UHGV virus genome: UHGV-0125821 | Length of the DNA: 64,000 bases | From: a virus | Direction: 5' to 3' (one strand) | Part shown: in pieces, positions 1 through 64,000 of the stretch | Layout of the letters: each line of letters begins with the position of its first letter | How positions within the stretch are numbered: the stretch's first letter is position 1 | The notes under the pieces: generated by a model | The model's database searches: none | What the model saw: only the letters and a program-made list of their open reading frames with translations | What the model was told of the DNA's origin: nothing | Program-made: the position numbers and the translations under genes

Positions 1-85
1 GCAAAGACTTTAAACCTCGTTACGGCTGGCGTGGCAAACGCGACAACCGAGACAGAGCGGTGACGGGCGGAGAGAGTGCCGCATC

Positions 86-162
86 AAGAAAGAAGCCGAC
101 TTGTGATCCCTTTCAGCGGGCATTTGAAAGTGAATCTAGCTCAGGCAGTCGGCTTCTTTCTT
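86..162. repeat. perfect 15-bp inverted repeat around a 47-nt loop
   Basis: AAGAAAGAAGCCGAC at 86-100 and GTCGGCTTCTTTCTT at 148-162, read directly. Confidence 0.6.
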
Positions 163-182
163 GTGTGAGATGTAGCGTATTT

Positions 183-207
183 GCCCATCTTCGGGTGGGC
201 TTTTTTA
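183..207 (+). terminator. intrinsic terminator
   Basis: GC hairpin GCCCA..TGGGC followed by TTTTTT; lies inside track ORF 60..245. Confidence 0.55.
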
Positions 208-379
208 GGGTTTTCGTCATGGTTAGCGACTTTGCGGCGGTTTAGAAACCGACCATTAAAGTAAATGCAAACGATGATCTGATGATGGTAGCGGCCTAAG
301 AAGCCTGACGCCACGGGGTATGAGTCGTCCCCCGTCAAAAAATCGACCGCAGAGTGTCCCCGTCTGTGTATTAGGGAAC

Positions 380-477
380 GGGGAGGCATAACAGGCAAGG
401 GCGCTGGTGTGATTAACCAGATGAATGAGAAGGGTCAGGTCTTTCTGGTCAGCGCCCTTACCTGTTACGTCCCTCCC
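380..477. repeat. 98-nt imperfect palindrome (about 28 paired positions, ~39-nt loop)
   Basis: GGGGAGGCATAACAGGCAAGGGCGCTGG pairs with CAGCGCCCTTACCTGTTACGTCCCTCCC with 3-4 mismatches. Confidence 0.45.
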
Positions 478-666
478 GCGTAATAGCCATTGCTTAATGG
501 CATCCTGGGGGAATTTCTTGTAACGGGTATATCCCGTCATGCTGAAGGCGCTAATCACGCTGGAAGCCAGGGTTATGCATCCCCTGTTACTGAATTGCAG
601 CCAGGGCGCGGTGCGCCGAAAAGCATACGGAGGTGGAAGCCCTCGCCGGAGACGTACCCGGCAAGT

Positions 667-742
667 GATGGTGTAGCTCAGCGGTTAGAGCGGTTGACTG
701 TTAATCAACGGGTCGATGGTTCAAATCCATCCACCATCGCCA
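667..742 (+). tRNA. tRNA-Asn (anticodon GTT)
   Basis: hand-folded cloverleaf: acceptor GATGGTG/CACCATC, anticodon loop CTGTTAA, T-loop TTCAAAT, encoded CCA. Confidence 0.85.
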
Positions 743-744
743 AT

Positions 745-820
745 GCCGGTTTAGCTCAGTTGGTAGAGCGCCTGCCTTGTAAGCAGGATGTCAGCGGTTC
801 GAGTCCGTTAACCGGCACCA
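745..820 (+). tRNA. tRNA-Thr (anticodon TGT)
   Basis: acceptor GCCGGTT/AACCGGC, D-loop AGTTGGTA, anticodon loop CTTGTAA, T-loop TTCGAGT, encoded CCA; 2 nt after tRNA-Asn. Confidence 0.85.
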
Positions 821-828
821 ACACAACA

Positions 829-902
829 GGTAAGGGTATTTTGCGACGTCGGAGATCGCCGTGCTTGGCAGAGGGTTCGAATCCCTACGAAGTACCCTTA
901 CC
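829..902 (+). ncRNA. tRNA-like element that does not fold as a canonical tRNA
   Basis: 10-bp terminal stem GGTAAGGGTA/TACCCTTACC enclosing GGTTCGAATCC T-arm-like motif; no cloverleaf register fits. Confidence 0.3.
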
Positions 903-1241
903 GTTGTGATGAAGTGCAGCTCTTTGAAGCAACCAGAAGATAAGCATCTGGCTTCACAACATAAACCGCAGGAACGACCAATAAACGGTAGTCCGTATGG
1001 AGAACACCCCGTTGAGGAAGAGGCCTGGCCGGAACCGTAACCGGCACTACAACGTTAAGAACACTGGCGTAACGGGGTCATATCCCAATCTATGAATAAA
1101 TGTTGCGTTGCAGCGTGACAACCAGTGTTCTCAACATTGTGGTGAATGCACAGGCTGATGTGCCGCAACTACAGTAGTGCGCGCTTTGCGGGGCTTGCTA
1201 CAACCCTGTGTCGGAGTTCAGCACCGACCATCACAATCACT

Positions 1242-1328
1242 GGAGAGTAGGGAGCATGGTGCTCAAACGGTCTTGAAAACCGTCCCATTGCGCAAGCGAT
1301 GATGGTTCGATTCCATTACTCTCCGCCA
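1242..1328 (+). tRNA. class-II tRNA-like, Ser(TGA)-like anticodon arm, atypical D-arm
   Basis: acceptor GGAGAGT/ACTCTCC plus G plus CCA; anticodon arm ACGGT-CTTGAAA-ACCGT; variable hairpin with GCAA loop; D-loop only 5 nt. Confidence 0.4.
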
Positions 1329-1591
1329 GTGCAACGTTAAGAGTATTTGGCTAATTAAGCGAATGCCGGAAGCAGAACCGGATCACCAAATGCGTACAGG
1401 CGTCATCGCCGCCCAGCCAGCCAAGTGCTCTTACCATTGCGGTGAATGCGGTTAAGCGCACGCGGAACAGTTAAAACAATCCTCCTTAGTGGTTAAGTCA
1501 AACATCCCGGCGTTAATTGTTAACTGGTTAACGTCACCTGGAGGCACCAGGCACCGCAGCTTTTTTATTCGTTAAATAATGGAGTGAGAGG

Positions 1592-1828
1592 ATGCAGAAC
1601 AATCCGAACAAATGTCGAACGCTATGGGTGCGGTTATATATTTATGTCGCCCTCTGTTTGATTGTGTCACTGGTTCTGTATGTTTGGCTTTTGCCAAATA
1701 TGATCTCATCTGACAGCACAATACTTGTATTGTTGGGAGTCCTTCTCGCGCTCATTTACCCGGCTTTTGCAGTAGTCTTTTTTCGTGAAAAAACCAGGAA
1801 ATTGATTAATGAAAAAAACGTTGATTAG
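1592..1828 (+). CDS. small membrane protein with two predicted TM helices
   Basis: hydrophobic 78-aa ORF, SD-like GGAGTGAGAGG before ATG, overlaps start of SPFH gene. Confidence 0.5.
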   Translation: MQNNPNKCRTLWVRLYIYVALCLIVSLVLYVWLLPNMISSDSTILVLLGVLLALIYPAFAVVFFREKTRKLINEKNVD

Positions 1829-2615
1829 TGCAGCGATTATTTTTGGTTCTTTATGTCTGACCGGATGCGACCGGGTAGAACCAGGCAATGTAGGGATCAA
1901 AGTAAATAAGCTGGGGGATGATAAAGGTGTCGGCGAAGTAGTTGGCGTTGGTCGCTACTGGACAGGCTGGAACACAGAAGTTTATATCTTCCCGACCTTT
2001 AAGCAAATGAAGACCTATGATGATCCGTTCAGCTTCCAAATGAGCGACGGGACAACAATTGGTTACCACATTGGTGTAGCTTACAAGGTTGATCCGGCAA
2101 AAGTCACAACTGTATTTCAGACCTACCGCAAAGGCGTGGATGACATTACCGACACTGACCTGCGCCAGAAGATCGCCGATGCACTCAACCGACTGGCCAG
2201 CAAAATGACCACCGATAAGTTTATCGACGGTGGTAAGTCTGAACTGCTGGATTCAGCACTTAAAGATATTCAGGAAGAGATGACCCCCATCGGCATTCAG
2301 GTCATGAGCCTCTCTTATGTCGGTAAACCGGAATATCCGCCAACCGTTATCGACAGCATTAATGCAAAAGTCACGGCGAACCAGAAAACTCTGCAACGCG
2401 AAGCAGAAGCCAACATGCTGCGCGCAGAAGCTGCCGGACAGGCCGATGCCATTCGCACAAAAGCCCAGGCTGAAGCTGATGCCATTCGTTTACGCGGTGA
2501 GGCTCTGCGCCAGAACCCCGGCGTTATGGAGTTGGAAGCGATCAACAAATGGAACGGAACGCTACCGCAGTATATGACCAGTAATACCGCTGTTCCGTTT
2601 GTTCCGGTGAAATAA
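1809..2615 (+). CDS. SPFH/band-7 (prohibitin-like) lipoprotein
   Basis: lipobox LTGC after N-terminal signal; SPFH-type core and Ala/Glu-rich coiled-coil tail. Confidence 0.8.
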   Translation: MKKTLISAAIIFGSLCLTGCDRVEPGNVGIKVNKLGDDKGVGEVVGVGRYWTGWNTEVYIFPTFKQMKTYDDPFSFQMSDGTTIGYHIGVAYKVDPAKVTTVFQTYRKGVDDITDTDLRQKIADALNRLASKMTTDKFIDGGKSELLDSALKDIQEEMTPIGIQVMSLSYVGKPEYPPTVIDSINAKVTANQKTLQREAEANMLRAEAAGQADAIRTKAQAEADAIRLRGEALRQNPGVMELEAINKWNGTLPQYMTSNTAVPFVPVK

Positions 2616-2628
2616 CCAAATAGATAAC

Positions 2629-2760
2629 ATGATGGAATTTTGGACGTTTGCCGACAAGAACCCTTGGTGGACATTTTTATTTCTGCTGGTGGTTGCATAT
2701 GGGGTCGAGCAAGCAGCAAAAGCCTTACGCGGTCCTGGCAAAAAGCGTAAGCGGAATTAA
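2629..2760 (+). CDS. 43-aa membrane peptide with basic C-terminus
   Basis: MMEFWTFADKNPWWTFLFLLVVAYGV...KKRKRN; below track size cut-off, no clear SD. Confidence 0.3.
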   Translation: MMEFWTFADKNPWWTFLFLLVVAYGVEQAAKALRGPGKKRKRN

Positions 2761-2769
2761 CAGTAATCT

Positions 2770-2845
2770 GGCCCTTTAGCTCAGTGGTTAGAGCAGGCGA
2801 CTCATAATCGCACGGTCACCGGTTCAAATCCGGTAGGGGCCACCA
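2770..2845 (+). tRNA. tRNA with CAT anticodon, ileX-like (Ile2 lysidine type) or Met
   Basis: acceptor GGCCCTT/AGGGGCC, anticodon loop CTCATAA, T-loop TTCAAAT, CCA; resembles enterobacterial ileX from memory. Confidence 0.8.
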
Positions 2846-3300
2846 TATTTGGTTGTAACACGGCGTCTGGCACATGCGTCGTTAGCGGTCTGGTGACGTT
2901 AAAAGGGGTATCTTTGACTCTTGCTTAGGCAAACGGACCAGGTAGCCGGAATGTGCAAGCCCCGGTAACAGTGGCGGACCGAGGACTCACCATCCTGGCG
3001 ATTCGGTGTGACAGCCGGAAGAGCACGGCGCACAACAGGAAAAGGCGTTTAATTAGCGTGAGCGCCGTTTCCGTTGTGGTAATTGCGGCTATGCGCTCGT
3101 GACGAAGCCATTTTCATTCACTACGTTCTGATAAGTGACGTCGCCAGGAGTGGCTAACCTGGCAGGTGGAGGCACCACCGCCACAACTCCTTTCAATTCA
3201 TCATATAGCCGCTCAGGCTGTACCCCTTAATTAATACGAAGTTACGACATCACTACCGGTACTTCCGGGGGATAGTCGCGCGTGTAAAAAAGGAGACGTT

Positions 3301-3876
3301 ATGTTAATGGCGAACGATAACGCATATGCAGAAGAAGATCTCATTTTGAGTGACTTCATAGGGAAGCGTGAACGCTGGACCCAAAAGCGAGAGGAACTTT
3401 ACGCCTCATTAGTTCGCAAAGGCGTCAATATCGAAACCGCACAGAGCGGCGATATGACAGTGGTAAGCGTTGGATTGCACGGTGTAAGCGTGTCAGCAAT
3501 CAATCATGAGCCATACGTTGCGTTATCCGAGTCAATGGTAAGGTTAGTTAAGTTCCTGAAGTACACAGAAGCGAATAATGTAATCATTGGCAAAAAGAAT
3601 ATCCCTTTTTCCTCGGCTTTTTACTGGATGATGAAAGGGCTTGATGCCCGGCGGACATCATGGCCTAAAGGGAGCTATATATCGATGTTCCGTGGCAGCA
3701 TTGGCAGCAAAGAAAAGCTCTTCGAATTCTTGCCGGAAGAGGCATTCGATATTGTGGAAGGGTGCGATGTGATGGTGATGCCTCGCCTGGTAATGATGAA
3801 TGGTGATTTACAGGCGCAGACAGACTGGTTTGCAACTGGTGTGGATATTATCGCGACTGACTGGGAGGCTTTCTGA
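3301..3876 (+). CDS. hypothetical protein with Trp-rich C-terminal domain (DUF2829-like)
   Basis: SD AAGGAG before ATG; C-terminus W..G..RR..W ... D(I/L)(I/L)A.DW shared with ORF 11524..12186. Confidence 0.65.
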   Translation: MLMANDNAYAEEDLILSDFIGKRERWTQKREELYASLVRKGVNIETAQSGDMTVVSVGLHGVSVSAINHEPYVALSESMVRLVKFLKYTEANNVIIGKKNIPFSSAFYWMMKGLDARRTSWPKGSYISMFRGSIGSKEKLFEFLPEEAFDIVEGCDVMVMPRLVMMNGDLQAQTDWFATGVDIIATDWEAF

Positions 3877-4268
3877 TGTACGGGACTACCAAATTAAGCA
3901 CTCAACAGGCCACCAATATGGAGTGGTCTATCGCTAACTGTAAGATCGTGTCATGCAATGCCACGCGTACTGATGTGGGCCATAAAAGCACTATAACAGG
4001 CTATCTAGTAATGACCACCAGGGGGATGAGGGTTAGCTTTCGCTGGAAAGCAGAGCAAGTAACGCCATTCAGAGAGCCATCAATGCCGCTGCAGGTTGAG
4101 CAGGATTATCTATGTTTACCAGAAATAGATGGCGGAATGCTGGTGGAGTCTGATGGTAGTAAGGCTGATTTTGAAGCCAATTTGAAGCTGGCACAGGCCG
4201 TAATCAATAGTTATCGCGGAAAGTGGATCGCAAAAGTGAAACATGTTGTTCGTTTGTCTCGCTGGTAG
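3876..4268 (+). CDS. hypothetical protein
   Basis: ATG overlaps upstream stop (TGATG); no family recognised. Confidence 0.55.
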   Translation: MYGTTKLSTQQATNMEWSIANCKIVSCNATRTDVGHKSTITGYLVMTTRGMRVSFRWKAEQVTPFREPSMPLQVEQDYLCLPEIDGGMLVESDGSKADFEANLKLAQAVINSYRGKWIAKVKHVVRLSRW

Positions 4269-4376
4269 CGTTAGGTATTTAATATTAATTTTCTAATACA
4301 ATCATCTTTTTACCAGTCTATACAGTTTTAACATTCTCATTATCATCCCCTCGGTCATTTCCTGCCCGGGGGATTA

Positions 4377-4769
4377 ATGGAACAAATCAGCAGCGCAGAA
4401 ATTGCGGATATCATGATCAGGGCTGACTGCTATCTGACAGTCACTGAAATTACCACTCTCGCCAAAGAAAAATACCCTCATCTCCATGTTTCACGAGTAA
4501 GTGTAACTAACATCATTCGTCATTTTGTTCGTTCAAGCAGGGCAATCTGTGAGCTTGATGATCGTGTTTACCCACGAAAATACTGGTTGCATGGCCTGAA
4601 CGGATATCAGTTCAAGGTGCGTGGGCGAACCCCTGAATATGGCAGTTTACTGGTTAAAAACTGTAGCAGGAAATCAGTCGAACAGGCGCGAAAAGAGCAA
4701 CGAGAGCTGGTGGACATGGCGAATAAGCTGTGGAATGCCGCCGTTATAAAGCGTGGTGTTGCTTTATGA
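4377..4769 (+). CDS. hypothetical protein, Lpa-like by position upstream of terminase
   Basis: position only; stop overlaps pacA-like start (ATGA). Confidence 0.5.
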   Translation: MEQISSAEIADIMIRADCYLTVTEITTLAKEKYPHLHVSRVSVTNIIRHFVRSSRAICELDDRVYPRKYWLHGLNGYQFKVRGRTPEYGSLLVKNCSRKSVEQARKEQRELVDMANKLWNAAVIKRGVAL

Positions 4770-6130
4770 GTCTGGTTAATTGGGAGGAGCACCGCGCCCG
4801 CTTTATAGCGTTGCGTGAAGAAAAAGGGATCACTGTAAAGGAATACTGTGAGGAGCATGGCCTTAGCTTCAATACAGCCAGAAAGCATCTCAATATGAAA
4901 AAAAATGAGGTGCGGTCGCAGGTAAAGACAACAAAAAAAAGCACCAAATCACCTGAAAAAAAACGGGCGGGAAGAGCAACAAAAAAGCTGGAAGAGGGTG
5001 TAGAAAAAACAAAATTTACAGAAATTGACAATTCGCAGGGCGCAGGTTCTTTCCGAAGTATGCCGAGAAAGAAAACTTCGGATCATGAAAATAATTCAAA
5101 TAATAACAATAAGATAAAAGAATCTGTCAGGAGATCATTGCGCGAAAAAATGGCGAAAATGATCCCCGAAGAAGATAAAAACGCCCCAAAAATTGAGGGA
5201 TCTTCTGCAATGATCCATGACGGTGCTGTGCAGCGAGCCACATTGCCAACTACGAATGTGGCTCGCGATATGATGAAGAACGGCGCAGAAGAACACCTGC
5301 GGTTAGCAATTCAAATGGCGCAAGAGCGCGCACTTCAGTATCAAAGCATTGTTGATCAGGAGGCCGAACGTCTACAGGCGGAAATAGACGCCTTGGGCGA
5401 TAAAGAGCCAGAAGGAATGCACCCTGGGCAGCGCCTTCTCGGTCTAATCAGTGACGCGGCCTACTACATGAATGATTTTATCAGTAGGTTGGCAGCTATA
5501 TATCAGTCCGAACAAAAGCTGCGACAGGGGGATGAAAAGCTTCGTCAGAGCGCTCGCCAGCAAGCATTCAAAGAGGCTGAGGCCAGAGAAAAACTCGAAT
5601 TAGCACGCCTACAGGCCGAACAGCGTGGCAAAGAGATTGAATATCGCATTGGCGCTGACGCACGCGCAGCCAGAGTTATCGCCGCCGCTATACGTATGCG
5701 TGAGCGCGAGGAACTGGATGATATCGGTGTTGCTGAATACATCGAGCGCCAGGGTGTCAGCGTCCCGGCTATCCTCGCGGCGCGCGCGGCGAAAGCTATC
5801 ACTCTTCTCGAACCACCTGTTTCTGACGTCAATGATGTTGATGATGAACAGCTGGACAAAGAGGCAAGGGAGTTTGCAACGCTTCAGGCTAACCATCCGC
5901 AATGGCTGGCAGAGCGCCGGGCGGATGTGGCAACCATTGTTGAAGAATTGGGGTGCGGAGATTACGACCGCAATGGCGAGCGTAAAGCTGGAGAATTCGA
6001 GGCCAACGACGAAGAGCTGGATATTGACCCTTCGGCAACGGCTGAAATTTACGGTGATTATGATGCATCTGATGCAGGGTATGACGCCGGAGATGATGAT
6101 ATCGCGATAGAACCGCCGGAGGATGATTAA
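4766..6130 (+). CDS. pacA: terminase small subunit (PacA-like)
   Basis: precedes and is translationally coupled to large terminase; N-terminal HTH-like region, acidic C-terminus; start moved to ATG 4766. Confidence 0.65.
   Translation: MSLVNWEEHRARFIALREEKGITVKEYCEEHGLSFNTARKHLNMKKNEVRSQVKTTKKSTKSPEKKRAGRATKKLEEGVEKTKFTEIDNSQGAGSFRSMPRKKTSDHENNSNNNNKIKESVRRSLREKMAKMIPEEDKNAPKIEGSSAMIHDGAVQRATLPTTNVARDMMKNGAEEHLRLAIQMAQERALQYQSIVDQEAERLQAEIDALGDKEPEGMHPGQRLLGLISDAAYYMNDFISRLAAIYQSEQKLRQGDEKLRQSARQQAFKEAEAREKLELARLQAEQRGKEIEYRIGADARAARVIAAAIRMREREELDDIGVAEYIERQGVSVPAILAARAAKAITLLEPPVSDVNDVDDEQLDKEAREFATLQANHPQWLAERRADVATIVEELGCGDYDRNGERKAGEFEANDEELDIDPSATAEIYGDYDASDAGYDAGDDDIAIEPPEDD
5080..5217. 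other. candidate pac site: five GATC-containing hexamers in 136 bp
   Basis: GATC at 5081, 5134, 5162, 5200, 5213 inside 5-prime part of pacA-like gene. Confidence 0.4.
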
Positions 6131-7638
6131 TGGCTGGCGGGCGCAAGATTAAATGCGTCACCAGAGATCCACGCTGGCGCGATATGGTAATCAAATACCG
6201 CTACAACTTTACCCAGGCTGTTGTCGATATTTTTGGGATGTTCCCCTCCCAGCAGCAGCAGCAGATCATTCAGTCCGTACAGGAAACGGGGAGTAGGACT
6301 ACCGTCACGTCCGGACACGGAACGGGGAAGTCGTCCCTTACCGCGATGTTGCTGTTGATTTTTATGATCCTGTTCCCCGATGCCCGTGTCATCATTGTTG
6401 CTAACAAGATAGGCCAGGTAAAAACAGGCGTATTCAAATACGTTAAACAGTATTGGGCGAATGCAGTTAAGCGTCATGGGTGGTTGCAGACCTATTTTGT
6501 CCTCTCTGACACCATGTTTTATGAGCGCTCCCGTAAGGGGATTTGGGAAGTTCTCTGCAAAGGTTATCGACTCGGCAACGAAGAAGCGCTGGCGGGGGAA
6601 CACGCGGCACATTTGCTTCTAATTCTGGATGAAGCATCTGGTATATCTGATAAGGCGATCGGCGTAATGACCGGTGCTCTTACTGAAGAAGATAACCGGA
6701 TGTTGATGCTATCCCAGCCAACAAGGCCAAGTGGTTATTTCTACGATTCGCACCATTCTCGAGCAAAAACCCCAGACAACCCGAAAGGGATCTGGACAGC
6801 AATTGTTCTTAACTCGGAAGAATCACCGTTCGTCACACCACAATTCATCAAGGAGAAGCTTCTGGAATATGGCGGGCGCGATTCTATTGAGTACATGGTC
6901 AAGGTGCTTGGTCAGTTCCCACGAGAAATTAACGGCTATTTGCTTGGTCGTGATGAATGCGATCGCGCTGCTCGCCGCAAGGTGTTGTTGGAGAAAAACT
7001 GGGGATGGGTGGCAACGGCTGACGTTGGTAATGGGCGAGATAAGTCGGTCCTCAACATCTGCAAGGTATCAGGTCACAGGGATAAGCGGCGCGTTGTTAA
7101 CTTTAAGGTAATGGAGATGCCTGGCACTATGGACCCATTGGCCTTTGCTGACTTCATATATAACGAATGTACGCCGGAAAAATACCCGAATATAACAATC
7201 GCGGTTGATGCTGATGGTTTTGGTTCTGATACGTGTGCGCAGTTGGTGCGTCGTGGTGCGAACCCGGTACGTATTCGGTGGGGAAAACCCATGTTTGCGA
7301 ACAAAGACAGGGAGCGATTTGTTAATCAGCGTGCCTACGCAAATATTATGGCGCGTGATGCCATAAAGTCAGGGCGTATGCGGATAGACAGTGACCCTAA
7401 AACGGCAGAGCAAGCGTCAAAAATCCCCTTTTTACTGAATGAAGAAGGGAAAATGGCGATGATGCGCAAAGAGCACATGCGGCAAAAGCTAAACATCAAA
7501 TCGCCTGACCGATGGGATACCTACTGCTTCACTATGCTGGTGGACTATGTGCCTGCTAATGAAGATATTGGTGCCGAAATGGCAACTTTCCGAGATCAGG
7601 TTCTGGCGGATATCGAAATGCCGGATCTGGATATATAA
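6130..7638 (+). CDS. pacB: terminase large subunit (PacB-like)
   Basis: Walker A GHGTGKS, Walker B-like LLILDEA, nuclease-like C-terminal half. Confidence 0.75.
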   Translation: MAGGRKIKCVTRDPRWRDMVIKYRYNFTQAVVDIFGMFPSQQQQQIIQSVQETGSRTTVTSGHGTGKSSLTAMLLLIFMILFPDARVIIVANKIGQVKTGVFKYVKQYWANAVKRHGWLQTYFVLSDTMFYERSRKGIWEVLCKGYRLGNEEALAGEHAAHLLLILDEASGISDKAIGVMTGALTEEDNRMLMLSQPTRPSGYFYDSHHSRAKTPDNPKGIWTAIVLNSEESPFVTPQFIKEKLLEYGGRDSIEYMVKVLGQFPREINGYLLGRDECDRAARRKVLLEKNWGWVATADVGNGRDKSVLNICKVSGHRDKRRVVNFKVMEMPGTMDPLAFADFIYNECTPEKYPNITIAVDADGFGSDTCAQLVRRGANPVRIRWGKPMFANKDRERFVNQRAYANIMARDAIKSGRMRIDSDPKTAEQASKIPFLLNEEGKMAMMRKEHMRQKLNIKSPDRWDTYCFTMLVDYVPANEDIGAEMATFRDQVLADIEMPDLDI

Positions 7639-7665
7639 AGCCCCGCGATGCGGGGCCGGTTGTGA

Positions 7666-8703
7666 TTACCAGAGCTTCGCGGCGTACTGCGTTTGGGGGA
7701 ATGTGTATCCGTAACGTTCTTCGATTGCTTTGCCGTATTTTTTACGAGCTTCATTCAGTTTAATGCCGGTCAGGTCGTCTCCAGAGGCCATCATTACGTC
7801 TAACAATTCCAGATCCATTTTATCCAGCCTTGCCATTGCTTCACGTGATGTACGTATCTTACGCTCAATGATATGGCGAATAGCCGGATCGGCATCCTCC
7901 AGCATCTTAGCGGATTTCTGCTTAAGGCTTTCATTGCGAATATCGATGTTCCTTAAGATGTACGACTTCGCAACGTAGCTTGGCTGGTGTTTTTCCAGGT
8001 CACGAACACGATATAAGTTAAAATCGCCGAGAAGGCTGCAAGGTACCGATTCGACGCCAGAATAAATTGTAATGCTCCGGCGTTCACCAACATTATTGAC
8101 AACGGGGATCGTTGTCTTCGGTAGTCTTGCGAAAACCAATGCACCATGTGCGCCAACTCTAAAGCGAGAAAGGGCATTGCTGCCTTCGATGTTTGTTGTC
8201 AGCACAACATCTGTATATGCCTCTTTACGCGCCCGGTAGATCTCGCCTTCAGGCTCAGCTTCAAAGAAGCGCTGTTCTTCTTCAAGATCGCCTACGATTT
8301 GAGAAAAAACCCTATTTTTCAGGCTTTTCTTTATGATTTTGTCGTATTTTTTTAGCAATTGTTCACGTGTAAATGTACGTGTTGTTGTAGCGCTTTGCAC
8401 AACGACATGCGTGCTTTGATTGGTGTCCTCAATGATGAATGGGATCGGAGAATATACAGACTCAACAATGTTCGACGCTTTGCCGTCGGCATCGCGGCAC
8501 ATGTCAACGAAGGCTTTCCATTCAGCAAGACATTTTTCAGCTTCTTCTAATATGTTTTGGTCATGCGTTAATGCAACATGGCGGAATTCCTCGCCAGCAT
8601 AACTGGTATCATGGAAAACAGAGTTTGCGACCACCAGCTCTTTCCACCGTTCAGCGGTTTGCAGGAACCGTTTGTACTCTTTCTCGATCGACTTCTTACT
8701 CAT
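7666..8703 (-). CDS. hypothetical 345-aa protein at the position of the P1 c1 repressor
   Basis: antisense between pacB-like and rox/dre; operator-like motif 20 bp upstream of its start; function not established. Confidence 0.6.
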   Translation of the reverse strand: MSKKSIEKEYKRFLQTAERWKELVVANSVFHDTSYAGEEFRHVALTHDQNILEEAEKCLAEWKAFVDMCRDADGKASNIVESVYSPIPFIIEDTNQSTHVVVQSATTTRTFTREQLLKKYDKIIKKSLKNRVFSQIVGDLEEEQRFFEAEPEGEIYRARKEAYTDVVLTTNIEGSNALSRFRVGAHGALVFARLPKTTIPVVNNVGERRSITIYSGVESVPCSLLGDFNLYRVRDLEKHQPSYVAKSYILRNIDIRNESLKQKSAKMLEDADPAIRHIIERKIRTSREAMARLDKMDLELLDVMMASGDDLTGIKLNEARKKYGKAIEERYGYTFPQTQYAAKLW

Positions 8704-8718
8704 TATTCCTACTCGATT

Positions 8719-8738
8719 TAGTTTTCTAACATAAAATT
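8719..8738. promoter_or_regulatory. operator-like motif copy
   Basis: TTATGTTAGAAAACTAAATC on minus strand. Confidence 0.45.
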
Positions 8739-8914
8739 ACTATGACAAATTTATGTCGAATAACAGAGTGAGTAAAGGATCGAACTGTGATTTTTTGTCA
8801 TCAATTTTAGAAAACCAACCGTAGAAACCACACTTCGCAAATTAAAGACCATGAAGGCAACGTGTTACTGGTCATCATCAATCTATGATGGGTTAAAAAA
8901 AAATCGGCATTTTA

Positions 8915-8946
8915 TAACTTTAAATAATTGGCATTATTTAAAGTTA
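8915..8946. other. rox-like recombination site
   Basis: TAACTTTAAATAATTGGCATTATTTAAAGTTA; reverse complement equals the rox sequence as I recall it. Confidence 0.85.
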
Positions 8947-8955
8947 GGCTATAAT
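8928..8955 (+). promoter_or_regulatory. sigma70-like promoter overlapping rox
   Basis: -35 TTGGCA (8928-8933), 16-bp spacer, -10 TATAAT (8950-8955), pointing toward dre. Confidence 0.45.
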
Positions 8956-9098
8956 CATGTGTAGATGAACAGTATTGACATCACTGAAAATACGTACCTC
9001 GAATCAAAGGCTTGTATTTTGAAAATTAACTTATAGCTACCCTGTCATTTTTATATTTTTCGCGTAGCATCATCTGTATATAGAGGTGAAATAGTTTC

Positions 9099-10127
9099 AT
9101 GAGTGAATTGATTATCTCTGGCAGTTCCGGTGGTTTTCTGCGCAACATTGGCAAAGAGTACCAGGAAGCCGCAGAAAACTTTATGCGGTTCATGAATGAC
9201 CAGGGGGCTTATGCGCCGAATACTCTGCGCGACCTCCGGTTGGTGTTTCATTCCTGGGCGCGCTGGTGTCACGCTCGCCAGCTTGCCTGGTTTCCGATCT
9301 CACCAGAAATGGCCCGCGAGTATTTTCTTCAGTTGCATGATGCCGATCTGGCTTCGACCACCATTGATAAGCACTACGCCATGCTTAACATGCTGCTTTC
9401 TCATTGTGGCCTTCCGCCACTTTCGGATGATAAAAGTGTTTCTCTGGCTATGCGGCGTATCCGGCGCGAAGCGGCAACGGAAAAAGGCGAACGAACAGGC
9501 CAGGCTATACCGCTGCGATGGGACGACCTGAAACTGCTCGACGTCCTGTTGTCCAGGTCAGAACGGCTGGTGGACCTGCGCAACCGGGCTTTTCTCTTTG
9601 TTGCATACAATACGCTGATGCGTATGTCGGAAATCTCGCGTATTCGTGTAGGAGATCTGGACCAAACAGGTGACACCGTCACGCTACATATTTCACACAC
9701 GAAGACAATAACGACCGCCGCCGGGCTTGATAAGGTGCTTTCCCGTCGCACTACTGCTGTGCTGAATGACTGGCTGGATGTTTCCGGGCTTCGTGAACAT
9801 CCTGACGCGGTGCTGTTCCCGCCGATACACCGTAGCAATAAGGCCAGGATTACGACAACGCCCCTTACTGCACCTGCAATGGAGAAAATATTCAGCGACG
9901 CCTGGGTGTTGCTGAATAAAAGGGATGCCGCGCCAAACAAAGGGAGATACCGGACGTGGACCGGGCATAGTGCTCGTGTCGGGGCCGCTATCGATATGGC
10001 TGAAAAGCAGGTGTCTATGGTGGAGATCATGCAGGAAGGAACCTGGAAGAAACCGGAAACACTTATGCGGTATCTGCGCCGTGGCGGTGTGTCTGTGGGG
10101 GCTAATAGCCGCTTGATGGATTCGTAG
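9099..10127 (+). CDS. dre: Cre-family tyrosine recombinase (Dre-like)
   Basis: blocks shared with Cre from memory: SWARWC, WFP, AYNTLMRMSEISRIRV, WTGHSARVGAAIDMA. Confidence 0.9.
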   Translation: MSELIISGSSGGFLRNIGKEYQEAAENFMRFMNDQGAYAPNTLRDLRLVFHSWARWCHARQLAWFPISPEMAREYFLQLHDADLASTTIDKHYAMLNMLLSHCGLPPLSDDKSVSLAMRRIRREAATEKGERTGQAIPLRWDDLKLLDVLLSRSERLVDLRNRAFLFVAYNTLMRMSEISRIRVGDLDQTGDTVTLHISHTKTITTAAGLDKVLSRRTTAVLNDWLDVSGLREHPDAVLFPPIHRSNKARITTTPLTAPAMEKIFSDAWVLLNKRDAAPNKGRYRTWTGHSARVGAAIDMAEKQVSMVEIMQEGTWKKPETLMRYLRRGGVSVGANSRLMDS

Positions 10128-10130
10128 ATT

Positions 10131-10148
10131 AAATTTCTAACACATCTT
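10131..10148. promoter_or_regulatory. operator-like motif copy
   Basis: GATGTGTTAGAAATTT on minus strand, just after dre stop. Confidence 0.45.
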
Positions 10149-10200
10149 TTTAGATTGATGTCTTTGCTGTAAAGTACCCTCGCCTATTTCGGAGGGTGCT

Positions 10201-10545
10201 TTGCAGAGTCAAATCACGGAATCAAGACGCTTTAAGGTGGATGGTTACACCGTAACCTTCGCTGCTGGTGTTAAGAACAGTCATGCTGTCGTTGTATTCG
10301 GCATCATGACCGGGCTTGAGGCCGTCCCTGTGTTTACCCTCGAAAAAAACTGGCGAAATCTGGAGGAAGCAGAAAGCTACGTCCGGAAAGTAACCATCAT
10401 TGCCGCCGAAAAACTCCTGGCCCACTATCAGGAAAATTATCGCACTATGGTCGAGAAGATTAATCTCGCTTTCACTCGCCCCACTACCGGCTTTATTGCA
10501 CCGGATACTAATGCAGGTCGCTATCCTGCAAGGGGGCGTCGGTGA
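10201..10545 (+). CDS. hypothetical protein
   Basis: ORF downstream of dre. Confidence 0.55.
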   Translation: MQSQITESRRFKVDGYTVTFAAGVKNSHAVVVFGIMTGLEAVPVFTLEKNWRNLEEAESYVRKVTIIAAEKLLAHYQENYRTMVEKINLAFTRPTTGFIAPDTNAGRYPARGRR

Positions 10546-11018
10546 AAACTTATTACCCATCTCTGAATTGTTACCCGTCTTCCTATCCAGGATTGTCCGG
10601 GAAGCTGTTAGCTCTATTAGCTAAAGCACCTACGGAATGGTTTAAGCCAGTCGTTATCAATCCACACTTCCTGGATTACGGATCTGTTCGCACTCGTAAC
10701 GAACTCAAAAACTTACTGGCGCATGGATTCATTCGACACCGTGCCGGTAAAGGCTATCAGTTATCGATTGCGCCAGAAGAGGCCGTGCGGCTATTCGCAT
10801 ATCGTGACAGCCAGACAAAAGCTCGGGTAATAGCTCAAATACTTCATAACGGCAGCACCTATGCCCGCCAGTTTGGCGGCGACACGTCGCAGTTCTTGCG
10901 GGCGGTGCGATCGCTGGAGGAGCAAGGAGTTATTGAAAGTTCCTGTCTTCCTGTTCCTACCGTTCCACATATCAAACGTCGGGTTTACACCTTCACGCAG
11001 AGAGCTAAAAAACAATGA
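10542..11018 (+). CDS. hypothetical protein
   Basis: coupled ORF (overlapping stop/start). Confidence 0.6.
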   Translation: MKTYYPSLNCYPSSYPGLSGKLLALLAKAPTEWFKPVVINPHFLDYGSVRTRNELKNLLAHGFIRHRAGKGYQLSIAPEEAVRLFAYRDSQTKARVIAQILHNGSTYARQFGGDTSQFLRAVRSLEEQGVIESSCLPVPTVPHIKRRVYTFTQRAKKQ

Positions 11019-11509
11019 TTTACGTAAAAGTGAAACGCCTACATCCGGCAGCAAAACTTCCAGCTTATGCCACCTCCGGATCGGCGGCGATGGATTTTGA
11101 GGCTGTTGAAATAAAACCATGTGTCGATAGCAATGGTGCAATTTCCTCAAGCTGGTGGGTATACACCGGACTGGCTATGGAGATCCCGCCCGGCTGGTGT
11201 CTGAAACTCTATCCGCGTTCCGGATTGGGCTGCAAAAAACATACTCGCCTGGCTAACTGCGTAGGAATTATCGACTCCGATTATCGCGGTGAAATCATGG
11301 CAAAACTGATTACAGATCCCGGTGGTGAAGGCGTTTGCCTCAAGCCAGGAATGGCGGTCATGCAAGGCATTTTTGAGCGTGTTGAACCGGTATCGCTGGT
11401 AGAAGTTGATGAACTCGATGAAACAGAGCGAGGCGCTGGTGGCTTTGGTAGCACATCGGAAGACCGCGTTGAAATCAAGCGTACACCGCTTCAGTACGCA
11501 AAGTTTTAA
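11015..11509 (+). CDS. dut: dUTP diphosphatase
   Basis: motifs PRSGLG, GIIDSDYRGE, RGAGGFGSTS. Confidence 0.85.
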   Translation: MIYVKVKRLHPAAKLPAYATSGSAAMDFEAVEIKPCVDSNGAISSSWWVYTGLAMEIPPGWCLKLYPRSGLGCKKHTRLANCVGIIDSDYRGEIMAKLITDPGGEGVCLKPGMAVMQGIFERVEPVSLVEVDELDETERGAGGFGSTSEDRVEIKRTPLQYAKF

Positions 11510-11523
11510 GTAGAGGAAGGATT

Positions 11524-12186
11524 ATGGTCAGCACTTTTCAGGTGTTCCCCAAATACAAATGCCACAGCATCATTCGGGCATCGAAAATCAAAGATATTGT
11601 TATTGTCGGCAAAGCTTATGCGCCCATTTTTGGCAGTATCGAAGTCGTTGAGCCAAAAGGAATGACGCTTCGTGTTGATGGTGTGTTCTTGGAAAAATTC
11701 CGACCGCAAATAGGAGGATATCTCGTCACTGCTGAAAATGGCTATCTGGTCTATGTGCCAGAGAAAGCATTTGAAAAATGCTATAGCCGGGTTAACGACG
11801 CCTCCGAAAATGGGGTATCGCTCAGCATTGAAGGTCACAATGGGGTGACATTCATTACAGCCAGGGACGTAACTATTTCTGCTGGCGGTATCGCTACTCT
11901 ACAAGAAGAAATCGACCTTGAAGCAGCCGACTTTTCTGACGCGCTGATGTGGCTGAAGGATGGCAAGAAAGTTGCCCGGCGCGGGTGGAACGGCGAAAAC
12001 CAATTCTGCTGGCTGGTTCCTGAAGGACAGTACCCGGCACGAATGGAAGCCATTAAGGGATATTTCCCCGGCGATCTCGTTCCGTATGGTGCTTATTTCG
12101 CCTTAAAAAATGCACAAGGTGTAGTTGTTCCGTGGTTGCCTTCTGTAGGCGACTTACTGGCATGTGACTGGTTTGTAGTGGAGTGA
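11524..12186 (+). CDS. hypothetical protein with DUF2829-like C-terminal domain
   Basis: ALMWLKDGKKVARRGWNG ... DLLACDWFVVE. Confidence 0.65.
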   Translation: MVSTFQVFPKYKCHSIIRASKIKDIVIVGKAYAPIFGSIEVVEPKGMTLRVDGVFLEKFRPQIGGYLVTAENGYLVYVPEKAFEKCYSRVNDASENGVSLSIEGHNGVTFITARDVTISAGGIATLQEEIDLEAADFSDALMWLKDGKKVARRGWNGENQFCWLVPEGQYPARMEAIKGYFPGDLVPYGAYFALKNAQGVVVPWLPSVGDLLACDWFVVE

Positions 12187-12192
12187 TTTAAC

Positions 12193-12993
12193 GTGGAAAA
12201 TACTAAAGCAATTCAATACCGCTTGCGTAATGGCCTGCTGGTGGCTGTGAACGCCGACATGTCACTGCCGTTTGACACGATTGAACGTACTATCATGACG
12301 TATCTCGGCTTTAATGAAGAGCTGAATGAAGAGCATGGCGTAGCTATATGGAGTGATGCAGAAAGCGGCGTTCATCGTTACATCACCGCCAGGGGCAAAG
12401 ACTACTCTCTGGAAGAACTGTTTACCCTTGCACAGTCTTTCGAATGTGTAGCATTAGACATGTTTAATGATCCTGCTATAGCGCAACGACTTATACGCGA
12501 GCTTGGGCTATCCGTTACACCAATTATCTTTAAGAATGGCAGCCTGACTGGCACATGGCGCGTAGAACGCATCTCAAACTACCTTCCATATAACCGACAG
12601 TTAAATGGAGTAATCTCCGGCGTTAATCAGCCCGTAGCGTGTGAAAATGTAAACCTGGTTGCCGCTGTTTTGGCAACCGCATGTCGTGTTATCGGTTTGG
12701 CTAAACAGGCATTTATTCATTTCCCAAATGGTGCAGAAGGTAGCGCAGAGATTATCGCGTGTGATTTCGAATTTACCTGGATGCTACGCGAATATCTGGA
12801 CCAAACAGTATTCCGTGCCGAAGAACTGGATATGTATATCACGTCAACGATTCCAGACGATGTGCGAGCTGAAGCAATCGCTACAGCCAGGGCGAAATGC
12901 CGTGCGGCGATTGCAGAGCAGGCCAAAGAAGAACCGTCCGATGAAGCCGTGGCTGATGTTGAAGCAGAGGTAGCGGAGGATGCTGACGCCTAA
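12193..12993 (+). CDS. hypothetical acidic protein
   Basis: GTG start, 266 aa, acidic C-terminus. Confidence 0.6.
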   Translation: MENTKAIQYRLRNGLLVAVNADMSLPFDTIERTIMTYLGFNEELNEEHGVAIWSDAESGVHRYITARGKDYSLEELFTLAQSFECVALDMFNDPAIAQRLIRELGLSVTPIIFKNGSLTGTWRVERISNYLPYNRQLNGVISGVNQPVACENVNLVAAVLATACRVIGLAKQAFIHFPNGAEGSAEIIACDFEFTWMLREYLDQTVFRAEELDMYITSTIPDDVRAEAIATARAKCRAAIAEQAKEEPSDEAVADVEAEVAEDADA

Positions 12994-13047
12994 AAACATC
13001 ACCGAATTAGCTGGCTGACAGCAGAAAAAATCATTGAGTGATAGTAG

Positions 13048-13076
13048 GAAGCCCGCCTGGTTGAGCGGGCTTCTTT
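13048..13076. terminator. bidirectional intrinsic terminator between convergent genes
   Basis: GCCCGC ctggttga GCGGGC followed by TTCTTTTC. Confidence 0.5.
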
Positions 13077-13457
13077 TCAAATATTGGAACCAAATAATTC
13101 ACGTAGTTTTTCCGCTACTGAAGATACGGGGATTTCTCCAGTTGCGGCCCCCACCGCAAGTTCCACCAGCACGGGAGAATCATATACCTGTATACCGTTA
13201 CGGCGTAGAAATAGCAGCGCACTGTTTAGCGCGGTACGCTTATTGGCATCATTGAATATATGCCCTCTCGCCGTAGCCACCAGGTAGGTGGCGGAGACTT
13301 CGAAAAGGTCGGTGATCTCTTCGTAGGCAACTCTGGCCTGAACTCTCCCGATAATGGCCTCTGCCCTACCCGGATCTGACATTCCCGGCAGGCCGCCGTA
13401 GCGGCTTATATTCGCATCATGAAGCGCAATAAGTTCTTCCGGTGATATATGCCTCAT
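13077..13457 (-). CDS. doc: Doc toxin (Fic-fold kinase)
   Basis: near-identical over most of its length to P1 Doc as I recall it. Confidence 0.9.
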
Positions 13458-13678
13458 TATCGGTTAACCAGTTCCTTGTTGGTGGAGTCCAGGGTGTCAA
13501 ACAGGGATGCAAATTCAGCATCCAGCGCCGCTTTTTTGTAGGCTTCAAAAGTAGCCTTGCTGACAATTACTGCTGGCTCTCGGCCTCTGCGGGTGATTTC
13601 AACCTCTTCCCCGGCTTCAACATTGTTGAGCACTTCAGAAAGGTTGCCGCGCGCGGTACGGAAGTTAATGGATTGCAT
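13457..13678 (-). CDS. phd: Phd antitoxin
   Basis: [49 protein letters not shown]... matches P1 Phd from memory; start set at second Met. Confidence 0.9.
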
Positions 13679-13786
13679 AAACACCTCGTGTGCTCGTTAT
13701 GTGTACGCAATTATAGGTTTTAATGATGCTGAATACCACTTCTTGGTGCCTTAAATCCTCGAGATGCAGTCTTGCAATTGCTGGGA

Positions 13787-14209
13787 TTAAGCAGAATAAG
13801 TGGTTGGAATTCTGAGCAGTAATCCAATCTTGGCTATGTGTGCATATGGCAGCTCTCCGGTTTTACCATCATGTATCGAGGCTATCAGATTCAATTCTTG
13901 CGCCGCTTTACGAATTTCAGTTTCTGATGGAACAAGGCGAAAACCGGTGTGTAACATTTTGATATAGAAAGGTAATAGTTCGTACTTCACCCGTAACTGT
14001 GCTGCCGCATCTTTCAAATCATGGATGATTTCTTGTTTTAAGTCAGAGCGGGGATTCGATAGCTTTGCTTGGTTAGACAATAACAGATGCGATATTTCCC
14101 CCAACTGTTCCTTGAATGAAATGTAAGACTCAACCCCCTTGATGATGAGTCGACCTAGGACAAAAACGCTTACTCCAGTGACAACAGTGACAAAAGCAGA
14201 CGAACTCAT
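13787..14209 (-). CDS. membrane-anchored hypothetical protein (N-terminal TM helix)
   Basis: 140 aa, hydrophobic N-terminus; lies between humD and phd-doc. Confidence 0.55.
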   Translation of the reverse strand: MSSSAFVTVVTGVSVFVLGRLIIKGVESYISFKEQLGEISHLLLSNQAKLSNPRSDLKQEIIHDLKDAAAQLRVKYELLPFYIKMLHTGFRLVPSETEIRKAAQELNLIASIHDGKTGELPYAHIAKIGLLLRIPTTYSA

Positions 14210-14343
14210 TCGCGTACCTAAAAAGAGAATTATAACCTCATCTTATCTTCAAGTGAGTAACCGCGTCTAATGGGAGGAATCATTTAAATGGCCAGGGCGA
14301 TATAGAGCCAGTCATGCCTCTCTATGGTTTCTCTGAAAACAAA

Positions 14344-14733
14344 TCATATAGCAGGACTATCATCAAATTCACCGCCCCTGGCGTCATTGATAATGTGGGT
14401 GATCACACCAAAAACAGCATTACTACCCGTGTAACCATCGTCATCTACTGGTAACGCCTCTTTCTTCCCGGTGCTTAAATCCTCCAGGTGCTGGCGCGGA
14501 TACTTCCGGTATCTTTTTACGCGATATTCCCCCTCCATAGCGCATATAAGCAGTGAGCCATCAACCGGAGTAAGTGAGGAATCAACCACCAGCAAAGCAC
14601 CTTGCAATATTCCCTCACGGTGATGGCTGTCTGCCGCCCGCATGAAGTAGGTCGCTGAAGGATGTCTGATTAGTTGCTGATCAAGAGAAATACGGCTCTC
14701 TGCATAATCCGCCGCAGGAGAAGGGAAGCCCAT
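14344..14733 (-). CDS. humD: UmuD-prime-like protein
   Basis: GFPSPAADY...HPSATYF...FGV(I/V)xH core of UmuD C-terminal domain, no N-terminal cleavage arm. Confidence 0.8.
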   Translation of the reverse strand: MGFPSPAADYAESRISLDQQLIRHPSATYFMRAADSHHREGILQGALLVVDSSLTPVDGSLLICAMEGEYRVKRYRKYPRQHLEDLSTGKKEALPVDDDGYTGSNAVFGVITHIINDARGGEFDDSPAI

Positions 14734-14751
14734 AGCGTTTTACCTCAATGA

Positions 14752-14771
14752 TACTGTTTATTCATACAGTA
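14752..14771. promoter_or_regulatory. LexA box
   Basis: TACTGTTTATTCATACAGTA (CTGT-N8-ACAG) about 20 bp upstream of humD start. Confidence 0.6.
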
Positions 14772-14832
14772 TACATTGAAAAGGCATAGTTTGTGAAAGC
14801 GGGGTTTGCAGGCGCGCCACGCTGGGGGCTAA

Positions 14833-15225
14833 TCACATTGGTGGCGTGAACTTGCCATTCATATATTGCAAAATGCTTGACTCAATTTTTTCATTAAAAT
14901 CAGAATGATGCTCCTCAAGGACAAAGCGCGCCTTATTGTTGCGCACAATAACCTCCGCCAACGGACTAACCAGAGATGTGGAGTTAGAGATTTTCTCGGC
15001 GCGCTCTACATCGCTTTTAAACGTTACGATGAAGTGCTGGTGGCCTGGTGACCGGCGACACAACATGCGTCGCACTTCCACGGTATCTTCACGGCCTTGA
15101 GTATGTACAGGAAAGCTATCGACCACCGCTGTATTGGTGCGGATTGTCTGCATAGAACGCGTGTTGTCGTGATAGTTAAGCATGTTTAATGTCTTCCCCA
15201 TCTTGCCGTTATTTTCTTGGTGCAT
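14833..15225 (-). CDS. hypothetical protein
   Basis: ORF between humD and hot. Confidence 0.55.
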
Positions 15226-15460
15226 CCTCGTTCTGATACACCGGATGGCTCCCTTTTGGCAACTGGAGGCTTAACTGCCGGTAGTGCCGTAACCGTTCCA
15301 TGAAATAGGTGCGCAGGTTCTCTGGTTGCTCGCGGGCTACCTGTTCAGCCATGACAGGTATGTTCAATCGCTCTTTGTACGCCACACCGCTGGCAGCCAG
15401 ATCAACGTTAACCTTATCCCGTTCTTCCTGACTTTTAGCTGCAATATTCCAGTCGCTCAT
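15209..15460 (-). CDS. hot: DNA polymerase III theta-subunit homolog
   Basis: [36 protein letters not shown] closely parallels HolE. Confidence 0.8.
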
Positions 15461-15462
15461 AT

Positions 15463-15735
15463 TTAAGGCTCACATTTCCAGATGGTATTCTGAACACCCG
15501 AACCGGGCGCAAGATTAGGGTTAGCGTTCGCGCTATGCTGATATACTGCTTTAGACTTCCCATATTGCTGACAGGCTTTATCTGCGGTTTTTTGCAGGCT
15601 ATCCAGGCCATACCAACCATCTGACTGTATGCTTACCTTTTCACCGTCGTTGTATTGCACCATTGCACACCCAGATATAGCCAGTATCGCGCCGACAATA
15701 ACGCTTTTCCATAAAACTCTATGCAACATATACAA
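15463..15735 (-). CDS. small lipoprotein
   Basis: signal peptide with lipobox ISGC. Confidence 0.55.
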
Positions 15736-15774
15736 AAATCCCCTCTGTGAATTGAGGGGATTTTAGCATGGTGA

Positions 15775-16605
15775 TCAGATATCGGCCTTATTCGGAATTT
15801 TATCAGCCACCAGCGGCAATAAAGCCTTCGCCATTTCATGAACCAACATGGCATCAATGACGCCTAGCGTATGGCCCGGCTTAATCTTTAATGCGGCCTC
15901 AAGATAGCCTCTTTCCAGAGTGGTTTTTACGCTTTTCTTGGGCGATTGTTGGGAACTATCCGGAAAATCCGGATGGTTGCCAGCCAGTCTACGCAAAACG
16001 GCCTTAACAGCCTCAATACGGTCATCATCGCAATTTTCCAGCGTATCTATGCGGTCGAGCATGATGATTGCGTTATCAATATCAGGATTGCCGGTCCACT
16101 CATTACCGCGATTGGATTCGGCAGCATGGTTGCCGCGTACTGGTTGATTCTCGGCTTTACCCTGTCTGTCGTCGCTGCATGAATGCCCTTCCAGCCAGGC
16201 CAATGCTTGTCGCATGAAATACGCAATATGTTTGCCGTGGTAATCGTCTTCATCGATGTGAAAAGCGATACTGCGGATGTATTCAATTGCGTTTTCAATG
16301 GCCTCCGGCGTTATCGGCGCTGGCGGTGCGGTATAAAACTTCGTCCCCAACGGCAACAACTTCATCGCTTTTTCTCCCTTAATGATGCGATAAGTTGATT
16401 TCCCGCCAAGGTCTACCGTCCCATCCATAACAAGGCCATGTTGCTTCTCTGAAACTTCACCAATAGGCTCTGCTTCCAGCGATGTCAGCGCAATCCGCGC
16501 CAGTTCTTCCGCTTCTTCTGCTGGCAGTACAACGTTGCTACCAGGTCCGTATGTTTCGCGCCACTGCTTGATTGTCAGTAGTCGCTCTTTGGTTATAGTG
16601 GTCAT
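15775..16605 (-). CDS. hypothetical protein
   Basis: 276-aa ORF. Confidence 0.6.
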   Translation of the reverse strand: MTTITKERLLTIKQWRETYGPGSNVVLPAEEAEELARIALTSLEAEPIGEVSEKQHGLVMDGTVDLGGKSTYRIIKGEKAMKLLPLGTKFYTAPPAPITPEAIENAIEYIRSIAFHIDEDDYHGKHIAYFMRQALAWLEGHSCSDDRQGKAENQPVRGNHAAESNRGNEWTGNPDIDNAIIMLDRIDTLENCDDDRIEAVKAVLRRLAGNHPDFPDSSQQSPKKSVKTTLERGYLEAALKIKPGHTLGVIDAMLVHEMAKALLPLVADKIPNKADI

Positions 16606-16883
16606 TTGTTAACCCTCAAAACTTTATGCCCGGGCGCAAAAGCACGCGTTTTGTCTTTGCTTATTCGCCAGCCATCCTTGCGCGCCTCTTTTGCACAGCC
16701 AGCCCATGACGTACCTATATACTCACCGAAGTCTGGCACTGGATATACACCTTCCGTGCACTGACGGCAGTCACAATAGAGATGCATGGTGTAACTTGCA
16801 GCGATAGCCATATCACTCTCCTTTAGTACGCAAGTGGTTTTTCCAGCGGTTTTGCGCCGCGCTGGGCTTTTTGCAAAAACCAC
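16602..16883 (-). CDS. hypothetical Cys-rich protein
   Basis: 93 aa with CDCRQC and other Cys. Confidence 0.45.
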   Translation of the reverse strand: MVFAKSPARRKTAGKTTCVLKESDMAIAASYTMHLYCDCRQCTEGVYPVPDFGEYIGTSWAGCAKEARKDGWRISKDKTRAFAPGHKVLRVNK

Positions 16884-16987
16884 AATCCATCATCCCGTAA
16901 TGTTTCATTAACCCCATCCGTCGGTTGCTGAGTCTCACCCACTGCCAGACGCCAGGAGCGTTTCTACGAACTAACAGAATCTTTGCT

Positions 16988-17740
16988 TTACGGTTTTTCA
17001 TCGTTTTGCTCTCCTGCGTCTCCTTTGATGCAAATGCCAGCGACGCATGGCACATTAACTTCCACGATGCGCACAGTTGGTTTGTACATCTCAATCGCTG
17101 TCAGCCAGTCAGCGCCAGTCATGCGCTTTTCTGCATCGCCATTAGTCCACTTAACCGGTACACCAATAGCCTTCATCGCGATTTCTATTTCCCCGGCGAT
17201 GGCGCTTTTTCCGCAACCAGTAAAACCAGAAACAACGACAAGAACTTCACCTTTGGCTGGTTTTATTTCCCGTGCTTCCAGTTCTGCAATGCGCTTCTCT
17301 GCGGCTTCCAGCTTCTCGCGCATATCGTCAACGTACTCGACCAGAGAACCGCCAGCAGGAATTTCGCACTCCTCGACCAGTTGGAAGTAGATATCAGCTG
17401 CGGCCCGTGTGTTGCTATGCCTAGCGTCGCCCATCTCACCTTCACGAAGAGCATCGCGTTCGGCGGTAAGATTGGCTATTTTGCTGTCTTTGCCTTCCAG
17501 CTCAACACGCAGCTTCCCTACCGTTAGCGCAATATCCTCGTTCTCCTGATCGCGGCTTTTGATGTATTGCAGGTTTCTTTCCCGTTCATCCAACAATGCC
17601 AGCGCGATATCTGGCGAAAAGTGCTTCATAAAATCGTTAAGCGCATTAATTCGCTGATCGAAAGGCATTACAGGTGCTTCACCAGCAATTTTTGTTTTTT
17701 CAGCGATTTCACGAAGCTTTTGATAATCAATCTTGCTCAC
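16988..17740 (-). CDS. Ea22-like family protein
   Basis: N-terminus SKIDYQKLRE, LLDERERNLQYIKSRDQENEDIALTVGKLRVEL block; GTG start overlapping upstream stop. Confidence 0.65.
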   Translation of the reverse strand: MSKIDYQKLREIAEKTKIAGEAPVMPFDQRINALNDFMKHFSPDIALALLDERERNLQYIKSRDQENEDIALTVGKLRVELEGKDSKIANLTAERDALREGEMGDARHSNTRAAADIYFQLVEECEIPAGGSLVEYVDDMREKLEAAEKRIAELEAREIKPAKGEVLVVVSGFTGCGKSAIAGEIEIAMKAIGVPVKWTNGDAEKRMTGADWLTAIEMYKPTVRIVEVNVPCVAGICIKGDAGEQNDEKP

Positions 17741-18381
17741 TGGTTGCCTCCTTTGCGAAGCTGCTCCGCACAATGCAGCAGGGCGTCCGTCGCTTCTTTC
17801 ACCGTAACGATGTCGCCATCGTCCAGCCCGGCAACCGTCGCGTCCTTAACGAACACCGAGCAAAGGTCATTAAACGCCTGCGCACGTACTTCAGCCAGGA
17901 GAGCGTCGGTGACCGGAGTTTCAGGAATCCGTCTCCTCATCCGTTCTATTGCATGATTGAACCCGAAATCTTCAGCAAGAGATACGTCATCCATATTGTC
18001 ATTGTCGTCCTCAATATCCCGTGGTTCTGGAATTGCAGACTTTATTACCGCATTCTCCGCTGCTAGCGCCGCGCACTTGGCCTCAAGAGCGGCAACCACT
18101 TCCTGATGGTCTTTGTACTTAACGTATGAGCCGGAGATGTCATCACCTTCGGTGTTTAGCCATGCGTCATTGCAATTCACTGCGTAGGTTCTGATGCTCA
18201 TGCTGATGCTCTCCCGCCCCTGACAGACGCCAGGCCAGTCAATAAAGTATCCGCAATGCCTACCCTCAGACGTGCGCGCAGGATAAATGCCGTTATGACC
18301 CGGCAAAATATATGCTACCCATTCATCTTGCGTTGCCTGTTTCGCCGCCTCGCGCAGTTCTTTATAGTTAATTTCGCTCAC
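17737..18381 (-). CDS. Ea22-like family protein
   Basis: N-terminus MSEINYKELRE, C-terminus LRKGGNQ; GTG start overlapping upstream stop. Confidence 0.65.
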   Translation of the reverse strand: MSEINYKELREAAKQATQDEWVAYILPGHNGIYPARTSEGRHCGYFIDWPGVCQGRESISMSIRTYAVNCNDAWLNTEGDDISGSYVKYKDHQEVVAALEAKCAALAAENAVIKSAIPEPRDIEDDNDNMDDVSLAEDFGFNHAIERMRRRIPETPVTDALLAEVRAQAFNDLCSVFVKDATVAGLDDGDIVTVKEATDALLHCAEQLRKGGNQ

Positions 18382-18617
18382 TGGTTGCCTCCTTTACGGA
18401 TCTGCGCTGCGATGCGCGAAAAAAAAGACTCCCGCGTATGACTGTTAAGAGCTGGCGCGAACGCTGCGTTAAGAACAGCAGCATCACAGCCGTCATCAAT
18501 ATAGAGCGCAATTTTTTTCTCCAGGCGCGCTTTGGCTTCCTGCAACTGCATACCCCGGCACGCACGCGGGATATAATCAGCAATTTGAGCGATAGCCTTT
18601 TCGTTCTGTTTAAACAT
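18378..18617 (-). CDS. hypothetical protein carrying the RKGGNQ C-terminal module
   Basis: 79 aa ending IRKGGNQ. Confidence 0.5.
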   Translation of the reverse strand: MFKQNEKAIAQIADYIPRACRGMQLQEAKARLEKKIALYIDDGCDAAVLNAAFAPALNSHTRESFFSRIAAQIRKGGNQ

Positions 18618-18813
18618 GCTTCACCTCGATAGGCTTGATGGTGTCTAACAGCAGTCGACGGCGCGTATTTTCTGCAAAGTGGCGGCGTCCGGTATCTTTG
18701 TGGTAAAACTCATTTTTGCCGACGACCCACATCCGCTCTGTTTGGTGCAGTTTTTTTACCTGCGGACCGTCTTTGGTGATCACGGTGCCGGTATGGGTTT
18801 TTACGATTGTCAT
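18610..18813 (-). CDS. hypothetical protein
   Basis: 67-aa ORF. Confidence 0.45.
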   Translation of the reverse strand: MTIVKTHTGTVITKDGPQVKKLHQTERMWVVGKNEFYHKDTGRRHFAENTRRRLLLDTIKPIEVKHV

Positions 18814-18896
18814 GCCACTACCTCTTCGAACAGATGAACGAGACAGGCCGATGCTCGTCCACCTAAAAAGCTGACGACTTGATGCATACTCACGGT

Positions 18897-19589
18897 TTAT
18901 TCCTGAATGCGCTTAAACTCAATTACCCATACCCACGGGTTAGATAGCCAGTTATCCTGCCCGTAAATACTGCGCCAGATATCACCAAAACCAACGCGAT
19001 AAACAGCTTCCGGCGGTGTAATTTTGTACATCGCCGGAGATGCGCCTTCTGCTTTAGCATCTGCCTCGCTCATATCACGCAGCCGTTCCACACGCACGTC
19101 GGTAATTTCCAGCAAAATGCGCGATGCCCAGCGCGGCATGTGAATTGATGGACACCACCCGCCATCAAATTTTTCATTCACAGTGTGAGGTTTCCAGTCG
19201 GCATCATCGGGTATCGACCACAAGCCGTAATCACCCGGCTTTTGCTCACAACTGGCCCGATAAATCCTTGCTGCGTTCTTCTCATCGCCACGACAAAGGT
19301 TGTCGTTCCAGTCCACACTGCAACCATCCTCATTGCCTAATATCGCCCACGCCTCACGGACCCATATGCGATCACCAACGTTACCGAACGGGCATAAACC
19401 ATGTTCAGGTGCATCCATAACGTGGGTATAGACACCATTGCGTTTCTTTGTCGGTTTACGGATAACCAGGCAGTTATCGGCCCTGACATTTTTTACAGGT
19501 CGGCGAGTCTGCGTCTTCCTTCCTTCGAGGATGGCCCTGACCATCTCATCGTTAAAAATCATCCCGCGTTCTTTCATTTTTTGATCCAC
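18897..19589 (-). CDS. hypothetical protein, ASCH/PUA-like N-terminus
   Basis: MIFNDEMVRAILEGRKTQTRR pattern; start codon uncertain. Confidence 0.55.
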   Translation of the reverse strand: MDQKMKERGMIFNDEMVRAILEGRKTQTRRPVKNVRADNCLVIRKPTKKRNGVYTHVMDAPEHGLCPFGNVGDRIWVREAWAILGNEDGCSVDWNDNLCRGDEKNAARIYRASCEQKPGDYGLWSIPDDADWKPHTVNEKFDGGWCPSIHMPRWASRILLEITDVRVERLRDMSEADAKAEGASPAMYKITPPEAVYRVGFGDIWRSIYGQDNWLSNPWVWVIEFKRIQE

Positions 19590-19593
19590 CTCA

Positions 19594-20589
19594 TCAGTTA
19601 TTGAAAGTGATCACTCCGCGCTCGATGGCGAAGTCAAAAAGCTGGTTAGCGGCTACGTAAAGGCGTATGCCATGTGCTTTTTCCCATGCCCGAACATCGT
19701 TTTCTGCGCTTCTGGCGCAGTCATCGCAAAGAGGAACAGCCCAGCGGTCGTGTTCGTTTAACGAGCGGGCGCGGTACATGAACGGGTGGTTAACTTTGCC
19801 ACCGCATCCGATGCACGGACGAGAAACCACAAACCGGAGATAAGCCGGGCTTTTACCGAGGACCGCTTTTGGTCGGCGCATATAAAGCAGACCGGAATCC
19901 TCATCTACAGACAGGTTGACGATCTGCTCTGCGGTTATGTCCACCAGCTCACGGGTGCTGTGCTCCCAGGTGATATCTGATTCTTTCAGCGTACCGGTAG
20001 GGATTTCAGTTTTTGGCTGACAAAATGCAATGCGACCGGCTTCATCTGGCAGCTCATCTTTCAGATTCCGGCGAATGGCCCAAAAAGTGAGTTCAACCAT
20101 GCTCAGATCGCGTTCTGGCGGTAGTTTTAACTCGCTCGCAGCCCAGTTCATAACCCAGTTGGCACGATTCAGGGATAACTGGTCGTCCAGCTTGCTGTAC
20201 CCCTTCATCATGTATTCCGCATCATGCTTCCAGCACAGGCGAACGGCAGAGCCGTTATAGAAATGGGTGGTTAGCTGGTGGCTGCAATCGCGCTTATCGT
20301 GCGCCTGGCAATCGTGGATATTGGAACTTACCCAATGAACAAGCGAATCTTCACCGCCCAACGCGTTAAATACGCGCTCGCTTTGAAAAAACGGTTTCAG
20401 AGACTGGTTGGCAACCAGCGAATAATTCAGATCCACTACGCCATCTGGCGTGTTTTCAGCCTGTTCACGCGGAAGTGGGGAGATAATGAAACGGCGACCT
20501 GCGCCAATGTAGTTGCTGGTGGGCTTGTCTACCGGAAAGACAGCCACACCAGCTCCGTTTACGAAATGAGGTGTGATTATTGCACTCAT
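19594..20589 (-). CDS. hypothetical protein with C-terminal Cys/His cluster (possible DUF968-like)
   Basis: CIGCGGKVNH ... CDDCA near C-terminus. Confidence 0.55.
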   Translation of the reverse strand: MSAIITPHFVNGAGVAVFPVDKPTSNYIGAGRRFIISPLPREQAENTPDGVVDLNYSLVANQSLKPFFQSERVFNALGGEDSLVHWVSSNIHDCQAHDKRDCSHQLTTHFYNGSAVRLCWKHDAEYMMKGYSKLDDQLSLNRANWVMNWAASELKLPPERDLSMVELTFWAIRRNLKDELPDEAGRIAFCQPKTEIPTGTLKESDITWEHSTRELVDITAEQIVNLSVDEDSGLLYMRRPKAVLGKSPAYLRFVVSRPCIGCGGKVNHPFMYRARSLNEHDRWAVPLCDDCARSAENDVRAWEKAHGIRLYVAANQLFDFAIERGVITFNN

Positions 20590-20630
20590 AATGTATACCG
20601 ACTCTGTTTTGTTCCGAGCGGTAAAATAAT

Positions 20631-20667
20631 ATGTTAGAAAACTAAAATCAATGTTCTAACACATTTT
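20631..20667. promoter_or_regulatory. inverted pair of operator-like motifs
   Basis: ATGTTAGAAAACTAAAAT and TGTTCTAACACA facing each other. Confidence 0.5.
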
Positions 20668-20686
20668 GAGTGCGTAAATGATTTGA

Positions 20687-21367
20687 TCAGACTTTAAGCT
20701 GCCCTCCCTTCACCTGCATTAGCGTCAGATTTCCACAAAAAACCGCGCCCGTGTCTATGTAGTGCTGATTCCAGTATGCTTTTGGTCTTCGTACCGGTGT
20801 GTGCCCAAAGATAAAGCGATCTGCGCCTGTGATTTCTCCACCAATGCCATCTATCGAATCACCGACGCGACTGCGCGACCAGACAACATCAAAAAGCGAT
20901 ACATCCTTACCGAACTGGTACTCTCCACCTGGATAGTCGGCATGGGCTATAACGATAGTTTCATGTCCGGTGTTCAACTCAATGATATATGGCAGACGCT
21001 TTACCAGCTCCACCAGCGCCTTGGCTAATATTTCCTGATCAGTGTCCAGCATGAAGAACCATTGTCCGCCATTCATTAGCCAGTTATTCACGTTGCCATC
21101 TGGACTTAACGCATCAAGCATCAACCGCTCATGGTTCCCCATTACTGCCCTGAACCAGGGCATCTGCAATAGTTCCAGACATTCGACATTTTCAGTACCG
21201 CGATCGATAAGGTCGCCAACCGATATCAGTAAATCCTGCGCCGGGTCAAAATCCACACGATGGAGTTCGGACATCAGTCTGGTGTAGCAACCATGCAGAT
21301 CACCAACTACCCATATGTTTCTGTAGCCAGAACCATCAATACGGCTATATAAATTCACTTCATGCAT
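20687..21367 (-). CDS. Ser/Thr protein phosphatase (lambda PPase-like)
   Basis: GDLHG, GDLIDRG, GNHE motifs; start set at MHEVNLYS. Confidence 0.8.
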
Positions 21368-21375
21368 AGCTTGGA

Positions 21376-21687
21376 TCATGCGGCAACCTTCTCCCGCAGC
21401 CAGATACAAACTGGACCATCTTCAGTGTCATGAATAGAGCCAACAAACCAGCCTTCACCCTCTGGTCGCTCCGGTTCCCAGGCGGCAATATCGGGACCAG
21501 CTGCGTCCATATCAAAATCATCTTCATCCATACTGCGAATAGTCCACTGAAGATTATTTTCCTTCATCCAGGCGTCAAATTCCTCAGTGGAAATATATTC
21601 ACGACCTGCGCAAAACTTCTCATACTCCGGATGTGTCCAGCAGCCATATTCATCACGTTCTACCGGCATTTCTTTAATTGTGTTCAC
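21376..21687 (-). CDS. hypothetical protein
   Basis: 103-aa ORF. Confidence 0.5.
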
Positions 21688-21908
21688 TCTTCATCCTCCA
21701 AATCAGCAACCGCGTCCATCACATCAGAACCGCGAATAACTTCAAAAGCGCGGCAGGCCATTTGAAATACCCGTTGCTCTTGCGGGTGCGGAGACTCCCA
21801 ATATTTGAAGCCTGGGCGATGCGTGTACCCCATCATGGAATAAAAATCGCCAGCAAGTTCAATCGCGGCATCAACAAGTTCGCGATTTGTCATCGTCTGT
21901 TCTGTCAT
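21684..21908 (-). CDS. hypothetical protein
   Basis: 74-aa ORF. Confidence 0.45.
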   Translation of the reverse strand: MTEQTMTNRELVDAAIELAGDFYSMMGYTHRPGFKYWESPHPQEQRVFQMACRAFEVIRGSDVMDAVADLEDEE

Positions 21909-22195
21909 TTGGTTTTCTCCTGTCTGAACATCACTATCATCAGGTCGCCTTTTGTCGCTATTCTGGCTGTTGTGCCTGGTTCAATGCTGCCAAGTTCAAA
22001 TGCGTCATAGAACGCTTCTAATGCCTTCTGGCGTAGTTCCTGTTTGCGCCGTTTTTTCCACTGTTTCAGGAAAATGGAACCCAGCCATCGCCATGTACGG
22101 GACATGATGTAAAGCCAACCGAGAAGTGCCAGACCGGAATTTAGGAGCGTATCGATCGTTATTGTCGTGTCGATATTCATTGGATTCTGCCTCAT
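21905..22195 (-). CDS. small membrane protein
   Basis: TM segment LLNSGLALLGWLYIM, basic stretch after it. Confidence 0.45.
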   Translation of the reverse strand: MRQNPMNIDTTITIDTLLNSGLALLGWLYIMSRTWRWLGSIFLKQWKKRRKQELRQKALEAFYDAFELGSIEPGTTARIATKGDLMIVMFRQEKTK

Positions 22196-22271
22196 CTTTT
22201 TTCATCGTATCCCCCTCCCATGCGGGGCGACGGTGCGCCCCGTTAAAATTCAAAGTGATCAAATTCGTCAT

Positions 22272-22595
22272 TCATTTTCTTAAGTCCTCTTCCCGGATAA
22301 CGTTGTTGCACGCATCCACACACTCGTCGCAGATGAAAACGTCTTCCCCGGCAATTAACTTTTTGACGGCGTGCTGTGGTTTATTGCAGAAGCTGCAATA
22401 AAGCGTTCGCCTGACTGATACGGATGGTGCGCCAGATGTCAGCCGCGCGATGTCGTTCTTGCGACGCAATATCACACGGCTGCACTCGACCAGCATCTCC
22501 GGGGATATCTTCTCCTCCGTAGCGAGCGTTTCTAATCGTTCGAGTATGTGGAAGGCTTTTTCCTGGGTAATTGCAGAATGCGATGTGGTCATCAT
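22272..22595 (-). CDS. ClpX N-terminal zinc-binding-domain-like protein
   Basis: C-terminal [39 protein letters not shown] parallels ClpX ZBD; no AAA+ module. Confidence 0.65.
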
Positions 22596-23260
22596 CTTTT
22601 CCCTTCAAAGTTCGGGCGCAGGCAGGATTGTCCTTTACGAAGCAGGGCTGCGAACCTGTCAGCCGCATCCGCGCAAGCAGAAGCAACGGAATCAAAAAAT
22701 GGATCATCTCCGGTATCGCGCATCGTCAAAGCGAATGCCTCCAATCCCTGAGCCTGTATTTCAACAAGGTAAGCTTCAGATGTAGTGCTTTTCGCCTCGC
22801 CTAATTTGTTATGAGCTATGTTCGCTACACATGCGATGTCTATATCTGGATGATTAATTGGGAGATGGCTAAGAATTTCCTCAAGTGCTGCTTTTTTGTT
22901 TTGGCATTCCGCCACCAGCGCCCCGCAATTGCTTTCCAGCTCTGCAATACACTTTTTAGCGGCTTCCAGCTCAACACGCAGATTCTCAAGCGTTAGAGCC
23001 ATCTCCACGTTCTCGTCCAGCAGTTCAATCACATCAGGATCGCTATCATCAACTACTGTTATGCGCGATTTTTTGTAATGCTCGTCAGCATAAGTTCGTC
23101 CAGTTTTGAAGCATCCGTCATCCTCCATGCCAGAACAGGCATAAACAACATGTGATCCAGATATGCGCTGCATTGACATTTCCTCGCCACAAACAGAGCA
23201 TTTAGGCGCTGGTTTCGGTGAAAAACGTTCACGTAACGTCTGATAATAAAGCTCGCTCAC
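22592..23260 (-). CDS. Ea22-like family protein
   Basis: N-terminus [11 protein letters not shown], coiled-coil middle; GTG start overlapping upstream stop. Confidence 0.6.
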
Positions 23261-23766
23261 TGGATGACTCCTTTACGAAGCTGTTCGGCGATATCTTCGA
23301 GAACGCCATCAGAGAATGAGCGATCAAAATCGCCTTCCGGCGCATTAGCCATAAACTCAGTAGAGGTAAGAATCATCCGGGCAATATCCGCGGCGTTCTT
23401 CGCAGTATCATCAATAAAACCAGCTTTCCAGGCAGCCAGCATTCTGTTCGCCACAAAGTAAGCGCCCTCCTTGCGTGCTTCAGTCTTCACTTCATCCAGG
23501 AAAGTGTCGGTCGCAGGAGTAGTTTTTTGTGGTGATAGGGCGATACGAATTGTTTCAAGAGCTGGATCTATTTCCACTGTTGGCACCTTGATAAAACCAA
23601 GCTGCACGCCATTCATAATGAACGTGCGGCGATCCTCACATATCGCCTTCAGTCTCGCATTCTCCGCAGCCAGCGCCGCGCGCTCTTTCTCAAGTCGGGA
23701 AATTTCCGTTACATACTCAGCGTTACGCTCTGCCAGTTGTGCGGGCGTTAAACCTTCAGACTTCAT
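23257..23766 (-). CDS. hypothetical protein with RKG..Q C-terminal module
   Basis: ends EQLRKGVIQ. Confidence 0.55.
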   Translation of the reverse strand: MKSEGLTPAQLAERNAEYVTEISRLEKERAALAAENARLKAICEDRRTFIMNGVQLGFIKVPTVEIDPALETIRIALSPQKTTPATDTFLDEVKTEARKEGAYFVANRMLAAWKAGFIDDTAKNAADIARMILTSTEFMANAPEGDFDRSFSDGVLEDIAEQLRKGVIQ

Positions 23767-24073
23767 ACACTCTCCTTTCGAAATAAACGTACTGATTAAT
23801 CATGCCCAGGGGCATTTCGAGTTTTTCCGCGATCTCACGGCGGGGAACACCACACTGATGAAGCTGCCGTGCCAGTTCTATATCGCTCTGCCGGTATTTG
23901 GCTGACGGATGAAAGTCTCCTTTCAGAATCATGCTGATCCCCAACTCCCGCGCTTTAGTCCTGACGGCATCACCGGTACGACCGATCAGCTTCCCAATAC
24001 TCTCGACCGTCATAGTTCCGGCGCACTGGCGGAGTATCATGATTTCTGCCCTTCCCCATCCCCGCCAGCTCAC
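23756..24073 (-). CDS. hypothetical protein, possible HTH
   Basis: two HTH-like segments. Confidence 0.45.
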   Translation of the reverse strand: MSWRGWGRAEIMILRQCAGTMTVESIGKLIGRTGDAVRTKARELGISMILKGDFHPSAKYRQSDIELARQLHQCGVPRREIAEKLEMPLGMINQYVYFERRVYEV

Positions 24074-24708
24074 GCAGAACTCCTTCTAACCAAAAGAACG
24101 CCATCTTCAGAAACAACGTTGCAGGACTTCAGGTAATTCATTGCCTCTTTCGGTAATGGATTCTTTGGATCGGCGTTTGCCAGGGATTTCGATAACCTCA
24201 TGATAAATTTGATCATTACCTTCTGGCGGAGCTTGTGCTCATGAGATAAAGAAAGGTAATAGGAAATGGTATGGGCTAAACGCTCACGAAGCTGTTCTGT
24301 GCCGTGATATACAGCAGCGATATCACGCAGTGCATTGACCAGTTCCCGGTAAATATGTGGAGCAACCTGGCATTCAATGTTGGTTGGTGACTCATAAATT
24401 ACAGTCAGCCCCAGCTTTTCAGCCAGCGCGTGCTCTGCACGAGCACCAACCGATTCTTCCCATTGATTGAGCAAATAGATCGCATCAGCAGAACGCACCA
24501 TTGCCAGGCAAATATCCATGTATTCACTCTGGCAAAGGCCACCAGGTAACACCGCTGGATTCAGAACGATATGCCCTTCAGCCATCAGCTCGCTCGCTTT
24601 CGCATTAAACGCCGCACGGTTGTAATCTGGATAACCAGTCATCGGCCCCGCGATGTAAATTTTCAAAACACGTTTCACCATCAAAATTTCCCCAAAATCG
24701 TGACGCAA
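24070..24708 (-). CDS. DUF4406-like (deoxyribosyltransferase-fold) protein with C-terminal extension
   Basis: KIYIAGPMTGYPDYNRAAF...HIVLNP; true start may be the internal Met. Confidence 0.55.
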   Translation of the reverse strand: MRHDFGEILMVKRVLKIYIAGPMTGYPDYNRAAFNAKASELMAEGHIVLNPAVLPGGLCQSEYMDICLAMVRSADAIYLLNQWEESVGARAEHALAEKLGLTVIYESPTNIECQVAPHIYRELVNALRDIAAVYHGTEQLRERLAHTISYYLSLSHEHKLRQKVMIKFIMRLSKSLANADPKNPLPKEAMNYLKSCNVVSEDGVLLVRRSSA

Positions 24709-24872
24709 AACATAAGCACTGCGAAAAGCTCAATACCAAGCTCAAGTAGCGCCAACGCCCCGAAAAACAACACATAGAACAGGCCAATCTCATTCACAGA
24801 TGGCTGGTGGATCGCACTTAAAGCTATAAGCATCATGTCCTCCAAACAGTTATCAGGAATGATATTAATGTT

Positions 24873-24906
24873 TTGTGTTAGAAAATCAATTTTGAATATC
24901 TAACTG
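24873..24906. promoter_or_regulatory. operator-like motif with partial inverted half-site
   Basis: TGTGTTAGAAAATCAA ... TATCTAACTG in divergent promoter region. Confidence 0.45.
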
Positions 24907-24953
24907 TTTTGATCAATCATAGAAAAATAGCTGAAAAGTAAGAGGCAGCCATC

Positions 24954-25532
24954 ATGCAGAAACAGAGCTATTGGGAGAAACAGAGACAAAAAGCCATGCA
25001 AAAATTGGCTGACCCAGCCTGGCGAGAGGAACAAAGGGCAAAGCGCCTTCAACAAGCTCAACGCCAGCAGCAACGAGCGAGAGAAAAAGCCGCATCGCCT
25101 GAATATCGGCAAAAGAGAATTGAAAAAGCAAAGCAATATGACCAGCGGAGAAAAGAGAAAACTGTATCCGCTCCGTCCAAAAAAACACGCACGTCACGCG
25201 GCCTGAAGGGCAGATCACTCACAGCCGATGAACGCCGGATACAGACCGCTATCGGTACTCTCCCCTGCATTGCCTGCCATATTCACGGGCAACATAGCCC
25301 AGTGGTATCCCTGCACCATATCTTCGGGAGAACGGCAGAGAACGCGCATAAATATGTCCTCCCTTTGTGTAAATGGCACCACCAGTACGCAGCGCCAGCC
25401 GAGGTCCGAGAACAATATCCCTGGCTGGTCCCTGTTCATGCTGACGGAAAAATAGGCGGAAAAGCAGATTTCATGCGGCACAATGCCGATGAAATGACGT
25501 TATATCAGATGGCGATTGAATTGATAAATTAG
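24954..25532 (+). CDS. ref: HNH-type endonuclease, Ref-like
   Basis: LPCIACHIHG ... LHHIFGRT ... LCKWHHQ His/Cys motifs; similarity to P1 Ref is from memory. Confidence 0.6.
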   Translation: MQKQSYWEKQRQKAMQKLADPAWREEQRAKRLQQAQRQQQRAREKAASPEYRQKRIEKAKQYDQRRKEKTVSAPSKKTRTSRGLKGRSLTADERRIQTAIGTLPCIACHIHGQHSPVVSLHHIFGRTAENAHKYVLPLCKWHHQYAAPAEVREQYPWLVPVHADGKIGGKADFMRHNADEMTLYQMAIELIN

Positions 25533-25548
25533 TTTTCTAACATTTTAA
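25531..25548. promoter_or_regulatory. operator-like motif copy
   Basis: AAATGTTAGAAAACT on minus strand. Confidence 0.45.
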
Positions 25549-25777
25549 GTTGAATTGTAAATTTCTCCGATGTACATTCACTACCGATTGGCACACCGGT
25601 CAACTTTTTGAGACAAACTGTTTAGTTTTTCGTATTATTGCCGCCGCCATACCTATGGCGGTGCAATATAGGTGGCTGAAAAGCCCCCGTTGACTCACGG
25701 TGTTCCAGCCTTTATTGCGCCGCCACCAGACCGTGGAACAGTCGATGGCGGCTCCGAAAGCAAGGAGTCACTACACT

Positions 25778-25867
25778 ATGAACAACTACAGTCTTTTCCC
25801 ATCACTCGTCGTCCACCACTCACGCGATAATCTGCATTCTTTACTCGCGCTGGGGGTGTCAAAATGA
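25778..25867 (+). CDS. 29-aa ORF coupled to next ORF
   Basis: SD AAGGAG 10 nt upstream; stop TGA overlaps next ATG. Confidence 0.3.
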   Translation: MNNYSLFPSLVVHHSRDNLHSLLALGVSK

Positions 25868-26031
25868 CTGTTCGCTACCTCAACTTTCAAATCAAGAACA
25901 TTACTGGCGGTTGCTATGACTGGTTTGTCACTCTCGGAAAAGAAGTGATCACCGGGAAGCTGGATGAAGTGAAAGCTAAAGCAATGGCCTACGCCTGCAA
26001 GCAAGCCCGGAAGAAATCCGCCAAAGCATAA
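25864..26031 (+). CDS. 55-aa hypothetical protein
   Basis: MTVRYLNFQIKNITGGCYDWFV...; followed by terminator. Confidence 0.35.
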   Translation: MTVRYLNFQIKNITGGCYDWFVTLGKEVITGKLDEVKAKAMAYACKQARKKSAKA

Positions 26032-26135
26032 AATACTGACTGTTGCGCCCTGGCATTATCGTGGGGTATATTTCTACGGCACCTTAGAAAAACGGGTGCC
26101 GGGATTGGAACCCCGGATAATGCAAAAGGCGACAC

Positions 26136-26160
26136 AGACGCCGAAAGCGTCTTTTTTTTT
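26136..26160 (+). terminator. intrinsic terminator
   Basis: GACGC cgaaa GCGTC followed by T9. Confidence 0.6.
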
Positions 26161-26345
26161 GTGTCATGCCATCGCACAGCCATACGTAGCGTTTAGCTCA
26201 GAGATCAATGGTAGTGCTGGCTGGGCTGCCGAAAGGCAGGCCGGTTCCCTTTTGCGCCGGTAGTTCCAACCCAGTCAGTGCTACCGCCATTGAGATTGGA
26301 ACCTCACGCGGTAGCTCCTTAAATTAGCAAAAGGAGGCTGCCAAT

Positions 26346-26516
26346 ATGGCTACTATCCCTACCCCAACTCATTCTGAATTTATCTGGCGTTTCTATTCCT
26401 GCCAAAAGCACCTGTATATCTGCGTCATGGCTGCTACCGAATCAGAGGCGCGCTCATACCTTCCCGAAGAACCCTGCATTTTTGCTGCTCGCTTCACTCT
26501 AATTGAAAGGTCTTAA
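26346..26516 (+). CDS. 56-aa hypothetical protein
   Basis: strong SD AGGAGG; MATIPTPTHSEFIWRFYSCQ... Confidence 0.4.
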   Translation: MATIPTPTHSEFIWRFYSCQKHLYICVMAATESEARSYLPEEPCIFAARFTLIERS

Positions 26517-26638
26517 CGATAGTCTGCCACGAATAGTTACTTCCACTGCCTAAAGTTATTTAATTGCATTACAAAGTGTAAATTAGTAACATTAGAATCT
26601 CACACAGCACTATAACTATATGTTTTTTATGTAAAAGG

Positions 26639-26998
26639 ATGATAATCGTGGCTACTAAAATTAAACTTGAAAACCCTCAAACTGGCGAATCAATCACCGG
26701 TTTTTATGGTTTTTCCTGGACTACATTCTTGTTTGGTGCTTTTCCAGCTTTGTTCAGGAAAGACTTTATAACTTTTATTGGGGTATTTGTAGTGATGCTG
26801 ATACTGGCATTCCTCACAGCCGGAATTGGCCCGTGGATTGCCTCATTTATCTGGGCGTTCATGTATAATAAATATTTCACCGTAAATAAGATAAAACAAG
26901 GCTTCATTTTTGCTGGTTCTCACACAGAAAATGAGTTGGCTGCTAGCAAGCTAGGATTGTCATTAAATCAAAACAACTGCAAAACTATTACCGAGTAA
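26639..26998 (+). CDS. membrane protein (2-3 TM helices), AT-rich gene
   Basis: 119 aa; low GC relative to backbone. Confidence 0.6.
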   Translation: MIIVATKIKLENPQTGESITGFYGFSWTTFLFGAFPALFRKDFITFIGVFVVMLILAFLTAGIGPWIASFIWAFMYNKYFTVNKIKQGFIFAGSHTENELAASKLGLSLNQNNCKTITE

Positions 26999-27006
26999 AG
27001 CCAAAA

Positions 27007-27030
27007 AGCAGGCTTAATAGTAAGCCTGCT
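27007..27030. terminator. 10-bp hairpin between convergent genes
   Basis: AGCAGGCTTA atag TAAGCCTGCT. Confidence 0.5.
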
Positions 27031-27037
27031 ATGTCAA

Positions 27038-27871
27038 TCACGAATCTCTCTGACAATTCAGAAACATAAACGCCCGCTTGTCTGTTAAATCCGTAACATA
27101 ATACTCTCTCATGCCTGTAGGTTTTATTCTACGAGCATATACAAACTTATGAACTGGTTGTTTTTCCCCATAACTTACATCAGTCCTAAATTCATCAACC
27201 ACGCTACCATCTTTTTCAGTTTCCTTTCTCACTAGCTGATTTTCTAATACAGGCTTTGATTCGTCCATGCCACTAAAAGCATCCTGACCTGTGCTGTTGC
27301 CTCGGTTTCCGCGTGGCAAATCCCATGAAAAATAAGTGCCATAGTCAGTAATCACACGATCCCATGTTCCGGAATCCCCCATATAGTTAGAACGCTCCCC
27401 CTTGTAAGTTACAGCCACCTTACAGGCATACGTTTCACCATTATTTTTTTTATCATGTCCAGCCATGCTTGCAGGAGTTGCAGGGGAATTATGAATAGAT
27501 GCGCTTACATCATCTTGCGTTAATTCCTCAACTGGAGCAAATTCATATATGGGTGTGCCGAGGCTATTTAAATATAACTTATATCTAACCCTAAGCGCAC
27601 TTCCATCAGAGAATTCATACGTTCCCAGACATTGGAGCTTATTTTTTTCTCTTATCTCATTGATCTGATTATAAGCATCAATTACAGAGATTGCTTCCTG
27701 ATCGTCCTTAAGCAGTTCATTATAATCATCGATTAACATCTGTCTGGTTTTAGGGGCATTACAGTCAATTTTGCTAAAATCATAAGCAAAGGCAAATGTG
27801 GGAACAGAGAGAGCAACAACAGTAGCAAGTATTGTTGAGGAACATCTTTTCCCATTTTTTATAAAAAACAT
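27038..27871 (-). CDS. secreted protein with cleavable signal peptide, AT-rich gene
   Basis: start set at MFFIKNGKR (SD GGAG); signal peptide ending AFA; 4 Cys in mature part. Confidence 0.6.
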   Translation of the reverse strand: MFFIKNGKRCSSTILATVVALSVPTFAFAYDFSKIDCNAPKTRQMLIDDYNELLKDDQEAISVIDAYNQINEIREKNKLQCLGTYEFSDGSALRVRYKLYLNSLGTPIYEFAPVEELTQDDVSASIHNSPATPASMAGHDKKNNGETYACKVAVTYKGERSNYMGDSGTWDRVITDYGTYFSWDLPRGNRGNSTGQDAFSGMDESKPVLENQLVRKETEKDGSVVDEFRTDVSYGEKQPVHKFVYARRIKPTGMREYYVTDLTDKRAFMFLNCQRDS

Positions 27872-28163
27872 TTCATTAACTCCATACTTTACCATCTTAG
27901 CCGCGAGCGCGGTCCCTAAAACCCTTAACTTCACTGCACCGTCCTTCATGCAATCAAAATGACTTTTATGTTATAAAAATAATCAGCAAAATCAACATGA
28001 TTTAGGCCAAATTTCGGTCAAAAATAAAATCCACAAAAAGTGGTTGACACTATTTTGGAAATCACAAACTGCACATAATCCATCGCGCTAACGGCTCCCG
28101 TTGAAGGTTCTTTTGACGATTAACTTTCAGCCGAAGCGCGGTAGGGAGTCATAACGCCAAAGC

Positions 28164-28188
28164 AGGCCGCCATGTGCGGCCTTTTTTT
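28164..28188 (+). terminator. intrinsic terminator immediately upstream of next gene
   Basis: AGGCCGC catgt GCGGCCT followed by T7. Confidence 0.55.
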
Positions 28189-28215
28189 GTATCCGTCATC
28201 CGTGGAGGAAGGACA

Positions 28216-28869
28216 ATGGAAAAGATCGCAATATTCAGCCTGACCACCAGCAAGCCTCAAATGCTCACTGCAATACTGAAAGACGGTGCTCTCATTATTA
28301 ACGAAGTAAAACCCCTCCCCGCGTCAGCATTGGAGCAAAAGCAAAAAATTCCTCCAGCTATAGCAGCCCTGCGGAAAAGCAAATTTAAGGTACTGGTAGA
28401 CGAAATTACGCCAACGATCTCCGCTGGCACCGGAGCAAGCCAGGTGACTCTCAAGACCCGTCATGCCGATGGCAGAGCAGCAATCATCGTCGGGATGGAA
28501 AGATACAGAGAGTTAAAACTCCAGAAGCTATTATCCCTGCCGCAAAATAACAAAGGTGCTTTCGAAATCCCTGACTCCATCGTTGACACCGAATACAACG
28601 GTAACGGAGAAGAAGTCTACCGGGTGAACTGGCAGGATATCAGGCCGGAGCATATTCTGATGATCCTGTGTTGCTACGCAACCGTATACCACAACGTTGC
28701 CAGTGCGGATTACGTAGAGCAGATGATCGGTACAGTCGAGAAAGAGCAAAAAACAGGCATACTCGCTTCGTTCCTGTCCATTATTGGGCATGAAAAAGTT
28801 AAAGCAGGCACCTCCCAGCCAAAGTCACTGACTGGGAAAGAAGTTGATGAAGATACCGTGATACTTTGA
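28216..28869 (+). CDS. hypothetical protein
   Basis: start set at MEKIAIF with SD GGAGGAAGG. Confidence 0.6.
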   Translation: MEKIAIFSLTTSKPQMLTAILKDGALIINEVKPLPASALEQKQKIPPAIAALRKSKFKVLVDEITPTISAGTGASQVTLKTRHADGRAAIIVGMERYRELKLQKLLSLPQNNKGAFEIPDSIVDTEYNGNGEEVYRVNWQDIRPEHILMILCCYATVYHNVASADYVEQMIGTVEKEQKTGILASFLSIIGHEKVKAGTSQPKSLTGKEVDEDTVIL

Positions 28870-29004
28870 TCACATTAGTAGCTTTGTTAACTCCCTCAAT
28901 ACCAGGTAGAAGAGTAACAAAAATATTGACGCGAGTATTTGAGTGGTCAATGAAGCGTTCATAAACAGATCAATTAGCATTAATAATTCGAAGATAACAT
29001 CCAT
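28870..29004 (-). CDS. 44-aa hydrophobic peptide (single TM), type I toxin-like
   Basis: MDVIFELLMLIDLFMNASLTTQILASIFLLLFYLVLRELTKLLM; SD GGAG 9 nt upstream; hand translation, may be off by 1 nt. Confidence 0.35.
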   Translation of the reverse strand: MDVIFELLMLIDLFMNASLTTQILASIFLLLFYLVLRELTKLLM

Positions 29005-29197
29005 GTCATTCACTCCGTTTAATTTTTAATCTAATGCCAGCAAATGAAGCTGGCCCCCGCATAAAGATTAATGAAAGTCACTTGTCACCAGTGAGGGGAT
29101 TTATGAACCACATCCCCCTGAACTGGTGGCCTGTCTGTTTCTCGCATTTCACACCCTGCATACAGTTTCCCCCAGGTTATGACTGAGAGGCTTTGTT

Positions 29198-29527
29198 ATG
29201 GGCTATAGCAGACTCGACGATAGGTACATTGAAGACGATATTTTTCGTGCGCTGTTTCACCAGGAAATGATTAAGCGGGTATCGGAGTATCACTCTGATA
29301 ATTTCCAGTACACGATAAAGATTGATGAAGTATATCGTTCAGATCTTGCAGCCTACCGGGCGTATGGCAATGCAGATTTGCGCTGGGTATTCCGGGTGCT
29401 GGTGGGCCATGAGTCAGAAATGGAAGAAATGCCCGCAGGGACCACGTTAACTCTTCCTGATGTGGCATGGCTGAGGAACAAGATCCGTGATTACGCGAGC
29501 GCGGAACCGGAGATAGAAAATGCCTGA
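29198..29527 (+). CDS. hypothetical protein
   Basis: 109-aa ORF. Confidence 0.55.
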   Translation: MGYSRLDDRYIEDDIFRALFHQEMIKRVSEYHSDNFQYTIKIDEVYRSDLAAYRAYGNADLRWVFRVLVGHESEMEEMPAGTTLTLPDVAWLRNKIRDYASAEPEIENA

Positions 29528-30713
29528 TTTCCTGAAAAACCAGGACGGGCGCTATATCACTGACGGCCTGTCCTCTAAGGACTTCACGCGTTTATTCGAG
29601 CTTATCAGGAAAGAACAAACCCGTAAGCGCCGACAAGCTCACCGGACGCTGACGCCAGGTAGACTGAGGAACAAATCCGCCGAAGATATTCTCAAGTTAG
29701 GGAAGAAAAAAGGCGGCACGTTCTTCACGCGAGACGACCTGAAAGGTTTCGAAAAGCTACGGAGTAAAACGCGCGAAAAATACGACAGCAAGACGGCTGG
29801 CATCACATACGCCCAGCTGGTGGCATCCAGCCAGGCAATCGATATTAAGCGTGCAAATAACGCCGTGGATGACGGATCTGGTATCAAAAGAGCTACACCC
29901 GTATCTCTTCGCCACAATGTGATTAATATCCGCGTAGAAGCATCGGATATATCCGTCCACCAGCACCATATCGTCCGGATACGCTTTGAAGAATGGGATC
30001 AGATGGTTGATGACATCGCAGAAGACGATAAATCAGCTCTCAAAATCACTAAATCACTGTGCGCCGGGCGAGTGTCTTTCGATTGTGACTGTGGTCGTCA
30101 TCAATACTGGTATCGTTACATCGCCACTGCGGGTAACTTTGCCCTGGCACCGCCAAAAGAATACGCCTATCCAAAAGTTCGCAACCCGAAGCTGCAAGGC
30201 GTCGCCTGTAAACACGTGATCCACTCAATGACGCGGTTACAGTCCGCCAGTTGGCAAATGAGTATTGCTCGTGCGCTACAAAAGGCTGCAACGCAAATTG
30301 CATTTGGTGATGATCGCCGCCGTACAACCAAACACTTCTCAAAAGAAGACGAGAAGGAGTTTAATCGCAATCGTAGCAGTAAAACGAACGTTGAAGCCGC
30401 CAAACGCGAATGGAGGCTCTATCAGAAGCGCCAGGCAGCTTTAAGTACAAAACTGGCAAAGGACAACGGCAAGATCGACAAACTACGTGACCAATTGACC
30501 AAGGCCAGAAAGTTGTCAGATGCACAGAAAAAACGGGCGGCAGCAAAAGAAGCGGCCTTGCAACGTGAGAAACAGAAAAACAAGGAGCTTCAGCAACGCC
30601 TTGCCGATCAGTTCGCACTGAAGAAGCAGGCGTTCATTGATGCGCTTGTCATGGCTGGAACACCACCAGCACAAGCTGAAAAAATGTTCATGGAGTATGT
30701 AAAAAAAGCATAA
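29520..30713 (+). CDS. SWIM-type zinc-finger protein with basic coiled-coil C-terminus
   Basis: FDCDCGRHQ ... GVACKHVIH (CxC-Xn-CxH). Confidence 0.65.
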   Translation: MPDFLKNQDGRYITDGLSSKDFTRLFELIRKEQTRKRRQAHRTLTPGRLRNKSAEDILKLGKKKGGTFFTRDDLKGFEKLRSKTREKYDSKTAGITYAQLVASSQAIDIKRANNAVDDGSGIKRATPVSLRHNVINIRVEASDISVHQHHIVRIRFEEWDQMVDDIAEDDKSALKITKSLCAGRVSFDCDCGRHQYWYRYIATAGNFALAPPKEYAYPKVRNPKLQGVACKHVIHSMTRLQSASWQMSIARALQKAATQIAFGDDRRRTTKHFSKEDEKEFNRNRSSKTNVEAAKREWRLYQKRQAALSTKLAKDNGKIDKLRDQLTKARKLSDAQKKRAAAKEAALQREKQKNKELQQRLADQFALKKQAFIDALVMAGTPPAQAEKMFMEYVKKA

Positions 30714-30746
30714 ACCACACATAGCCTAGTAGTTTATGCTGGGCTT

Positions 30747-31475
30747 TCATTTTTTTGAAAGATCAATTCCAGTATTATCAAACAAACTGGAAATATCAGA
30801 CACCAATTTATTAAAATGCTTGTCATCATTATAGAATGATGTGCTTTTTATAGCGACTATAAAATCACATAAATCTTGCGGAGATTCAATGCTAACCCCC
30901 TTATTTTTATATAGTTCAATAATACTGCCAACATCAGTATGCAATAGTTTTATCGCGCCACAAATTTCTCGCTGTTTCGTAACCAAGTCATTAAGTTTAT
31001 TTTCATTTTCATCTAAGATTTGTTTTGAATATTTAGCGTCATTGGTTGCTTGATTTAACTTTGTTTTCTTTCTTTGCAATTCTATTCTTTTATCATAATC
31101 AGCAACTTCATCTAAATATCTTATTTCAGTGTATAATTTACTTGTTAGCTTAGATATCTTCAGTGTGAGAACAGGAGCTAACACAGATGCAAATACTCCA
31201 TAAACAAATGGGATTACAACGTGATAAACCCACGGGGATACAATCCAATTATCAATGAACGGGACATTACCACCAACAGAAACAATAGATAATGTATATA
31301 GGATGTCGTCCTTTGACTTTAATATAATTAAAATATCCTTCCAGTTAAAAATTAGAAAAGAAATGACAACATATGCAAAAACCTTGTTAAATATTTTATC
31401 TTTTATTATTTCAGAAAATGATTTTAGTTCTGTTTCATTTATAGACGGATTATCTTTAACTTTTTCTGACATCAT
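30747..31475 (-). CDS. membrane protein with cytoplasmic coiled-coil domain, very AT-rich gene
   Basis: 2-3 TM helices then Lys/Asn-rich coiled coil; SD AGGA before ATG. Confidence 0.6.
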   Translation of the reverse strand: MMSEKVKDNPSINETELKSFSEIIKDKIFNKVFAYVVISFLIFNWKDILIILKSKDDILYTLSIVSVGGNVPFIDNWIVSPWVYHVVIPFVYGVFASVLAPVLTLKISKLTSKLYTEIRYLDEVADYDKRIELQRKKTKLNQATNDAKYSKQILDENENKLNDLVTKQREICGAIKLLHTDVGSIIELYKNKGVSIESPQDLCDFIVAIKSTSFYNDDKHFNKLVSDISSLFDNTGIDLSKK

Positions 31476-31496
31476 AGCTTATCCTGATTACTTTTA

Positions 31497-31697
31497 TTAT
31501 GGATAGTTAAAAGATTCAACAGGTGATGGTGGTTGAATTGGGTAATGTTTCTTCTCGTACTCCTCAATGAGAAGACTCATAACCTCAAAGAAATCACCTT
31601 CCGGAGTATTCATTTCCGGTTCGTTATCGAACATCGGTTCGACCGCACGCAGTGCGGCCTCATAATCTTGTTCTGTACGGATAGGTTTAATGTTCAT
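31497..31697 (-). CDS. 66-aa protein resembling the N-terminal domain of HigA-type antitoxins, no HTH
   Basis: IRTEQDYEAALRAVEPMFDNEPEMNTPEGDFFEVMSLLIEEYEKKHYPI; no obvious SD. Confidence 0.45.
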   Translation of the reverse strand: MNIKPIRTEQDYEAALRAVEPMFDNEPEMNTPEGDFFEVMSLLIEEYEKKHYPIQPPSPVESFNYP

Positions 31698-31710
31698 TAA
31701 TTACAAAGGA

Positions 31711-31737
31711 AAGCCCACTTGCTAAGTGGGCTTTTTG
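31711..31737 (+). terminator. intrinsic terminator-like hairpin
   Basis: AAGCCCACT tgcta AGTGGGCTT followed by TTTT. Confidence 0.5.
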
Positions 31738-31753
31738 TATGTGTTTTACTATA

Positions 31754-32092
31754 TCAGGCTGCTTTTTTATTCAGGTTCCGCTGAGAAATAAATTTTTCAG
31801 CAGTATTGATACGACTTAACTCTTCCTGAACGCGCATATCATTTTCGACTTCCCACAGATCTACTGCGGTCTGAAGATTAATCCAAAAATCTACAGAAGT
31901 ATCGAATGCTTTTGCCAGGCGATATGCCATATCCATCGTTAGCTTACGATTGTTATTAACAAGAGCACTTACGGTGTTACGATGAACATGAAGTATTTCT
32001 GCTAACTCGTTGATCTTCAGCTCTAACGGCTCCAGGTATTCGTACAGCAGGATATCACCTACGGTCGTCGGTTTTCTGGTTGCCTGTTTCAT
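31754..32092 (-). CDS. higA: HigA-family antitoxin (XRE-type HTH)
   Basis: TTVGDILLYEYLEPLELKINELAEILHVHRNTVSALVNNNRKLT. Confidence 0.8.
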   Translation of the reverse strand: MKQATRKPTTVGDILLYEYLEPLELKINELAEILHVHRNTVSALVNNNRKLTMDMAYRLAKAFDTSVDFWINLQTAVDLWEVENDMRVQEELSRINTAEKFISQRNLNKKAA

Positions 32093-32162
32093 TTTTTGCC
32101 CTTACTAGCGTGCGTATTAAGTGGACTCTGGTCAGAACCCGGTCCGTAACCGGGTATCTGTT

Positions 32163-32465
32163 TTAGTATTTGTGAGGGTCGAGATACAAGTCCTCGGCCT
32201 TTCCGTTAACCCACTTAAAAATTAACCTATATTGCTTATTCACCCTTACTGATGAATAGCCATTTAGCTTCCCTGACAGTTCCTCATACCGATTACCTGG
32301 TGGTGATCTTAAATCCTTACAGGTAGTTGCGGCATTGATAATGTCCAACTTCCGTGACAATGTCATATGAATATCAGGAGGTATCTTTCTATGTGGTGTT
32401 GAAAATTCAAAAAAATCATCAAGCCACGCATCCCTGAAATCCTTTATGTTAATTTTTTTGGTCAT
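32163..32465 (-). CDS. higB: HigB-family toxin (RelE/ParE superfamily)
   Basis: DFRDAWLDDFF...HRKIPPDI...LRSPPGNRYEEL...RLIFKW...LYLDPHKY. Confidence 0.8.
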   Translation of the reverse strand: MTKKINIKDFRDAWLDDFFEFSTPHRKIPPDIHMTLSRKLDIINAATTCKDLRSPPGNRYEELSGKLNGYSSVRVNKQYRLIFKWVNGKAEDLYLDPHKY

Positions 32466-32627
32466 TAGTCATTTGATCCTCCGTGATGATTACCGAATGC
32501 CATAACTATAGCGCACCGTTGCACTGTGCGCAAGTGCATTTTATGAATTCCCCCTCCTTCATCCAAAATCACAATCTCCAGAAAATCTTCCTTTCGATAC
32601 CTGACAGATCGACCTTTGAGGATGCTT

Positions 32628-33419
32628 ATGGGCCGTTTTGACGAATGGTTTGCTGACGATGCAAACCTGGCAAGTAAGGAGTCAGAACATGACAGCACGC
32701 AGAGAGAAACGCCAGCGCCGATTGAAGCGAATGCAGGAGGCGCGCCGGAACATGGCAATACCGGTTCGGATTCATTCAGCATTCTGGAAGAGCAACCCGC
32801 CGCCCAAGCTGATAGCCATGATAATTTTGCTGATAGCAACGGTGGCCTTACTCCGGATGCTGGCGAATCAGATATAGCCATACTTCCATCTTCCCTGGCT
32901 GGCAGAGAACCGACTCCACAGTTAAAAGCACGCTATAACGGGCATAAAGCCTTTAACGACCAAATCCGCGCAGACTGGATGCTGATTATTGAATCCAGCC
33001 CAGACGCGTTTCAGGCTCTCTTATATCGACCAGATGTTGGCACATATGGGGTAGTCAGCGACGAAACAGGAGAAGAGTCATTCACTGAACTGGATAACAA
33101 CCAACGCGAACTGACTTACCAGGAACCTGAAATCGTTTATGTGCTGGATAACCCTGACGGGCGTGACTCTTTCCATGCGATTGACGCAGACGGTGAGCAG
33201 GATGGCTTAACCGATGATGTTCTGATTCTGCGTATTGCAGCAAATAACGTCCCCGTCGGCTCAATTCTTGAATGGAATGAAGAGATGGTAAACGGCGTAG
33301 CGCGCCGCTGGTGGTACGTGCACCGTATTTTTAGCTACGGCACACAGCATGTTGGTTCGCTTTACTACTGCATACCTGCCAGGAATTTTGATACGACTCA
33401 AAACGGAGTGATCGAATGA
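32628..33419 (+). CDS. hypothetical acidic protein, possible virion component
   Basis: start set at MGRFDEWF with SD GAGGA. Confidence 0.6.
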   Translation: MGRFDEWFADDANLASKESEHDSTQRETPAPIEANAGGAPEHGNTGSDSFSILEEQPAAQADSHDNFADSNGGLTPDAGESDIAILPSSLAGREPTPQLKARYNGHKAFNDQIRADWMLIIESSPDAFQALLYRPDVGTYGVVSDETGEESFTELDNNQRELTYQEPEIVYVLDNPDGRDSFHAIDADGEQDGLTDDVLILRIAANNVPVGSILEWNEEMVNGVARRWWYVHRIFSYGTQHVGSLYYCIPARNFDTTQNGVIE

Positions 33420-34183
33420 CTTCAAATAAAACCCTCCTGGCGCGAACAGGTGAATGGCAAACCTCACGCACAGGAAAATTCCAGACCACGGGCTTTGAAA
33501 ACGTGGATAACGCGTTTGCGACGCTAATCAGCAACATTTTTTCTGATATCTTACTGGTGGCCCCCGCGCCGGAAGAAAAACGCTTTGCGTCATTCCTGAA
33601 TCGTCCACCAGCAGAGCGTGTCTATGTGGCCCGTTTCGACAATGCGATCGAGTTTCTTAAAGCAGTTCGTCGCGCAAATGCCGGGCAAGGGAGAAAACCT
33701 GAAAACCAGAACATTAACCGGGATGCTCTCCCCCTGGTCAATATCTCACGCACTATGGATATCAATTATATCAACGATGATCAGCAGATTGACCGCAAAA
33801 AAGTAGCCAGTTTTTGCGAACCGGATACCGGAATGCCTTTAGCAGAACTGGAATACACCCAGGCCATTCTGACGTATGACGTTACGTTAATGGCAACTGA
33901 TAAAGCGACCATGAGTCTGATGTGTAATTCGCTGGGCGCACGGCTTCGCCTGATGACAGGTACACAATTTGAAGCAACCACTCACCTTGTTCGTGTCCCG
34001 GTCCCGCTGATTTGCTCGATACAGGATGCCAAAGAAGTCGGCTTTACGGATGTTTCAGCACCAATTGGAGAAGAGCGTATTTATGCCACACAAGCGCCGA
34101 TAAGTGTGATTGCAGACGTGATCACAGCATGGGAGTTGGACGCAAAACGTATTATTACCGAAACCTCGATATCTATGGGGTGA
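33416..34183 (+). CDS. hypothetical protein, possible baseplate or tail component
   Basis: coupled to neighbours in plus-strand block. Confidence 0.55.
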   Translation: MTSNKTLLARTGEWQTSRTGKFQTTGFENVDNAFATLISNIFSDILLVAPAPEEKRFASFLNRPPAERVYVARFDNAIEFLKAVRRANAGQGRKPENQNINRDALPLVNISRTMDINYINDDQQIDRKKVASFCEPDTGMPLAELEYTQAILTYDVTLMATDKATMSLMCNSLGARLRLMTGTQFEATTHLVRVPVPLICSIQDAKEVGFTDVSAPIGEERIYATQAPISVIADVITAWELDAKRIITETSISMG

Positions 34184-34186
34184 TAA

Positions 34187-35167
34187 GTGGCCCAGGAGTT
34201 ACAACAATATTTTCTACAGTCAGTGCTCATTAACGATAACAAAGTGCCACGAGACTGGATTTTTACCGCAGTATATGTAGAAAAAACCAGCCTCAAAGCC
34301 CCTTTGCTAAAACTGGAAATTCATGACGCTACCGGCACCGTAATTGATGACTGGAAAGCCAAATACGGTGCATCGCTGGTGGCTGAAATGGGCGATCCAA
34401 ACGGTAATGCAGGCACTTTTAAAACAGATTTCTTTGTTACGTCTGCAATGCTGGCTGGTGATGTTGTTACCGTTATTGCTGTCAGTGAAGACGTGCGCAG
34501 GTTTAAGATCCCCTCCCCGCGCACAAATTTACATACCAACAAAACACCAGACGCTATATTCAAGGCATATTCCGGCAAACTTAAAATTACCAGCAGCGTG
34601 CTAAAACGCGCAGTTACATATCATCTGAATGCCGGTGACAAACCGTCAAAAATGCTTTCGGAGATAGCGCGAGACAAAGGTGCATTGTGTTGGGTATGTC
34701 GGGGGGAATTTAACTTTTACACCCTGGCTGATCTGATGAAGCAAACGCCATCATTTACCTACGAGGGGAATAACCCTAAAGCAGAATACACTTTGTCCAA
34801 AATGCGCCTACTCCAACAGGAACATGCGACAACAGCAAAGAATCAATATCGTTTTGTTGGGTATTCCATGACCGATGGCTACGTCGAATATGGCGATAGC
34901 TCACTCCCAGTGCGTTATATATCCGACTCTGATATGGAAACTCTTCGCAATATGCAGCTGTCTCTCGTCCCCAAAATGGATATAGAAGTCGCAGGCAATC
35001 CTGATATAAAACCGGGGATGGTAATAGAGATTATCGTATACCGCTATGACCAGGAAAACCGCATTGATGAATCAATGCCCCGTAAGCTGATAGTAAAAAA
35101 TGTTGCGCACTTTGAGGACCGCGTAGGCTACACAACACGAATGATATTGGGAGTGCCTAACAAATGA
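34187..35167 (+). CDS. hypothetical protein, possible baseplate component
   Basis: 326 aa, adjacent to gpV-like gene. Confidence 0.55.
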   Translation: MAQELQQYFLQSVLINDNKVPRDWIFTAVYVEKTSLKAPLLKLEIHDATGTVIDDWKAKYGASLVAEMGDPNGNAGTFKTDFFVTSAMLAGDVVTVIAVSEDVRRFKIPSPRTNLHTNKTPDAIFKAYSGKLKITSSVLKRAVTYHLNAGDKPSKMLSEIARDKGALCWVCRGEFNFYTLADLMKQTPSFTYEGNNPKAEYTLSKMRLLQQEHATTAKNQYRFVGYSMTDGYVEYGDSSLPVRYISDSDMETLRNMQLSLVPKMDIEVAGNPDIKPGMVIEIIVYRYDQENRIDESMPRKLIVKNVAHFEDRVGYTTRMILGVPNK

Positions 35168-35817
35168 AGCGTAGAGCGCAAATTGTTGGAACTGTGCACC
35201 CGGCAGGGCTTATGCGTGCTCAAGTCCGTGTTTTACCTGACTGGAATGGCGTTCCTGATGACGATCTACCCTGGGCGGAATACCAGTTACCCATCGGGAA
35301 CGCTTTTGTACCTACAGTCAAAGGTGACCTGGTCTGGGTAGAGTTTCCTTATTTAGATGTTAACGGTCGAATAGACACCAGACGCCCAATGATAGTTGGT
35401 GCCGCTCAGGATGCACCGGGAGGAATTCCAAACGTTGCACCAGAAGCATCTGGCAAAGGCAACGGCTGGACGCCGCCGGAAGTAGATGGAGCACCTCCCC
35501 GCCCCCAAATCTCAGCAACGAAAGACTTCGTTATTCACCGCAACAATATTCTTGAAGTACGAACTGCTGGTGGCGGCTATGAAATTGCCAATACGGCAGC
35601 AGGCTCAAGGATTGGCATGAATGAGTCCGGGCAGATATATATCATTGGTCCGGCTGATGTAATCGTGAATGCAGGAGGGAGTGTTAACGTCAAATCAGCC
35701 AACAACATCAATGTTAATGGGGAAAATATAGCTGTCACCGCTAACGGAGACATAGCTTTCAAGGCAGGAGGAACCTTTCAGGCCACTGCTGGCAACTTCG
35801 ATTTCAAGAAAGGATAG
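35164..35817 (+). CDS. baseplate spike/hub protein (gpV-like)
   Basis: N-terminal OB-like VRVLPDW...LPWAEY...VKGDLVWVEF, C-terminal beta-helix repeats. Confidence 0.65.
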   Translation: MKRRAQIVGTVHPAGLMRAQVRVLPDWNGVPDDDLPWAEYQLPIGNAFVPTVKGDLVWVEFPYLDVNGRIDTRRPMIVGAAQDAPGGIPNVAPEASGKGNGWTPPEVDGAPPRPQISATKDFVIHRNNILEVRTAGGGYEIANTAAGSRIGMNESGQIYIIGPADVIVNAGGSVNVKSANNINVNGENIAVTANGDIAFKAGGTFQATAGNFDFKKG

Positions 35818-35826
35818 AAAATGCAC

Positions 35827-35870
35827 CCATTTGTGTTAGATAATTAATATGTATTTTCTAACACAAATGG
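35827..35870. promoter_or_regulatory. palindromic operator pair
   Basis: CCATTTGTGTTAGA, 16-bp spacer, TCTAACACAAATGG; ends 7 bp before rdgC ATG. Confidence 0.55.
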
Positions 35871-35876
35871 TGAGAC

Positions 35877-36782
35877 ATGAGATCAGTCGCTTTCAAAAAT
35901 ATCTTCATCTATCGTCTTTCACGCGAAGTTAGCTGGGATACTGCAGAAGTAAATGCAGCCCTTAGCAAGTTTGTGTTTACCCCATGCGGTTCTCAGGATA
36001 TGGCTAAAGCTGGTTGGACCTCCGTTCTTGGTGACAACCTCACCCATGAATACCAGGGTTTTCTTCTGATACAGCATAAACGAGAGGAAAAAATCCTACC
36101 CTCTCAAGTGCTCAAAGAAGAGTTACAGAAAAAAATCCTGACACTTGAAGAAGAGCAAGACAGAAAGCTGAAGAAGACTGAAAAAGATTCGCTGAAGGAT
36201 GAAGTGCTTCACTCTCTGCTTCCTCGTGCTTTCACGAGAAAATCAGTCGCTAAAATCCTGATAGACCGAAGCAATCATCTGGTTTTTGTCGAGGCCAGCA
36301 GTGCTAAAAAAGCAGAGGATCAGCTGGCTTTGTTACGGAAATCGCTTGGCAGCTTGCCCGTTGTCCCCTTCTCTCCGAAAGACCCATTAGAACTGACCAT
36401 CACTGGCTGGATTAAAAATGGCTTCCCGAACGGTTTCCGTGCCGGTGAGGAAGCGACCTTAAAAGCATTGCTTGATGATGGCGGCGCGGTCCGCTGCAAA
36501 AAAGTGGACCTGCTATCCGACGAGATCATGAGTCATATAGAAGCTGGTAAGGTTGCAACCACAGTTGCGGTTAACTGGCAAGACCGTGCATTTTTCAGAC
36601 TGAATGACGATATGAGTATCAAGGCTTTGTCGTTCAGCGACGAATTGTACGACCAGAACGACGATATTGATCGAGAGGATGTTGCGCAACGATTTGACGC
36701 TGACTTTATCCTGTTTACTGCTGAATTATCCGCGATGTTCACTTCGCTGGTGGAGGCCGTTGGTGGTGAAGCTGAACGTTAA
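35877..36782 (+). CDS. rdgC: recombination-associated protein RdgC
   Basis: [14 protein letters not shown] ... [21 protein letters not shown] ... [18 protein letters not shown] parallels E. coli RdgC. Confidence 0.9.
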
Positions 36783-36795
36783 CAATAGACCTCTG

Positions 36796-37446
36796 ATGGT
36801 GAGTCTTTGTGATTTCACGGGGAAAATGGTCGCCCCCTGGCTGGAGCATGGTATAGATGCTGTTATCGTCGATCCACAACACGCAGAGACCAGAGATGAG
36901 CTGATGCAATCAGGCGCAGTTCTGACACGTATCAGTGCGATTATCGATAGTGATGAAGTTTATGCTTTTCTCCGAAATAATTTACAACGTATTGTGTTTT
37001 TAGCTGGTTTTCCGCCGTGCACGGACCTTGCTGTTTCCGGTGCGCGCTGGTTTGCGCATAAGGCTGACAAAGATCCGTTTTTCCAGTTCAAAGCAATGCA
37101 GGTTGTCTGGCAGTGTTATGACATTGCAAAGATGATCGGTTGTCCGTACATGATTGAAAATCCGGTCAGCAAAATATCGACATTCTGGCGTAAGCCAGAT
37201 CACATCTTTCACCCTTACTTCTTCACTGCATATTGTCAGGAAGATAACTACACCAAAAAAACATGCCTCTGGAGCGGCCAGGGCTTTGTCATGCCTGATG
37301 CCCTAATGGACGAATCATTAGGCAAGCCAGATAACAGAATCCATGCCGCGCCACCAGGGCCTGACAGGGCTAATTTTCGAAGTGCTACTCCACATGGATT
37401 CGCAAAGGCAGTTTTCGAAGCGAATAAGGGGGTGCTCTATGAGTAA
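36796..37446 (+). CDS. small C5-cytosine-methyltransferase-like protein
   Basis: FTG, GFPPC and ENP motif-like segments; too short for a full MTase; start set at MVSLCDF. Confidence 0.4.
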   Translation: MVSLCDFTGKMVAPWLEHGIDAVIVDPQHAETRDELMQSGAVLTRISAIIDSDEVYAFLRNNLQRIVFLAGFPPCTDLAVSGARWFAHKADKDPFFQFKAMQVVWQCYDIAKMIGCPYMIENPVSKISTFWRKPDHIFHPYFFTAYCQEDNYTKKTCLWSGQGFVMPDALMDESLGKPDNRIHAAPPGPDRANFRSATPHGFAKAVFEANKGVLYE

Positions 37447-38344
37447 ATCTATAGCAAGCATAGCCATAGAAAAACAGGATACGATGGCTGAAATTAGCTA
37501 TATGCGCACCATTCGGACTCCGGATGAATATGAGCGTCCGATATTCAAATGGGTAGGTGGTAAATTCTCAGAATTGCCTACAGTGCTTGAGCATCTACCA
37601 CACGGTAAGCGGTTAATAGAACCATTCGTTGGTGGCGGTTCCGTATTTACGAATGCAGGATTTTGCCACAACCTGCTTAATGATATTAACGGTGACCTGA
37701 TTAACTTCTATCAGACATTGCAGCGAGAAGGACATTCGCTCGTCACGCTGTCATATAGTTTTTTCCAAAATTACAACAACGCTGACGCTTACCTCGAAGT
37801 GCGTGAGGCATTTAACAGAGGAAAGTATGACCAGCTACATCATGCTGCCGCCTTTTTGTACCTTAATCGGCACTGTTTTAATGGCGTAACGCGGTACAAC
37901 CAAAATGGCGAGTTCAACGTGGGGTATGGCAAATACAAAGCGCCCTACTTCCCACATGCAGAGATGGAGGCATTTTTGGCTGATGACGTACTCAAAAACA
38001 CGTCCTTTGTATCAGGTGACTTTGCTGGCGTCATCGAGGCGGCTGGTGAAGGCGATGTGATTTTTTGCGATCCGCCGTATGAACCGCTGCCGGATACAGA
38101 AGGGTTTACCAGTTATTCAGGAAATAGCTTCCGTTTCGACGAACAGAAACGGCTGGTATCTCTATTGGTGGAAGCCCACCAGCGCGGCGCTAAGGTAGTG
38201 ATAACAAATAGTGGTGCGCCAAACATCCGTGAACTATATGAAGGAAACGGGTTTAAAGTACATCATATGGCAGCCAGACGGTCGGTGTCCTGCAAGGCGT
38301 CAACACGTGTAGTTGCTAACGATATAATTGCAATAATGAAGTAA
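37439..38344 (+). CDS. dam: DNA adenine methyltransferase (Dam family)
   Basis: FKWVGGK, EPFVGGGSVF, DPPY motifs; start set at MSKSIAS. Confidence 0.85.
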   Translation: MSKSIASIAIEKQDTMAEISYMRTIRTPDEYERPIFKWVGGKFSELPTVLEHLPHGKRLIEPFVGGGSVFTNAGFCHNLLNDINGDLINFYQTLQREGHSLVTLSYSFFQNYNNADAYLEVREAFNRGKYDQLHHAAAFLYLNRHCFNGVTRYNQNGEFNVGYGKYKAPYFPHAEMEAFLADDVLKNTSFVSGDFAGVIEAAGEGDVIFCDPPYEPLPDTEGFTSYSGNSFRFDEQKRLVSLLVEAHQRGAKVVITNSGAPNIRELYEGNGFKVHHMAARRSVSCKASTRVVANDIIAIMK

Positions 38345-38346
38345 AA

Positions 38347-38376
38347 AACGCCGCAGTAGCGGCGTTTACTTTTTTA
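38347..38376. terminator. bidirectional intrinsic terminator between dam and glnS
   Basis: AACGCCGC agta GCGGCGTT with T-runs on both strands. Confidence 0.6.
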
Positions 38377-38392
38377 TGTGGCGAAATACCTA

Positions 38393-40054
38393 TTAACCTA
38401 ACTTCGCCCAGGTATCACGCAGCCCAACGGTGCGGTTAAATACCGGTTTTTCCGCCGTAGAATGGCGGCTGTCGAGGCAGAAATAACCTTCACGCTCAAA
38501 CTGGAATGCTTTACCCGCTACCGCTTCTTTCAGCGACGGTTCAGCAAAACCCTGTTTGATCACCAGCGATTCCGGGTTAATCACCGACAGGAAATCATCC
38601 GCAGCACCTGGGTTCGGCACGCTGAACAGACGATCGTACAGGCGGATTTCAACCGGCAGCGCATGTGCCGCGCTCACCCAGTGAATAACGCCTTTCACTT
38701 TACGACCATCTGCCGGATCTTTGCTTAAGGTGTCGGCGTCATAAGTACAGAAGATGGTGGTGATATTGCCTTCGGCATCTTTCTCCACGCGTTCAGCCTT
38801 AATGACGTAAGCATTACGCAGACGCACTTCTTTACCCAGCACCAGACGTTTGTACTGCTTGTTAGCTTCTTCGCGGAAATCGGCGCGGTCGATCCAAATC
38901 TCACCGCTAAACGGCACCTGACGGCTACCCATTTCCGGTTTGTTCGGATGGTTCGGCATGGTGACCATTTCGCCTTCGCCCTGGTAGTTTTCGATAACCA
39001 GTTTCACCGGATCGATAACCGCCATTGCGCGCGGCGCATTTTCGTTGAGATCTTCACGGATGCAGGATTCCAGCGACGCCATCTCAATGGTGTTGTCCTG
39101 CTTGGTCACGCCGATGCGTTTGCAGAACTCACGAATAGAAGCCGCAGTGTAACCACGACGACGCAGACCGGAAATGGTCGGCATACGCGGGTCATCCCAG
39201 CCTTCAACGTGCTTGTCGGTCACCAGCAGGTTCAGCTTACGCTTGGACATCACGGTGTATTCCAGATTCAGGCGCGAGAATTCGTACTGGCGCGGGTGAA
39301 CAGGAATGGTGATGTTGTCCAGCACCCAGTCGTACAGGCGACGGTTGTCCTGGAACTCAAGCGTACACAGAGAGTGCGTAATACCTTCCAGCGCATCGCT
39401 GATGCAATGGGTGAAGTCGTACATCGGGTAGATGCACCACTTGTTGCCAGTCTGGTGGTGTTCAGCAAATTTAATGCGGTACAGCACCGGATCGCGCATT
39501 ACGATAAATGGCGACGCCATGTCGATTTTCGCACGCAGGCAGGCTTTACCTTCTTCAAAACCACCGGTACGCATTTTTTCGAACAGCGCCAGGTTCTCTT
39601 CAACGCTGCGGTCGCGGTACGGGCTGTTTTTACCCGGCTGCGTCAGGGTGCCGCGGTATTCGCGGATCTGTTCCGGCGTCAGTTCATCAACGTACGCCAG
39701 GCCTTTATTGATCAGTTCGATCGCATAGGCGTGGAGCTGATCAAAATAATCGGAGGAGTAACGGACGTTACCAGACCAGTGAAAACCTAACCACTCAACG
39801 TCGTTTTTGATCGACTCAACATACTCGATATCTTCTTTTACCGGGTTAGTGTCGTCGAAACGCAGGTTGCACTGGCCTTTATAGTCCTGGGCGATCCCGA
39901 AGTTCAGGCAGATAGATTTCGCATGACCAATATGCAGATAGCCATTCGGTTCCGGCGGGAAACGGGTATGTACTGTGGTGTGCTTACCACTGGCCAGATC
40001 TTCATCGATGATCTGACGAATAAAGTTAGTCGGGCGGGCTTCTGCCTCACTCAT
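38393..40054 (-). CDS. glnS: glutaminyl-tRNA synthetase
   Basis: 553 aa essentially identical to enterobacterial GlnS as recalled; last residues read KLG. Confidence 0.95.
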
Positions 40055-40225
40055 TGTGGATTCCTCAAAGCGTAAACTACGTATAACAGCGTATGATCTT
40101 ATAAGCCGAATAGGCTGACAACCACTAGTTGATTAGAAATTGCTTTCTATCGTTATTTCAATAATGAGCTTTTTCATGAAGCCCACTTTTGCGCATAAGT
40201 AAATTAATGACAAATGGTACACAAT

Positions 40226-40285
40226 TGGAACCAAAAAGGATGTAAAGGTGCACCAAATTAGTGGTGTATTGGTGCACCTTTGGTT
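40226..40285. repeat. GGTGCACC-type short repeats
   Basis: TTGGAACCA, GGTGCACCA, GGTGCACC downstream of parG-like gene. Confidence 0.4.
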
Positions 40286-40322
40286 CAAGACTTTTTAAGT
40301 TCTAAAACCAACCTGAAAGACT

Positions 40323-40610
40323 TTATTTTGCTTCCTCAGACTCCGCTAACATGAGGATAGCATGGCGGATCATATTCAATTTGCTGCGATTATGCTTTTT
40401 ACTTAACGCATCAAGTACCTGGTACTCGTATTCATTGAAACCAACACGAATAGATTTAAAATCACGTGGAGCGTCCTTATCGAGCACTTTGTTGTCTTCT
40501 GGTTGCTCACCTGGCACCAAATCAGCCTTACTGGCAAAATCCTCAATTCGGCGTTCAAGATCGGGGTCTTTTACTTCGGGGGCTTTTACCGATTTACGAG
40601 GCTTAATCAC
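40323..40610 (-). CDS. parG: ParG-like ribbon-helix-helix partition protein
   Basis: C-terminal RHH-like SIRVGFNEYEYQVLDALSKKHNRSKLNMIRHAI; coupled to ParF-like gene. Confidence 0.7.
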   Translation of the reverse strand: MIKPRKSVKAPEVKDPDLERRIEDFASKADLVPGEQPEDNKVLDKDAPRDFKSIRVGFNEYEYQVLDALSKKHNRSKLNMIRHAILMLAESEEAK

Positions 40611-41244
40611 TTAATAACTCCTTAACCAACATCTGGATTTCACCTTTAGCTTTCCCGTTGTCCATCTCAACAACGCCCTTCCCTTCAGCCATGCAATCGC
40701 GGTAAACCTTACGATCACGAATGATGGTTTTCAGCAACTTCAGTTGCGGATATTCAGCCAGGTACTCTTTGGCCTCATTGGTTTCATTCACAACCGGATT
40801 GGATGGGGCCATTGTTAAGACTGCGAACGCCTTAATGCTAGGATTAGGCATCAGGTCCAAAGCCTCTTCAAACACTTCAACAAAGTGTGCCAGCGTGTCT
40901 AAATCTGGTTGAGATGGTCTGAATGGGACCAACACAATATCTGCAGCGGTTATGCCTGTACGCATCTCTTTGCTATCGCGCCCGGCTGTATCAACAACTA
41001 CAAATTCATAACGCTTATCCAGATCGAGAAGTGTTTCTCGAATATTACCAAACTTCTGGACACAATGAATAACAGGAGAAACCTCTGCCGTGTTACGGTC
41101 AGCTGCCCAGCGGGCAGCTGTTCCTTGCTTGTCTGCATCTAGTAACACTACATCCTTATTTGCGCGGGCAAGCTCCGCACAGATGTTTACGCTTGTGGTT
41201 GATTTTCCACAGCCACCTTTTTGGCTGACTACCAATATAATCAT
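40603..41244 (-). CDS. parF: ParF-like (type Ib ParA) partition ATPase
   Basis: Walker A KGGCGKST; start set at ATG with SD GAGGAA. Confidence 0.8.
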   Translation of the reverse strand: MIILVVSQKGGCGKSTTSVNICAELARANKDVVLLDADKQGTAARWAADRNTAEVSPVIHCVQKFGNIRETLLDLDKRYEFVVVDTAGRDSKEMRTGITAADIVLVPFRPSQPDLDTLAHFVEVFEEALDLMPNPSIKAFAVLTMAPSNPVVNETNEAKEYLAEYPQLKLLKTIIRDRKVYRDCMAEGKGVVEMDNGKAKGEIQMLVKELLSD

Positions 41245-41404
41245 ATCCGTTCCTCGGTGTGATTTTGGTATCAAAACGGTTCCAGATAAGAGCCTTTTTG
41301 ATGCGGGACAGGCTCTATAATGGAGTCATGAATGTTTGGCAAAGTATAACATCAATCAGACCAAATACACCTTATATTGCATCCTATTTAACACGAAATC
41401 AGCC

Positions 41405-41485
41405 CCAAATTGGAACCAGATACAAAACTGCACCATAACAGCACCTAACTGGTGCCAGATAAACACCAATTAGGCACCATTAAGG
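41405..41485. repeat. centromere-like array of GG(T/C)(G/A)CCA motifs upstream of parF
   Basis: TGGAACCAG, TGCACCAT, GGTGCCAG, ACACCAAT, GGCACCAT. Confidence 0.45.
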
Positions 41486-41513
41486 CATAAAAAAGGCTGC
41501 AATTTGCAGCCTT
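41485..41513 (-). terminator. intrinsic terminator after parR
   Basis: AAGGCTGC aattt GCAGCCTT followed by T-run on minus strand. Confidence 0.55.
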
Positions 41514-41531
41514 AAACCAGCACATCTTCTG

Positions 41532-41876
41532 TCAATCAGGTAGAGAGTCAGCCAGATTGCGCGCCGACGCGCTTTTGGCAACAACTTGCTCCTTCACTGG
41601 CTCAATGGAGGCAGGGCGCTCCTCAACCGCAGCTGGTAGTTCCAGGAAGGATGCCAGCATTTTTCGGATCAGCTCCGGATTATTATCTTCGGTCAGCAGG
41701 GAAGCCAGTAATCCTGGAAGCCTGCTATCGACTTCTCCCAGCGCAAGCCCTGCCAACAATGCGGTTCTTGCCATATCGCTATGTTTTTTTATCTTCTCGC
41801 TCGCCGCCTTTTCATTAGCATAAGCCTCTGGGCGAAGATAAATCATCACTTTCTTACGTTCCTGAGACATGGACAT
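41532..41876 (-). CDS. parR: ParR/StbB-like centromere-binding protein
   Basis: ARTALLAGLALGEVDSRLPGLLASLLTE parallels R1 ParR. Confidence 0.7.
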   Translation of the reverse strand: MSMSQERKKVMIYLRPEAYANEKAASEKIKKHSDMARTALLAGLALGEVDSRLPGLLASLLTEDNNPELIRKMLASFLELPAAVEERPASIEPVKEQVVAKSASARNLADSLPD

Positions 41877-41883
41877 TACCTCG

Positions 41884-42864
41884 TTAACCGATTGCTTTCA
41901 GGCCATGAACAAGAGCAAGTTGCGGGTCATCCGCCACGAAGAAACGGTCATCACGAATATTAACTTGCTCGCGAATTGCATCTGCCACCAGCGGTGCGCC
42001 ACCACCGATCACCATGACATGCGTATATCCTTTAAAGTCGCCAATCACATCAAGAACGCGGGTACGCAGACGGTCAATGCTTGCGGCAATGGCCTTTTTC
42101 ACATCACCAATCGCTGATGGGTCATTGATATTGTCGTTCAGATAATCTTCATCGTGGCGGTTAATAATGAGCTGATCGACATTGTAATTTGACGTTTCGG
42201 TATTGGCTCTGGCAAGTGCTTGCCTTACTTCCCTGGTAACCAGAGAGACGCCAAGATTCGAATCGCCAAAAACACGGGAAACTGCCGTCATTTGCCCGGC
42301 GACCATTGAAACATCAAGGGTAGTTCCACCCAAATCGACGATAAGAACAGAATGGGCAGGGTTCAGATTGTCGCACAGGCCAATTCCTGCCGGAATAGAC
42401 TCCGGGCGTACCGTAACTTTCTTAATCGTGAACACATTGCCTTTATTCAGCGTGACGGGGCGCATAAGGCTGGCTTTCTTGCGCTCGATGTTATCGAGAT
42501 TGTATTGCGCGTCGTCGTCGTAAAACTCCGCCAGAGGCAGCGTGACCACAATTTCTACTTCCTGCGGCTCAATGCCACTTGTCAGCAGGGCATGGTGAAC
42601 AGCCAGGACGTTAAGCGGGCTGTATTGCCATTCCACGTTATTCGTCGGCAGAACATCTGGCGAGATCAAATCATACGAATACTTTTCGTCGTCAATGACA
42701 TAGTTAAACGGCTTGCCCGCACCAAATGTTGCTGACCATCCGCGCTTAAAGCTGTTAGGGCTGATGTGAGTGCGAGTTTCCCCGTCGTGCTCCCACAGCA
42801 TTTTGATATTGGTTGAACCATCATCGATAAAAATGCGCATCTTCTTGCTCCACTTCTGAGACAC
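41884..42864 (-). CDS. parM: ParM/StbA actin-like partition ATPase
   Basis: FIDDGSTNIK ... IVDLGGTTLD ... VMVIGGGA parallels R1 ParM. Confidence 0.85.
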   Translation of the reverse strand: MSQKWSKKMRIFIDDGSTNIKMLWEHDGETRTHISPNSFKRGWSATFGAGKPFNYVIDDEKYSYDLISPDVLPTNNVEWQYSPLNVLAVHHALLTSGIEPQEVEIVVTLPLAEFYDDDAQYNLDNIERKKASLMRPVTLNKGNVFTIKKVTVRPESIPAGIGLCDNLNPAHSVLIVDLGGTTLDVSMVAGQMTAVSRVFGDSNLGVSLVTREVRQALARANTETSNYNVDQLIINRHDEDYLNDNINDPSAIGDVKKAIAASIDRLRTRVLDVIGDFKGYTHVMVIGGGAPLVADAIREQVNIRDDRFFVADDPQLALVHGLKAIG

Positions 42865-42865
42865 A

Positions 42866-43020
42866 TTTGAGAATCAAAATGCAATTTTAAAAGAGAAGCA
42901 CCCAAAAATCCACACCAAAAGAGATAAAAAAGAGTGATTATTGAGTTCATTTTGAGAATATCTTAATCACCCAATGAATGATGGTCTGACAGTGAGATTT
43001 ATTTGAGAATGAATTGAGAA
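42866..43020. repeat. parC-like repeats upstream of parM
   Basis: at least four copies of TTGAGAAT. Confidence 0.45.
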
Positions 43021-43106
43021 TACAAAAATATTCCGAAATTTAACTCTCAGTTTGAATGACGAAATAACAAAGTGATGACAATAGGAGGATAACCAGGAGG
43101 TGAAGA

Positions 43107-43391
43107 ATGAGCGCAATAGCCACCAGCGACACCCTTTGTTCTGGTCACGGAGGATTTCCGCCGCGACTGGTAGCTGAAACTGTTCCCTGGTTCACCGTTA
43201 ACGGTAAGCCAATTGTTGTAGATGGTGCCATGTTTCCCAGTCACACTGACGGTAACAGTGCACATCCAGGGGCAGCTGTATCGACGCGAGTATGGTTTTC
43301 GATAGGTGGAAAGGGAGTTGTCTGTGTAGGCGATCCGCTTTCTTGTGGTTCTGTTATCGCCAACGGCGAGGATATTTTTCAGGTTGCATAA
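43107..43391 (+). CDS. PAAR-like baseplate spike-tip protein
   Basis: 94 aa, SD AGGAGG, Gly/His-rich PAAR-like pattern. Confidence 0.6.
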   Translation: MSAIATSDTLCSGHGGFPPRLVAETVPWFTVNGKPIVVDGAMFPSHTDGNSAHPGAAVSTRVWFSIGGKGVVCVGDPLSCGSVIANGEDIFQVA

Positions 43392-44194
43392 TGCTTGATT
43401 CAATAGGTGAAGTTAAAGCCTTCAAAATTCTGTCAGATGCCGGTATCTCTACACCAGAATCTATAACCATAAGCCGGGCAGCTTCTGTAAAAGCCTCATC
43501 GCTCGCCAGCGCCATACAGGGAATAGTTCACGCCGATAAAGCCTATCCTGATTCTGTTTCGGCCTGGACTACTCAATTGCTTGGCTTTTCTGAACAGCTC
43601 AATGAGGCCAGCAAAGCGTCTTCATTACTGGCTGATTCTCTTTCCCCATACACCAAGCCATCAGAGCTGTTACAGATGAAGATTGGCTGGGAATGCTACG
43701 TAAAAGGTAACGAGCTGACCCCCATACCTGCTTTCGCCCTTGTTGAGGGGATGGGGAATGTTTCCATTCCGCAATCTCTAACGGACGCATTGACGGCGCT
43801 AAAACTTGATGCTCTGAAAACCGCCATGAACGCCATTAACGCAAAAATAGAAGCTGCTGGAAGTGCTGGTGGTTATAGCAATGGTGGACAGGGTGGTGCT
43901 GGGGGCGCTCAGGCTCCAGTCATTACTCAGGATGAAATTGATGCTTTACGGGAAGCCGTGACAGCCGCCGAAGTTTTACTCTCCGAAATTAACTCAGCAA
44001 GTGAGAGTGTCGTAGCCCTTACAGGTCGCATTAAAACGTCAACCACTCAGGCAACCAAAGGTTTAGAGAACGCTGTCGCCATCACGTTAACTGGTTCTCT
44101 ACTGGATGATGCAGTAATGAGTCCGGCAATCAGTTTAATCATGCCACAAGGCGTTATCGATGCGCTCCAAAAGAACACCAAAAAGGAACAATAG
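43391..44194 (+). CDS. hypothetical protein
   Basis: start set at ATG overlapping PAAR stop (TAATG). Confidence 0.55.
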   Translation: MLDSIGEVKAFKILSDAGISTPESITISRAASVKASSLASAIQGIVHADKAYPDSVSAWTTQLLGFSEQLNEASKASSLLADSLSPYTKPSELLQMKIGWECYVKGNELTPIPAFALVEGMGNVSIPQSLTDALTALKLDALKTAMNAINAKIEAAGSAGGYSNGGQGGAGGAQAPVITQDEIDALREAVTAAEVLLSEINSASESVVALTGRIKTSTTQATKGLENAVAITLTGSLLDDAVMSPAISLIMPQGVIDALQKNTKKEQ

Positions 44195-44249
44195 CAACAC
44201 CACTTAGGAACACAAAAGGATGTGAATTGGTACATGTTTAACACCAAAA

Positions 44250-44723
44250 ATGAACCTGAAGAGGATGGTTTTGAAAAAGATAATTTTGATTGTAATTGCG
44301 CTTTTAGCCATTTCTGGAATTTACCGAACAACGACGGCAGTTATCGAACACATCAGGTATGTCCGATCGCTTGAAGACTCAAAATCACAACTGGAAAGCA
44401 CGAACAACACACTTTCTACCGCATTACAGTTAAGTGAGAACGCTCGCTCAGCCATGCTGACCGAAAACGAAAGAATTAAAGCACTGGAAAAGGAGTACCA
44501 GCGCAAAACAGCAGAACTGAATGCCAACCTAATCAAACAACGGGAGGAAAGCCAGAATGAAATCACTCGCCTTGAAAATGCGTTACGCCGTGCTGGGATT
44601 AACGATGTGCGTGTGCCTGATGACGTTATCAGGATGCAGCGGGAACGGGCAAAAGCCATCAACCAGCGTGCCAGTGAAAATTACCGTAGAAGCCACCAGC
44701 AGGCCGCAGGCAAATCTGATTGA
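44250..44723 (+). CDS. i-spanin (Rz-like)
   Basis: N-terminal TM helix then coiled-coil periplasmic domain. Confidence 0.65.
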   Translation: MNLKRMVLKKIILIVIALLAISGIYRTTTAVIEHIRYVRSLEDSKSQLESTNNTLSTALQLSENARSAMLTENERIKALEKEYQRKTAELNANLIKQREESQNEITRLENALRRAGINDVRVPDDVIRMQRERAKAINQRASENYRRSHQQAAGKSD

Positions 44724-44889
44724 TTACTCCCCTTGTTTAGTGCCAGAAGACACGCCAGTGCTGTTAAACAAGTATCCGACATACGCTGAACAGTTATTCA
44801 GCACGATCGACGAATGCAACCAACGAAACGCACTGAATAACCAAAGAAACAGGGAGATTTGGGAAGGGAAGGGGGATCAAGGCTCCTGA
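44557..44889 (+). CDS. o-spanin (Rz1-like lipoprotein) overlapping the i-spanin gene
   Basis: SD GGGAGGA; lipobox LSGC; Pro-rich; starts inside Rz-like ORF in +1 frame. Confidence 0.6.
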   Translation: MKSLALKMRYAVLGLTMCVCLMTLSGCSGNGQKPSTSVPVKITVEATSRPQANLIDYSPCLVPEDTPVLLNKYPTYAEQLFSTIDECNQRNALNNQRNREIWEGKGDQGS

Positions 44890-45335
44890 AGCCAGATGTC
44901 CTGGCTGTCAGCTTCTTCGAAACCGTGACAGACGTTAAAGTCACTCAAACGATACTGACGCTGACGGCCCCTATTTCGCTCATGCCAATGCATATATCCA
45001 CCAGCAAATGCCAGCGGACAATCGCTATAGTCTATGTAACCAATACCATTCCCCAAACGTGCTTCGCGCGCACCAGCTTTCCAGGACAGTAGAAAAGAGT
45101 CACGATCCGCCAGCATAACAACAAAATCGTCCGGATCTCCGATACAGTGAAGAATACCAGCCTTACATAACTGCTTGAGCGCTTTTGACTGGCTCAGGAT
45201 GTCTTCTCCGTAATACTGAAAACAATCATCAACAACAGCGGGATAGCCTGTCGGGGGATTCAGGCTGGCTGGTATAGCTGACGCGATCGCCAGCATTAAG
45301 CGATATTGTGTTTTTGATGGGTTAACGTGACTCAT
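44877..45335 (-). CDS. hypothetical protein
   Basis: 152-aa ORF. Confidence 0.55.
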   Translation of the reverse strand: MSHVNPSKTQYRLMLAIASAIPASLNPPTGYPAVVDDCFQYYGEDILSQSKALKQLCKAGILHCIGDPDDFVVMLADRDSFLLSWKAGAREARLGNGIGYIDYSDCPLAFAGGYMHWHERNRGRQRQYRLSDFNVCHGFEEADSQDIWLQEP

Positions 45336-45351
45336 TTTGTCCCTTGTTTAC

Positions 45352-45744
45352 TCATTGTCGCCATGCATTTTTTAACTCAGGAATATCTGCCATTTCAATT
45401 AACTTGCGAAGTCCAGCACTGACTTTCCCATTGCCAACCATAGCAAGCCAATCTCTTACAGCTTTCGGCATGTAGAGCGTTGCAGTTACCGGCTCTTCAA
45501 CCCTGGCAGGACATCCGCATACAGGCCATTTAATTGATTCCATAACTTCGGATGCCGGGGTGAGGGCGGGGACATTGAGTATATCTCTACCAGAAAACTG
45601 GATAACGATCCGTTCAGCGAGCGAGAGTATCTCACTTTCGGCAAGAATTGATGCCAACTGCGCCTCAACAAGAAAGCGACTTGTTGTGTTCAGAGAGTGG
45701 CTCTTAGCGCCATTTTTATACGAAACAAAGATTCGATACGCCAT
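45352..45744 (-). CDS. hypothetical protein
   Basis: 130-aa ORF. Confidence 0.55.
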   Translation of the reverse strand: MAYRIFVSYKNGAKSHSLNTTSRFLVEAQLASILAESEILSLAERIVIQFSGRDILNVPALTPASEVMESIKWPVCGCPARVEEPVTATLYMPKAVRDWLAMVGNGKVSAGLRKLIEMADIPELKNAWRQ

Positions 45745-45764
45745 AACTCTAATGATTTGTGTTA

Positions 45765-45790
45765 GAAAACTAAAATTAAATCACATAACA
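45765..45790. promoter_or_regulatory. operator-like motif copy
   Basis: TTTGTGTTAGAAAACTAAAATTAAATC between divergent genes. Confidence 0.5.
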
Positions 45791-45902
45791 ACATGAGTGT
45801 TAATAGATTTTATTTTACTAAACCTATTGACTAAATCACAAAGTAAGTATTGTTAGCCCGTCAAAAGAACCTTCACGCCGCGCCCGAATTTAGGGCTTAA
45901 CC

Positions 45903-47600
45903 GTGAATAAAAACATTCAGCCAGCTCGTGATCGCGAGCGCGAGATTATGAATCGGGCGGCAAGCGTCATGGCTATGACCGTCGATCCGACCACCGATGC
46001 AGCAGGCAACATGATTGCTGACCAGGCAGTAATGATGGAAAACCTGGATAAAGCAATCCAGAAAGTGCCTATGTTTGAAGGCGTAAATCCAGAGGTCGCT
46101 CGTCAGATCACTGGTGGGTGGGCTATGTCTCTGCATGAGTATAAACGTCAACATGGTCATTACCCGGCAAGTGACATCCTGGCGAACGCACACATGGCTC
46201 TTGAGCGCCTGATGACTGAATGTGCCAGTGATACCCATGAAGGCACGGGTAAGGCAATGTTTGAGTCTGTCGCGCAATCAATGCGTAGCTCTGACGGCGT
46301 AATGAAAGTTGCTCAATATGCTGCTCTAATTCTGCCTGCCTCTCTGGGCGCTGCTACCAGTGATGCCTGTACTTTTGTTCCTTGTGATCGTGACGAGTCA
46401 AATATTTATGAACTGGTCAACGTAGCAGGCACAAAATTCGGCACCTTCAACCAAGGTGACGAACTGAATATGCAGTCAGCTGGTGTTTATTCTCAAATGA
46501 AGCGCCTGTATGCCCTTTCCACTAAAGGGGATGGCAGCACCAAAACCTTCCAGTTCAACATCCAAAAATTTGAGGGACAATCCTGCCCGCTTCGCGCTGG
46601 TTATAACAAACTGCTGATCAACCGCAAACCGTCCAAAGTTGACGACGGCGATGGCAACCTTTATTTCAATGCTAAAGACAGCAAAGGTAATACTTTCTCA
46701 GCGACTGCCAAAGTTGCCTATGACACTGGTGTCATTGACATTACATTTACCCAGGCTCCGCCAGAAGGTACTGAAATTGCTGTTCAGGTCGAAATTAACA
46801 TCGAGCGCAATCCAAGCCTGATTCCGGTGATCAACCAGGCTATGCGTAAGTACGAAGTTCGTCCGTCCCAGTACGTACTTGCTTCCGAACACACGGTAAT
46901 GTCCGCATCCGATTTAAGCCGTGAGCACGGCCTTGAATTAGCGGCACTTCAGTTCTCCGCGATGCGTAACTGGATCTCCCATGAAACCGACATCATGCGT
47001 CTGCGCACCCTGGTATTCCATACCGTTTATGGTCGTGAATTTGATGTGGCTCTGCCGGAAGCTCAAAACTATGAGTCCTGGGTCGGCCTCCTGCGTCACG
47101 TAGTAAACGCTCTGTCTCAAGAAATGGCAAATCGTACCCTGACAACGGGTATTCGTGGCGGCTTTGCTGGTAGTGACGCCGCGAACTTCCTGCGCTCTCT
47201 GCCTCCACAGCACTTCCAGATCGCACCAGGTTACGTTCAGTCGCCGTATGTACAGTACATCGGCACCCTGTTTGGCACGATTCGTATTTACGAAGTGCCG
47301 CAACCTGTCTGTGAGCAATTCCAGGCACAGGGATATGACTTCGGGCTGGATGACATCTTCTTCTATGGGCGTGGCGAAGGCATTGGTAAAGCCGGTCTGA
47401 TTGCTGGTGATGCAGTCCCAGCAATCCCTTACGTTCACGAAACCAATCCGTCTCTCGTTAACCGTACCACTCTCTGGGGCAGTGCCATCAACGAAGTACA
47501 TCCTCGCAACGGTGAAAACTACTTCACCCGCCTGCGTCTGACTCGTGCCAAAGAAGGTGCTTTCGACATGCTGACAGGCAAGGTTAACGAAAAAAAGTGA
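45903..47600 (+). CDS. major capsid protein candidate
   Basis: 565 aa, GTG start; assignment by size, late-block context and Ig-like fragments downstream. Confidence 0.55.
   Translation: MNKNIQPARDREREIMNRAASVMAMTVDPTTDAAGNMIADQAVMMENLDKAIQKVPMFEGVNPEVARQITGGWAMSLHEYKRQHGHYPASDILANAHMALERLMTECASDTHEGTGKAMFESVAQSMRSSDGVMKVAQYAALILPASLGAATSDACTFVPCDRDESNIYELVNVAGTKFGTFNQGDELNMQSAGVYSQMKRLYALSTKGDGSTKTFQFNIQKFEGQSCPLRAGYNKLLINRKPSKVDDGDGNLYFNAKDSKGNTFSATAKVAYDTGVIDITFTQAPPEGTEIAVQVEINIERNPSLIPVINQAMRKYEVRPSQYVLASEHTVMSASDLSREHGLELAALQFSAMRNWISHETDIMRLRTLVFHTVYGREFDVALPEAQNYESWVGLLRHVVNALSQEMANRTLTTGIRGGFAGSDAANFLRSLPPQHFQIAPGYVQSPYVQYIGTLFGTIRIYEVPQPVCEQFQAQGYDFGLDDIFFYGRGEGIGKAGLIAGDAVPAIPYVHETNPSLVNRTTLWGSAINEVHPRNGENYFTRLRLTRAKEGAFDMLTGKVNEKK
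47591..47597 (+). other. A_AAA_AAG slippery heptamer at last codons of capsid-candidate gene
   Basis: codons GAA AAA AAG TGA; -1 frame continues 35 codons. Confidence 0.35.
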
Positions 47601-47746
47601 TGGTGGCGAACGTGTCGGTATCACCAACGTCACTTGACGTAGATGAAGGTGAAACTATCGCCGCGAACACTTCAAAGGCACAGAAAAAAACAAAGCAGAA
47701 GTAAGGCAAAAACACGCCCCTGATTAAGGGGCGTTCAGGAGAAAAA

Positions 47747-48025
47747 ATGGCAAACATTCAAGTAACTATCACGCCATCTGACGCAACAGACAAATCTTTC
47801 ACTGTTGAGTCAGATCACCCTGAAATTGTCCGGGTTGATGGCACTACATGTACCGCTCTTAAGGCCGGGCAGGCAGTGCTGACAATCAAAACAAATGACG
47901 GCAATAAAACCGCACAGTGCACAGTCACTGTTAGGGAGGCACATAAAAGCGTAAGCACCGTCAGTGTTGAACCAACTACGAAAGAAGTAACCGTAGGCGA
48001 TAACTTCACGGTAAGCGAATCCTGA
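47747..48025 (+). CDS. Ig-like (Big_2-type) domain protein
   Basis: TITPSDATDKSFTVESDHPEIVRVDGTTCTALKAGQAVLTIKTNDGNKTAQCTVTV; SD AGGAG. Confidence 0.6.
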   Translation: MANIQVTITPSDATDKSFTVESDHPEIVRVDGTTCTALKAGQAVLTIKTNDGNKTAQCTVTVREAHKSVSTVSVEPTTKEVTVGDNFTVSES

Positions 48026-48092
48026 TCAGAGGCTGCCCATTAACCGTGGGTAGCCTTGCCTCGTTCTCTCGCTTTAGAGGATAAGAACCAGC

Positions 48093-49751
48093 ATGAATAA
48101 GATTAGTTTTTCGGTAGGGCAGGCAGCTGGCGTTGCTGTAATGTCAGTAAATGCTGACGCTACCCTCACCAATACCAGCGGTGGCGCATCCGTCTTTGCT
48201 GGGCTTGTAATATCGCGTCGTGGCGCACCGGGTAAGGTACTGAAAGTTGACGATACGACTTATCAAAGCGTATTAGGTTCACCGATTCACCCTCGCCAGG
48301 GCGCGGCATTTGAACCATATCGCCACGTGGAGCGTGCAGTAAAAGGCGGCTCTGGATATGTCGTTCGAGTTTGCGCTAAAGACATGAAGGTGCCGGGTAT
48401 TTCTGTTTCCGTTGTGGGCAGAGCAAAAGCGGCAAAGGCGAGTAAAGAACTTTCCGTTGAACCAACTGAAACCACAGTAAATCCAGGTGTCACATTAAGC
48501 GTTGGTGTTGCTTCAACTGCAACGACTCAATCAGTGACCTTCACACCCAAAGAGACGCCCCAGATTAAAGGTGAAGAGAAGGCATTATTCTTCATCAAAG
48601 ATGGTGATGCATCTCAAAATCGCACGTTATCACTAACTCGCGATGATGAAGAAAGCGAACTCTTTACGCTGACGCTGAAAGAAAAACAAACCGATGGGTC
48701 CATTGAGGTGCTGGAAAGCCACCAAGTGTCTTTCAATCCAGAAGGCACCAACGACATGGGCCAACCAGCATGGATTCCGACACTGCTTGAAAGCCAGTCC
48801 ACTCGCATTGGTGCCGTACTGGCAGATAATGCAGAAGCATCCGCTGCTCAACTCATTTTTGAGGATGTAGCTTTTGAAGGTGGTACTGATGGAAATCTAT
48901 CCGAAATTAACGCTGCAGACTATCTGGAAGCATTAAAGGTTCTCGAAGCTTCAGAGGTTAATTACACCGCATTGCTGTCATTGGGTTGTTATGACGCATC
49001 CGCCTTAGCCGCAATCAAAAAGCTGGCTGAAGATGTTCGCGTAGACATGTTCTATGACCTGAAGGGCAACCAGACACCTGAAAACGCTATTTCAGAAGCG
49101 AAAAGCCATAGTTTTGGCGGCTCACATCAACCAAGCCGTTACTACTTCCCGCTCTCCTGCCGAGATACTTTCACTGGAATGAATGTCGTCTATGGCATTA
49201 GCTGCGACGCATTCGTAGCGAAGGCAAAAGGAGTGGCGCTGGTACCGGATGTTGGTGGTTGGCATTACGCACCGGCAGGTATATCACGCGCGATTATTGA
49301 TCGACAGAACATTGCCCGAATTCCAAATATCGGTGCAGTTGATCGTGAAGCGTTCGTTCTTGCGCGCATTAATCCAGTTTCAGTTGCTGCTGACGGGTCC
49401 GTTTACATTGACGACTCTTTAACAACTTACAGCAAAAACAACTATCTGCGATTCCAGCATGTGTCTTCCTTGATGAACGCCATCGCCAGAGATTTCTATG
49501 AAGTAGCTCAGGCGATTAAGCACGAACCGGATGGCATTACCAAAGAAACGCTAATGAAAGCAATGACTGAATTGCTTGACCGTTACGTTGCAGCCGGTGC
49601 GCTGGTTACTCCACGAGACAAGTCCCAGGGTGAAGATCCATATGTTGTTCAGGTTGTCCAAAAGGACATCGATCTGTGGGAAGTGTCCTGGTCTGTTTGT
49701 CCGACCGGCACAGCTCGCCGAATCGTCGGTAAGCCAATTCTGATGCGCTGA
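48093..49751 (+). CDS. tail sheath protein candidate
   Basis: 552 aa upstream of tube-like genes. Confidence 0.6.
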   Translation: MNKISFSVGQAAGVAVMSVNADATLTNTSGGASVFAGLVISRRGAPGKVLKVDDTTYQSVLGSPIHPRQGAAFEPYRHVERAVKGGSGYVVRVCAKDMKVPGISVSVVGRAKAAKASKELSVEPTETTVNPGVTLSVGVASTATTQSVTFTPKETPQIKGEEKALFFIKDGDASQNRTLSLTRDDEESELFTLTLKEKQTDGSIEVLESHQVSFNPEGTNDMGQPAWIPTLLESQSTRIGAVLADNAEASAAQLIFEDVAFEGGTDGNLSEINAADYLEALKVLEASEVNYTALLSLGCYDASALAAIKKLAEDVRVDMFYDLKGNQTPENAISEAKSHSFGGSHQPSRYYFPLSCRDTFTGMNVVYGISCDAFVAKAKGVALVPDVGGWHYAPAGISRAIIDRQNIARIPNIGAVDREAFVLARINPVSVAADGSVYIDDSLTTYSKNNYLRFQHVSSLMNAIARDFYEVAQAIKHEPDGITKETLMKAMTELLDRYVAAGALVTPRDKSQGEDPYVVQVVQKDIDLWEVSWSVCPTGTARRIVGKPILMR

Positions 49752-49794
49752 TTTATAACCCCCGCTAAATGATGCGGGGGAGAGAGGTTTGAAT

Positions 49795-50529
49795 ATGAAA
49801 AATTATACTGCTGATCCTTTTATGCGTGCGATTTTCGGTTCTGGCTGCTTTGAAAGCGGTGATAAATCCACGCAGGACAATAATGATAACGCCATGCTGG
49901 AAAGCGCAGGACAGAAAGGAAAGGACACTCAACCAAAGCCCAAAGGCGACATTGAAACCGCGATGATGGAAGCGGTTGAATCCCGTGCACAAGGTGATAT
50001 GCGCAGCCTGGCAGCTTCCATGCTTGCTGGTTGGGTTGAAGATGGTGATCCGGAGGCTGACTCATTTGATGCATTAGCAATCACTATGGCTGGCCTGGCT
50101 GATATCGATGAAGACACCGATTTCACCGATGAGCAAATCGATGCTTATAACGATGCTCTCGCAGCTCTTGCTGATGCAGCTGTTGCGCTTGGCGCTGATC
50201 AGGACGATGTAACCGAAATGATCGACGATGAAGATGACTCAGCTGCCGAACGTGTTTATGACGCTCTTTCCGAAAGCGACACCGACATGATGGAAACAGC
50301 TATTGCCATTTACACCGTTGCTGGTGGTGATAGCGCAATGCTGGAAGCGGTACGTAAAAAAGTGGTTCGTGATGGCAAGGTTACCATCATCCGTAAACGC
50401 CCGCGTCCTCGCCGCATGACGTCATTGCAAAAACAGGCGCTGAAAAAAGCACGCCGCAAAGCACATACATCCGTAGCGAATATCAACCGCAAAAAATCAA
50501 TGCGCATTCGCAAAAAACGCGGTTTGTAA
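49795..50529 (+). CDS. highly acidic protein with strongly basic C-terminal tail
   Basis: Asp/Glu-rich body, C-terminus RKRPRPRRMTSLQKQALKKARRK...; start set at ATG with SD GAGAGG. Confidence 0.6.
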   Translation: MKNYTADPFMRAIFGSGCFESGDKSTQDNNDNAMLESAGQKGKDTQPKPKGDIETAMMEAVESRAQGDMRSLAASMLAGWVEDGDPEADSFDALAITMAGLADIDEDTDFTDEQIDAYNDALAALADAAVALGADQDDVTEMIDDEDDSAAERVYDALSESDTDMMETAIAIYTVAGGDSAMLEAVRKKVVRDGKVTIIRKRPRPRRMTSLQKQALKKARRKAHTSVANINRKKSMRIRKKRGL

Positions 50530-50578
50530 GTGACATAGGTCGCCTGCAAAGGTGGCCTCTACCTGGGAGAAATAGCGT

Positions 50579-51169
50579 TTGATTTGCGGCGCGATAATGC
50601 CTGACGGAATAAGTCCGTTAATGAAGGTTTATATCCTCTCTTCAGAGGATATGGTCGTCGGTTATATCGGTGAAGGATCTACCGCAGAACTGTCATCAAT
50701 GTGGCAATCACCATTTGAAAACCAGTCAGTAGGAGGTTTGCTTGGCGGTATTAGCGCTGCGGCTGGCTCTCTTGCAGATACGCTTCAGACCGCAACCGGC
50801 GTAACAACAAAAACCCTCTTCAACTCAATGCTTGTTTGGGAAGGTCAGCAACCGCCTGAATTTAATCTGGTAATTGATTTCATGGCGACAACGAACGCGC
50901 AACTTGAAGTGAACGCAGCCATTACAGCATTGCTGAAGATGGAATCGCCGGAACTGAACAATGTAGCGCCATTCGGTCGTCGCCCGGAGACAGTAACGTT
51001 AAACATAGGTAGGAACATAGCCCTTACCGACGTTGTTATCAAAAGCGTGAGTTACCAACTGGACGCCCCGCGCACACCGGAAGGCTATTTCACTCATAAC
51101 ACGGTAACCCTGCAATGCAGCGGTAACACATCGATCAACCGTAGCAATATCTCATCTGTTTTTGTGTAG
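50579..51169 (+). CDS. hypothetical tail-associated protein
   Basis: 196-aa ORF between sheath and tube candidates; start uncertain. Confidence 0.55.
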   Translation: MICGAIMPDGISPLMKVYILSSEDMVVGYIGEGSTAELSSMWQSPFENQSVGGLLGGISAAAGSLADTLQTATGVTTKTLFNSMLVWEGQQPPEFNLVIDFMATTNAQLEVNAAITALLKMESPELNNVAPFGRRPETVTLNIGRNIALTDVVIKSVSYQLDAPRTPEGYFTHNTVTLQCSGNTSINRSNISSVFV

Positions 51170-51177
51170 GAGTATTT

Positions 51178-51669
51178 ATGTCCGGTTTTGCAAATACAAA
51201 AGCCGATATGGCCTTTCTAAAATCCCGGTTTAATAAAAACCTGGCTGCAGGCGAAAAACTTATTGGTTCTGAATATTGGATGACCATTAAGGGTTACGAA
51301 CATCTGTCTGTACTAGTTCGTACAGCTCAGTTACCAGAAATGACACGTGAAGATGTGGAGGATTACGCCCCTGGTGGCATGAAATTCAACCAGCACGGAC
51401 CATTACGCAACTCTGGTGAATTTCAGGTCACATGCGCGGAAACTATCGAAGGCGCAGTTCTCGCCGCTGTAAAACAGATGGTATACGGAAAAGAATATCT
51501 GGAAATTACCTTACAGGCGGCGGCTGAATCGAATAGCGGTAACCATAAAGGTCTGACCCGCACATATTCTCATTGCAAAGTGTATTCCGACGCCGTGGAC
51601 TTCTCATCCGAAGACGTAACGGCGGTCGTTAAACCTTCCCTGCGCATTGTTTACAACTGGGCGGAATAA
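51178..51669 (+). CDS. tail tube protein candidate
   Basis: 163 aa, size and position typical of contractile-tail tube. Confidence 0.55.
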   Translation: MSGFANTKADMAFLKSRFNKNLAAGEKLIGSEYWMTIKGYEHLSVLVRTAQLPEMTREDVEDYAPGGMKFNQHGPLRNSGEFQVTCAETIEGAVLAAVKQMVYGKEYLEITLQAAAESNSGNHKGLTRTYSHCKVYSDAVDFSSEDVTAVVKPSLRIVYNWAE

Positions 51670-51723
51670 TCCCTATCCCGCCCTTGTGGCGGGAACATCC
51701 TTGTTATTGAGTTGTAGGCAACA

Positions 51724-52275
51724 ATGACACCAATTGAATTATTAGAAAGCGTTAAAGAGCGATTTAATCCGCTGCTTGTGCGTGAAGAAGAAACGTTGAA
51801 AGCATTCCTGATCAAAGCTCTGACCACGTATCAGGACAGGGCAGGGGTAGTGAAAACGTTAAAACTTGAAAAAGCTGGTGGTACTGCAATCCCGTTGCCA
51901 GAAGATTATCTCTCTCTGGTTCATGTTACCGACAACAACGGCTTGTTGGTCTATTCGGATGAATTATCCGGATTTATTGAATTAGAGCTAACAGGTTCAG
52001 AACGCTGGCCTTTTCGAATGCTGTATCTGGTTAATCTACGCGACAGAGAGCTGGATGAATGGCAAGTGCCTCCTGCAATCATTGGAATGCTGGAGGAATA
52101 TCTGGAGGCGCTTATCAATGTAAGAAATGTCGCCCGGCAGCGTAGAGCGTCCATCGACGGGAAATTTGACTACTCCGATCTGCCCGATGAAGCCACGCTA
52201 TATGCCCGCGTGCAGGAGATTGAGGAAAAAATGTCCTCAAACCGGGCCATTATTCCGGGGGCTACCATTTTTTAA
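51724..52275 (+). CDS. hypothetical tail assembly protein
   Basis: 183-aa ORF. Confidence 0.55.
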   Translation: MTPIELLESVKERFNPLLVREEETLKAFLIKALTTYQDRAGVVKTLKLEKAGGTAIPLPEDYLSLVHVTDNNGLLVYSDELSGFIELELTGSERWPFRMLYLVNLRDRELDEWQVPPAIIGMLEEYLEALINVRNVARQRRASIDGKFDYSDLPDEATLYARVQEIEEKMSSNRAIIPGATIF

Positions 52276-52290
52276 CGCTGGAGGCGCAGA

Positions 52291-52998
52291 GTGAGTATTT
52301 TCAGCAGCGTTGGTAGAACGTTGACCACCGCATTGTCATTTAACACGAAATCATTCACCAGCAACCTCATTAGCGACATTCTTGATAAAGCCATATCAGG
52401 CGGCGGGGTAAGCGGGAATTACAGTAGCGATATTGCCTACGGGAAAAATATTGTTGCTGCCGCTATGCGTATCCGTTACGCCCAGGGGTGGCAGTGGACC
52501 GTTGAAGTGGATGGCCTGAACGGCTTCGATATGTTCGTGAAGGATATCACCTACAGCAGTGGAAACATTGAGACAGAAAGCAAGGTGATCGGCAGCGTAG
52601 AATTCAGCAAGCCAACCTATGTTAGCGCCGGACCGGTCACTATGACCGTGAGGGATACCGAAGATGGCAAGATCATGGACTGGTTCAAAGAGCGTCGTTC
52701 TCGTGTAACAAATCCTGATGGAACAATAAACCTTCCTCCTGAATATCTGATGAAAATCCGTGTCTACCGGGTGACTCAGGACGGCGGAAAAGAACTGGAA
52801 GAAGAAATGCGCGTATTTCCTACGCAACTTGGGGAAATCACACGCTCACGTGATCAGGTGTCAGAGTTCTTGTCATACCCAATCACTTTCCAGAAATACA
52901 CATCCGCAGGCTCAGGTGTTTCTGCTTTGGTCAACGGTGCCGCTGGCATGGCTACAAGTGCGTTAAAGGGGGCTGTGAGTGGAGTGATCAAATTCTGA
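52291..52998 (+). CDS. hypothetical tail-associated protein
   Basis: GTG start with SD GGAGG. Confidence 0.55.
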   Translation: MSIFSSVGRTLTTALSFNTKSFTSNLISDILDKAISGGGVSGNYSSDIAYGKNIVAAAMRIRYAQGWQWTVEVDGLNGFDMFVKDITYSSGNIETESKVIGSVEFSKPTYVSAGPVTMTVRDTEDGKIMDWFKERRSRVTNPDGTINLPPEYLMKIRVYRVTQDGGKELEEEMRVFPTQLGEITRSRDQVSEFLSYPITFQKYTSAGSGVSALVNGAAGMATSALKGAVSGVIKF

Positions 52999-53087
52999 AT
53001 AGCTTTAATTATGTGTGCTGGAGGGTTGCTCATTTCCCGTCAGCACCCACGCCCTCAACGATAGCGGGTAGGGAAGGTAGCGCAATT

Positions 53088-53384
53088 TTGAGGGCATTTT
53101 TTACATCATCAATTCATCTGTAATGAAGGCATTCTTTACACATTTCAATAATATCAATCAGTTAACACAGTGAATGATAATAAAAAAGCGCAATAAGAAT
53201 GCACGATACGCACGATATTGGTTGAGGGCGATTTTTACATAGTCCTTACATATCAATACGTTATATAAAAACACAACTTGCTAATAACAAGATACATGCA
53301 ATTAAGATGTAAAAATTGCCCTCAATTGCCGATCGTTAAGGGCAAATTCTACACCTTGAGAGGGGTGTAAAAATTGCCCTTAAG
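53088..53384. repeat. iteron array downstream of repA (incA-like), five copies in both orientations
   Basis: TTGAGGGCATTTTTTACATC, TTGAGGGCGATTTTTACAT and relatives in AT-rich DNA; last copy overlaps repA stop. Confidence 0.6.
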
Positions 53385-54135
53385 ACTGCTGATAGGTAAA
53401 TTTTATCCTGGTAACTTTGCCGCCTTCCGTCACCTCTGAGAAGACTATTTTCATTTTTGTATTTTTTTCAATCTCTGCTACAGCCTTCGTTAAAAAACTT
53501 CTCTTAAATTCGGCATACCGCTGATAGCTTTTTGGTAACCCATAACGCTCCCGCATCCATTCGACGCCAAGTATGGCAAAGCCGCTTCCATCATCCTTCC
53601 TGTACTGGCATAAGGACTCATAAAGCCGCATAGAATAAGGATTTGTAAGGCGAGATACTTCGGTAAAATTCAGCCTTGTGAATCTCTTATCAAGCAGAGT
53701 AAAAAACGGCATGAGATATGGATTAAGATGAATAATGTAAGTCCCGCGACGTGGTGAATAGGCATCCTTAATCATCCAGGGATAAGACTCATAACTGTCT
53801 TCTGATTCGGTCGATTCATCAGGGTTATATATCGTAACTTTCTTCTCGCTAAGACCTGAAATGGCCTTACGAATATCCTTGCTGGCTTCAGCAGAGGGCA
53901 AATTATACATCTCTGCATATTCGTTGACCGTCAACTCACAGGCACCTGAACCAAGAACGCCATCCTTAGAAGCATAGCGAAGTCTTCCCACCACAATAAA
54001 CAACAGTCGCTTTTGGTCGCGAGTCAGGTGATAAGCAGCCTCCGTGATCTCATTGGCTTGTGCCAAACTACGACTAATAGGTGTCGCTGACTCAATCAGG
54101 CTGACGGCTTTTGCTGTTAATTCCGCTCTGTTCAT
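53380..54135 (-). CDS. repA: iteron-binding replication initiator RepA (Rep_3-like)
   Basis: TNPYSMRLYESLCQYR signature-like block; flanked by iterons; start set at internal ATG. Confidence 0.75.
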   Translation of the reverse strand: MNRAELTAKAVSLIESATPISRSLAQANEITEAAYHLTRDQKRLLFIVVGRLRYASKDGVLGSGACELTVNEYAEMYNLPSAEASKDIRKAISGLSEKKVTIYNPDESTESEDSYESYPWMIKDAYSPRRGTYIIHLNPYLMPFFTLLDKRFTRLNFTEVSRLTNPYSMRLYESLCQYRKDDGSGFAILGVEWMRERYGLPKSYQRYAEFKRSFLTKAVAEIEKNTKMKIVFSEVTEGGKVTRIKFTYQQS

Positions 54136-54159
54136 AACCCTGTGTGATCCTTCAAATGG

Positions 54160-54277
54160 TGAGGGCAATTTTTACATCACTTTGAGGGCAATTACTACAC
54201 CTTTTGAGGGCAAATCTTACACCTTCTGAGGGCAAATCTTACACCGACCGTATTTAATTGAGGGCAAATCTTACACC
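54160..54277. repeat. iteron array upstream of repA (incC/oriR-like), five direct copies
   Basis: TTGAGGGCAAATCTTACACC at 22-bp spacing; sixth inverted copy near 54400. Confidence 0.7.
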
Positions 54278-54372
54278 AGCCTCCTCTACAGCCCGCGCCA
54301 CTACTGGCTCCAGCGACGCCTAAAAAGGATCTAAAAAGGATTAAAAATGGAAAAAGGTTTATAAAAATACTC

Positions 54373-54381
54373 TGTGGATAT
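54373..54381. promoter_or_regulatory. DnaA-box-like 9-mer
   Basis: TGTGGATAT, 8 of 9 to TGTGGATAA, beside AAAAAGGAT repeats. Confidence 0.4.
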
Positions 54382-54523
54382 GTGAGTAGCGTCACTTAAG
54401 GTGTAAAAATCACCCTCAATAATCGCTTCTCGACCGGCAAAGATCTTCATTCAATCCCCATCGCAAATCACACACTCCCTATCCTCTGGAAAATGAACAG
54501 ATACCTGCTTTTCGGAGGAATAA

Positions 54524-55345
54524 TTGAACATTCCAAAATTCCCATTGCCTTCCCGTCCTGAGACAGAAATTCAGTTCCACGCCCCTACCGTGAAGGATGC
54601 GCTGAAATATTCTGACCTGAACCCGGCAGAAGATGAGGCAACTACTACAGAGTACCTTAACTCTATGCAGGATGGTGAAATTAACGACAGTGCTAACTGG
54701 ACAGTTCAGGATCGCAGAACTGCTCTTTGGTGGATATTTGTTAATTCGCGCCCCGATGCAGTAATGACCTACTCCTATGAGTGCAGTCACTGCGGTAATA
54801 CGCATCATGCAGATATTAACCTGAGCGACCTGGCCCAAACAGTAGAAATACTCACTGTACCTCCTTACGTGAAAACCAACGTACCAGTAAATGGAGTACC
54901 AACTGACTGGATACTTAAACCATTAACCGGGAAAGGCGCGGAACTCCTTGAACGAATGCGAGCGTCACTTCCTGATATGAAAAGCCCCGAATACAGTGCT
55001 GGCGTGGCACGGATGCGAATTGCTGAACTCGCTTTATGCACGGCGCTTGAAGACGATCCGGAGGACTTCACGCAGGCCGCTAACCGACGCTTTGACATCA
55101 TTGAAAGCATGGCGCTTGAAACCGAATTTACCCCGCTTGTGGCTCGCATACAGCTTATGCAAAAAGACCTACGCCACGGCCTGAAAATGTCTATTGAGAG
55201 AGGCTCAAGCCGACTGATCCTGCCTCCGCAACATTGCAAAAACGCTAAGGAGGGTGCAGATGTGACAACCACACTGTACGTCCCCTTTCTCAATAGAGAG
55301 TTTATCCCATCAATTAGATCTGAATGGATGGCTAACCATTATTAA
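54524..55345 (+). CDS. hypothetical protein upstream of tape measure
   Basis: 273-aa ORF, TTG start in track. Confidence 0.55.
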   Translation: MNIPKFPLPSRPETEIQFHAPTVKDALKYSDLNPAEDEATTTEYLNSMQDGEINDSANWTVQDRRTALWWIFVNSRPDAVMTYSYECSHCGNTHHADINLSDLAQTVEILTVPPYVKTNVPVNGVPTDWILKPLTGKGAELLERMRASLPDMKSPEYSAGVARMRIAELALCTALEDDPEDFTQAANRRFDIIESMALETEFTPLVARIQLMQKDLRHGLKMSIERGSSRLILPPQHCKNAKEGADVTTTLYVPFLNREFIPSIRSEWMANHY

Positions 55346-55359
55346 CAACCTGACTCTGT

Positions 55360-58300
55360 ATGGATATCAGCCCGTTAGTGACGTTGAACAATTGCCACAA
55401 TGGCGAGCACTCCATATGTCAAAAGCCCTGGAAGAAAAATACAAAGCTCAAGCCGGGAAACGTTGTCGCCGCTGGTAAAAGAGAGGTTATTTTGAAAGAG
55501 AATAAAGACCGTATCGCAATAATTGACGCTATTCAGGGGGCGAGCACAAACGAACTTAAGGCTCTTGCTGAGATCAAAGATGCCATTCTTTCTGGGGCAA
55601 GCACCATAACTCAACAGGCCGAAAGGCAAGGCAGAGTTAGCAACAGACTATCACGCAGGCGTAAAGAGTACGAGCAAAGTACATCTGATAGCGTTAGAGA
55701 TGTCCAAACTAACCCATATAAAAAACGTCTCCCTGCTAAAAAGGAAAGGGCACCGTTAAACCAAACCGTGGACCGCTCTATCGTTGCAACGAACACACCA
55801 GAAAGTGTTCGCTCCGTGCAATCACGTCAGACCATCCGAAAATCGGACGGTTTTATACCGGTAGCTGCTAATTCAGCCCCTCTTGAACCACAATCCCCCC
55901 AAAGTCTAAAAGGCCCGCTGCGGGATAGTAATGGACGTTTTGTATCCCAAAAAAGCAATGAGGATGTAGCCAGAAAAAAAGAATTGCAGAACGCACGTAA
56001 AGCCGACGCAAAATTACAAGCTGGCTTTCTCAGAAAGCTAGGTTCCATTATGGGGGTAGATGGCAATCGGTCTTCCAGTGAAGAGTCTTTAACAAATGCA
56101 GCTGGTGTCGGTGCTGGTGGGCCGTTCTGGATGGCGGCTCGTGGCATGTACGACATAACTAAAGAGATCACAGGTAAAGCAGAATCTCTTAAAGAATGGG
56201 TAGAAAAGGGGAAAAAAGAAACATCAACCTCGAAAGCAATATCACCAGTAATTACTTATCCGGCGGCGGTGAATTCTCAAAAAGCAACATCTGCAAAAGC
56301 GTTCAATAACGCTGTTGAGACAAAATCCGCACAAGCAGTAGAAGAGCAAACCAAAATCCTTCAGACCAATGACAACAAAATAATTGATGGTCTGGAAAAT
56401 GTTTCTGACGAGATAGTTAAGCTTCGGAAATCAGTGTCTTCTGGAAATAAGTTCGGCTTAAGTGATCTCTGGAAAAATCGAGCAAGCAGAAGAAATAAAA
56501 TCAATATTGGTGATCAGACGGGAAAAAATAAACGGAACAAATCGAAAAGGAAAGGACGCAATCTTGGGAAAAAAGCACTCTCCGCTGGCGAAAAAGTTGC
56601 TGCCGGTAGCGCTGCGGCTGGCACTGGTGTCGGAGCAGCAAAAGTAGTTAAAAATAAGATCAGCAAACCCAAAGATGTAAGCACTATCAGCGATACATCA
56701 AAGGGGATTGCAAAGGAAACAAAAAATACTGCTAAGGCCGTGAAGTCAGCTGGTGTTGTGGCTGAAGATGCCACCATTAAAACCGGCGAAGCCATTGCAA
56801 AGAAAAAAACTGAATCTGTAGCCCTCAAAAGTGCTGCAAAAATAGGTGTTAAATCAGCAGCATCCACAGCGGCAAGAGCGGTCCCTATCATCGGTTCGCT
56901 GGCAATGGCTGGATATGACGCCATAGATGGTTACACAGATACAGAGGCGCAAAAGGCAGCCTTTGGCTTAAGTGATGATAATGCTGTATCCACACAGCAA
57001 AAAACCGCTTATGCAGCAGCTAATGTGCTTGATATGGGCGGCTTAGTGTCGGGTGCAACCAACCTAATAGGCAAAGGGATTTCTGCGTTAGGCTTTGAAG
57101 GGGCAGGTGAAAAACTTCAGAATTTTAACACTGGAGATATTGCTCGTGACATAAATAGTTCTATAGACACGACAAAAACCGTATTCAGCAGCCTAAAAGA
57201 ATCGTTCTCATCAAGCAGCGAAGGCACTGCGCAGGTTAAGAAAGCCGTTGAAGATGGCACCAAGCAAACGGTAACCGCAATTAATAACCTGGGCCGACAG
57301 CTACAAGGCGGGCGTGATGGTGAAGATGGTGTTGGTGAGCACGGGTATACTTCCCCGGCTGAATTTAATGCGCCTACCAGTAACACCATTGCTGCGGATC
57401 TGAATATTGGTGGCAGCAACGCTAAAAACCGCAATTATCGGAATAATAATCTCGGGAACCTTGTTTTCGCCAATCAGGAAGGGGCGACGCTGGAAGCACC
57501 GAATGCAAAAGGTGAACAGCGTTTTGCTCGATTCAACACGCCTGAAGAAGGGATCAGGGCGTTGGCAAACCAAGTGTCAAGCTATTACAACGGCACCAGT
57601 GCCGCAGCAGGACATCAGAAGTTACAGACGGTATCAAGCATCATTTCCAAATGGGCGCCGCCAAATGAGAACAATACCAATCAATATATTGATAACGTCA
57701 GTAAATATCTTGGCGTCTCGCCTAATGAAAAAATAGACGTCAGCAACCCAGAGGTTATGACGCAATTAGTTCGTGCAATAGCGACGAAAGAAGGTGGAAA
57801 CCCGGCGGTTAACAATGAGTTCATAAAGAATGCTCTTGGGGCATTCAACGCAAATACTGGTCGTTGGGAAGGGCGGTTCTCCGATGAAACATTGGCGCGG
57901 CTTAATAAAATTCAGCAAGAGAATGGCGGTCAACTAATTGCTCGTGATTCGCAATATAGCGTTGGTCGCAAGGTGAAATATGCTGATGGTACATCTCCAG
58001 CACAACCTGTATTGAATGCAGTTCCAACAGCAACACCTAAGCCAATTGAAGTTGCACAACATGCCCAGGCCGCCAAAAAGCCACAAAAAAAAGGTAACCA
58101 ACCACAACCGATTAATCCAGAGAACGCTGATGTTAATACCGGCTCTCCATCGAGTTTGCTTGAGCGGTTAATCGCAATAAATGAAAGCGGAATCAGTGGT
58201 GCAAGTAATTTATTTGGCGGCGCGGCTACCAGCCTTGCTGGAACAAGTCTGGACCTGGTAAAGGATTTTGCGTCGGCTACTTCGTTTGGTTCTATATCTT

Positions 58301-59529
58301 CGCTTTCCGAAAAAGCGAAAGGAATGGATCAGGCTCTTACTGAAAAGATATCCGGCTTAACCGGTAAATCTTTTGGATTTAAAAAAGCTTCTCAAGTGGC
58401 TGATATCGCAACAGCCATACAACAAAAACGCACTGTTAATCACGATACAGAAATCATTGATCTACTTCCGGGAGATCAAGTATCCCCTTCTACTCCGAAA
58501 ACTCCACAGCAGGAGCAGGCTCTAGCAATCAGCCAGGCTATGGCGGGCTTTTCGTCTGCAGCGCCAGCACCGAAAACCCCACAGCAGGAGCAGGCTCTAG
58601 CAATCAGCCAGGCTATGGCGGGCTTTTCATCTGCAGCGCCAGCACCGAAAACCCCACAGCAGGAGCAGGCTCTAGCAATCAGTCAGGCTATGGCGGGCTT
58701 TTCGTCTGCAGCGCCAGCACCGAAAACCCCACAGCAGGAGCAGGCTCTAGCAATCAACCAGGCTATGGCGGGCTTTTCGTCTGCAGCACCAGCACCGAAA
58801 ACCCCACAGCAGGAGCAGGCTCTAGCAATCAACCAGGCTATGTCGGGAGCTGCGCCAGTAGTTACCTCTGGAAAACGAACTATCACGGCACCAAGTGATG
58901 TGCAGATTTATGACAACGGCTACAAGGTGGTTACAGGTGAGGATAAGAGCTTCTTTGGTTCGCTATTTGATTCCACGGTGTCAGGGCTTAAACAGGCAGG
59001 AACCGCAGTAATTCCTGCCGTTGGCGATAACCTTTCACGACTTGTTGGGGGGATTGATAGTACAGGGATATTGAACGATCTTGTAATGCAGTCTACTGGG
59101 CAGAATAGTGCGATTGCGCGAGCTATTAGCCCATTAACAAGAAATGTTGGAGACTGGCTGAATGGGGGGATTCAACAAACCGCTAATAGCATTAGGGGAA
59201 TAGCAACTGGTGCCAATAACGCCATATTTGGCTCTGCTTCAGCTGTGCAAGAACCTTTTCTTGCTATGCCGCCACAACTCCCTACTGTAACCGATCTCGC
59301 ACGAAGCGGAATAAGACAACCATTAACTACTGACACTATAAATAACGATCCTGCTATGTTGAAGGCGCTGGATAACATCTGCTCTATCCTGAACGATCTG
59401 CTGAATGTGAACAAGAACAATACAAAAGGCGATCCGGATAATGTTGTCAAAACATCGCAGCCGCAGCCGCGACCACGTGCGAGCACAACTATTAATGACC
59501 AGTCGCTGGATGCTCTGCTTGAGGATTAA
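55360..59529 (+). CDS. tail tape measure protein candidate
   Basis: 1389 aa, Ala/Gly/Lys-rich, upstream of baseplate genes; contains 25-aa tandem repeats. Confidence 0.7.
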   Translation: MDISPLVTLNNCHNGEHSICQKPWKKNTKLKPGNVVAAGKREVILKENKDRIAIIDAIQGASTNELKALAEIKDAILSGASTITQQAERQGRVSNRLSRRRKEYEQSTSDSVRDVQTNPYKKRLPAKKERAPLNQTVDRSIVATNTPESVRSVQSRQTIRKSDGFIPVAANSAPLEPQSPQSLKGPLRDSNGRFVSQKSNEDVARKKELQNARKADAKLQAGFLRKLGSIMGVDGNRSSSEESLTNAAGVGAGGPFWMAARGMYDITKEITGKAESLKEWVEKGKKETSTSKAISPVITYPAAVNSQKATSAKAFNNAVETKSAQAVEEQTKILQTNDNKIIDGLENVSDEIVKLRKSVSSGNKFGLSDLWKNRASRRNKINIGDQTGKNKRNKSKRKGRNLGKKALSAGEKVAAGSAAAGTGVGAAKVVKNKISKPKDVSTISDTSKGIAKETKNTAKAVKSAGVVAEDATIKTGEAIAKKKTESVALKSAAKIGVKSAASTAARAVPIIGSLAMAGYDAIDGYTDTEAQKAAFGLSDDNAVSTQQKTAYAAANVLDMGGLVSGATNLIGKGISALGFEGAGEKLQNFNTGDIARDINSSIDTTKTVFSSLKESFSSSSEGTAQVKKAVEDGTKQTVTAINNLGRQLQGGRDGEDGVGEHGYTSPAEFNAPTSNTIAADLNIGGSNAKNRNYRNNNLGNLVFANQEGATLEAPNAKGEQRFARFNTPEEGIRALANQVSSYYNGTSAAAGHQKLQTVSSIISKWAPPNENNTNQYIDNVSKYLGVSPNEKIDVSNPEVMTQLVRAIATKEGGNPAVNNEFIKNALGAFNANTGRWEGRFSDETLARLNKIQQENGGQLIARDSQYSVGRKVKYADGTSPAQPVLNAVPTATPKPIEVAQHAQAAKKPQKKGNQPQPINPENADVNTGSPSSLLERLIAINESGISGASNLFGGAATSLAGTSLDLVKDFASATSFGSISSLSEKAKGMDQALTEKISGLTGKSFGFKKASQVADIATAIQQKRTVNHDTEIIDLLPGDQVSPSTPKTPQQEQALAISQAMAGFSSAAPAPKTPQQEQALAISQAMAGFSSAAPAPKTPQQEQALAISQAMAGFSSAAPAPKTPQQEQALAINQAMAGFSSAAPAPKTPQQEQALAINQAMSGAAPVVTSGKRTITAPSDVQIYDNGYKVVTGEDKSFFGSLFDSTVSGLKQAGTAVIPAVGDNLSRLVGGIDSTGILNDLVMQSTGQNSAIARAISPLTRNVGDWLNGGIQQTANSIRGIATGANNAIFGSASAVQEPFLAMPPQLPTVTDLARSGIRQPLTTDTINNDPAMLKALDNICSILNDLLNVNKNNTKGDPDNVVKTSQPQPRPRASTTINDQSLDALLED
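58495..58869 (+). repeat. in-frame 75-bp tandem repeat, about 4.6 copies
   Basis: unit encodes PKTPQQEQALAISQAMAGFSSAAPA; copies differ by 1-3 substitutions. Confidence 0.85.
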
Positions 59530-59534
59530 TACTG

Positions 59535-59909
59535 ATGCTTTACGAAATAGACGCAAGACTTCAAACGAATGAGAGCGGTGTCATTATTGCAGAAGGAAGT
59601 ACCGCAGCATGGATGGCCCGACTTGACGAGTGGCTACGAACCCCTGAAGGGAGTGTTTATGGTTTACCCTCTTGGGGGAGTCCAATGGAAGAATTTAAGC
59701 ATGAACCATTCGGCTCTGAAACTTCGCACATAGTTGAAGTGGCTATTGAAGGGAGAATGATGAAAAAACTACGACAAGACTTGCCAGGTTTGGATGTGCA
59801 GGGGATTCGTTGCACATCAATTTCTGAAGATTCTTTATTAATTAGTTTTTATGCGAAAGGTGGGAGCATGGATATTGTTATGCAGAAATCAAGTGGGGTG
59901 GGCGCGTGA
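59535..59909 (+). CDS. baseplate wedge protein (gpW/gp25-like)
   Basis: 124 aa, position before gpJ-like gene. Confidence 0.55.
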   Translation: MLYEIDARLQTNESGVIIAEGSTAAWMARLDEWLRTPEGSVYGLPSWGSPMEEFKHEPFGSETSHIVEVAIEGRMMKKLRQDLPGLDVQGIRCTSISEDSLLISFYAKGGSMDIVMQKSSGVGA

Positions 59910-61336
59910 CGATTACAGAATTACTGGACAAATTTAACGCCAAGTTAAATGAAAACACATGGTGGTCACGATTTGTAAATAGTCAGTTTGTGCAGATGCA
60001 CGCTATATTCGGATCGCAGCTTATTTATATTGCCCGTACATTTGCAAGCCGCGGCCTCACTGAGGGACTTATTTCAACGGCAACGCGTCGCTCAAGTATT
60101 TTAGCGGTTGCTGAAGACCGTAGCTACGTAGGGCGATTTGTTAGTGCTTCATACGGAACAACGTCTATAACCAATAAAACTGATCGGGATATTACGTTAC
60201 CAGCCGGGGCTGAATTGCTTGCCAATGACCAAACACCTTTGGCAATTATTAACAGTGTTGTAATTCCTGCTGGAGGAACTGTTTCTGGCGTAGAAACTAA
60301 ACAGCATGAAGCTGTTAGCATTACATTTGATATTGAGAAGGAAACTTTATTTCTGACATTGTTGCTTTCCAGAGAGTTAACAAAAGAAGTCTCTAGCCTG
60401 GATGTTTATGTTATTACAGATGGAGTAGAAGAAAAATGGACATATAACCCATTATTTAGAATGTCCAGAGACAAGAGTAAGCACTATTCATTGGCATATA
60501 AACCTACAGAACAACTTGGAGTCAAGTTTGGTGATGGTTCTATGGGTATGATGCCTCCAGCAGGCTGTCAGGTTCGAATCGATGTTATGGCTAGCCTTGG
60601 CGACTATACTTTGGCTGAAGGACAAAAGTTAGAACCGGCTGGAAATATCGCTCAATATGTGGAGTCACTAGAGTTTAAAACTGATTCGATCATTACCGGT
60701 GGTAGTGGTATGGAAACTACAGAAGAAACTCGAAATCGTGCTCAGTATTATGTTGCATACGATGAACAAGTGGTATGGGGCGGTGATTATCGCCAATTCA
60801 TTCAGAATGTTGTTCATGGAACTTCATGGTTGAACGTTTGGGGCGAAGCGTTACAAGAGAAAATAACTGGGTTTGACGTTCGAAACATCAACAAAATTTT
60901 CTTTTGCGGACATAAGCCGGGTGTAAGCCAGGCTCAGCTAAAATCAGAAATACTGAAAGCTCTAGAGAATGTTCCAAATGAGTTGAACAAGCGGTTCGAG
61001 TATGTAGATACAAATGAACAGCCATTTACTATAAATTTTATAGGTATTGCACGTAAAAATGTTCTGATAGACGATGCTCAAAATGCTATTAAAGCAGCAT
61101 TGGAAGATAATTTTGGCCGTGATTCGTCATCATTCAGTTTATTACTACAGAGTGATGATGATTCCCAACAATGTTATGCACAGGTAAAAGTTAAAGATAT
61201 TTGGCGAGTAATAGAGTCTCTGGATATGTTTCTGTCTTACGACATAACAATACAAAATATGAAAGATGCTGTTTACTTTAATGACTTCATTTATCTTAAC
61301 GTAAAATCTTCAACGTTCAGCATTTCTTACCCGTAA
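59906..61336 (+). CDS. baseplate protein (gpJ-like)
   Basis: 476 aa, position and size. Confidence 0.6.
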   Translation: MTITELLDKFNAKLNENTWWSRFVNSQFVQMHAIFGSQLIYIARTFASRGLTEGLISTATRRSSILAVAEDRSYVGRFVSASYGTTSITNKTDRDITLPAGAELLANDQTPLAIINSVVIPAGGTVSGVETKQHEAVSITFDIEKETLFLTLLLSRELTKEVSSLDVYVITDGVEEKWTYNPLFRMSRDKSKHYSLAYKPTEQLGVKFGDGSMGMMPPAGCQVRIDVMASLGDYTLAEGQKLEPAGNIAQYVESLEFKTDSIITGGSGMETTEETRNRAQYYVAYDEQVVWGGDYRQFIQNVVHGTSWLNVWGEALQEKITGFDVRNINKIFFCGHKPGVSQAQLKSEILKALENVPNELNKRFEYVDTNEQPFTINFIGIARKNVLIDDAQNAIKAALEDNFGRDSSSFSLLLQSDDDSQQCYAQVKVKDIWRVIESLDMFLSYDITIQNMKDAVYFNDFIYLNVKSSTFSISYP

Positions 61337-61346
61337 TGAGGTTAGC

Positions 61347-62192
61347 ATGAAAGATAATTGGCTTAAGGAACGATTAACTAAAGTAAAACAGGATTCACAT
61401 CTCTGGAGTGCATTTATAGACGCTTTACAGGATGTCTGGAATGAGGCAGTAGAACCAATATTAACAAGAATAAGTAACAGAAAATCCTTCTTCACTATGG
61501 ACAGTGAGGATATGGATGCCCGCATTGCTGAATACGGGCGTTTTTTCGTTATCACTGAAAAAGATAAGGACCGTAGGCCAATGCTGCTGGCGCAACGTTT
61601 AGATGAAGTGCACTTTAAAGGCACTATCTTGCCTATTGAGCAGACATTCTGGCGTGAATTCGGTTGTATTCCTGTTAGTTGGGAACCGCTGTATGCACCT
61701 GTAAATATAGAAAAACACCCCTATGGTTCATATTTTGCGACCGAAATAGAAATACCTACGGCACAGGCTCAATTCGGTGAGTTCTTCCTGACATCAAGGG
61801 GGCTGGTCGTTGTTGATCAGAACAAGCTATATCGCTCATATGGAGAGCAGGATAAAGAAGCCGCTGTGCAGAAATTGTTATCTGACTTCGAAACAGTAAT
61901 AGCCCCTTTGTTGCCATTGCATATTGTTTTTGATGGCGTCTCGTTTCGGCTTAGTGCTGTATTCCCTGAAGTGGCAGAAATACTAAATTGCTTGTCTACG
62001 GATGTTTCGGTAATTGAAGGTGTTTATGTTACTGAGAGTATGGCTGATATGCTATCCCGTAGTGATACCTCCTGCCAGGTAAACAATATTTCTCTTAACG
62101 CCATACAGAACAGAACGGCAGAAAAGCAATTACATCTTGATGTAACCCCACTCGATGCGTGGCCTTTGGATTACCACCTTCAACCTGTTTAA
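61347..62192 (+). CDS. baseplate protein (gpI-like)
   Basis: 281 aa following gpJ-like gene. Confidence 0.5.
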   Translation: MKDNWLKERLTKVKQDSHLWSAFIDALQDVWNEAVEPILTRISNRKSFFTMDSEDMDARIAEYGRFFVITEKDKDRRPMLLAQRLDEVHFKGTILPIEQTFWREFGCIPVSWEPLYAPVNIEKHPYGSYFATEIEIPTAQAQFGEFFLTSRGLVVVDQNKLYRSYGEQDKEAAVQKLLSDFETVIAPLLPLHIVFDGVSFRLSAVFPEVAEILNCLSTDVSVIEGVYVTESMADMLSRSDTSCQVNNISLNAIQNRTAEKQLHLDVTPLDAWPLDYHLQPV

Positions 62193-62286
62193 TAATTCTT
62201 CCCCCAAATGCGGGGGAAGAACAACGGAAATCACAAACTGAGCATACTCTCCTTTGGTTCATTGCTTATGAAGGGGCTATGTTCGT

Positions 62287-62733
62287 ATGGCTGAAAATTT
62301 AAAGGCAAGAGATGGTAACCGCCTGTATAAGGCGCAATTGCTTTCCTACTATTATTCACGCCGCGCTGAGTCGGCGATCGGCAAAGGTGCGCGTTTTGTT
62401 ATCTCTAAGGCGTATTGGTGCAAATCTAGTCTGGTAACTGCTAATGGTGCAGGAGGCTGGAATATAGCGGACATTCCACTCGATTTTAAATTGAGAAACG
62501 CTCAACAGTTTGCTGTGTCCGATCTGATATTGTCCAGTGTGGATGGGATTATCACTATCAATGCAGCCTTCCCTCAAGAAAGAATGCCGGATAACACGCC
62601 TTACGACTTTAACACGCTTGTGCTTGTTGATGCTGAGGAACAGGCTTTTGCTGTGCTTTGCACCCAGCAAGACACCCTCTATAAAGGTAAACGTTACAGT
62701 ATTCTCATGACAATCGAGCAAGTTGAGGGGTGA
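62287..62733 (+). CDS. hypothetical tail protein
   Basis: 148-aa ORF before tail fibre gene. Confidence 0.5.
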   Translation: MAENLKARDGNRLYKAQLLSYYYSRRAESAIGKGARFVISKAYWCKSSLVTANGAGGWNIADIPLDFKLRNAQQFAVSDLILSSVDGIITINAAFPQERMPDNTPYDFNTLVLVDAEEQAFAVLCTQQDTLYKGKRYSILMTIEQVEG

Positions 62734-62735
62734 TT

Positions 62736-64000
62736 ATGGGTGCTGATAAAACGAACAACATAATGACACTATCCTCTGGTGTCTCACAGCCGTTGCTTGC
62801 TGATGTTCAATATTTCGAACTCTATAGTAGTTCGGCTCTTAACAGAAAACTTAAAAATATTGTTTTGCCGGGCTTTTACTGTGGATTTGAACCAGTTCCC
62901 GGCACAGGGTTGAGCGTCCGTATAACTTCTGAAAACTCAGAAGGTAAAGGGGCTGCTTCAGTAGATGTAAATAATGTTCAGATATCCGTTCAGCAAATAG
63001 AAGATGTGACTGTCTCGGTAAAGGCTGGGGCTACCAACATTATTGTGCTGGAAGCCAATTTTGAACATGGTGTAAAAACGACACAGGTAGAGAGCGCATC
63101 TTCTGTCAGTGCTGCAAGAATTTACGCGCGTACGGACAATACTATTGGGCAGAATCAAATTGAATTATGTCGAGTTATCGTGCCTAACGGCGCAACGGCT
63201 GTGACTAAAGAAATGATTGTGCTTAAATACCGGGTTAACCGTGCTGTTGGTGTCGAATTCTCTAATGAAATAAGCAGTACAGAAGAAAGAAAAGCGGCTA
63301 CACCTCTGGCTGTCAAAACTCTCCATGATTTGGTTGATACAAAAGCTCCGCTCGATAGTCCACATCTGTCAGGTACGCCGACTTCGCCGACACCTGAACC
63401 CGGTACAAACAACACACAGATCGCAAATGCGGCCTTTGTTAAGGCAGCTATAACGGCACTTATCAACGGTGCACCTGGCACATTGGATACGCTGAAAGAA
63501 ATAGCGGCTGCGATCAATAACGACCCGAATTTCAGCACAACTATCAACAATGCTCTGGCCCTTAAAGCGCCTTTAGCAAGTCCTGCATTAACGGGAATAC
63601 CTACTGCGCCTACCGCTGCACAGGGTACGAATAACACGCAGATTGCTACGACCGCTTATGTAAGAGCTGCTATCTCTGCATTGGTCGGCTCATCACCTGA
63701 AGCTCTTGATACCCTGAATGAGCTTGCAGCAGCACTGGGCAATGACCCGAACTTTGCGACAACAATGACAAATGCGCTGGCAGGCAAACAGCCTCTGGAT
63801 GCAACTTTAACCGCGCTCGCTGCCCTTGCGACTGGTGCAAACAAACTGCCTTATTTCACTGGTAAGGATACGGTAGCGCAGACTGATTTAACGTCAGTCG
63901 GTCGCGATATTCTGGCTAAAACAAGCACACTGGCCGTTATCCAATACCTTGGTTTAAGAGAACTCGGTACCAGCGGTGAAAAGATCCCCCTGTTGAGCAC
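62736..64000 (+). CDS. tail fibre protein, 3-prime partial (runs off window)
   Basis: open frame from ATG 62736 to window end; two copies of a ~55-aa GTNNTQIA...NDPNF...T(I/M)(N/T)NALA motif. Confidence 0.7.
   Translation, partial: MGADKTNNIMTLSSGVSQPLLADVQYFELYSSSALNRKLKNIVLPGFYCGFEPVPGTGLSVRITSENSEGKGAASVDVNNVQISVQQIEDVTVSVKAGATNIIVLEANFEHGVKTTQVESASSVSAARIYARTDNTIGQNQIELCRVIVPNGATAVTKEMIVLKYRVNRAVGVEFSNEISSTEERKAATPLAVKTLHDLVDTKAPLDSPHLSGTPTSPTPEPGTNNTQIANAAFVKAAITALINGAPGTLDTLKEIAAAINNDPNFSTTINNALALKAPLASPALTGIPTAPTAAQGTNNTQIATTAYVRAAISALVGSSPEALDTLNELAAALGNDPNFATTMTNALAGKQPLDATLTALAALATGANKLPYFTGKDTVAQTDLTSVGRDILAKTSTLAVIQYLGLRELGTSGEKIPLLS

Follow-up and report, generated by a model that had tools for sequence, protein, structure and literature searches.

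The double par locus of the E. coli virulence plasmid pB171 is said to have been described by Ebersbach and Gerdes in 2001. It holds a type II system (par1, made up of parM, parR and parC) side by side with a type Ib system (par2, parA and parB with the sites parC1 and parC2), as does the locus analysed here. The closest single systems are ParM-ParR-parC of R1, where parC is laid out as two blocks of five iterons, stbAB of NR1 and ParF-ParG-parH of the Salmonella plasmid TP228. Phage P1, a unit-copy plasmid prophage that belongs to the same family, has the type Ia parA-parB-parS system in the same segregation role. The combination of type II with type Ib has been counted in 971 PLSDB accessions (PMC13245405). 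As this combination is already known from pB171 and many enterobacterial plasmids, the finding given below is real but ordinary.

Host element and layout of the locus

The window (the whole stretch of 64 kb that was analysed) is 98% identical to the phage-plasmid D6 and is a D6-like plasmid prophage of the P1 family carrying a segregation locus. The first-pass annotation had proposed two complete partition systems of different types lying side by side, and we found all four genes and three repeat regions within 40200-43030 (Table 1), with no disruption in either cassette. StbA, StbB and a "possible ParA" are already named in the GenBank record of D6, whose annotation places repA 11 kb from the double par locus. 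The explanation that we consider likely as a whole is that of two separately transcribed, complete partition cassettes in tandem, one with the actin-type ParM and ParR, the other with a small ParA and a ribbon-helix-helix (RHH) protein. That the solution differs from the ParA/ParB of P1 was also confirmed: neither P1-type ParA/ParB nor any other par gene is annotated in D6, and a paralogue search of the 64 kb gave no ParA paralogue, the remaining ~28 kb of the element being judged from D6 only. Rfam showed no RNA family in the region. All four sister plasmids sampled (L003, L004, L019 and L020) carry the genes of both cassettes. In L019 the parM gene has a 1-nt deletion. glnS, which the first-pass annotation put at the edge of the block, is not part of it: the gene is a separate insertion, absent from all four of these plasmids although both cassettes are present.

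Table 1. Features of the double par locus, listed from the parM side
Feature	Coordinates	Strand	Remarks
Whole locus	43024 to 40215	minus	Order: TCTCA iterons, parM, parR, terminator, TGGTGC-like array, parA, 95-aa gene, second TGGTGC/GGTGCACC array
parC-like putative centromere/operator, ParMR cassette	42857..43024	minus	7-9 direct iterons in three clusters
parM, actin-like segregation ATPase, 318 aa	42840..41884	minus	Pfam and R1 ParM match
parR, centromere-binding adaptor of ParM, 112 aa	41870..41532	minus	PF10784
Intrinsic terminator	41493..41513	minus	19 nt past parR stop; separates the two cassettes
Upstream centromere/operator-like array, ParA cassette	41355..41481	minus	~11 units, consensus TTTGGTGCC, 11-bp phasing
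Candidate extended -10 element of parA, TGTTATACT	41343..41351	minus	Last array units overlap the -35 position
parA, small deviant-Walker-A ATPase, type Ib, ParF-like, 213 aa	41244..40603	minus	Motifs and ParF match
Predicted RHH centromere-binding protein, 95 aa (D6 orf61)	40610..40323	minus	GTG start overlaps parA stop
Downstream centromere-like array, ParA cassette	40215..40292		Two GGTGCACC palindromes with TGGTTC/GGTAC flanking units

Genes and repeat arrays of the two cassettes

Both proteins of the first cassette bear out the type II assignment made from the sequence earlier. ParM is an actin-fold ATPase that matches Pfam StbA_N with 233 bits and the ParM C-terminal domain with 187 bits, and it aligns over its full length with the R1 ParM structures (E 1e-111, 376 bits). 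ParR, which follows directly downstream as in other type II systems, matches PF10784 (Plasmid_stab_B) with 43 bits against a cut-off of 25 and falls in PHROG 8671 ('partition protein'); its best solved relative is ParR of pB171 (2jd3, E 1e-6). Its start was placed at ATG 41870, 14 nt past the parM stop, since the in-frame ATG at 41876 is too near the GAGG to be a likely start. Upstream of parM lie iterons with a TCTCA core (best copies ATTCTCAA), the cores being at 43019, 43008, 42997, 42957, 42946, 42924, 42896, 42872 and 42861, so that the spacings are multiples of 11 bp. Strict matches number 7 against 0.21 expected, all on the minus strand, and the array gives an 11-bp autocorrelation peak (z 4.1). 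TTGAGAAT has 8 copies in the 64 kb, 4 of which are found in the same orientation within 266 bp upstream of parM. The iteron layout of 3+2+2-3 is kept in L004 despite its diverged surrounding sequence. Judged from the sequence, these would be the phased direct repeats that a type II system has upstream of parM. ParR-type iterons are absent from the flanks of parA.

ParA of the second cassette has the make expected of type Ib, namely a length in the range of ~200-220 aa, a deviant Walker A motif and no N-terminal HTH domain. Its motifs are KGGCGKST at residue 9, DADKQG at residue 36 and VVVDTAG at residue 82, and among solved structures ParF of TP228 comes closest (4dzz, E 1e-18, residues 3-211, over the full length). 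The best NCBIfam match is the equivalog NF041546 ('ParA family partition ATPase') at 162.3 bits, below the curated cut-off of 180, so ParA is a relative and not a member of this equivalog. The 95-aa protein encoded after it is annotated as "hypothetical" in all databases (RefSeq 'hypothetical protein', PHROG 9169 'unknown function'). Sequence searches of Pfam, NCBIfam and PDB with this protein gave no match, and a word-indexed protein search returned D6-like copies only; its relatives needed an exhaustive profile search. These remote relatives were always found directly after a ~210-aa ParA, and the relatives of the pair adjoin plasmid replication genes. An AF2 model made with a deeper alignment predicts a C-terminal RHH domain preceded by a basic N-terminus (M-x-K-x-R), a helix and a linker; the earlier AF2 model from 9 near-identical sequences was poor (pLDDT 61). 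With the predicted structure as query, Foldseek ranked ParG (1p94) third. On account of the RHH fold and the constant position of the relatives, the 95-aa protein is probably the missing centromere-binding adaptor, which type Ib systems encode directly after parA. D6 orf61 would thereby gain a function, as the adaptor that completes the ParA system, in a family that numbers at least 124 clusters.

The pair had been called ParF/ParG-like at first, and this holds for the ParF-like ParA and for the presence of an RHH adaptor, but not for sequence homology to ParG, which is not detectable: with E values up to 10 allowed, neither phmmer nor a 61-sequence profile picked up TP228 ParG (1p94). A relationship by descent with ParB of pB171 was rejected for the adaptor as well (hhalign probability 0.5%), and no sequence-level link was detected from it to any characterised centromere-binding protein. 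The adaptor thus appears ParG-like in architecture and predicted fold only.

As the first-pass annotation had suggested, each cassette comes with its own repeats, and the ParA cassette has two arrays. All three intergenic arrays show 11-bp autocorrelation, which was not seen in the coding control. The array upstream of parA reaches z 4.7 for a lag of 11 and z 3.1 for a lag of 22, and both L003 and L004 retain its GGT/ACC cores. A weight matrix trained on these upstream units only has its densest cluster in the window here, and the second-densest cluster of the 64 kb is downstream of the 95-aa gene, with 4 matches scoring 8 bits or more where the mean is 0.19. Of the 3 GGTGCACC sites in the window, 2 fall within 25 bp in this downstream region, as palindromes at 40247 and 40271 inside a 13-bp perfect inverted repeat. 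The autocorrelation at 11 bp is again clear (z 4.0), and equivalents of this array precede a terminator in L003 and L004. The ParA operon is thus flanked by two conserved arrays with a common motif and 11-bp phasing, for which a centromere/operator role is putative. A family-wide TGGTRY motif was borne out only in part, being enriched near the operons of the distant relatives L013, L014 and L015 and not near those of L005, L008 and L011.

Between the cassettes, the terminator after parR is built of a 9-bp stem with 5 G-C pairs, closed by a 3-nt loop and followed by TTTTTT, and is invariant in L003 and L004. The element TGTTATACT may belong to the parA promoter, and TGTTATACTT is invariant across three diverged alleles. 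The promoter positions are guesses; a promoter consensus scan gave a background level of 7 sites against 5.3 expected.

Selection, allele exchange and the alternatives

Strong purifying selection acts on each of the four genes, with dN/dS of 0.00-0.13 even where synonymous sites are near saturation (parM 0.02 against L004; parA 0.03-0.05; parA and the RHH gene together 0.03-0.13). On comparing the window with L003, parMR is nearly identical (dS 0.03-0.17), while parA has a dS of 1.17 and the adaptor is 78% identical. With L004 the picture is reversed, as parM has a dS of 1.9 and ParR is 65% identical, against a dS of 0.37 for parA. Since either cassette can be swapped for a diverged allele, the two have separate histories. 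A third allele from pSa1423-90k (L018) was rejected; frameshifts run throughout every gene of that record, which is probably a sequencing-quality problem. Of 5426 complete E. coli genomes, 101 (~2%) have the locus on plasmids, and about a quarter of the carriers have one cassette only at the megablast level. It is conceivable, if rather speculative, that the cassettes are tandem, terminator-insulated modules of which D6-like phage-plasmids swap one to escape partition incompatibility, the other keeping the element stable meanwhile. The partners in such incompatibility may be co-resident plasmids or sister prophages.

A different reading would let one cassette only, most likely ParMR, partition the prophage, and leave the ParA/RHH pair as a passenger or a remnant, or else mainly as a transcription regulator or incompatibility determinant. 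The pair is annotated as 'cop' plus parA in pYU39_89; cop, parA, stbB and parM have been grouped as a single 'partition system' (PMC6799933); on the dual-par plasmid SCP1 a single system matters under laboratory conditions (PMC13245405); and the sub-threshold NCBIfam score of ParA also fits. Yet the low dN/dS of parA and the RHH gene across saturating synonymous divergence speaks against this, and the pair is kept in each of the four sister plasmids sampled, also where a diverged allele has taken its place. Its two phased arrays around the operon, as in par2 of pB171, and the relatives that adjoin plasmid replication genes argue in the same direction, and we regard this reading as improbable.

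Still further from the data is a single cross-regulated unit such as that of pB171, whose type Ib ParB acts on the type II promoter as well (Ringgaard et al. 2007, as cited in PMC4270457): a homologous pB171-type locus (L007) exists and the parM leader contains two TGGTG-like matches (42897 and 42911), but the cassettes are co-directional, set apart by a strong terminator and ~1.5 kb, share no common centromere and recombine independently, which makes cross-regulation very improbable. The two leader matches were rejected as cross-talk sites of the RHH protein, being at chance level (~0.9 expected in 266 bp) and unconserved in L003 and L004.

For two independent cassettes in tandem, the following mode of action may be proposed. 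The TCTCA iterons upstream of parM, with their 11-bp phasing, would be the target of ParR dimers, whose binding would both build a partition complex and shut down the promoter of parM. Once captured by two of these complexes, ParM-ATP filaments would drive sister plasmids apart. In the other cassette, the 95-aa RHH protein would attach to the TGGTGC-type arrays that flank the parA operon; as the upstream array overlaps the presumed parA promoter, autoregulation could follow. The basic N-terminal tail of the adaptor may stimulate the ATPase of nucleoid-bound ParA, leading to even spacing of plasmids over the nucleoid. The terminator and the unrelated repeat motifs would keep the cassettes independent, and each presumably contributes to stability; ParMR and ParA/RHH may be redundant. 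Together they would replace the parABS of P1, which is missing from D6-type elements.

Comparison with known partition loci

Among the single systems, R1 and NR1 resemble the ParMR cassette in the end-to-end alignment of ParM, in a ParR of the Plasmid_stab_B family and in clustered, 11-bp-phased iterons upstream of parM. The iterons here, 7-9 in three clusters (3+2+2-3) with a TCTCA core, differ in sequence from those of R1. TP228 provides the best solved relative of ParA, and our adaptor shares the architecture of ParG, with a flexible basic N-terminus and a C-terminal RHH domain as predicted; an upstream repeat array overlapping the presumed promoter is also common to both. It differs in that the adaptor is without sequence homology to ParG, the repeat unit and its phasing are different, and an extra array lies downstream. 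The features of P1 ParABS (a large HTH-ParA, an HTH-ParB and parS by repA) were not found in D6-type elements, and the locus described here would account for how the D6 branch is inherited without them.

The closest counterpart is the pB171-type locus (L007), in which homologous cassettes are likewise adjacent, with identities of 42.5% for ParM, 32% for ParR and 43% for ParA. The par2 of pB171 also has a ParA operon with arrays on both sides and an RHH adaptor of ~90 aa. In pB171 (L007), however, divergent cassettes have the central parC1 in common, whereas here a terminator separates two tandem cassettes with private sites, and the repeat motifs are of the TGGTGC type as against the TCATAA/ATCACA types of L007. 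Also unlike pB171, the host replicon is a P1-family phage-plasmid, with the locus 11 kb from repA. Our understanding of partition is unchanged, as pB171 showed this common combination first, but tests of stability and incompatibility now have defined DNA targets in a phage-plasmid present in ~2% of complete E. coli genomes. The D6-like element carries the known "double par locus" design, with its type II and type Ib systems arranged in tandem.

Identity of the two gene pairs

The region carries a parM/parR (type II) cassette and a parA/adaptor (type Ib) cassette, much as the first-pass annotation had described it; that observation is real and its interpretation essentially right. The type II assignment was borne out by matches to the two ParM domains of Pfam (233 and 187 bits) and by the end-to-end alignment of ParM with the R1 ParM structures (E 1e-111), while ParR scored 43 bits against Plasmid_stab_B (Pfam threshold 25) and has pB171 ParR (2jd3) as its only solved relative (E 1e-6). 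ParA has a deviant Walker A motif (KGGCGKST, at residue 9) along with DADKQG and VVVDTAG, and among solved proteins it is closest to ParF of TP228 (4dzz and 5u1g; E 1e-18, residues 3-211). The top NCBIfam model for ParA is 'ParA family partition ATPase', and because the score of 162 bits falls below the curated cut-off of 180, the protein is a relative of this equivalog rather than a member. No paralogues of the four par proteins were found elsewhere in the window, and no Rfam families within the par region.

The 95-aa product of the gene after parA found no match in Pfam, NCBIfam or PDB sequences, and PHROGs assigns it to 9169, a family of 'unknown function', along with a weak Arc-like match. 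An exhaustive profile search gave 124 clusters of relatives of 55-130 aa, which have in common a basic N-terminus (M-x-K-x-R, R4 nearly invariant), a helix (I-E-x-F-A-x-x-A-D) and a C-terminal block (K-x-I-R-V-P-F-N-E-Y-E-Y...G-R-S-K-L-N-x-I-R-x-A). NikA-like was matched by 20 of 61 family members and RHH_1 by 15 of 61, the remaining matches being to DUF6290, RHH_7, TraY and RHH_5; all of these are ribbon-helix-helix families. In all 4 sampled remote relatives (33-51% identity) the gene lies directly after, and overlaps, that of a 209-222-aa ParA, and therefore the 95-aa protein is predicted to be a type Ib adaptor that binds the centromere. A Rep_3 initiator adjoins one of these 4 loci. The ParF/ParG-like description thus stands for ParF, and for ParG in architecture and fold only, as sequence homology of the adaptor to ParG or to pB171 ParB was not detectable.

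Features of the par region and of other parts of the window
Feature	Position	Strand	Details
upfC homologue (P1)	43107-43391	plus	divergent from parM; PAAR motif 26.4 bits, Pfam cut-off 27
TCTCA-type iterons upstream of parM	43019, 43008, 42997, 42957, 42946, 42924, 42896, 42872, 42861		
parM	42840..41884	minus	318 aa
parR	41870..41532	minus	likely start ATG 41870, because GAGG sits 8 nt upstream; in-frame ATG 41876 unlikely, too near GAGG
Terminator	41513-41493	minus	9-bp stem, T6 tail
Array upstream of parA	41481 to 41355		about 11 units, consensus TTTGGTGCC, 11-nt register
Spacer before parA			249 bp
parA	41244..40603	minus	213 aa; GAGGA Shine-Dalgarno sequence; upstream TTG 41274 unlikely as start
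Adaptor gene	40610..40323	minus	95 aa; GTG start overlaps parA stop; AAGGAG 7 nt upstream
Array downstream of adaptor gene			two GGTGCACC palindromes within a perfect 13-bp inverted repeat, plus flanking units
Spacer, adaptor gene to glnS			268 bp
Promoter-like site near glnS	40121-40093		TTGTCA, 17 nt, GATCAT
glnS	40054..38393	minus	beyond the 268-bp spacer
D12-class N6-adenine methylase	37343-38344		upstream of glnS; Pfam 190 bits
ORF	36667-37446		upstream of glnS; D6 equivalent orf64 annotated putative DNA-cytosine methylase
isrK adjoining C4 antisense RNA	26079-26291		62.5 and 76.7 bits; P1-type immunity (immI) region
Three tRNA genes	667-817 and 2770-2842		

Repeat arrays of each cassette

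Each cassette was also said to have repeats of its own, and we found three arrays, all of which peak at 11 bp in autocorrelation (z 4.7, 4.0 and 4.1), unlike the coding control. Upstream of parM, strict matches to the TCTCA-type iteron number 7 against 0.21 expected, with spacings that are mostly multiples of 11 bp, and TTGAGAAT is present in 4 copies in one orientation, of 8 in the 64 kb. The layout of iteron clusters (3+2+2-3) is kept in L004, a sister plasmid from E. marmotae, despite a diverged spacer and a ParR of 65% identity. In the array upstream of parA the GGT/ACC cores are kept in L004 and in a second sister plasmid, L003, and the array's last units run into the -35 position of the extended -10 element TGTTATACT, which is invariant and which we infer to be a candidate parA promoter element. 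A matrix trained on the parA-upstream array only scores 4 hits of 8 bits or more in the array downstream of the adaptor gene (mean per 120 bp, 0.19), which makes this cluster second in density across the window. Equivalent downstream arrays are present in L003 and L004, each then followed by a terminator; here, at the glnS junction, this terminator is degraded. The motifs of the two cassettes stay apart: the parA flanks have no ParR-type iterons, and the two TGGTG-like matches in the parM leader are in keeping with chance (0.9 expected) and not conserved.

It may be noted that the flanks of the parA-adaptor operons of three distant relatives (L013, L014 and L015) have 10-17 TGGTAC/TGGTGT-type motifs per kb as against 1-5 per kb elsewhere, which hints at a half-site common to part of the family; the flanks of three others (L005, L008 and L011) are without this enrichment.

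Integrity, cassette exchange and neighbouring genes

Neither cassette is disrupted, all four genes being full length compared with their homologues. Comparison with two diverged sister loci gives the par genes a dN/dS of 0.00-0.13 wherever dS could be estimated, dS being saturated in 3 of 4 comparisons of parR and the adaptor gene (parG) with their diverged alleles. The pattern of divergence is mosaic. L003 nearly matches the window in parM and parR (dS 0.03 and 0.17) but not in parA (dS 1.17) or the adaptor (78% identity), whereas L004 has a parM at dS 1.9, with ParR as diverged as noted, and a parA at only 0.37. Also, in L003 and two further sister plasmids (L019 and L020) megablast matched only the parMR half, yet a diverged parA-adaptor pair is present. 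These comparisons show that both cassettes are retained and recombine independently, with a breakpoint between them near the terminator.

In L019 (NZ_CP115379.1, pCUVET20-PYO4.3) a 1-nt deletion at about 4700, which is about 42680 in the window, changes GTCATTGAC to GTCA-TGAC and splits parM, the parA-adaptor pair being intact; this is either a natural pseudogene in a still-maintained plasmid or a sequencing error. L018 (NZ_MK356557.1, pSa1423-90k) has many frameshifts across the whole par region including glnS, and almost no annotated genes, probably through assembly or sequencing error and not decay.

glnS lies at the edge of the block, directly downstream of it, but does not belong to it. 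Its product is a full-length glutamine-tRNA ligase (TIGR00440, 1067 bits) and the gene is carried by D6 and by most close relatives. Because L003, L004, L019 and L020 lack it and have a methylase gene or others abutting the downstream array, glnS is a separate cargo insertion and not part of the par block. L004 has a single 2.3-kb Dam-family gene at the methylase position, and therefore the methylase module varies between sister plasmids.

Relatives and known double par loci

The 3-kb region shares 98.0% identity over its whole length with Escherichia phage D6, which is a plasmid prophage of the P1 family, and is 96-99.9% identical to non-mobilizable plasmids of about 90 kb from E. coli, Salmonella and Shigella. 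The region was found in 101 of 5426 complete E. coli assemblies, plasmid-borne every time. D6 has no other partition genes, and its Rep_3-type repA lies 11 kb from the par locus. In the phage collection D6 is the sole record with both this ParM and this ParA; P88-like phages outside the P1 family (about 35 kb; P88, 520873, Xuanwuvirus and others) have ParM homologues at about 48% identity. The GenBank labels in D6 are 'StbA type plasmid stability protein' (orf58), 'StbB type' (orf59), 'possible ParA partitioning function' (orf60) and 'hypothetical protein' (orf61), and in the D6-like plasmid pYU39_89 'cop, parA, stbB and parM' are given as one partition system (PMC6799933). The region belongs to a known class, in which it is unexceptional, and is mostly annotated in D6 already. 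What is new is modest, namely the assignment of orf61 as the predicted adaptor, the definition of three candidate centromere arrays and the evidence for independent exchange of the two cassettes.

A pB171-type double par locus is found in L007, an IncFII/FIA plasmid whose ParR is the 2jd3 sequence, with parR and parM divergent from parA and a CopG-family parB. Since its proteins are homologous to those of the window (ParM 42.5%, ParR 32% and ParA 43% identity), the design principle here is that of the 'double par locus', reportedly published by Ebersbach and Gerdes in 2001. This principle joins a type II system to a type Ib system whose ParA operon is bracketed by two repeat regions. The 'double par locus' is also the subject of Ringgaard et al. 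2007, cited in PMC4270457, and a 2026 survey (PMC13245405) counts 971 PLSDB accessions in which a type II system accompanies a type-I RHH-ParB system. Compared with the pB171-type locus, the window has its cassettes in tandem and co-directional, with a terminator and private candidate centromeres instead of a shared parC1, an RHH adaptor of an unrelated family with another repeat motif, and a phage-plasmid as host replicon in which the locus lies far from repA.

Follow-up and report, generated by a model that had tools for sequence, protein, structure and literature searches.

A putative -1 frameshift at the end of the capsid gene in a D6-like phage-plasmid and a Big_2 domain divided between the capsid extension and a separate small protein

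The capsid gene and its downstream region

We analysed a stretch of 64,000 nucleotides from the virus genome UHGV-0125821 (the window), in which all features described below lie on the plus strand. The window has 99% DNA identity with phage D6, which is a cultured phage. The gene at 45903..47600 encodes 565 amino acids and is a homologue of P1 gene 23 and of D6 orf51, the latter being annotated as the major capsid protein. A phmmer comparison with P1 Gp23 (PDB 9ukm) gave E = 1.3e-163, so the protein that a sequence-only reading of this DNA had called a capsid candidate can be identified as the major capsid protein. In P1, the T=13 capsid contains 775 copies of gp23 (PMC12810830). As a P1 Gp23 homologue, the host gene of the putative frameshift is a major virion structural gene. 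Plasmid prophages of the D6 type are common in E. coli, Salmonella and Shigella; a 601-bp query matched 125 plasmid records, about 120 of them D6-like.

The capsid gene ends in GAA AAA AAG TGA, as seen in the earlier reading. The heptamer A_AAA_AAG (47591..47597), a putative -1 slip site, is in X_XXY_YYZ register with the 0 frame, which agrees with what had been claimed, and is adjoined by the 0-frame TGA (47598-47600). The -1 frame is indeed open for 35 codons past the heptamer. This extension (47597..47704, with the TAA stop at 47702-47704) is translated as VMVANVSVSPTSLDVDEGETIAANTSKAQKKTKQK and consists of a segment that we call the A piece and then a Lys-rich tail. In the D6 annotation, the 35-codon segment is a separate gene, orf50.

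Downstream of the extension lies the gene of a 92-aa protein (P92; D6 orf49; 47747..48025), which is followed by the sheath protein gene (48093-49751). A GC-rich hairpin, ACGCCCCT-GATTA-AGGGGCGT (47714..47734), is located 3' of the extension stop and has no U-tract on the plus strand; in the window it is terminator-like only as read on the minus strand. Every lineage has it in this position, and within the D6 clade a compensatory change was seen; P1 and Acinetobacter L010 also have it 3' of their capsid genes. A second hairpin, AGGCTGCCCA-TTAACCG-TGGGTAGCCT (48030..48056), separates the P92 gene from the sheath gene, and its position is conserved, with compensatory changes, in the D6-clade relatives.

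The slippery heptamer and the -1 extension

We counted 31 occurrences of AAAAAAG in the window against 19.7 expected, and by count alone the heptamer is not beyond chance. Its significance therefore comes from position and conservation and not from its frequency in the window. The heptamer was invariant in 31 of 31 D6-clade loci, and the same A_AAA_AAG in the same register was also found in five more distant lineages (L009/L037, L071, L075, L077/L082 and L081). Conservation in relatives had been set as a test by the sequence-only reading, and the heptamer was kept whatever the flanking codons. The codon before AAA AAG varies among these lineages (GAA, GCA, GGA) with its last base always A, and the heptamer makes up the last two codons or stands two codons ahead of the stop. 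The capsid tails around it are otherwise unrelated (NEKK*, EEEKKSE*, GDEKK*, EAKKSE*, ETEKKSK* and TGKKSE*). Of the heptamers in E. coli, A_AAA_AAG is the most prone to shifting, and the most highly expressed genes of this species lack it (PMC5009743).

Within the D6 clade, the length of the extension and the position of its stop are conserved, and homologous -1 extensions of 24-45 codons exist in the other frameshift lineages. The -1 ORFs of all frameshift lineages share the consensus V.V(T/A)G(V/I)SVS...G(D/E).... Conservation lies in this strand motif rather than in the Lys-rich end, which many lineages have but L009 and L071 lack. Over the extension, the -1 frame had a pN/pS of 0.53 and the remaining frames had 1.35 and 1.08, a result that is weak on its own for 35 codons. 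The pS value of the extension (0.215) was half of that in the capsid gene upstream (0.441).

The sequence-only reading had proposed a comparison with relatives for a continuous ORF, and such an ORF was found. In four lineages (five loci: L035/L036, L073, L076 and L078), the homologous segment is in frame with the capsid gene, with neither the heptamer nor a stop ahead of the segment. These fusions are difficult to reconcile with the idea that no recoding occurs, in which the 35-codon ORF would be a separate small gene that starts at the capsid stop, on an overlapping ATG or GTG, or would be unexpressed, and the heptamer would be mere Lys-Lys coding. It could be argued for this idea that D6 lists orf50 as its own CDS, that GTG and ATG codons stand right at the capsid stop in the window, and that AAAAAAG is frequent in the genome. 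However, the relatives read GTA GCA..., GTC GGA... or GTC CGA... at this place, and we rejected independent initiation of orf50 because no nearby start codon or Shine-Dalgarno sequence is conserved among them. Synonymous alternatives to AAA AAG are never used in the heptamer-bearing relatives, and the heptamer, the extension and P92 are lost together in L079, L080, L010 and P1. It is thus very improbable that recoding is absent.

We then considered RNA structure, taking a spacing of 5-9 nt as the criterion for a 3' stimulatory element. A predicted stem-loop at 47603..47664, a candidate frameshift stimulator, begins 6 nt 3' of the heptamer, where GUGGCGA (47603-47609) pairs with UCGCCGC (47658-47664) and inner stems are added. 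The single-sequence z-scores were -2.1 and -2.8, with +0.2 in one relative. The RNAalifold consensus contained one to two covarying pairs at synonymous sites, and this covariation says little either way because the stem is largely invariant. The other frameshift lineages also have a predicted hairpin, 5-10 nt 3' of the heptamer (z from -1.2 to -2.6). The low pS of the extension would also suit a conserved RNA structure. Support for a role of the predicted stem-loop as a frameshift stimulator is modest to moderate. No upstream Shine-Dalgarno-like stimulator was conserved among the compared relatives.

The same protein could also arise at the level of transcription. RNA polymerase would add one A in the run of seven A's, and a subset of mRNA would then carry the extension in frame; judged from the sequence, one added A and a -1 ribosomal shift give the same protein. 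Slippage of this kind is known from some bacterial and IS genes (PMC5009743), and the seven-A run is found in the window and most relatives. However, L075 (GCA AAA AAG) and L081 (GGA AAA AAG) have only six A's and yet retain the exact X_XXY_YYZ register, which transcriptional slippage would not conserve because RNA polymerase slippage is independent of codon register. Six or seven A's are also a short run for E. coli RNA polymerase to slip on efficiently, and the hairpin predicted at frameshift-stimulator spacing in each lineage is a further point against this explanation. We regard transcriptional slippage as quite improbable.

Another run, CAG AAA AAA ACA (47683-47689), was considered as a second slip site and rejected, since both the +1 and the -1 readings end within about 10 codons and relatives do not keep the run. 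In the IMG/VR locus L026, an indel is located at this run.

On the comparative evidence, programmed -1 frameshifting at the end of the capsid gene is very likely. Some ribosomes would slip back by one base on A_AAA_AAG, the last two capsid codons, bypass the TGA and add 35 residues. The predicted trans-frame product has ...VNEKK joined to VMVANVSVSPTSLDVDEGETIAANTSK, and this capsid species would be about 3.6 kDa larger.

The divided Big_2 domain and the sheath insertion

The 35-aa extension alone had zero matches in Pfam. For P92, Pfam Big_2 (PF02368) was matched with 34.1 bits (cut-off, 22.8 bits) over positions 22-79 of 79. When the extension and P92 were joined in silico, the match covered Big_2 positions 2-79 of 79 and the score was 42.8 bits versus 35.8 bits for the core alone. 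This composite test supports the earlier view that the extension corresponds to the first strands of a Big_2 domain; it covers positions 2-21 only and is not a complete Ig-like domain. Residues 1-64 of P92 (the B piece) correspond to a Big_2 domain without its first ~21 residues, and residues 66-92 (47942-48022) form a second A piece. The 92-aa ORF had been described as a complete Big_2 core plus the start of another. The start of another was found, as the second A piece, but the core is not complete.

The P92 gene has its own Shine-Dalgarno sequence, AGGAG (47737..47741), which is conserved within the D6 clade; the distance from GGAG to the ATG is 5 nt in the window and 7-8 nt in relatives. 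The spacer between the extension and P92 is 42 nt in the window and 43 nt in D6; relatives have spacers of 39, 38 or 37 nt. Because its length varies, P92 would be translated independently of the extension. The sequence-only reading had placed P92 in the same frame as the extension; this is correct for the window, but with a spacer of 37-43 nt it is a coincidence and not a feature. Read-through or a ribosome hop from the extension into P92 was ruled out by the variable spacer together with the conserved AGGAG-ATG of P92. In the window, the extension and P92 are in one frame with a single stop between them.

In the AF2 model of P92 (pLDDT 89.6), strands are present only at residues 18-62. Residues 1-17 form no strand. 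Residues 63-92 have a local confidence of 85-94 without strand pairing, and the model would allow that this C-terminal piece may cap its own domain in a non-native orientation. Foldseek matched P92 to Big_2 domains over about 60 residues, including the C-terminal domain of lambda gpV. P92 belongs to a family of 91-96 aa proteins with a common B-then-A layout, and neither P92 nor any of the 18 family members covers profile positions 1-21, so that each resembles an acceptor with an incomplete Ig-like fold. The C-terminal piece is conserved and has an alternating hydrophobic pattern.

That the Ig domain is split across stops, as the earlier reading had suspected, proved real and conserved across all lineages examined. 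From the comparison of sequences, the split appears to be an ancient, selected architecture and not decay. It might nevertheless be a relic of a real frameshift system, in which an ancestral capsid-Big_2 fusion was broken by an inserted hairpin and ribosome-binding site. The 35-aa tail would then act alone, for example as a charged surface tail, and P92 would be an independent Ig-like decoration or accessory protein with other binding surfaces. Ig-like modules are mobile between the structural genes of phages, where they may land in frame or out of it (PMC5009743), and the Ig-like decoration proteins that are known attach to capsids with no strand exchange (PMC7602432). The Lys-rich tail of many lineages and the high confidence of the P92 monomer model, predicted with no partner, also suit this explanation. 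However, the split falls at the identical point of strand B in every lineage despite a P92 identity of only about 35-45%, and the tail is conserved in its strand motif and not in the Lys-rich end. Moreover, P92 has no other domain able to bind the capsid, and its N-terminal 17 residues form no strand in the model. The explanation also leaves unaccounted for the conserved C-terminal copy in P92, a core-only ORF in L071 and the co-occurring sheath insertion described below. We therefore judge a relic origin to be unlikely.

We also considered P92 as a self-completing circular permutant and rejected it, since the linker from strand G to the C-terminal piece is about 6 residues long (4 shorter in P0012), too short to reach the native start of strand A, and the model shows no pairing.

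The alternative that we prefer is docking in trans. The added tail would hold strands A and A' and the beginning of B, the first third of a Big_2 domain, ahead of the Lys-rich end; P92, made from its own ribosome-binding site, would provide the other two thirds and then a second first-third piece. The capsid tail may enter the open edge of P92 and complete the Ig fold, by which P92 would be tethered to the head. The spare first-third piece of P92 would be free because folding back in its native orientation would need a longer linker than the ~6 residues present, and it would accept another P92 or stay free. Frameshift efficiency would set the number of tagged capsid subunits, and the relatives with an in-frame tail would tag every subunit.

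A motif like the A piece is also present in the sheath protein. It is KELSVEPTETTVNPGVTLSVGVAS (48444..48515; sheath residues 118-141) and lies inside an insertion of ~34 aa relative to P1 gp22. The insertion is absent from the sheaths of P1, Acinetobacter, Citrobacter and Leclercia, which are also without P92. We searched the sheaths with an HMM built only from the capsid extensions and the P92 C-termini. It matched the aligned sheath position in P92-bearing lineages with a best score of 19.6 bits; the motif of the window itself scored 7.6 bits, which is not significant alone. In the AF2 sheath model, residues 108-142 have a pLDDT of 43-67 and no secondary structure, and they are the only low-confidence internal stretch. 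This low pLDDT could be a mere effect of the thin alignment there. The sheath loop with its similar motif may serve as a second docking tag.

The capsid extension, P92 and the sheath insertion occur together in at least 10 lineages, and all three are absent from P1, Acinetobacter L010, Citrobacter L079 and Leclercia L080. At the sequence level, separate polypeptides carry matching donor segments: two of these are the capsid extension and the C-terminus of P92, and the sheath insertion is a weak third. Tags outnumber cores in all D6-type genomes, which counts against docking, and no further core pieces were found in the window. L071 has an extra core-only ORF of 68 aa, which gives two tags and two cores.

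For the docking of P92 on the tags by completion of a Big_2 domain in trans, we put the chances as evenly balanced. The explanation as a whole, a frameshift tail with P92 docking in trans, is the best that we can offer and is somewhat more probable than its negation. A broader proposal, that D6-like phage-plasmids have a natural split-Ig tag-and-catcher in which capsid tags dosed by the frameshift and sheath-loop tags recruit P92 into head-to-tail strings, is tentative and leans towards the doubtful side. Under this proposal, non-covalent strings of Ig domains would decorate head and tail, and a core-only subunit would cap the chain in some lineages.

Comparison with known systems and significance

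Capsid proteins extended by frameshifting are known from T3 and T7 (gene 10A/10B), Lactobacillus phage A2 (gp5A/5B) and the Listeria phages A118, A500 and PSA. The present case resembles them: a major structural gene has a slip site at its 3' end, and two capsid species are predicted from one gene. C-terminal Ig-like domains reached by frameshift form a class in a survey of phage Ig-like domains, reportedly by Fraser et al., that is cited in PMC5009743, and the earlier statement that Ig-like extensions made by frameshifting are known in other phages is correct. The added part is likewise Ig-like in sequence here, and the relatives alternate between in-frame and frameshift expression, as is also noted for that class (PMC5009743). 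Unlike this class, the extension here provides ~20 residues (Big_2 positions 2-21) and no foldable domain, and the rest is the product of a separate gene.

The slip site also resembles the E. coli dnaX cassette, with the identical A_AAA_AAG, the same single tRNA-Lys of the host apparatus and a predicted stem-loop a few nucleotides downstream. It differs from dnaX in three respects: a Shine-Dalgarno-like stimulator conserved upstream was not seen, the heptamer runs straight into the 0-frame stop or is two codons away from it, and the shift lengthens the product, whereas the dnaX shift truncates it.

The divided domain may be compared with donor-strand complementation in chaperone-usher pili and type V pili (FimA/Mfa1), where the fold of an Ig-like subunit is short of one edge strand, which a second polypeptide provides. 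Type V pili are like the present case in that the gap is N-terminal and the donor segment C-terminal (PMC13655056), and the core-only ORF of L071 resembles a chain-ending pilus subunit. Unlike in pili, however, no chaperone, usher or protease was identified here, the piece is about 21 residues with half of strand B and not a single strand, and the donors would be on the capsid protein and possibly the sheath protein, through an interaction that we infer.

SpyTag/SpyCatcher is an engineered split of the bacterial Ig-like domain CnaB2, in which a peptide tag completes a truncated Ig-like domain on another protein; the last strand is supplied by the tag and an isopeptide bond locks the complex. 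In contrast, nothing here suggests a covalent bond. Among decoration proteins, P92 is similar to T4 Hoc, T5 pb10 and N4 gp17 in that it is small, Ig-like, encoded among head and tail genes and probably exposed on the virion. Those proteins have complete Ig domains and a dedicated capsid-binding domain, whereas P92 has neither and consists of one truncated Big_2 domain and a 27-aa strand segment. P1 has no decoration protein (PMC9024508).

The capsid frameshift would thus belong to a known class, and the split-domain anchoring would be new. The decoration-protein and recoding literature that we searched does not describe an Ig domain shared out between a frameshift tail and a second, small gene product, and the repeated tag on the sheath adds to the novelty. 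The capsid gene of D6-like phages is at present annotated without recoding, and its correction would change the annotation of the whole group. If the docking is true, it would represent a new anchoring route for decoration proteins, would show frameshift efficiency setting the occupancy of capsid decoration, and would offer a compact natural pair of peptide tag and catcher for phage display. If the tag-and-catcher proposal is true, D6-like phage-plasmids would carry a virus-encoded analogue of pilus donor-strand exchange.

Capsid gene and its slippery heptamer

The window belongs to a D6-type, P1-like plasmid prophage and shares 99.1% identity with Escherichia phage D6 over positions 45800-49800. 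Its gene order agrees with D6 and P1, the major capsid protein gene (P1 gene 23 homologue) coming before two small ORFs, the tail sheath gene (gene 22 homologue), and the baseplate and tube genes. A sequence-only reading had proposed 45903-47600 as the capsid gene. Because its 565-aa product matches P1 Gp23 (PDB 9ukm) with E = 1.3e-163, this assignment can be regarded as secure. In P1, 775 copies of gp23 build the T=13 shell (PMC12810830).

The same reading pointed to A_AAA_AAG closing this gene and to an open -1 frame beyond it, and both are present on the plus strand. The capsid ORF ends in GAA AAA AAG TGA, with the heptamer (47591-47597) in the canonical X_XXY_YYZ register, and the -1 frame stays open for 35 codons, up to a TAA at 47702-47704. 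On the same strand, a GC-rich hairpin (47714-47734) lies 3' of this extension, followed by AGGAG, the ATG of P92 (the 92-aa ORF at 47747-48025), and a second hairpin before the sheath gene at 48093. At 47703-47734, only the window and D6 carry GGCAAAAAC before the first hairpin on the plus strand, and the minus-strand reading in these two is a canonical terminator-like site, a stem and then a T-run. In their relatives, a 6-nt deletion removes the run beside the hairpin.

AAAAAAG occurs 31 times in the 64-kb window against 19.7 expected, and none of 100 shuffles reached 31. Other copies are found at 50356 and 50443 (gene 21 homologue) and in a cluster at 55949-56575. Taken alone, the heptamer is not more than chance, and the case rests on comparative data.

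Comparison with relatives, as the sequence-only reading had proposed, found the heptamer conserved both in the D6 clade (31 of 31 loci collected) and in distant lineages with other flanking codons. When the site is aligned with D6 and six plasmids of only 75-82% identity, GAAAAAAAG is invariant, and the -1 ORF still has 35 codons and TAA while the capsid stop varies between TGA and TAG. D6-clade sequence with a 98% identical P92 also occurs on an 11-kb contig of an 'uncultured Roseburia sp.' MAG (L012, CALWLV010000256.1), most likely a mis-binned Enterobacteriaceae phage-plasmid contig. More distant relatives, without DNA similarity in this region, have A_AAA_AAG in an unchanged register, either as the final two codons of the capsid gene or two codons ahead of its stop (Enterobacter hormaechei p60214CZ_1, L009, together with L037; Logan contigs L071 and L075; L077 together with Klebsiella variicola L082; JGI contig L081). 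The capsid tails at the heptamer are unrelated (NEKK, EEEKKSE, GDEKK, EAKKSE, ETEKKSK and TGKKSE, each before the stop), and the codon ahead of AAA AAG is GAA, GCA or GGA, its third base always A.

Probable frameshifting and the capsid extension

A_AAA_AAG, the dnaX site, is the most shift-prone heptamer of E. coli and is missing from its most highly expressed genes (PMC5009743), which makes its fixation where this capsid gene ends noteworthy. A stem-loop is predicted to start 6 nt 3' of the heptamer (GUGGCGA, 47603-47609, pairing with UCGCCGC, 47658-47664, plus inner stems). One or two of its pairs covary at synonymous positions, and its single-sequence z-scores were -2.1 and -2.8, with +0.2 in one relative. 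Each of the other frameshift lineages has a different predicted hairpin 5-10 nt downstream (z = -1.2 to -2.6). The extension has diverged at synonymous sites half as much as the last 99 capsid codons (0.215 versus 0.441), which agrees with an added nucleotide-level constraint. The stem-loop is a plausible candidate for a frameshift stimulator. The same protein would result from transcriptional slippage on the A run. Two lineages with only six A's retain the exact codon register, which favours a ribosomal mechanism.

In the distant heptamer lineages, translation of the -1 frame gives homologous peptides, 24-45 residues long, that share the motif V.VTG(V/I)SVS......G(D/E).... The continuous ORF that the sequence-only reading suggested seeking in relatives exists in four lineages (five loci: L035/L036, L073, L076 and L078), which have neither heptamer nor stop; there the homologous segment is in frame with the capsid ORF (for example, LTGQVNGTSGTVVEGVTLSPASITVSAGDEITAGNTKKDS before the stop). 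That these capsid ORFs run into it shows that the segment truly belongs to the capsid protein, as an appendage at its C-terminus. Within the D6 clade, pN/pS is below 1 in the -1 frame only (0.53; other frames 1.35 and 1.08). The relatives that lack P92, namely P1, an Acinetobacter plasmid, a Citrobacter contig and a Leclercia plasmid, also lack heptamer and extension.

D6 annotates the extension as an independent gene, orf50. This is probably wrong, because no start codon or Shine-Dalgarno sequence for separate translation is conserved among the aligned relatives. In locus L026 (IMGVR_UViG_2531839449_000024), and there alone, an A7 run equivalent to 47683-47689 in the Lys-rich tail has changed length, altering the last extension residues (…KAQKKQSRSK…); the change may be genuine or may stem from a sequencing error in the homopolymer.

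The divided Big_2 domain and a possible third tag

P92 matches Pfam Big_2 above threshold at profile positions 22-79 only, and the extension alone has no match to this profile. Joined in silico, extension and P92 core match the full length (2-79 of 79; 42.8 bits versus 35.8 for the core), as they also do in L009, L035 and L071. The cut lies mid strand B, because complete Big_2 domains of unrelated phages carry an extension-like motif (vtgvtvtptsasvaagasttf) directly before the P92-aligned part. After its core, P92 repeats the first piece (VSTVSVEPTTKEVTVGDNFTVSES), and this repeat stops where the capsid extension does within the domain. The earlier view that the 35 codons are the first strands of an Ig-like domain split across stops is thus borne out. 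It had also described the 92-aa ORF as a complete core plus the start of another; the second start is real, and the core is incomplete. Extension and P92 do share a frame in the window, as was remarked; this is accidental, and the spacer from extension stop to P92 ATG varies among close relatives (42, 43, 39, 38 or 37 nt).

A profile search gave a family of 91-96 aa proteins with 34-55% identity. Because all have the core-then-first-piece layout and, wherever context is available, genes between those for capsid and sheath, the split is old and maintained rather than decay. The P92 structure model (19-sequence alignment; pLDDT 89.6) has strands only at residues 18-62 and none in 1-17 or 63-92, and over about 60 residues it resembles Big_2 domains of known structure, among them the C-terminal domain of the lambda tail tube. 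Only about 6 residues link the last core strand to the C-terminal piece, and the family member P0012 has 4 fewer. From Ig-fold geometry, such a linker would be too short for this piece to reach the place of strand A in its own core, as in the native fold.

The window sheath protein (gene 48093-49751, plus strand) is 36% identical to P1 gp22 and, relative to it, has an insertion of about 34 aa (48417-48518, residues ~109-142) containing KELSVEPTETTVNPGVTLSVGVAS, the first-strand Big_2 motif also seen in the capsid extension and at the P92 C-terminus. A tag profile built solely from capsid extensions and P92 C-termini matched the aligned site in sheaths of P92-bearing lineages. Four lineages scored 19.6, 17.0, 12.6 and 12.2 bits, others, the window among them, scored 5-8 bits, and one, L076, had no match. 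The insertion is found only alongside P92. Because it is missing in all four P92-less lineages, capsid extension, P92 and sheath insertion come and go together. The AF2 model of the sheath (pLDDT 83.4, pTM 0.80) is otherwise confident, and its one internal stretch that lacks secondary structure, residues 108-142, has low confidence (43-67).

Proposed docking and known systems

We propose that the frameshift would give some of the capsid subunits a short tag, and that P92 would bind it and thereby complete its own truncated Ig fold. The C-terminal tag of P92 would be left free to take up a further P92, and docking may also occur at the sheath loop. We consider this scheme to have about an equal chance of being right or wrong. 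The Logan contig L071 (SRR11077323) has an extra 68-aa ORF (L071:2238-2444) between capsid extension and P92 homologue. Its product is a truncated Big_2 core that lacks the C-terminal tag, and it could be a chain-capping subunit. L071 has two tags and two cores (the frameshift-reached capsid tag, P91 with core and tag, and the core-only ORF), a set that fits the docking model well. In the chief rival reading, the split would be a relic that is tolerated, and P92 would bind at some other place or serve a different role.

The proposed docking is most closely paralleled by donor-strand complementation, as in chaperone-usher pili and above all in type V pili, in which a C-terminal donor replaces an N-terminal strand (PMC13655056). 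Capsid extensions made by frameshifting are well documented in T3, A2 and Listeria phages, as are Ig-like domains reached by frameshift in some relatives and in frame in others (PMC5009743). The probable frameshift here, unannotated in D6, belongs to this known class. The divided domain departs from one defining feature of the class, because the extension falls short of a whole Ig domain. Unlike Hoc-type decoration proteins, P92 lacks their capsid-binding domain (PMC7602432), and P1 itself is without a decoration protein (PMC9024508). In the literature searched, split-Ig anchoring was not found described for any phage, and the finding would be more novel if docking were confirmed.

Follow-up and report, generated by a model that had tools for sequence, protein, structure and literature searches.

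If the protein described here belongs to the prohead core, its functional analogues are T4 gp22, gp67 and gp68, core or scaffold proteins that are cut by the T4 gp21 protease. T4 gp22 is acidic (pI 4.6), helical and 269 amino acids long, is encoded between the protease and capsid genes, and is cut after Glu in the pattern hydrophobic-x-E↓S/A (IFE↓S, VFE↓A and LFE↓S), with about ten sites at which it is chopped into small peptides. Other scaffolds have a capsid-binding element at the C-terminus. In herpesviruses the scaffold pre-VP22a/UL26.5 has a C-terminal capsid-binding tail that is removed at the maturational M-site, and P22 gp8, a scaffold that is not cleaved, has a basic C-terminal helix-turn-helix domain that binds coat protein. 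A further group of head proteins, comprising T4 IPI-III and Alt and the P1 Dar proteins, has at its N-terminus a leader that ends in a prohead-protease site; these proteins are packaged in the head and injected, and are accessory and variable. Ocr (T7 gp0.3) and ArdA are early, cytoplasmic, non-structural proteins of high negative charge density.

Phage P1 has a T4-like protease, Pro, and a T4-like capsid protein, and the anti-restriction system Dar is packaged in its heads. Both the 2022 proteome (PMC9024508) and the 2026 whole-virion cryo-EM papers state that P1 has no known separate scaffolding protein, and both deem the 120-residue delta domain of the capsid protein adequate as a scaffold; that assessment stands against a dedicated core protein. 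The tube and tube-like proteins of P1 have now been identified as BplB, Tub and PmgG, with PmgG being the tube-linking baseplate protein and BplB the tail tube protein (PMC12810830).

The DNA analysed here, referred to as the window, is a stretch of 64,000 nucleotides (UHGV-0125821) from a D6-like phage-plasmid of the P1 family. The gene of interest lies in the late operon of which the major capsid gene is the first.

49795 to 50529, plus strand: complete open reading frame of 244 amino acids, ortholog of D6 orf47 and P1 gene 21 (PHROG 1053)

The frame starts with ATG at 49795, ends with TAA at 50527-50529, and is preceded by a ribosome-binding site (GAGAGG) about 7 nt upstream. Its product is 99.6% identical in amino acid sequence to that of D6 orf47 and about 40-44% identical to P1 gp21, with which it shares both its architecture and its operon position. 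The PHROGs family phrog_1053, listed there as 'unknown function', matches it over residues 1-244 (E 6e-85), and the wider family comprises 481 cluster representatives (50% identity) at E<=1e-3. No function was returned by Pfam (0 families), NCBI-style annotation or PADLOC (0), and a sequence-profile search of the PDB gave noise only (PKS13, E 0.56).

The protein is strongly bipolar in charge. Residues 61-190 contain 24 Asp and 11 Glu against 2 Lys and 4 Arg (pI 4.05), and residues 200-244 contain 9 Lys and 11 Arg with no acidic residue at all (pI about 12). Among all six-frame ORFs of at least 100 amino acids in the window it ranks first for charge polarity, with a net charge of -33 in its most acidic 125 residues and +20 in its most basic 45 (the runner-up reaches -26 and +13), and when its own residues were shuffled 20,000 times this polarity was never reached. 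The initial annotation had described an acidic body with long Asp/Glu runs followed by a 45-residue C-terminal tail dense in Arg and Lys. The tail is as described, and the body is indeed acidic, but the runs are modest: the longest unbroken Asp/Glu run is five residues, and the acidity comes from density.

The genes on either side of the ORF, and the capsid gene that opens the operon, were assigned as follows.

45903 to 47600, plus strand: major capsid protein gene, P1 gp23 homolog (phrog_1014; PDB 9ukm_A 'Gp23', E 1e-163)

48093 to 49751, plus strand: tail sheath gene, P1 gp22 homolog and upstream neighbour (phrog_1036, E 1e-196; D6 annotation)

49759 to 49780, plus strand: GC-rich hairpin with a 7-bp stem and an 8-nt loop, lacking a U-tract and located after the stop codon of the sheath gene and ahead of the ribosome-binding site of the ORF

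50597 to 51169, plus strand: pmgG homolog, tube-linking baseplate protein (phrog_1114; PDB 9ay5_G 'PmgG', E 1e-39)

51178 to 51669, plus strand: bplB homolog, true tail tube protein (phrog_1120; PDB 8jan_a 'BplB', E 2e-59)

The gene had been placed between candidates for sheath and tube. The sheath neighbour is correct, but the next gene downstream is pmgG, and the tube gene bplB lies one further along. No sigma-70 promoter or terminator was found between the ORF and its neighbours. The hairpin upstream of the ORF has a minimum free energy of -17.9 kcal/mol (z -3.0 against shuffles) and was not called in the terminator scan; it could stabilise the mRNA or, as an attenuator, set the ratio of expression. 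Relatives keep the gene order capsid-sheath-gp21, with some distant loci reading pro-capsid-sheath-gp21-bplB-hdf-darA. In 66 loci chosen via the capsid protein alone, a gp21 homolog was located about 2.1 kb downstream of the capsid gene in 60, and the family is found in Beta- and Gammaproteobacterial relatives down to 22-25% capsid identity. The gene always follows the sheath gene and precedes tube-like genes, a placement that speaks against a core role.

A shared protease motif probably ties the protein to the head. Three copies of [AS]M[LFM]E↓[SA] are present in the ORF product, where 0.005 would be expected from composition and where none of 100,000 shuffles reached three. The predicted sites and the corresponding capsid site are listed here.

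49891 to 49905, plus strand: predicted site 1, A33-M-L-E36↓S37, an AMLE↓S motif

49960 to 49974, plus strand: predicted site 2, A56-M-M-E59↓A60, where the helical domain begins

50335 to 50349, plus strand: predicted site 3, A181-M-L-E184↓A185, in the linker from the acidic domain to the basic module

46254 to 46268, plus strand: capsid maturation site A118-M-F-E121↓S122, aligned to P1 E120↓S121

In P1 the capsid protein is cleaved at NKAMLE120↓S121, as mapped by Edman sequencing (PMC9024508), and the AMLE↓S of site 1 is identical to it. The cryo-EM model of P1 DarA, a protein cut at the motif also found here, begins at residue 70, adjoining DLLE68↓A69. In a six-frame scan of the 91-kb D6 genome, the strict motif [AS]M[LFM]E[SA] occurred eight times in only four ORFs: once in the capsid protein and once in DarA, both at the aligned site, three times in the C-terminal region of Pro, and three times in the orf47 product. 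Within the window, only the capsid protein and the ORF studied here contain it.

Conservation singles out the outer two sites. Glu36 and Glu184 are invariant among 80 homologs, and Glu59 of site 2 is conserved at 90% or more in the D6/P1-type clade and not in the distant D-type clade, making it the weakest of the three. In addition, sites 1 and 3 change together with the capsid site. When the P1 residue of the capsid site was compared with that of sites 1 and 3, the combination was Glu with Glu in 44 and Asp with Asp in 54 of the 98 unique loci, with none discordant, although the switch probably took place only once or a few times in evolution, so that the 98 loci do not amount to 98 independent tests. 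At the D-type loci, the tail of Pro and DarA likewise use Asp. A shared N-terminal targeting motif was not seen in a comparison with DarB, DarA, Ulx, DdrA/B and Hdf. The ORF product is thus very probably a substrate of Pro inside the prohead. The candidate specificity of the protease, [LM]-x-E/D↓[S/A] with Glu or Asp switching by lineage, would, if true, suffice to predict its substrates.

An AF2 model of the ORF product (pLDDT 79) divides the chain at these same positions.

49795 to 49902, plus strand: disordered N-terminal leader, residues 1-36, predicted to be a propeptide or targeting segment that cleavage at site 1 takes off

49972 to 50346, plus strand: acidic all-helical domain, residues 60-184, about 13 kDa, net charge -32, pI 4.05

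50347 to 50526, plus strand: basic C-terminal module, residues 185-244, 7.1 kDa, net charge +24

50101 to 50136, plus strand: degenerate EF-hand-like loop, residues D103 to Q114, between two helices

The leader has a short helix at residues 8-15 and ends at the invariant Glu36, and pLDDT is below 50 over residues 17-47. It is also below 50 over the linker 181-185, and sites 1 and 3 thus lie in low-confidence, presumably exposed linkers of the model. Between them, helices are predicted at 51-83, 88-98, 112-131, 136-145, 148-159 and 163-176 with pLDDT of about 90-97, and the homolog alignment contains no conserved cut site inside the acidic domain. The basic module is modelled as two strands (187-192 and 195-200) and two helices (210-222 and 226-241) with pLDDT of 82-94. 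It is the best-conserved part of the family, with invariant R192, G194, K201, Q212 and K218, and is present as a tandem pair in P0195 and P0250. A profile of this module alone, searched against 5.8 billion proteins, retrieved nothing beyond members of this family in the form of short fragments or truncated calls; no fusions to other protein types were found, and hence no partner was revealed. Foldseek gave no match for the model in the PDB and nothing significant in BFVD.

The loop in the acidic domain recalls the canonical EF-hand loop, which has 12 residues in the pattern DxDxDGxIxxxE with helices on both sides. The window protein's version, DIDEDTDFTDEQ, has Thr at position 6 and Gln at position 12. 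Canonical loops occur at the corresponding region in 45 of 144 family representatives (0.55 expected from shuffles) and in none of 120 members of the D6/P1 clade; Pfam EF-hand matches on distant family members are weak, at E about 0.04.

On balance, we consider it probable that the protein is internal to the head of a D6/P1-type myophage, as a Pro-cut part of the prohead core, and has no part in the tail. Its most likely role is that of scaffold or core, with cleavage at maturation removing the basic anchor. We base this on its architecture and orthology, on a motif shared with the capsid protein, DarA and Pro and with no other D6 protein, on the Glu/Asp co-variation and on the absence of the family from solved virion structures. 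The initial annotation had favoured a packaged internal protein over a tail component, and that part agrees well with a head-protease motif held in common with the capsid protein, DarA and Pro, with the co-variation across 98 loci, and with the absence of the P1 ortholog from the solved tail and baseplate structures. A scaffold or chaperone 'absent from virions' had been named there as the outcome that would refute the proposal, and our reading comes close to it.

What follows is inferred: that the protein is cleaved, that it resides in the prohead, which partner it docks to and what becomes of its fragments. Once synthesised from the strongly expressed capsid-sheath late operon, the protein would be incorporated into the prohead. 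Pro, a maturation protease of the T4-gp21 type, would cut it after Glu36 and Glu184, and probably after Glu59 too, at [LM]-x-E↓[SA] sites as on the capsid protein, DarA and Pro itself. The expected products are a 36-residue leader, a short spacer, the 13-kDa acidic domain (-32) and the 7-kDa basic module (+24). Before cleavage the basic module may dock to a conserved partner within the shell, such as the inner capsid surface, the delta domain or the portal, while the acidic domains fill the prohead interior; the cut at site 3 would then free the body from its anchor, allowing the core to be cleared or rearranged as DNA enters.

The likeness to T4 gp22 is an analogy only. Both proteins are acidic, helical and of similar size, both heads combine a T4-type capsid protein with a T4-type protease, and the cuts, predicted in our case, follow Glu in a similar context. 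However, hhalign of the ORF family against T4 gp22 gave a probability of 0.7%, with no homology detected, and the ORF product has only two or three predicted sites that would release intact domains, has a basic C-terminal module that gp22 lacks, and is encoded after the sheath gene. The herpesvirus scaffold resembles it in joining a C-terminal anchor to the body through a protease site (predicted here), and P22 gp8 in having a basic helical hairpin, here a predicted docking element, at the extreme C-terminus. These scaffolds show no homology to the ORF product, whose module has 60 residues, a beta hairpin and a charge of +24. Similarity to known scaffolds was found neither by sequence (PDB profile; hhalign with T4 gp22) nor by fold (PDB, BFVD). 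PmgS, named 'putative prohead scaffolding protein' in the D6 record, was set aside, as it has no Pro motif and is outside the five essential genes of the P1 pmg/upf knockout set.

The strongest rival, which we regard as possible but clearly the less likely course, is that the protein is targeted to the prohead and processed by Pro, and that its fragments stay in the mature head, where they do their work once assembly is over. Packaged DNA would be condensed or neutralised by the basic peptide of 60 residues, in the manner of adenovirus VII/mu or the T4 internal proteins. The acidic domain, leaving the head together with the DNA, would serve as a DNA mimic or as a decoy that counters restriction or other defences that bind DNA. 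The evidence for processing by Pro counts equally for this reading. The leader, with its predicted cleavage site, is reminiscent of the targeting sequences that are cleaved from the T4 internal proteins, which themselves are retained in the head, and Dar provides the precedent of an anti-restriction system already packaged in P1 heads. No conserved cut site lies inside the acidic domain, whose predicted form is a compact, folded 13-kDa unit; it has no obvious way out of a closed shell, unlike T4 gp22 once that has been chopped up, which favours retention. Its charge of -32 over 125 amino acids is also within the range of DNA mimics such as Ocr. Nor does the P1 proteome speak against retention. 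The LC-MS list for the P1 virion does not contain gp21, nor does the proteome supplement mention it, but this non-detection is uninformative because the processed ortholog gives essentially no fully tryptic peptide of 7-30 amino acids, its acidic body being a single 102-amino-acid tryptic peptide, and tryptic LC-MS/MS is therefore nearly blind to it.

Against retention, the protein has no likeness to Ocr, ArdA or any anti-defence family. The acidic domain is comparable to Ocr and ArdA in size and negative charge density, but unlike those early cytoplasmic proteins it is encoded in a late operon and is accompanied by predicted protease sites and a basic module. Near-universal synteny within a structural operon is likewise the pattern of a core morphogenetic gene and not of a fast-evolving accessory anti-defence gene, and in this the family also differs from T4 IPI-III, Alt and Dar. 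The invariant, patterned residues and predicted fold of the basic module suggest specific protein docking instead of DNA coating, and the P1 proteome and structure papers tie no dar phenotype to gene 21. The proposal that the protein is a DNA-mimic anti-restriction factor consequently found no backing, as Pfam, PADLOC and PDB sequence searches gave no match and no Ocr or ArdA fold was matched.

A more specific version, in which Pro splits a 'charge-pair' head-core protein and both products are retained, the +24 peptide to condense DNA and the acidic domain to be ejected as a decoy, seems improbable to us. If true, P1-like phages would carry an essential, universally conserved, head-packaged module for counter-defence and condensation that has been hidden for 40 years by a tail annotation and has gone unseen by tryptic proteomics. 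On this reading the acidic domain would, in many lineages, have an EF-hand-type cation-binding loop.

A role in the tail is unlikely. The GenBank record and Lobocka label P1 gene 21 'baseplate or tail tube', a label that counts against a core role and whose basis is reportedly electron microscopy by Walker and Walker in 1983 of amber mutants that had heads and no tails. The form of this reading that survives best, to which we give slightly less credence still than to the charge-pair proposal, is a non-structural assembly factor, an acidic chaperone that steers tube or sheath polymerisation or baseplate initiation and is absent from the finished tail, with the protease-like motifs being coincidental. 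Tail assembly chaperones are often acidic, and the conserved position between sheath and pmgG/bplB fits such a factor as well as the GenBank label does. A chaperone would likewise be expected to be absent from virion structures, and P1 gp21 is indeed absent from the whole-virion cryo-EM protein inventory (PMC12810830); the PDB has chains for P1 Gp23, PmgG and BplB and none that matches the gp21 family. For the annotated structural tail role, absence from the solved tail and baseplate structures and from the proteome is a contradiction, and the AF2 model, an all-helical domain with a basic module, contains no tube fold. A chaperone is opposed by the motif itself, which in the D6 genome is otherwise confined to the capsid protein, DarA and Pro, by the switch of sites 1 and 3 from Glu to Asp with the capsid site at all 98 loci, and by the predicted position of the sites in exposed linkers exactly bounding the domains. 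Moreover, the gene lacks a frameshift or G/GT-like feature, and PmgB, encoded directly upstream of the tape-measure gene, has already been proposed as the tail chaperone. We conjecture that the gene 21 amber phenotype was due to polarity on, or misassignment to, the downstream essential genes pmgG and bplB.

Finally, chance composition in a fast-evolving filler ORF without specific function, a reading favoured by the lack of any database function, is effectively refuted by conservation, given the 481 cluster representatives, invariant residues, confident AF2 fold and conserved synteny, in addition to a polarity that no shuffle reached.

A classic model phage, P1 is also the prototype for a large group of phage-plasmids through which resistance genes spread. 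Should gp21 and its D6 ortholog prove to be Pro substrates inside the prohead, the 40-year-old 'baseplate or tail tube' assignment would be wrong, the missing head-core component of P1 would gain a named candidate, and the PHROG 1053 family would gain a testable function. Leaders that end in a Pro site could then also act as cargo-targeting or release signals in P1-based delivery systems.

The bipolar protein encoded at 49795-50529 (+) is very probably internal to the prohead and processed by Pro, the P1-type maturation protease. The window is D6-like and belongs with the phage-plasmids of E. coli and Salmonella that make up the P1 family, and the 11 kb surrounding the ORF share 99-99.9% identity with many plasmids of about 90 kb. 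The ORF has an ATG start with GAGAGG upstream, ends in TAA, and encodes 244 aa. With phage D6 orf47, recorded as "putative baseplate protein, similar to P1 gene 21", the product shares 99.6% identity. Identity to phage P1 gp21 is 40-44%; that 271-aa protein carries the label "baseplate or tail tube" and has the same plan of leader, acidic body and basic tail. It falls in phrog_1053, labelled "unknown function" in PHROGs, and a Pfam search returned zero matches. The gene order, from PHROGs and the D6 annotation, is as follows:

45903-47600, capsid protein gp23
47747-48025, small Ig-like ORF
48093-49751, sheath gp22
49795-50529 (+), ORF under study (phrog_1053, D6 orf47)
50597-51169, pmgG
51178-51669, bplB
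51724-52275, pmgC
52291-52998, tub

The initial annotation had placed the gene between sheath and tube candidates. The sheath side is correct, but pmgG comes next and the true tube gene, bplB, lies one gene beyond. No promoter or terminator was predicted between the genes. A GC-rich hairpin (49759-49780, CCCCCGC-8 nt-GCGGGGG, -17.9 kcal/mol, z -3.0) without a U-tract follows the sheath stop codon and precedes the ribosome-binding site of the ORF; it could be an mRNA stabiliser or attenuator that adjusts how much of the downstream products is made relative to capsid and sheath. The small ORF ahead of the sheath gene, D6 orf49, encodes a 92-aa protein consisting of a bacterial Ig-like (Big_2) domain. 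Phage P1 has no gene at this position, and a decoration protein is said to be absent from P1. The 92-aa protein could decorate the capsid or tail of D6-type phages only. Further downstream, a RepB/Rep_3-type plasmid replication initiator gene (53380-54168, -) between tub and pmgB-sit interrupts what forms a single tail operon in P1. In the Sit-like tape-measure/transglycosylase gene (55360-59529), a 75-bp unit encoding PKTPQQEQALAISQAMAGFSSAAPA is repeated 4.7 times (58495-58847, 97% matches), and the gene product is 1389 aa long, compared with 1260 aa for the D6 homolog.

The product contains 31 D, 15 E, 18 K and 17 R, which are strongly segregated. Across residues 61-190, acidic side chains number 35 and basic ones 6 (pI 4.05); residues 200-244 have 20 K/R and zero acidic residues. 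This polarity ranks first among all window ORFs of at least 100 aa and was not reached once when the protein's residues were shuffled 20,000 times. The acidic body and basic tail described initially are therefore real, but the "long Asp/Glu runs" are modest; no pure D/E stretch exceeds 5 residues, and the acidity comes instead from how frequent these residues are. Second in polarity is a 454-aa ORF (4766-6130, +; -26 in its most acidic 125 aa, +13 in its most basic 45 aa), which judging by position is probably a homolog of pacA, a terminase subunit.

Published P1 cleavage data provide a motif against which the protein can be read. P1 Pro is related to the T4 prohead protease, T4 gp21, and the P1 capsid protein is cleaved at E120↓S121 according to Edman sequencing (PMC9024508); DarA was modelled from residue 70, with Pro removal of residues 1-69 proposed (PMC12810830). 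The capsid site is NKAMLE↓SVAAE in P1 and GKAMFE↓SVAQS at the aligned site in D6 and the window. In DarA, DLLE68↓A69 of P1 lies one residue ahead of the point where the model begins, and the aligned D6 sequence is EAMFE↓SITT. Three matching sites are present in the window protein: NAMLE36↓SAG (site 1), TAMME59↓AVE (site 2) and SAMLE184↓AVRKK (site 3), where 0.005 would be expected from its own composition and none of 100,000 shuffles gave three. When all six frames of the complete D6 genome were searched for [AS]M[LFM]E[SA], 8 occurrences turned up in exactly 4 ORFs, namely the capsid protein, DarA, the Pro C-terminal region and orf47; within the window the motif is confined to this ORF and the capsid gene. 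Across 80 aligned sequences E36 and E184 never vary, and E59 is conserved in at least 90%. The predicted fragments are 1-36, 37-59, 60-184 (13 kDa, net -32) and 185-244 (7 kDa, net +24). In Pro itself (D6 genome 22494-23492, beyond the window; also in P1) the motif recurs 3-4 times within the C-terminal third, as MLE↓S, MME↓S and MLE↓S in D6 and as LLD↓S and VLD↓S in relatives with Asp at their sites, which implies autoprocessing of a scaffold-like tail.

The motif co-varies across proteins. Among 160 viral contigs, 98 unique loci had both a capsid and a gp21 homolog, and the residue aligned with the capsid-site Glu was compared with gp21 columns E36 and E184. These were E/E in 44 loci, D/D in 54 and discordant in none, although the 98 loci are not independent because the split may stem from one ancestral event; at least five sites in four proteins changed together. 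D-type loci also have Asp in the C-terminal tail of Pro (LLD↓S, VLD↓A) and at the site near the N-terminus of DarA (LLLD↓SV), and the four proteins thus have one lineage-specific motif in common, as a single common protease would predict.

The gp21 family comprises 481 cluster representatives (50% identity, E<=1e-3) from Beta- and Gammaproteobacteria, including Pseudomonas, Nitrosomonas, Collimonas, Burkholderia, Acinetobacter, Aeromonas and Avibacterium. Gene order hardly varies (capsid-sheath-gp21), and in some distant loci (pro-capsid-sheath-gp21-bplB-hdf-darA) head genes flank on both sides. Capsid similarity alone (22-25% identity with that of D6) was used to choose 66 loci; a family member lies about 2.1 kb downstream in 60 of them, and in 6 it was absent within the 7 kb examined. 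This synteny and near-universal distribution are the pattern of a core morphogenetic gene. The six loci lacking the gene downstream of the sheath are L262, L264, L267-L269 (about 8627-9163) and L245; L262 and L269 instead carry, between the capsid and sheath genes, a very acidic 169-aa ORF (31 D/E) that ends in a short basic stretch and may be an analogous protein at another position.

In the AlphaFold2 model (mean pLDDT 79), residues 1-47, including site 1, are disordered, residues 51-176 form a confident all-helical domain, site 3 lies in a linker (181-185, pLDDT <50), and the C-terminus is a beta hairpin (187-200) followed by two helices within 210-241. The predicted cuts would thus coincide with exposed linkers at domain borders. 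A canonical EF-hand loop (for example DFDKDGEISPDE or DIDSDGELTEEE) occurs in 45 of 144 family representatives (P0135-P0263), relative to 0.55 expected from shuffles, between two helices of the acidic domain (window 50101-50136, residues 103-114). In the D6/P1 clade the loop is only degenerate, DIDEDTDFTDEQ (canonical 0/120). The canonical loops suggest that a phage head-core protein may bind Ca2+/Mg2+ in many lineages. In P0195 (408 aa) and P0250 (412 aa) the basic module is present twice in tandem, which indicates a separable unit; P0250 also has a protease-type motif, MILE↓S, immediately before one copy and a Cys-rich N-terminal segment resembling a zinc ribbon.

Within the prohead, a scaffold or core role is the one we favour, with moderate confidence. 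T4-type heads employ acidic, protease-cleaved core proteins, such as T4 gp22 (269 aa, pI 4.6, sites IFE↓S, VFE↓A, LFE↓S); hhalign found no homology to it, so the likeness is one of analogy and not family membership. The gene is also part of the capsid/sheath operon, which is highly expressed. Conservation is greatest in the basic module, whose invariant residues form a pattern and which has a predicted fold; this suggests a specific docking element that a cut at site 3 would sever from the acidic body. Herpesvirus scaffolds likewise have a docking element cut off by their protease. Finally, P1-like phages offer no other candidate, and both recent P1 papers state explicitly that no scaffold is known (PMC9024508, PMC12810830). 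The PmgS homolog (D6 genome 9085-10308, just beyond the window) is recorded in D6 as a "putative prohead scaffolding protein", a label that looks weak; PmgS has no Pro motif and is not among the five essential genes of the P1 pmg/upf knockout set.

Less likely, the protein is retained in the head or injected, to which the acidic domain, a compact unit without internal cut sites, would be suited. The 2022 P1 virion proteome includes gp22 (ORF 57) and PmgG (ORF 55) and is missing gp21 (ORF 56) (PMC9024508), but this cannot rule against retention because the acidic body of the P1 ortholog is a single 102-aa tryptic peptide, and the processed protein would give essentially no detectable one. The DNA-mimic anti-restriction version proposed initially found no sequence or fold support (Pfam, PADLOC, PDB fold search) and fits awkwardly with a core, syntenic gene.

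A tail-assembly factor, as in the standing annotation, agrees with gene position and the old label but leaves the motif exclusivity and co-variation unexplained, and we consider it improbable. In the 2026 whole-virion cryo-EM of P1 every tail and baseplate density was assigned (BplB as tube, Tub as tube initiator and PmgG as tube linker, among others) and gp21 is unmentioned (PMC12810830). The gp21-family profile matched no PDB chain; P1 Gp23, PmgG and BplB chains are present there from independent depositions. Gp21 is therefore not among the structural parts resolved in the P1 tail or baseplate, in keeping with the earlier remark that its composition is atypical of a tail part. Chance composition is a negligible explanation.

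Head-core proteins cut by a maturation protease are well known as a kind, and reading this protein as one reveals no new principle. What is new is the family, its bipolar domain plan, the detachable basic module and the EF-hand-like loop; we found no proposal of gp21 as a Pro substrate or scaffold in the literature searched. If true, this reading would correct how a gene of a model phage has long been annotated, and the question of the "missing scaffold" of P1 would become directly testable.

Follow-up and report, generated by a model that had tools for sequence, protein, structure and literature searches.

A copy-number-variable 75-bp coding minisatellite in sit, the presumed tape measure gene of D6-like phage-plasmids

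The length of a tape measure protein stands in proportion to that of the phage tail, at about 1.5 Å per residue, and in T4 and lambda each tail ring takes up ~25–27 residues of tape measure. A tandem repeat inside a presumed tape measure gene raises the question of whether its copy number varies and whether its units add to tail length. Such a repeat lies in the virus genome UHGV-0125821, of which we analyzed one stretch of 64,000 nucleotides (hereafter the window). A first-pass annotation of this DNA had described a near-perfect in-frame repeat of about 4.6 copies of 75 bp, differing from one another by 1–3 substitutions and located inside the tape measure gene, and had suggested recent expansion or ongoing copy-number variation, with tail length expected to shift in ~25-residue steps as copies are gained or lost.

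Across the 64 kb of the window, Tandem Repeats Finder detected no more than three tandem arrays, the strongest by far being a single array at 58495–58847 (score 657; period 75, 4.7 copies, 97% matches, 0% indels). It keeps the reading frame of an ORF on the plus strand (55360–59529, 1389 aa). Four full 75-bp units, each encoding 25 residues (58495–58569, 58570–58644, 58645–58719 and 58720–58794, plus strand; residues 1046–1145), are followed by a terminal unit (58795–58869, plus strand) that stays in register for its first 53 nt, to 58847, and then diverges. The encoded unit reads PKTPQQEQALAI(S/N)QAMAGFSSAAPA, and the array closes with the terminal PKTPQQEQALAINQAMSGAAPV. Beyond 58847 the terminal unit continues in degenerate form, with 'AAPV' for 'AAPA' and without the FSS codons, and ends in AAPVVTSG at around 58869, the end coordinate given in the first-pass annotation. 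Pairs of units differ at 1–3 of 75 positions. The initial description of the repeat, including its copy count, its 25-residue unit and the divergence between copies, is therefore borne out. Head-to-tail, near-identical units with a length that is a multiple of three make this a coding minisatellite, and the unit variants comprise five synonymous and six nonsynonymous changes, a ratio taken from 11 sites only. The terminal unit is probably the founder sequence of the array; zero-copy relatives, such as L008 (CP117014) and the 1286-aa protein class, keep the terminal unit alone. A short helix (QQEQALAISQAMAG) probably opens each module, with a Pro/Ala-rich spacer behind it. An ORF of 67 aa on the minus strand (58683–58886) was taken as a by-product of the repeat. 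Our literature search found no published report of a 75-bp sit repeat in P1-like phages.

Next, we investigated the gene that holds the array. A Pfam scan of its product and nine neighbors returned no family for this protein at E ≤ 0.01, and it was the PHROGs that identified it. The profile phrog_7182 ('tail injection transglycosylase') matched residues 45–1389 over its full length (positions 1–1228 of 1228, E = 0, 2340 bits), which places the protein in the Sit family, and the gene shares 92% nucleotide identity with D6_40 of phage D6, annotated as 'similar to P1 gene sit'. The gene is a D6-type homologue of P1 sit. It is also the sole ORF of more than 600 aa within the window. The gene order is sheath, gp21, pmgG, bplB, pmgC, tub, (repB, on the opposite strand), pmgB, sit, pmgA, bplA, gp16 and R. 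The upstream tail genes, from the sheath (48093–49751) through gp21, pmgG, bplB (tail tube) and pmgC to tub, occupy 48093–52998 on the plus strand, as assigned from PHROG matches and the D6 annotation. Directly upstream of sit lies a pmgB homologue (54524–55345, plus strand; phrog_1854, 5e-135; D6_41), the product of which has been suggested to act as a tape-measure chaperone in P1 (PMC9024508). Directly downstream, at 59535–61336 on the plus strand, PHROG matches and the D6 annotation place homologues of pmgA (gp25-like baseplate wedge) and bplA (baseplate J/gp6-like), both with baseplate roles (PMC9024508, PMC12810830). Sit is thus the longest tail ORF, following the sheath and tube genes and pmgB and preceding the baseplate genes, the position expected of a tape measure. 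The earlier placement of the repeat inside the tape measure gene stands in so far as the gene is D6-type sit; the tape-measure role itself is an assignment from the literature, and the sequence of P1/P7 Sit is shared only in parts. We presume the window protein to serve a D6-like phage-plasmid both as tail tape measure and as injection transglycosylase.

Sequence matches place a lytic, transglycosylase/endolysin-like domain N-terminal to the array, at residues ~682–860 (57403–57939, plus strand). Residues 687–827 match phrog_873 (5.7e-39), residues 682–854 match phrog_2276, a 'tail length tape measure protein' (3.2e-26), and residues 688–817 match the 'Endolysin' 7q47_A in the PDB (2.5e-16), pointing to an internal peptidoglycan-lytic domain; Pfam gave no match for this domain at E ≤ 0.01. 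In tblastn, the phage sequences related to this domain included endolysins as well as T7-like genes annotated 'DNA ejectosome component' and 'peptidoglycan transglycosylase'. On the other side of the array, a C-terminal module conserved in Sit-like proteins (residues ~1171–1389; 58870–59526, plus strand) runs from '...DVQIYDNGYKV' to a PQP...INDxSLDALLED tail. The array therefore sits in the linker between these two parts, in the C-terminal third of Sit. In more distant Sit-like proteins this linker consists of 30–45 unconserved, P/S/A-rich residues, and other Sit-like proteins have no repeats in the equivalent segment. A tblastn search with the C-terminal 509 aa of the window Sit against 50,697 phage records matched D6 only, which leaves D6 as the one characterized phage informative for this region. 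The AlphaFold2 prediction of residues 901–1389, from a 15-sequence alignment, had a mean pLDDT of 33 and is uninformative on the fold.

We compared the array across relatives, as the first-pass annotation had proposed, and found that copy number is highly polymorphic between otherwise near-identical plasmids. Of 80 complete E. coli plasmids that matched, about 57 have the repeat-bearing allele. These 57 carry from 0 to 16 full units, with every value from 0 to 10 present, plus 13 and 16, and the array measures exactly 53+75n nt in 53 of them and is off by 9 nt in the other four. Frame is kept in all arrays observed, the flanks are invariant along this ladder, and Sit ranges from 1289 to about 1690 aa (+31% for 0–16 units); the 16-unit case was checked and encodes 1676 aa, and MLI121 stands at the other extreme with 0 units. 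Among protein-database entries, many of which derive from Logan or short-read draft assemblies, in which arrays of this kind can collapse, at least 22 pairs are 1–3 units apart although the rest of their sequence is 100% identical, and several copy numbers occur within 9 of the 19 clusters at ≤1% divergence. Comparison of the window with CP056796 reveals the footprint of a one-unit duplication between flanks that are about 99.8% identical. A scan of IMG/VR with the left junction of the array recovered four loci only, two of them cut at the array. The locus thus behaves as a variable-number tandem repeat, polymorphic between otherwise identical alleles, and the proposed recent expansion or ongoing variation is strongly supported.

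A serial-subculture series of strain Ec-050 (T0, T5 and T20; so described where PMC11039899 cites Moser 2022) offers a view of the array over laboratory passage. The five assemblies carry 10 units at T0, 8 and 4 at T5, and 4 and 4 at T20, with 0 mismatches in 3855+4703 flanking nt (about 8.5 kb), and the plasmid lengths of 90446, 90296 and 89996 differ by exactly 150 and 300 bp. The change from T0 to T20 corresponds to a deletion between two identical units. Copy number thus appears to change during laboratory passage, as judged from these assemblies, though the 4-unit form may be a hybrid-assembly collapse. Such collapse, extended to all of the data, would mean that arrays of 0.1–1.3 kb are mis-resolved throughout and that the true array is stable. 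The draft origin of many database entries fits this reading, as does the finding that three of the five Ec-050 assemblies, including the end points of both independent lines, carry an identical 4-unit array, in the repeat graph the shortest path possible, and that the unit order of T5-MAC requires two events from T0. However, complete-plasmid records from unrelated studies give 0–16 units, nearly all at 53+75n; related isolates agree with one another (WCHEC4533/96200/000837 all have 7 units, AR_0118/0119/0128 all have 5, and MLI108K1/K2 both have 16); the 10-, 13- and 16-unit arrays were assembled with distinct unit orders; and the window has the same count as CP047013, to which it is 99.9% identical. 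We consider it very improbable that artefact accounts for the polymorphism as a whole.

What the units do depends on Sit itself. P1 Sit is a virion transglycosylase, found in virions by LC-MS/MS and assigned as the tape measure on grounds of its size, helicity, gene position and presence in the virion (PMC9024508, PMC12810830). Its N-terminal two-thirds are helical, and the published ruler argument uses the N-terminal ~750 helical residues only (PMC9024508). The cryo-EM structure of the P1 tail contains 52 tube rings and 53 sheath rings (PMC12810830), which for a Sit of 1140 aa gives about 21–22 residues per tube ring, near the value in T4 and lambda; cryo-EM did not resolve Sit, leaving density in the hub and tail lumen that is lost on contraction, and Sit is reported to be ejected (PMC9024508, PMC12810830). 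In the literature we found no length-mutant test of P1 or D6-type Sit, and no tail-length measurement for any Sit length variant of P1 or D6-like phages.

We lean, by somewhat more than even chances, towards an explanation in which this in-frame minisatellite of the presumed tape measure changes by whole units through recombination or slippage, and in which the units lengthen the tail if Sit is its ruler. The units are about 97% identical and 75 is a multiple of three; on this account, we infer that unequal recombination or replication slippage between units would add or remove entire 25-residue modules and leave the reading frame intact. These changes would occur during replication in the plasmid state, when sit is presumably not under selection, and the linker between the lytic domain and the C-terminal module would tolerate any length, yielding a population of Sit proteins over the full size range seen in the plasmids. 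Were Sit to measure length linearly, as lambda gpH and T4 gp29 do, a single 25-residue unit would plausibly add about 37 Å, roughly one tube/sheath ring, and the four extra units of the window would make a tail of roughly 200 nm longer by about 15 nm. A rule that 25 residues equal exactly one tail ring was not adopted; related Sit lineages have units of 40/41 residues.

Against a ruler effect of the units, the array lies beyond the lytic domain, outside the ~750 residues of the P1 argument, and a neutral spacer would be equally compatible with the 0–16 range, in which constraint is not obvious. A possible, though less probable, alternative is that the array is just such a spacer, hypervariable and neutral in function: even with Sit as a possible tape measure, slack in its C-terminal linker would let copy number drift while tail length stays constant. 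The linker could be looped, compact or used after ejection only, for example in spacing the lytic domain from a membrane-proximal C-terminal module in the periplasm. The short, unconserved and repeat-free character of the equivalent segment in other Sit-like proteins, and its absence from D6, are consistent with this reading, as are the near-continuous series of copy numbers in complete plasmids, the appearance of changes while the element propagates as a plasmid, presumably free of selection on tail function, and the near-even split of synonymous and nonsynonymous changes, which on 11 sites suggests weak constraint. Other observations favor a contribution to length. In-frame changes in lambda gpH and T4 gp29 are reported to scale tail length linearly with tape-measure size, in the part of PMC13585406 that cites Katsura & Hendrix 1984 and Abuladze 1994; the P1 figure per ring counts all 1140 residues and leaves no spare length; and three diverged Sit lineages have retained related modules whose core is conserved, which suggests that the modules are not junk.

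An explanation that we regard as unlikely takes the ruler role from Sit altogether. Sit would be an ejected, wall-degrading and channel-forming protein like the T7-like internal virion transglycosylases, the repeats would modulate that activity or nothing, and another factor would set tail length. The T7-like relatives of the lytic domain point in this direction, together with the want of a resolved Sit structure in the P1 map (PMC12810830) and the variable tail lengths of P1 gene 6 mutants, gp6 having also once been annotated as the tape measure (PMC9024508). However, gp6 is now regarded as the baseplate hub and, at 338 aa, is too short (PMC9024508, PMC12810830), whereas Sit is the product of the sole very long tail-operon ORF, at the usual tape-measure locus. 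The presence of P1 Sit in the virion and its reported ejection (PMC9024508, PMC12810830) also argue for Sit as tape measure, as does a lytic domain in common with the tape-measure-annotated phrog_2276. Going beyond the reading that we favor, the minisatellite might serve as a built-in diversity generator, with lysogens releasing a ladder of tail lengths or of spacings between lytic domain and membrane. Any lysogen population would then produce a ladder of virion types, since the minisatellite would mutate during plasmid-state replication, and the recurrence of the module would reflect selection for a tunable unit instead of neutral slippage; we hold this to be doubtful.

The repeat provides natural, near-isogenic length variants of Sit with 0–16 units (1289 to about 1690 residues), among them the Ec-050 series, in which the sequenced flanks are identical and plasmid lengths differ by whole units only. 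Since such variants exist, ring counts in induced virions would directly test the ruler role of Sit, and would reveal as well whether residues beyond the lytic domain, on its C-terminal side, contribute to tail length. The array can further be used as a typing marker for D6-like phage-plasmids in steps of 75 bp, and probably gives rise to mis-assembly and, in databases, to spurious clusters of 'different' proteins.

Comparison with P1/P7 Sit indicates a protein of similar size class (1130–1140 aa, against 1260–1690 aa for D6-type Sit) at the same place in the tail operon, between pmgB and pmgA/bplA. In both, a domain that lyses the cell wall lies inside the protein, and the extreme C-terminus bears a similar PQP...S(I)(N/D)D motif. 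The P1/P7 lytic domain contains ATESGG, which we take to be a signature of the canonical SLT family, and does not align with that of the window Sit. P7/P1 Sit can be aligned at residues 188–349 (24%) and 487–630 (44%) of the window protein only; tblastn against P1/P7-type Sit covers 13% of its first 900 aa and leaves the last 509 aa unmatched, and the 25-aa repeat or a related motif is absent from P1/P7 Sit. On sequence grounds, the window Sit is a positional and partial (mosaic) homologue, falling short of a strict orthologue alignable over most of its length, and with two partial alignments and unalignable lytic domains, function can be transferred from P1 only in part. Phage D6 is far closer. 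Its gp40 (putative tail injection transglycosylase, 1260 aa) shares 91% aa identity over residues 1–1057 and 74% over the C-terminal 243 residues, and its neighboring genes are the same, but between '...KASQV.DI' and 'YDNGYKV' it carries a different, repeat-free allele.

Related modules occur in other Sit lineages. P0133, from a plasmid of Nissabacter sp. SGAir0207, and P0147/P0150/P0151 all match phrog_7182 and carry repeats after the lytic domain, and their units share with the sit unit the core T-[PL]-x-Q-[EQ]-x-[IQ]-[QA]-A-[VIL]-x-x-A-x-x-G and, after it, a Pro/Ala-rich spacer. This helical core can also be summarized across Sit lineages as T-x-Q-x-x-I-Q-A-x-x-x-A-x-x-G. P0133 has six units of 25 aa, the same period as the sit array, with 13 of 25 residues identical, and its extreme C-terminal motif is similar to that of the window Sit; its array directly follows a 'HAQAAKKP' motif, whereas the window array begins ~140 residues further on. 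The P0147/P0150/P0151-type lineages have two or three units of 40/41 aa. Units in these other lineages are more diverged (70–82% identity between units), and copy-number variation is hinted at only (2 vs 3 units). P0128, P0136, P0138, P0139, P0142 and P0144, which gave weak matches, were rejected as repeat homologues, being unrelated periodic low-complexity proteins.

Repeats are known to contribute to the length variation of tape measures (Belcaid 2011, PMC3271669), while a 2026 survey found tandem repeats to be typically absent from myovirus tape measures (PMC13585406). The repeats of Belcaid et al. are likewise in-frame units whose number varies between related phages, but their unit is 11 aa long and of other sequence, and the 25-aa sit unit falls outside that class. 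In contrast to those repeats and to lambda gpH and T4 gp29, the copies in sit are near-identical in DNA and appear to change on the timescale of laboratory passage. The sit array also differs from known repeat-bearing tape measures in belonging to a contractile-tailed phage-plasmid and in lying C-terminal to a lytic domain. The sit array is thus a new instance of a known phenomenon, that of tape measures with variable repeats.

Tandem Repeats Finder returned a single array of period 75 at 58495-58847 of the window, with 4.7 copies, 97% matches, no indels and a score of 657. Only two other tandem arrays, of 29 and 86 nt, were detected across the 64 kb, thus the 75-bp array is not a chance feature. 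Read directly, the sequence comprises four full units and a terminal unit of 53 nt, which has a degenerate continuation up to ~58869, with pairwise differences between units at 1–3 positions. The array lies in frame within the plus-strand ORF 55360-59529 (1389 residues), residues 1046-1145 being four copies of PKTPQQEQALAI(S/N)QAMAGFSSAAPA, followed by PKTPQQEQALAINQAMSGAAPVVTSG. The first-pass annotation had described the unit, copy number, substitutions and frame accurately. A set of 21 distinct 75-nt units, taken from 21 loci, varies at 11 sites (five synonymous and six non-synonymous), a ratio suggesting at most weak purifying selection. A 67-residue ORF with a GTG start, located inside the array on the minus strand (58683-58886), is in all likelihood a side effect of the repeat and no gene.

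Along its entire length the ORF corresponds to phrog_7182 "tail injection transglycosylase" (E = 0), and it shares 92% DNA identity with D6_40, a gene of Escherichia phage D6 that carries the annotation "similar to P1 gene sit". Its neighbors are those of the P1/D6 tail module, with sheath, gp21, pmgG, bplB, pmgC and tub upstream, pmgB directly upstream, and pmgA, bplA, gp16 and R downstream, which places the window in a D6-like phage-plasmid. Complete E. coli genomes contain 80 matching records, every one of them a plasmid. Within the tail operon, between tub and pmgB, lies a minus-strand gene for a RepB/RepA-family replication initiator (53380-54168). Ahead of this gene are 3.9 copies of a 22-bp direct repeat, TGAGGGCAAATCTTACACCTT (54160-54245), which are probably iterons of the plasmid replicon. 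This arrangement is the same in D6 and related plasmids. The leftmost part of the window (667-2845) holds a cluster of tRNA genes, four in all: Asn-GTT, Thr-TGT, an 87-nt Ser-TGA and Met-CAT.

From the N-terminus, Sit consists of a long N-terminal part, a lytic domain (residues ~682-860), a Pro/Gln-rich stretch, HAQAAKKPQKKGNQPQP, Gly/Ala/Ser-rich hydrophobic segments and, in the C-terminal third, the array (1046-1170) followed by a conserved C-terminal module of ~220 residues. The lytic domain matches PHROGs annotated endolysin and tape measure, resembles PDB 7q47 "Endolysin" and the transglycosylases of T7-like phages, and has no Pfam match. Searching residues 1000-1389 against 1.84 billion representative proteins returned only 26 matches, of which ~12 are Sit-like proteins of 1260–1450 residues that have the C-terminal module in common with the window Sit. 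In these proteins the segment from "...GK.FGF.KA..." to "PVYDNGY" is 30–45 residues long, Pro/Ser/Ala-rich, unconserved and repeat-free. D6 Sit carries a repeat-free allele of this segment, whereas the window Sit carries the repeat allele. Thus, the array grew in a linker that tolerates changes of sequence and length. Comparison of residues 1-540 (55360-57000) with 120 relatives (P0001-P0120) showed that the N-terminus takes two forms, MDISPL... and MASTPYVKS..., with some relatives starting 44 residues later at MKENKD, and two haplotypes over residues ~283-540, one with an 11-residue indel. Therefore, recombinational mosaicism in sit extends to the region before the array.

We found the repeat allele in 72 sequences among the best 120 protein clusters, with invariant flanks ("...LLPGDQVSPST" and "G(AA)PVVTSGKR...") and 1 to 7 units, terminal one included; the proteins fall into length ladders whose steps are 25 residues. 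Once the array is removed, at least 22 protein pairs show 100% identity across what remains (~1270+ residues) while differing by 1–3 units, and several copy numbers coexist within 9 of the 19 clusters at ≤1% divergence. We then queried all complete E. coli genomes with the flanks only (1000 nt each side, array removed), which identified 57 plasmids with the repeat allele. Counted as full units, without the terminal unit, three plasmids each have 0 and 1, two have 2, seven have 3, 11 have 4, nine have 5, five have 6, six have 7, five have 8, two have 9, one each has 10 and 13, and two have 16. In 53 plasmids the array measures exactly 53+75n nt; the other four are 9 nt off, an offset matching the terminal unit's FSS codons, and were entered at the closest whole count, as 3, 4, 6 and 8 units (the last at 8.88). 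The recent expansion or ongoing copy-number variation proposed from the window alone is strongly supported, since the number is not invariant across relatives but spans 0–16 full units in the 57 plasmids, and pairs with identical flanks differ.

Arrays read directly contain 0 (CP117014), 1 (CP035876), 4 (the window, CP047013), 5 (CP076307, CP056796), 9 (CP042632), 13 (CP195333) and 16 full units (CP116989, with a Sit of 1676 residues). The CP056796 array is that of the window with the third unit ("AGT" variant) duplicated, in flanks of ~99.8% identity, while CP047013 (flanks 99.9% identical) has an equal count with the S/N variants in a different order; both patterns are as would be expected from unequal exchange between units. 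The 13-unit gene resides on a 120-kb linear "plasmid" record (NZ_CP195333.1, 52854-61874), where the 5' part of sit is missing and portal and head-processing genes directly precede it; this is a rearranged, probably defective element or a misassembly.

Five complete assemblies from a serial-subculture series of E. coli strain Ec-050 (NZ_CP086513.1, NZ_CP086503.1, NZ_CP086473.1, NZ_CP086483.1 and NZ_CP086493.1; loci L009-L012 and L017) vary in the same manner. T0 has 10 full units (plasmid 90446 bp, sit 4581 nt), T5-MAC has 8 (90296 bp, 4431 nt), and T5-ESBL, T20-ESBL and T20-MAC each have 4 (89996 bp, 4131 nt), where T0, T5 and T20 are most likely passage numbers. The flanks are free of mismatches (3855 nt on the upstream side, 4703 nt on the downstream side), the plasmid length differences are exact multiples of 75 that equal the array differences, and T0 to T20 is a clean loss of six units between two identical units. 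A passage in PMC11039899, citing Moser 2022, describes the series as genetically stable. The differences reflect either real-time contraction, standing heterogeneity of the starting culture or hybrid-assembly collapse; the latter two readings stand because both lines end in the same 4-unit array, the shortest path through the repeat graph. This endpoint also favors an assembly artefact as the source of copy-number variation at large, which we nevertheless regard as very unlikely, as related isolates are concordant, which speaks against random assembly noise: the three WCHEC plasmids all have 7 units, the three AR_ plasmids 5 and MLI108K1/K2 16.

The data directly show the array, its frame, the identity and position of the gene, the polymorphism, and traces that duplication and deletion of units have left. 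We propose that unit number changes by unequal homologous exchange or replication slippage between the ~97%-identical 75-bp units, which would occur during plasmid-state replication, with late genes silent and presumably without selection. Every array variant is in frame because the unit is 25 codons.

Virions of P1 contain Sit (1140 residues), and its size, helical N-terminal two-thirds and gene position led to its assignment as tape measure, with the earlier candidate, gp6, now placed as baseplate hub (PMC9024508). The 2026 cryo-EM study of P1, with 52 tube rings and 53 sheath rings, also names Sit as tape measure; Sit itself was unresolved, with only low-resolution hub density that is gone after contraction (PMC12810830). 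Neither report contains a length-variant test of the assignment. As a precedent, truncations and insertions in the lambda and T4 tape measures are reported to scale tail length linearly (PMC13585406).

Were Sit to act as a linear ruler, one unit would add 25 × 1.5 Å, or ~37 Å, approximately one tube or sheath ring. The ring rise of contractile tails is ~38–41 Å, at which a 120-nm tail seems too short for 52 tube rings. That tail length was taken in the ruler argument for P1 Sit resting on the N-terminal 750 residues (PMC9024508), against which the P1 ratio of ~22 residues per ring (1140 residues, 52 rings; PMC12810830) speaks. At this ratio P1 Sit has no residues to spare, which argues that the C-terminal third also counts for length. 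On the ruler model, the tail of the window phage would be ~four rings (~15 nm) longer than that of a zero-unit relative, and the known 0–16 range would span ~60 nm.

We consider Sit very probably the tail-length ruler, and the array segment likely to count towards length; for both together, the chances appear slightly better than even. The array could instead be a neutral spacer without tail-length effect, possibly relevant only post-ejection, a reading we hold as possible but doubtful, and that Sit serves in ejection or lysis rather than as a ruler is improbable. A P1-type tail far exceeds the thickness of the cell envelope and a 10–25% length change may be nearly neutral for infection, so many copy numbers would persist even if tail length changes; this reasoning does not discriminate between the spacer, ejection and artefact alternatives.

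Repeat modules occur in other Sit lineages. In the Sit of a Nissabacter sp. SGAir0207 plasmid (P0133, 1095 residues; phrog_7182 at 1e-151), the 25-residue unit TPLQEQIQAVYDAEHGKASAPAAPA is present six times at residues ~775-925, directly after the lytic domain, with 13 of 25 residues identical to the window unit. Units of 40/41 residues with the core TLQQNIQAVADAQG number three in P0150 (1066-1188) and P0151 (1057-1190) and two in P0147 (1073-1130), all on ~20–97-kb contigs. The common core is T-x-Q-x-x-I-Q-A-x-x-x-A-x-x-G plus a Pro/Ala spacer, and a short, putatively helix-forming core with such a spacer thus recurs as a repeated module in several lineages, with near-identical copies only in the lineage of the window. 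The module was not found in P7/P1 Sit.

Against P1/P7 Sit, the window Sit aligns only at residues 487-630 (44%) and 188-349 (24%), with a similar extreme C-terminal motif. The lytic domains do not align and differ in kind: P7 Sit (L020, 2367-5759) has ATESGG, which we take to be the canonical SLT signature, whereas that of the window resembles the 7q47 endolysin. For the last 509 residues, D6 is the sole match among phage records. The initial label of tape measure gene holds only insofar as the gene is the D6-type sit homologue, by phrog_7182 and D6_40; its product is only a mosaic relative of P1/P7 Sit.

Our literature search found no published description of this array; for Salmonella D6-like plasmids, divergence was noted "in the sit sequence", nothing further (PMC6799933). 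The main value of the array is as a natural experiment on Sit length. Variable internal repeats in tape measures, which contribute to their length variation (PMC13585406, PMC3271669), and the ruler principle are already established. What is new is a 25-residue unit in the Sit of a myophage phage-plasmid, C-terminal to the lytic domain, its very high polymorphism (0–16 units) and an apparent change within 5–20 laboratory passages, where a 2026 survey describes tandem repeats as characteristically absent from myovirus tape measures (PMC13585406).
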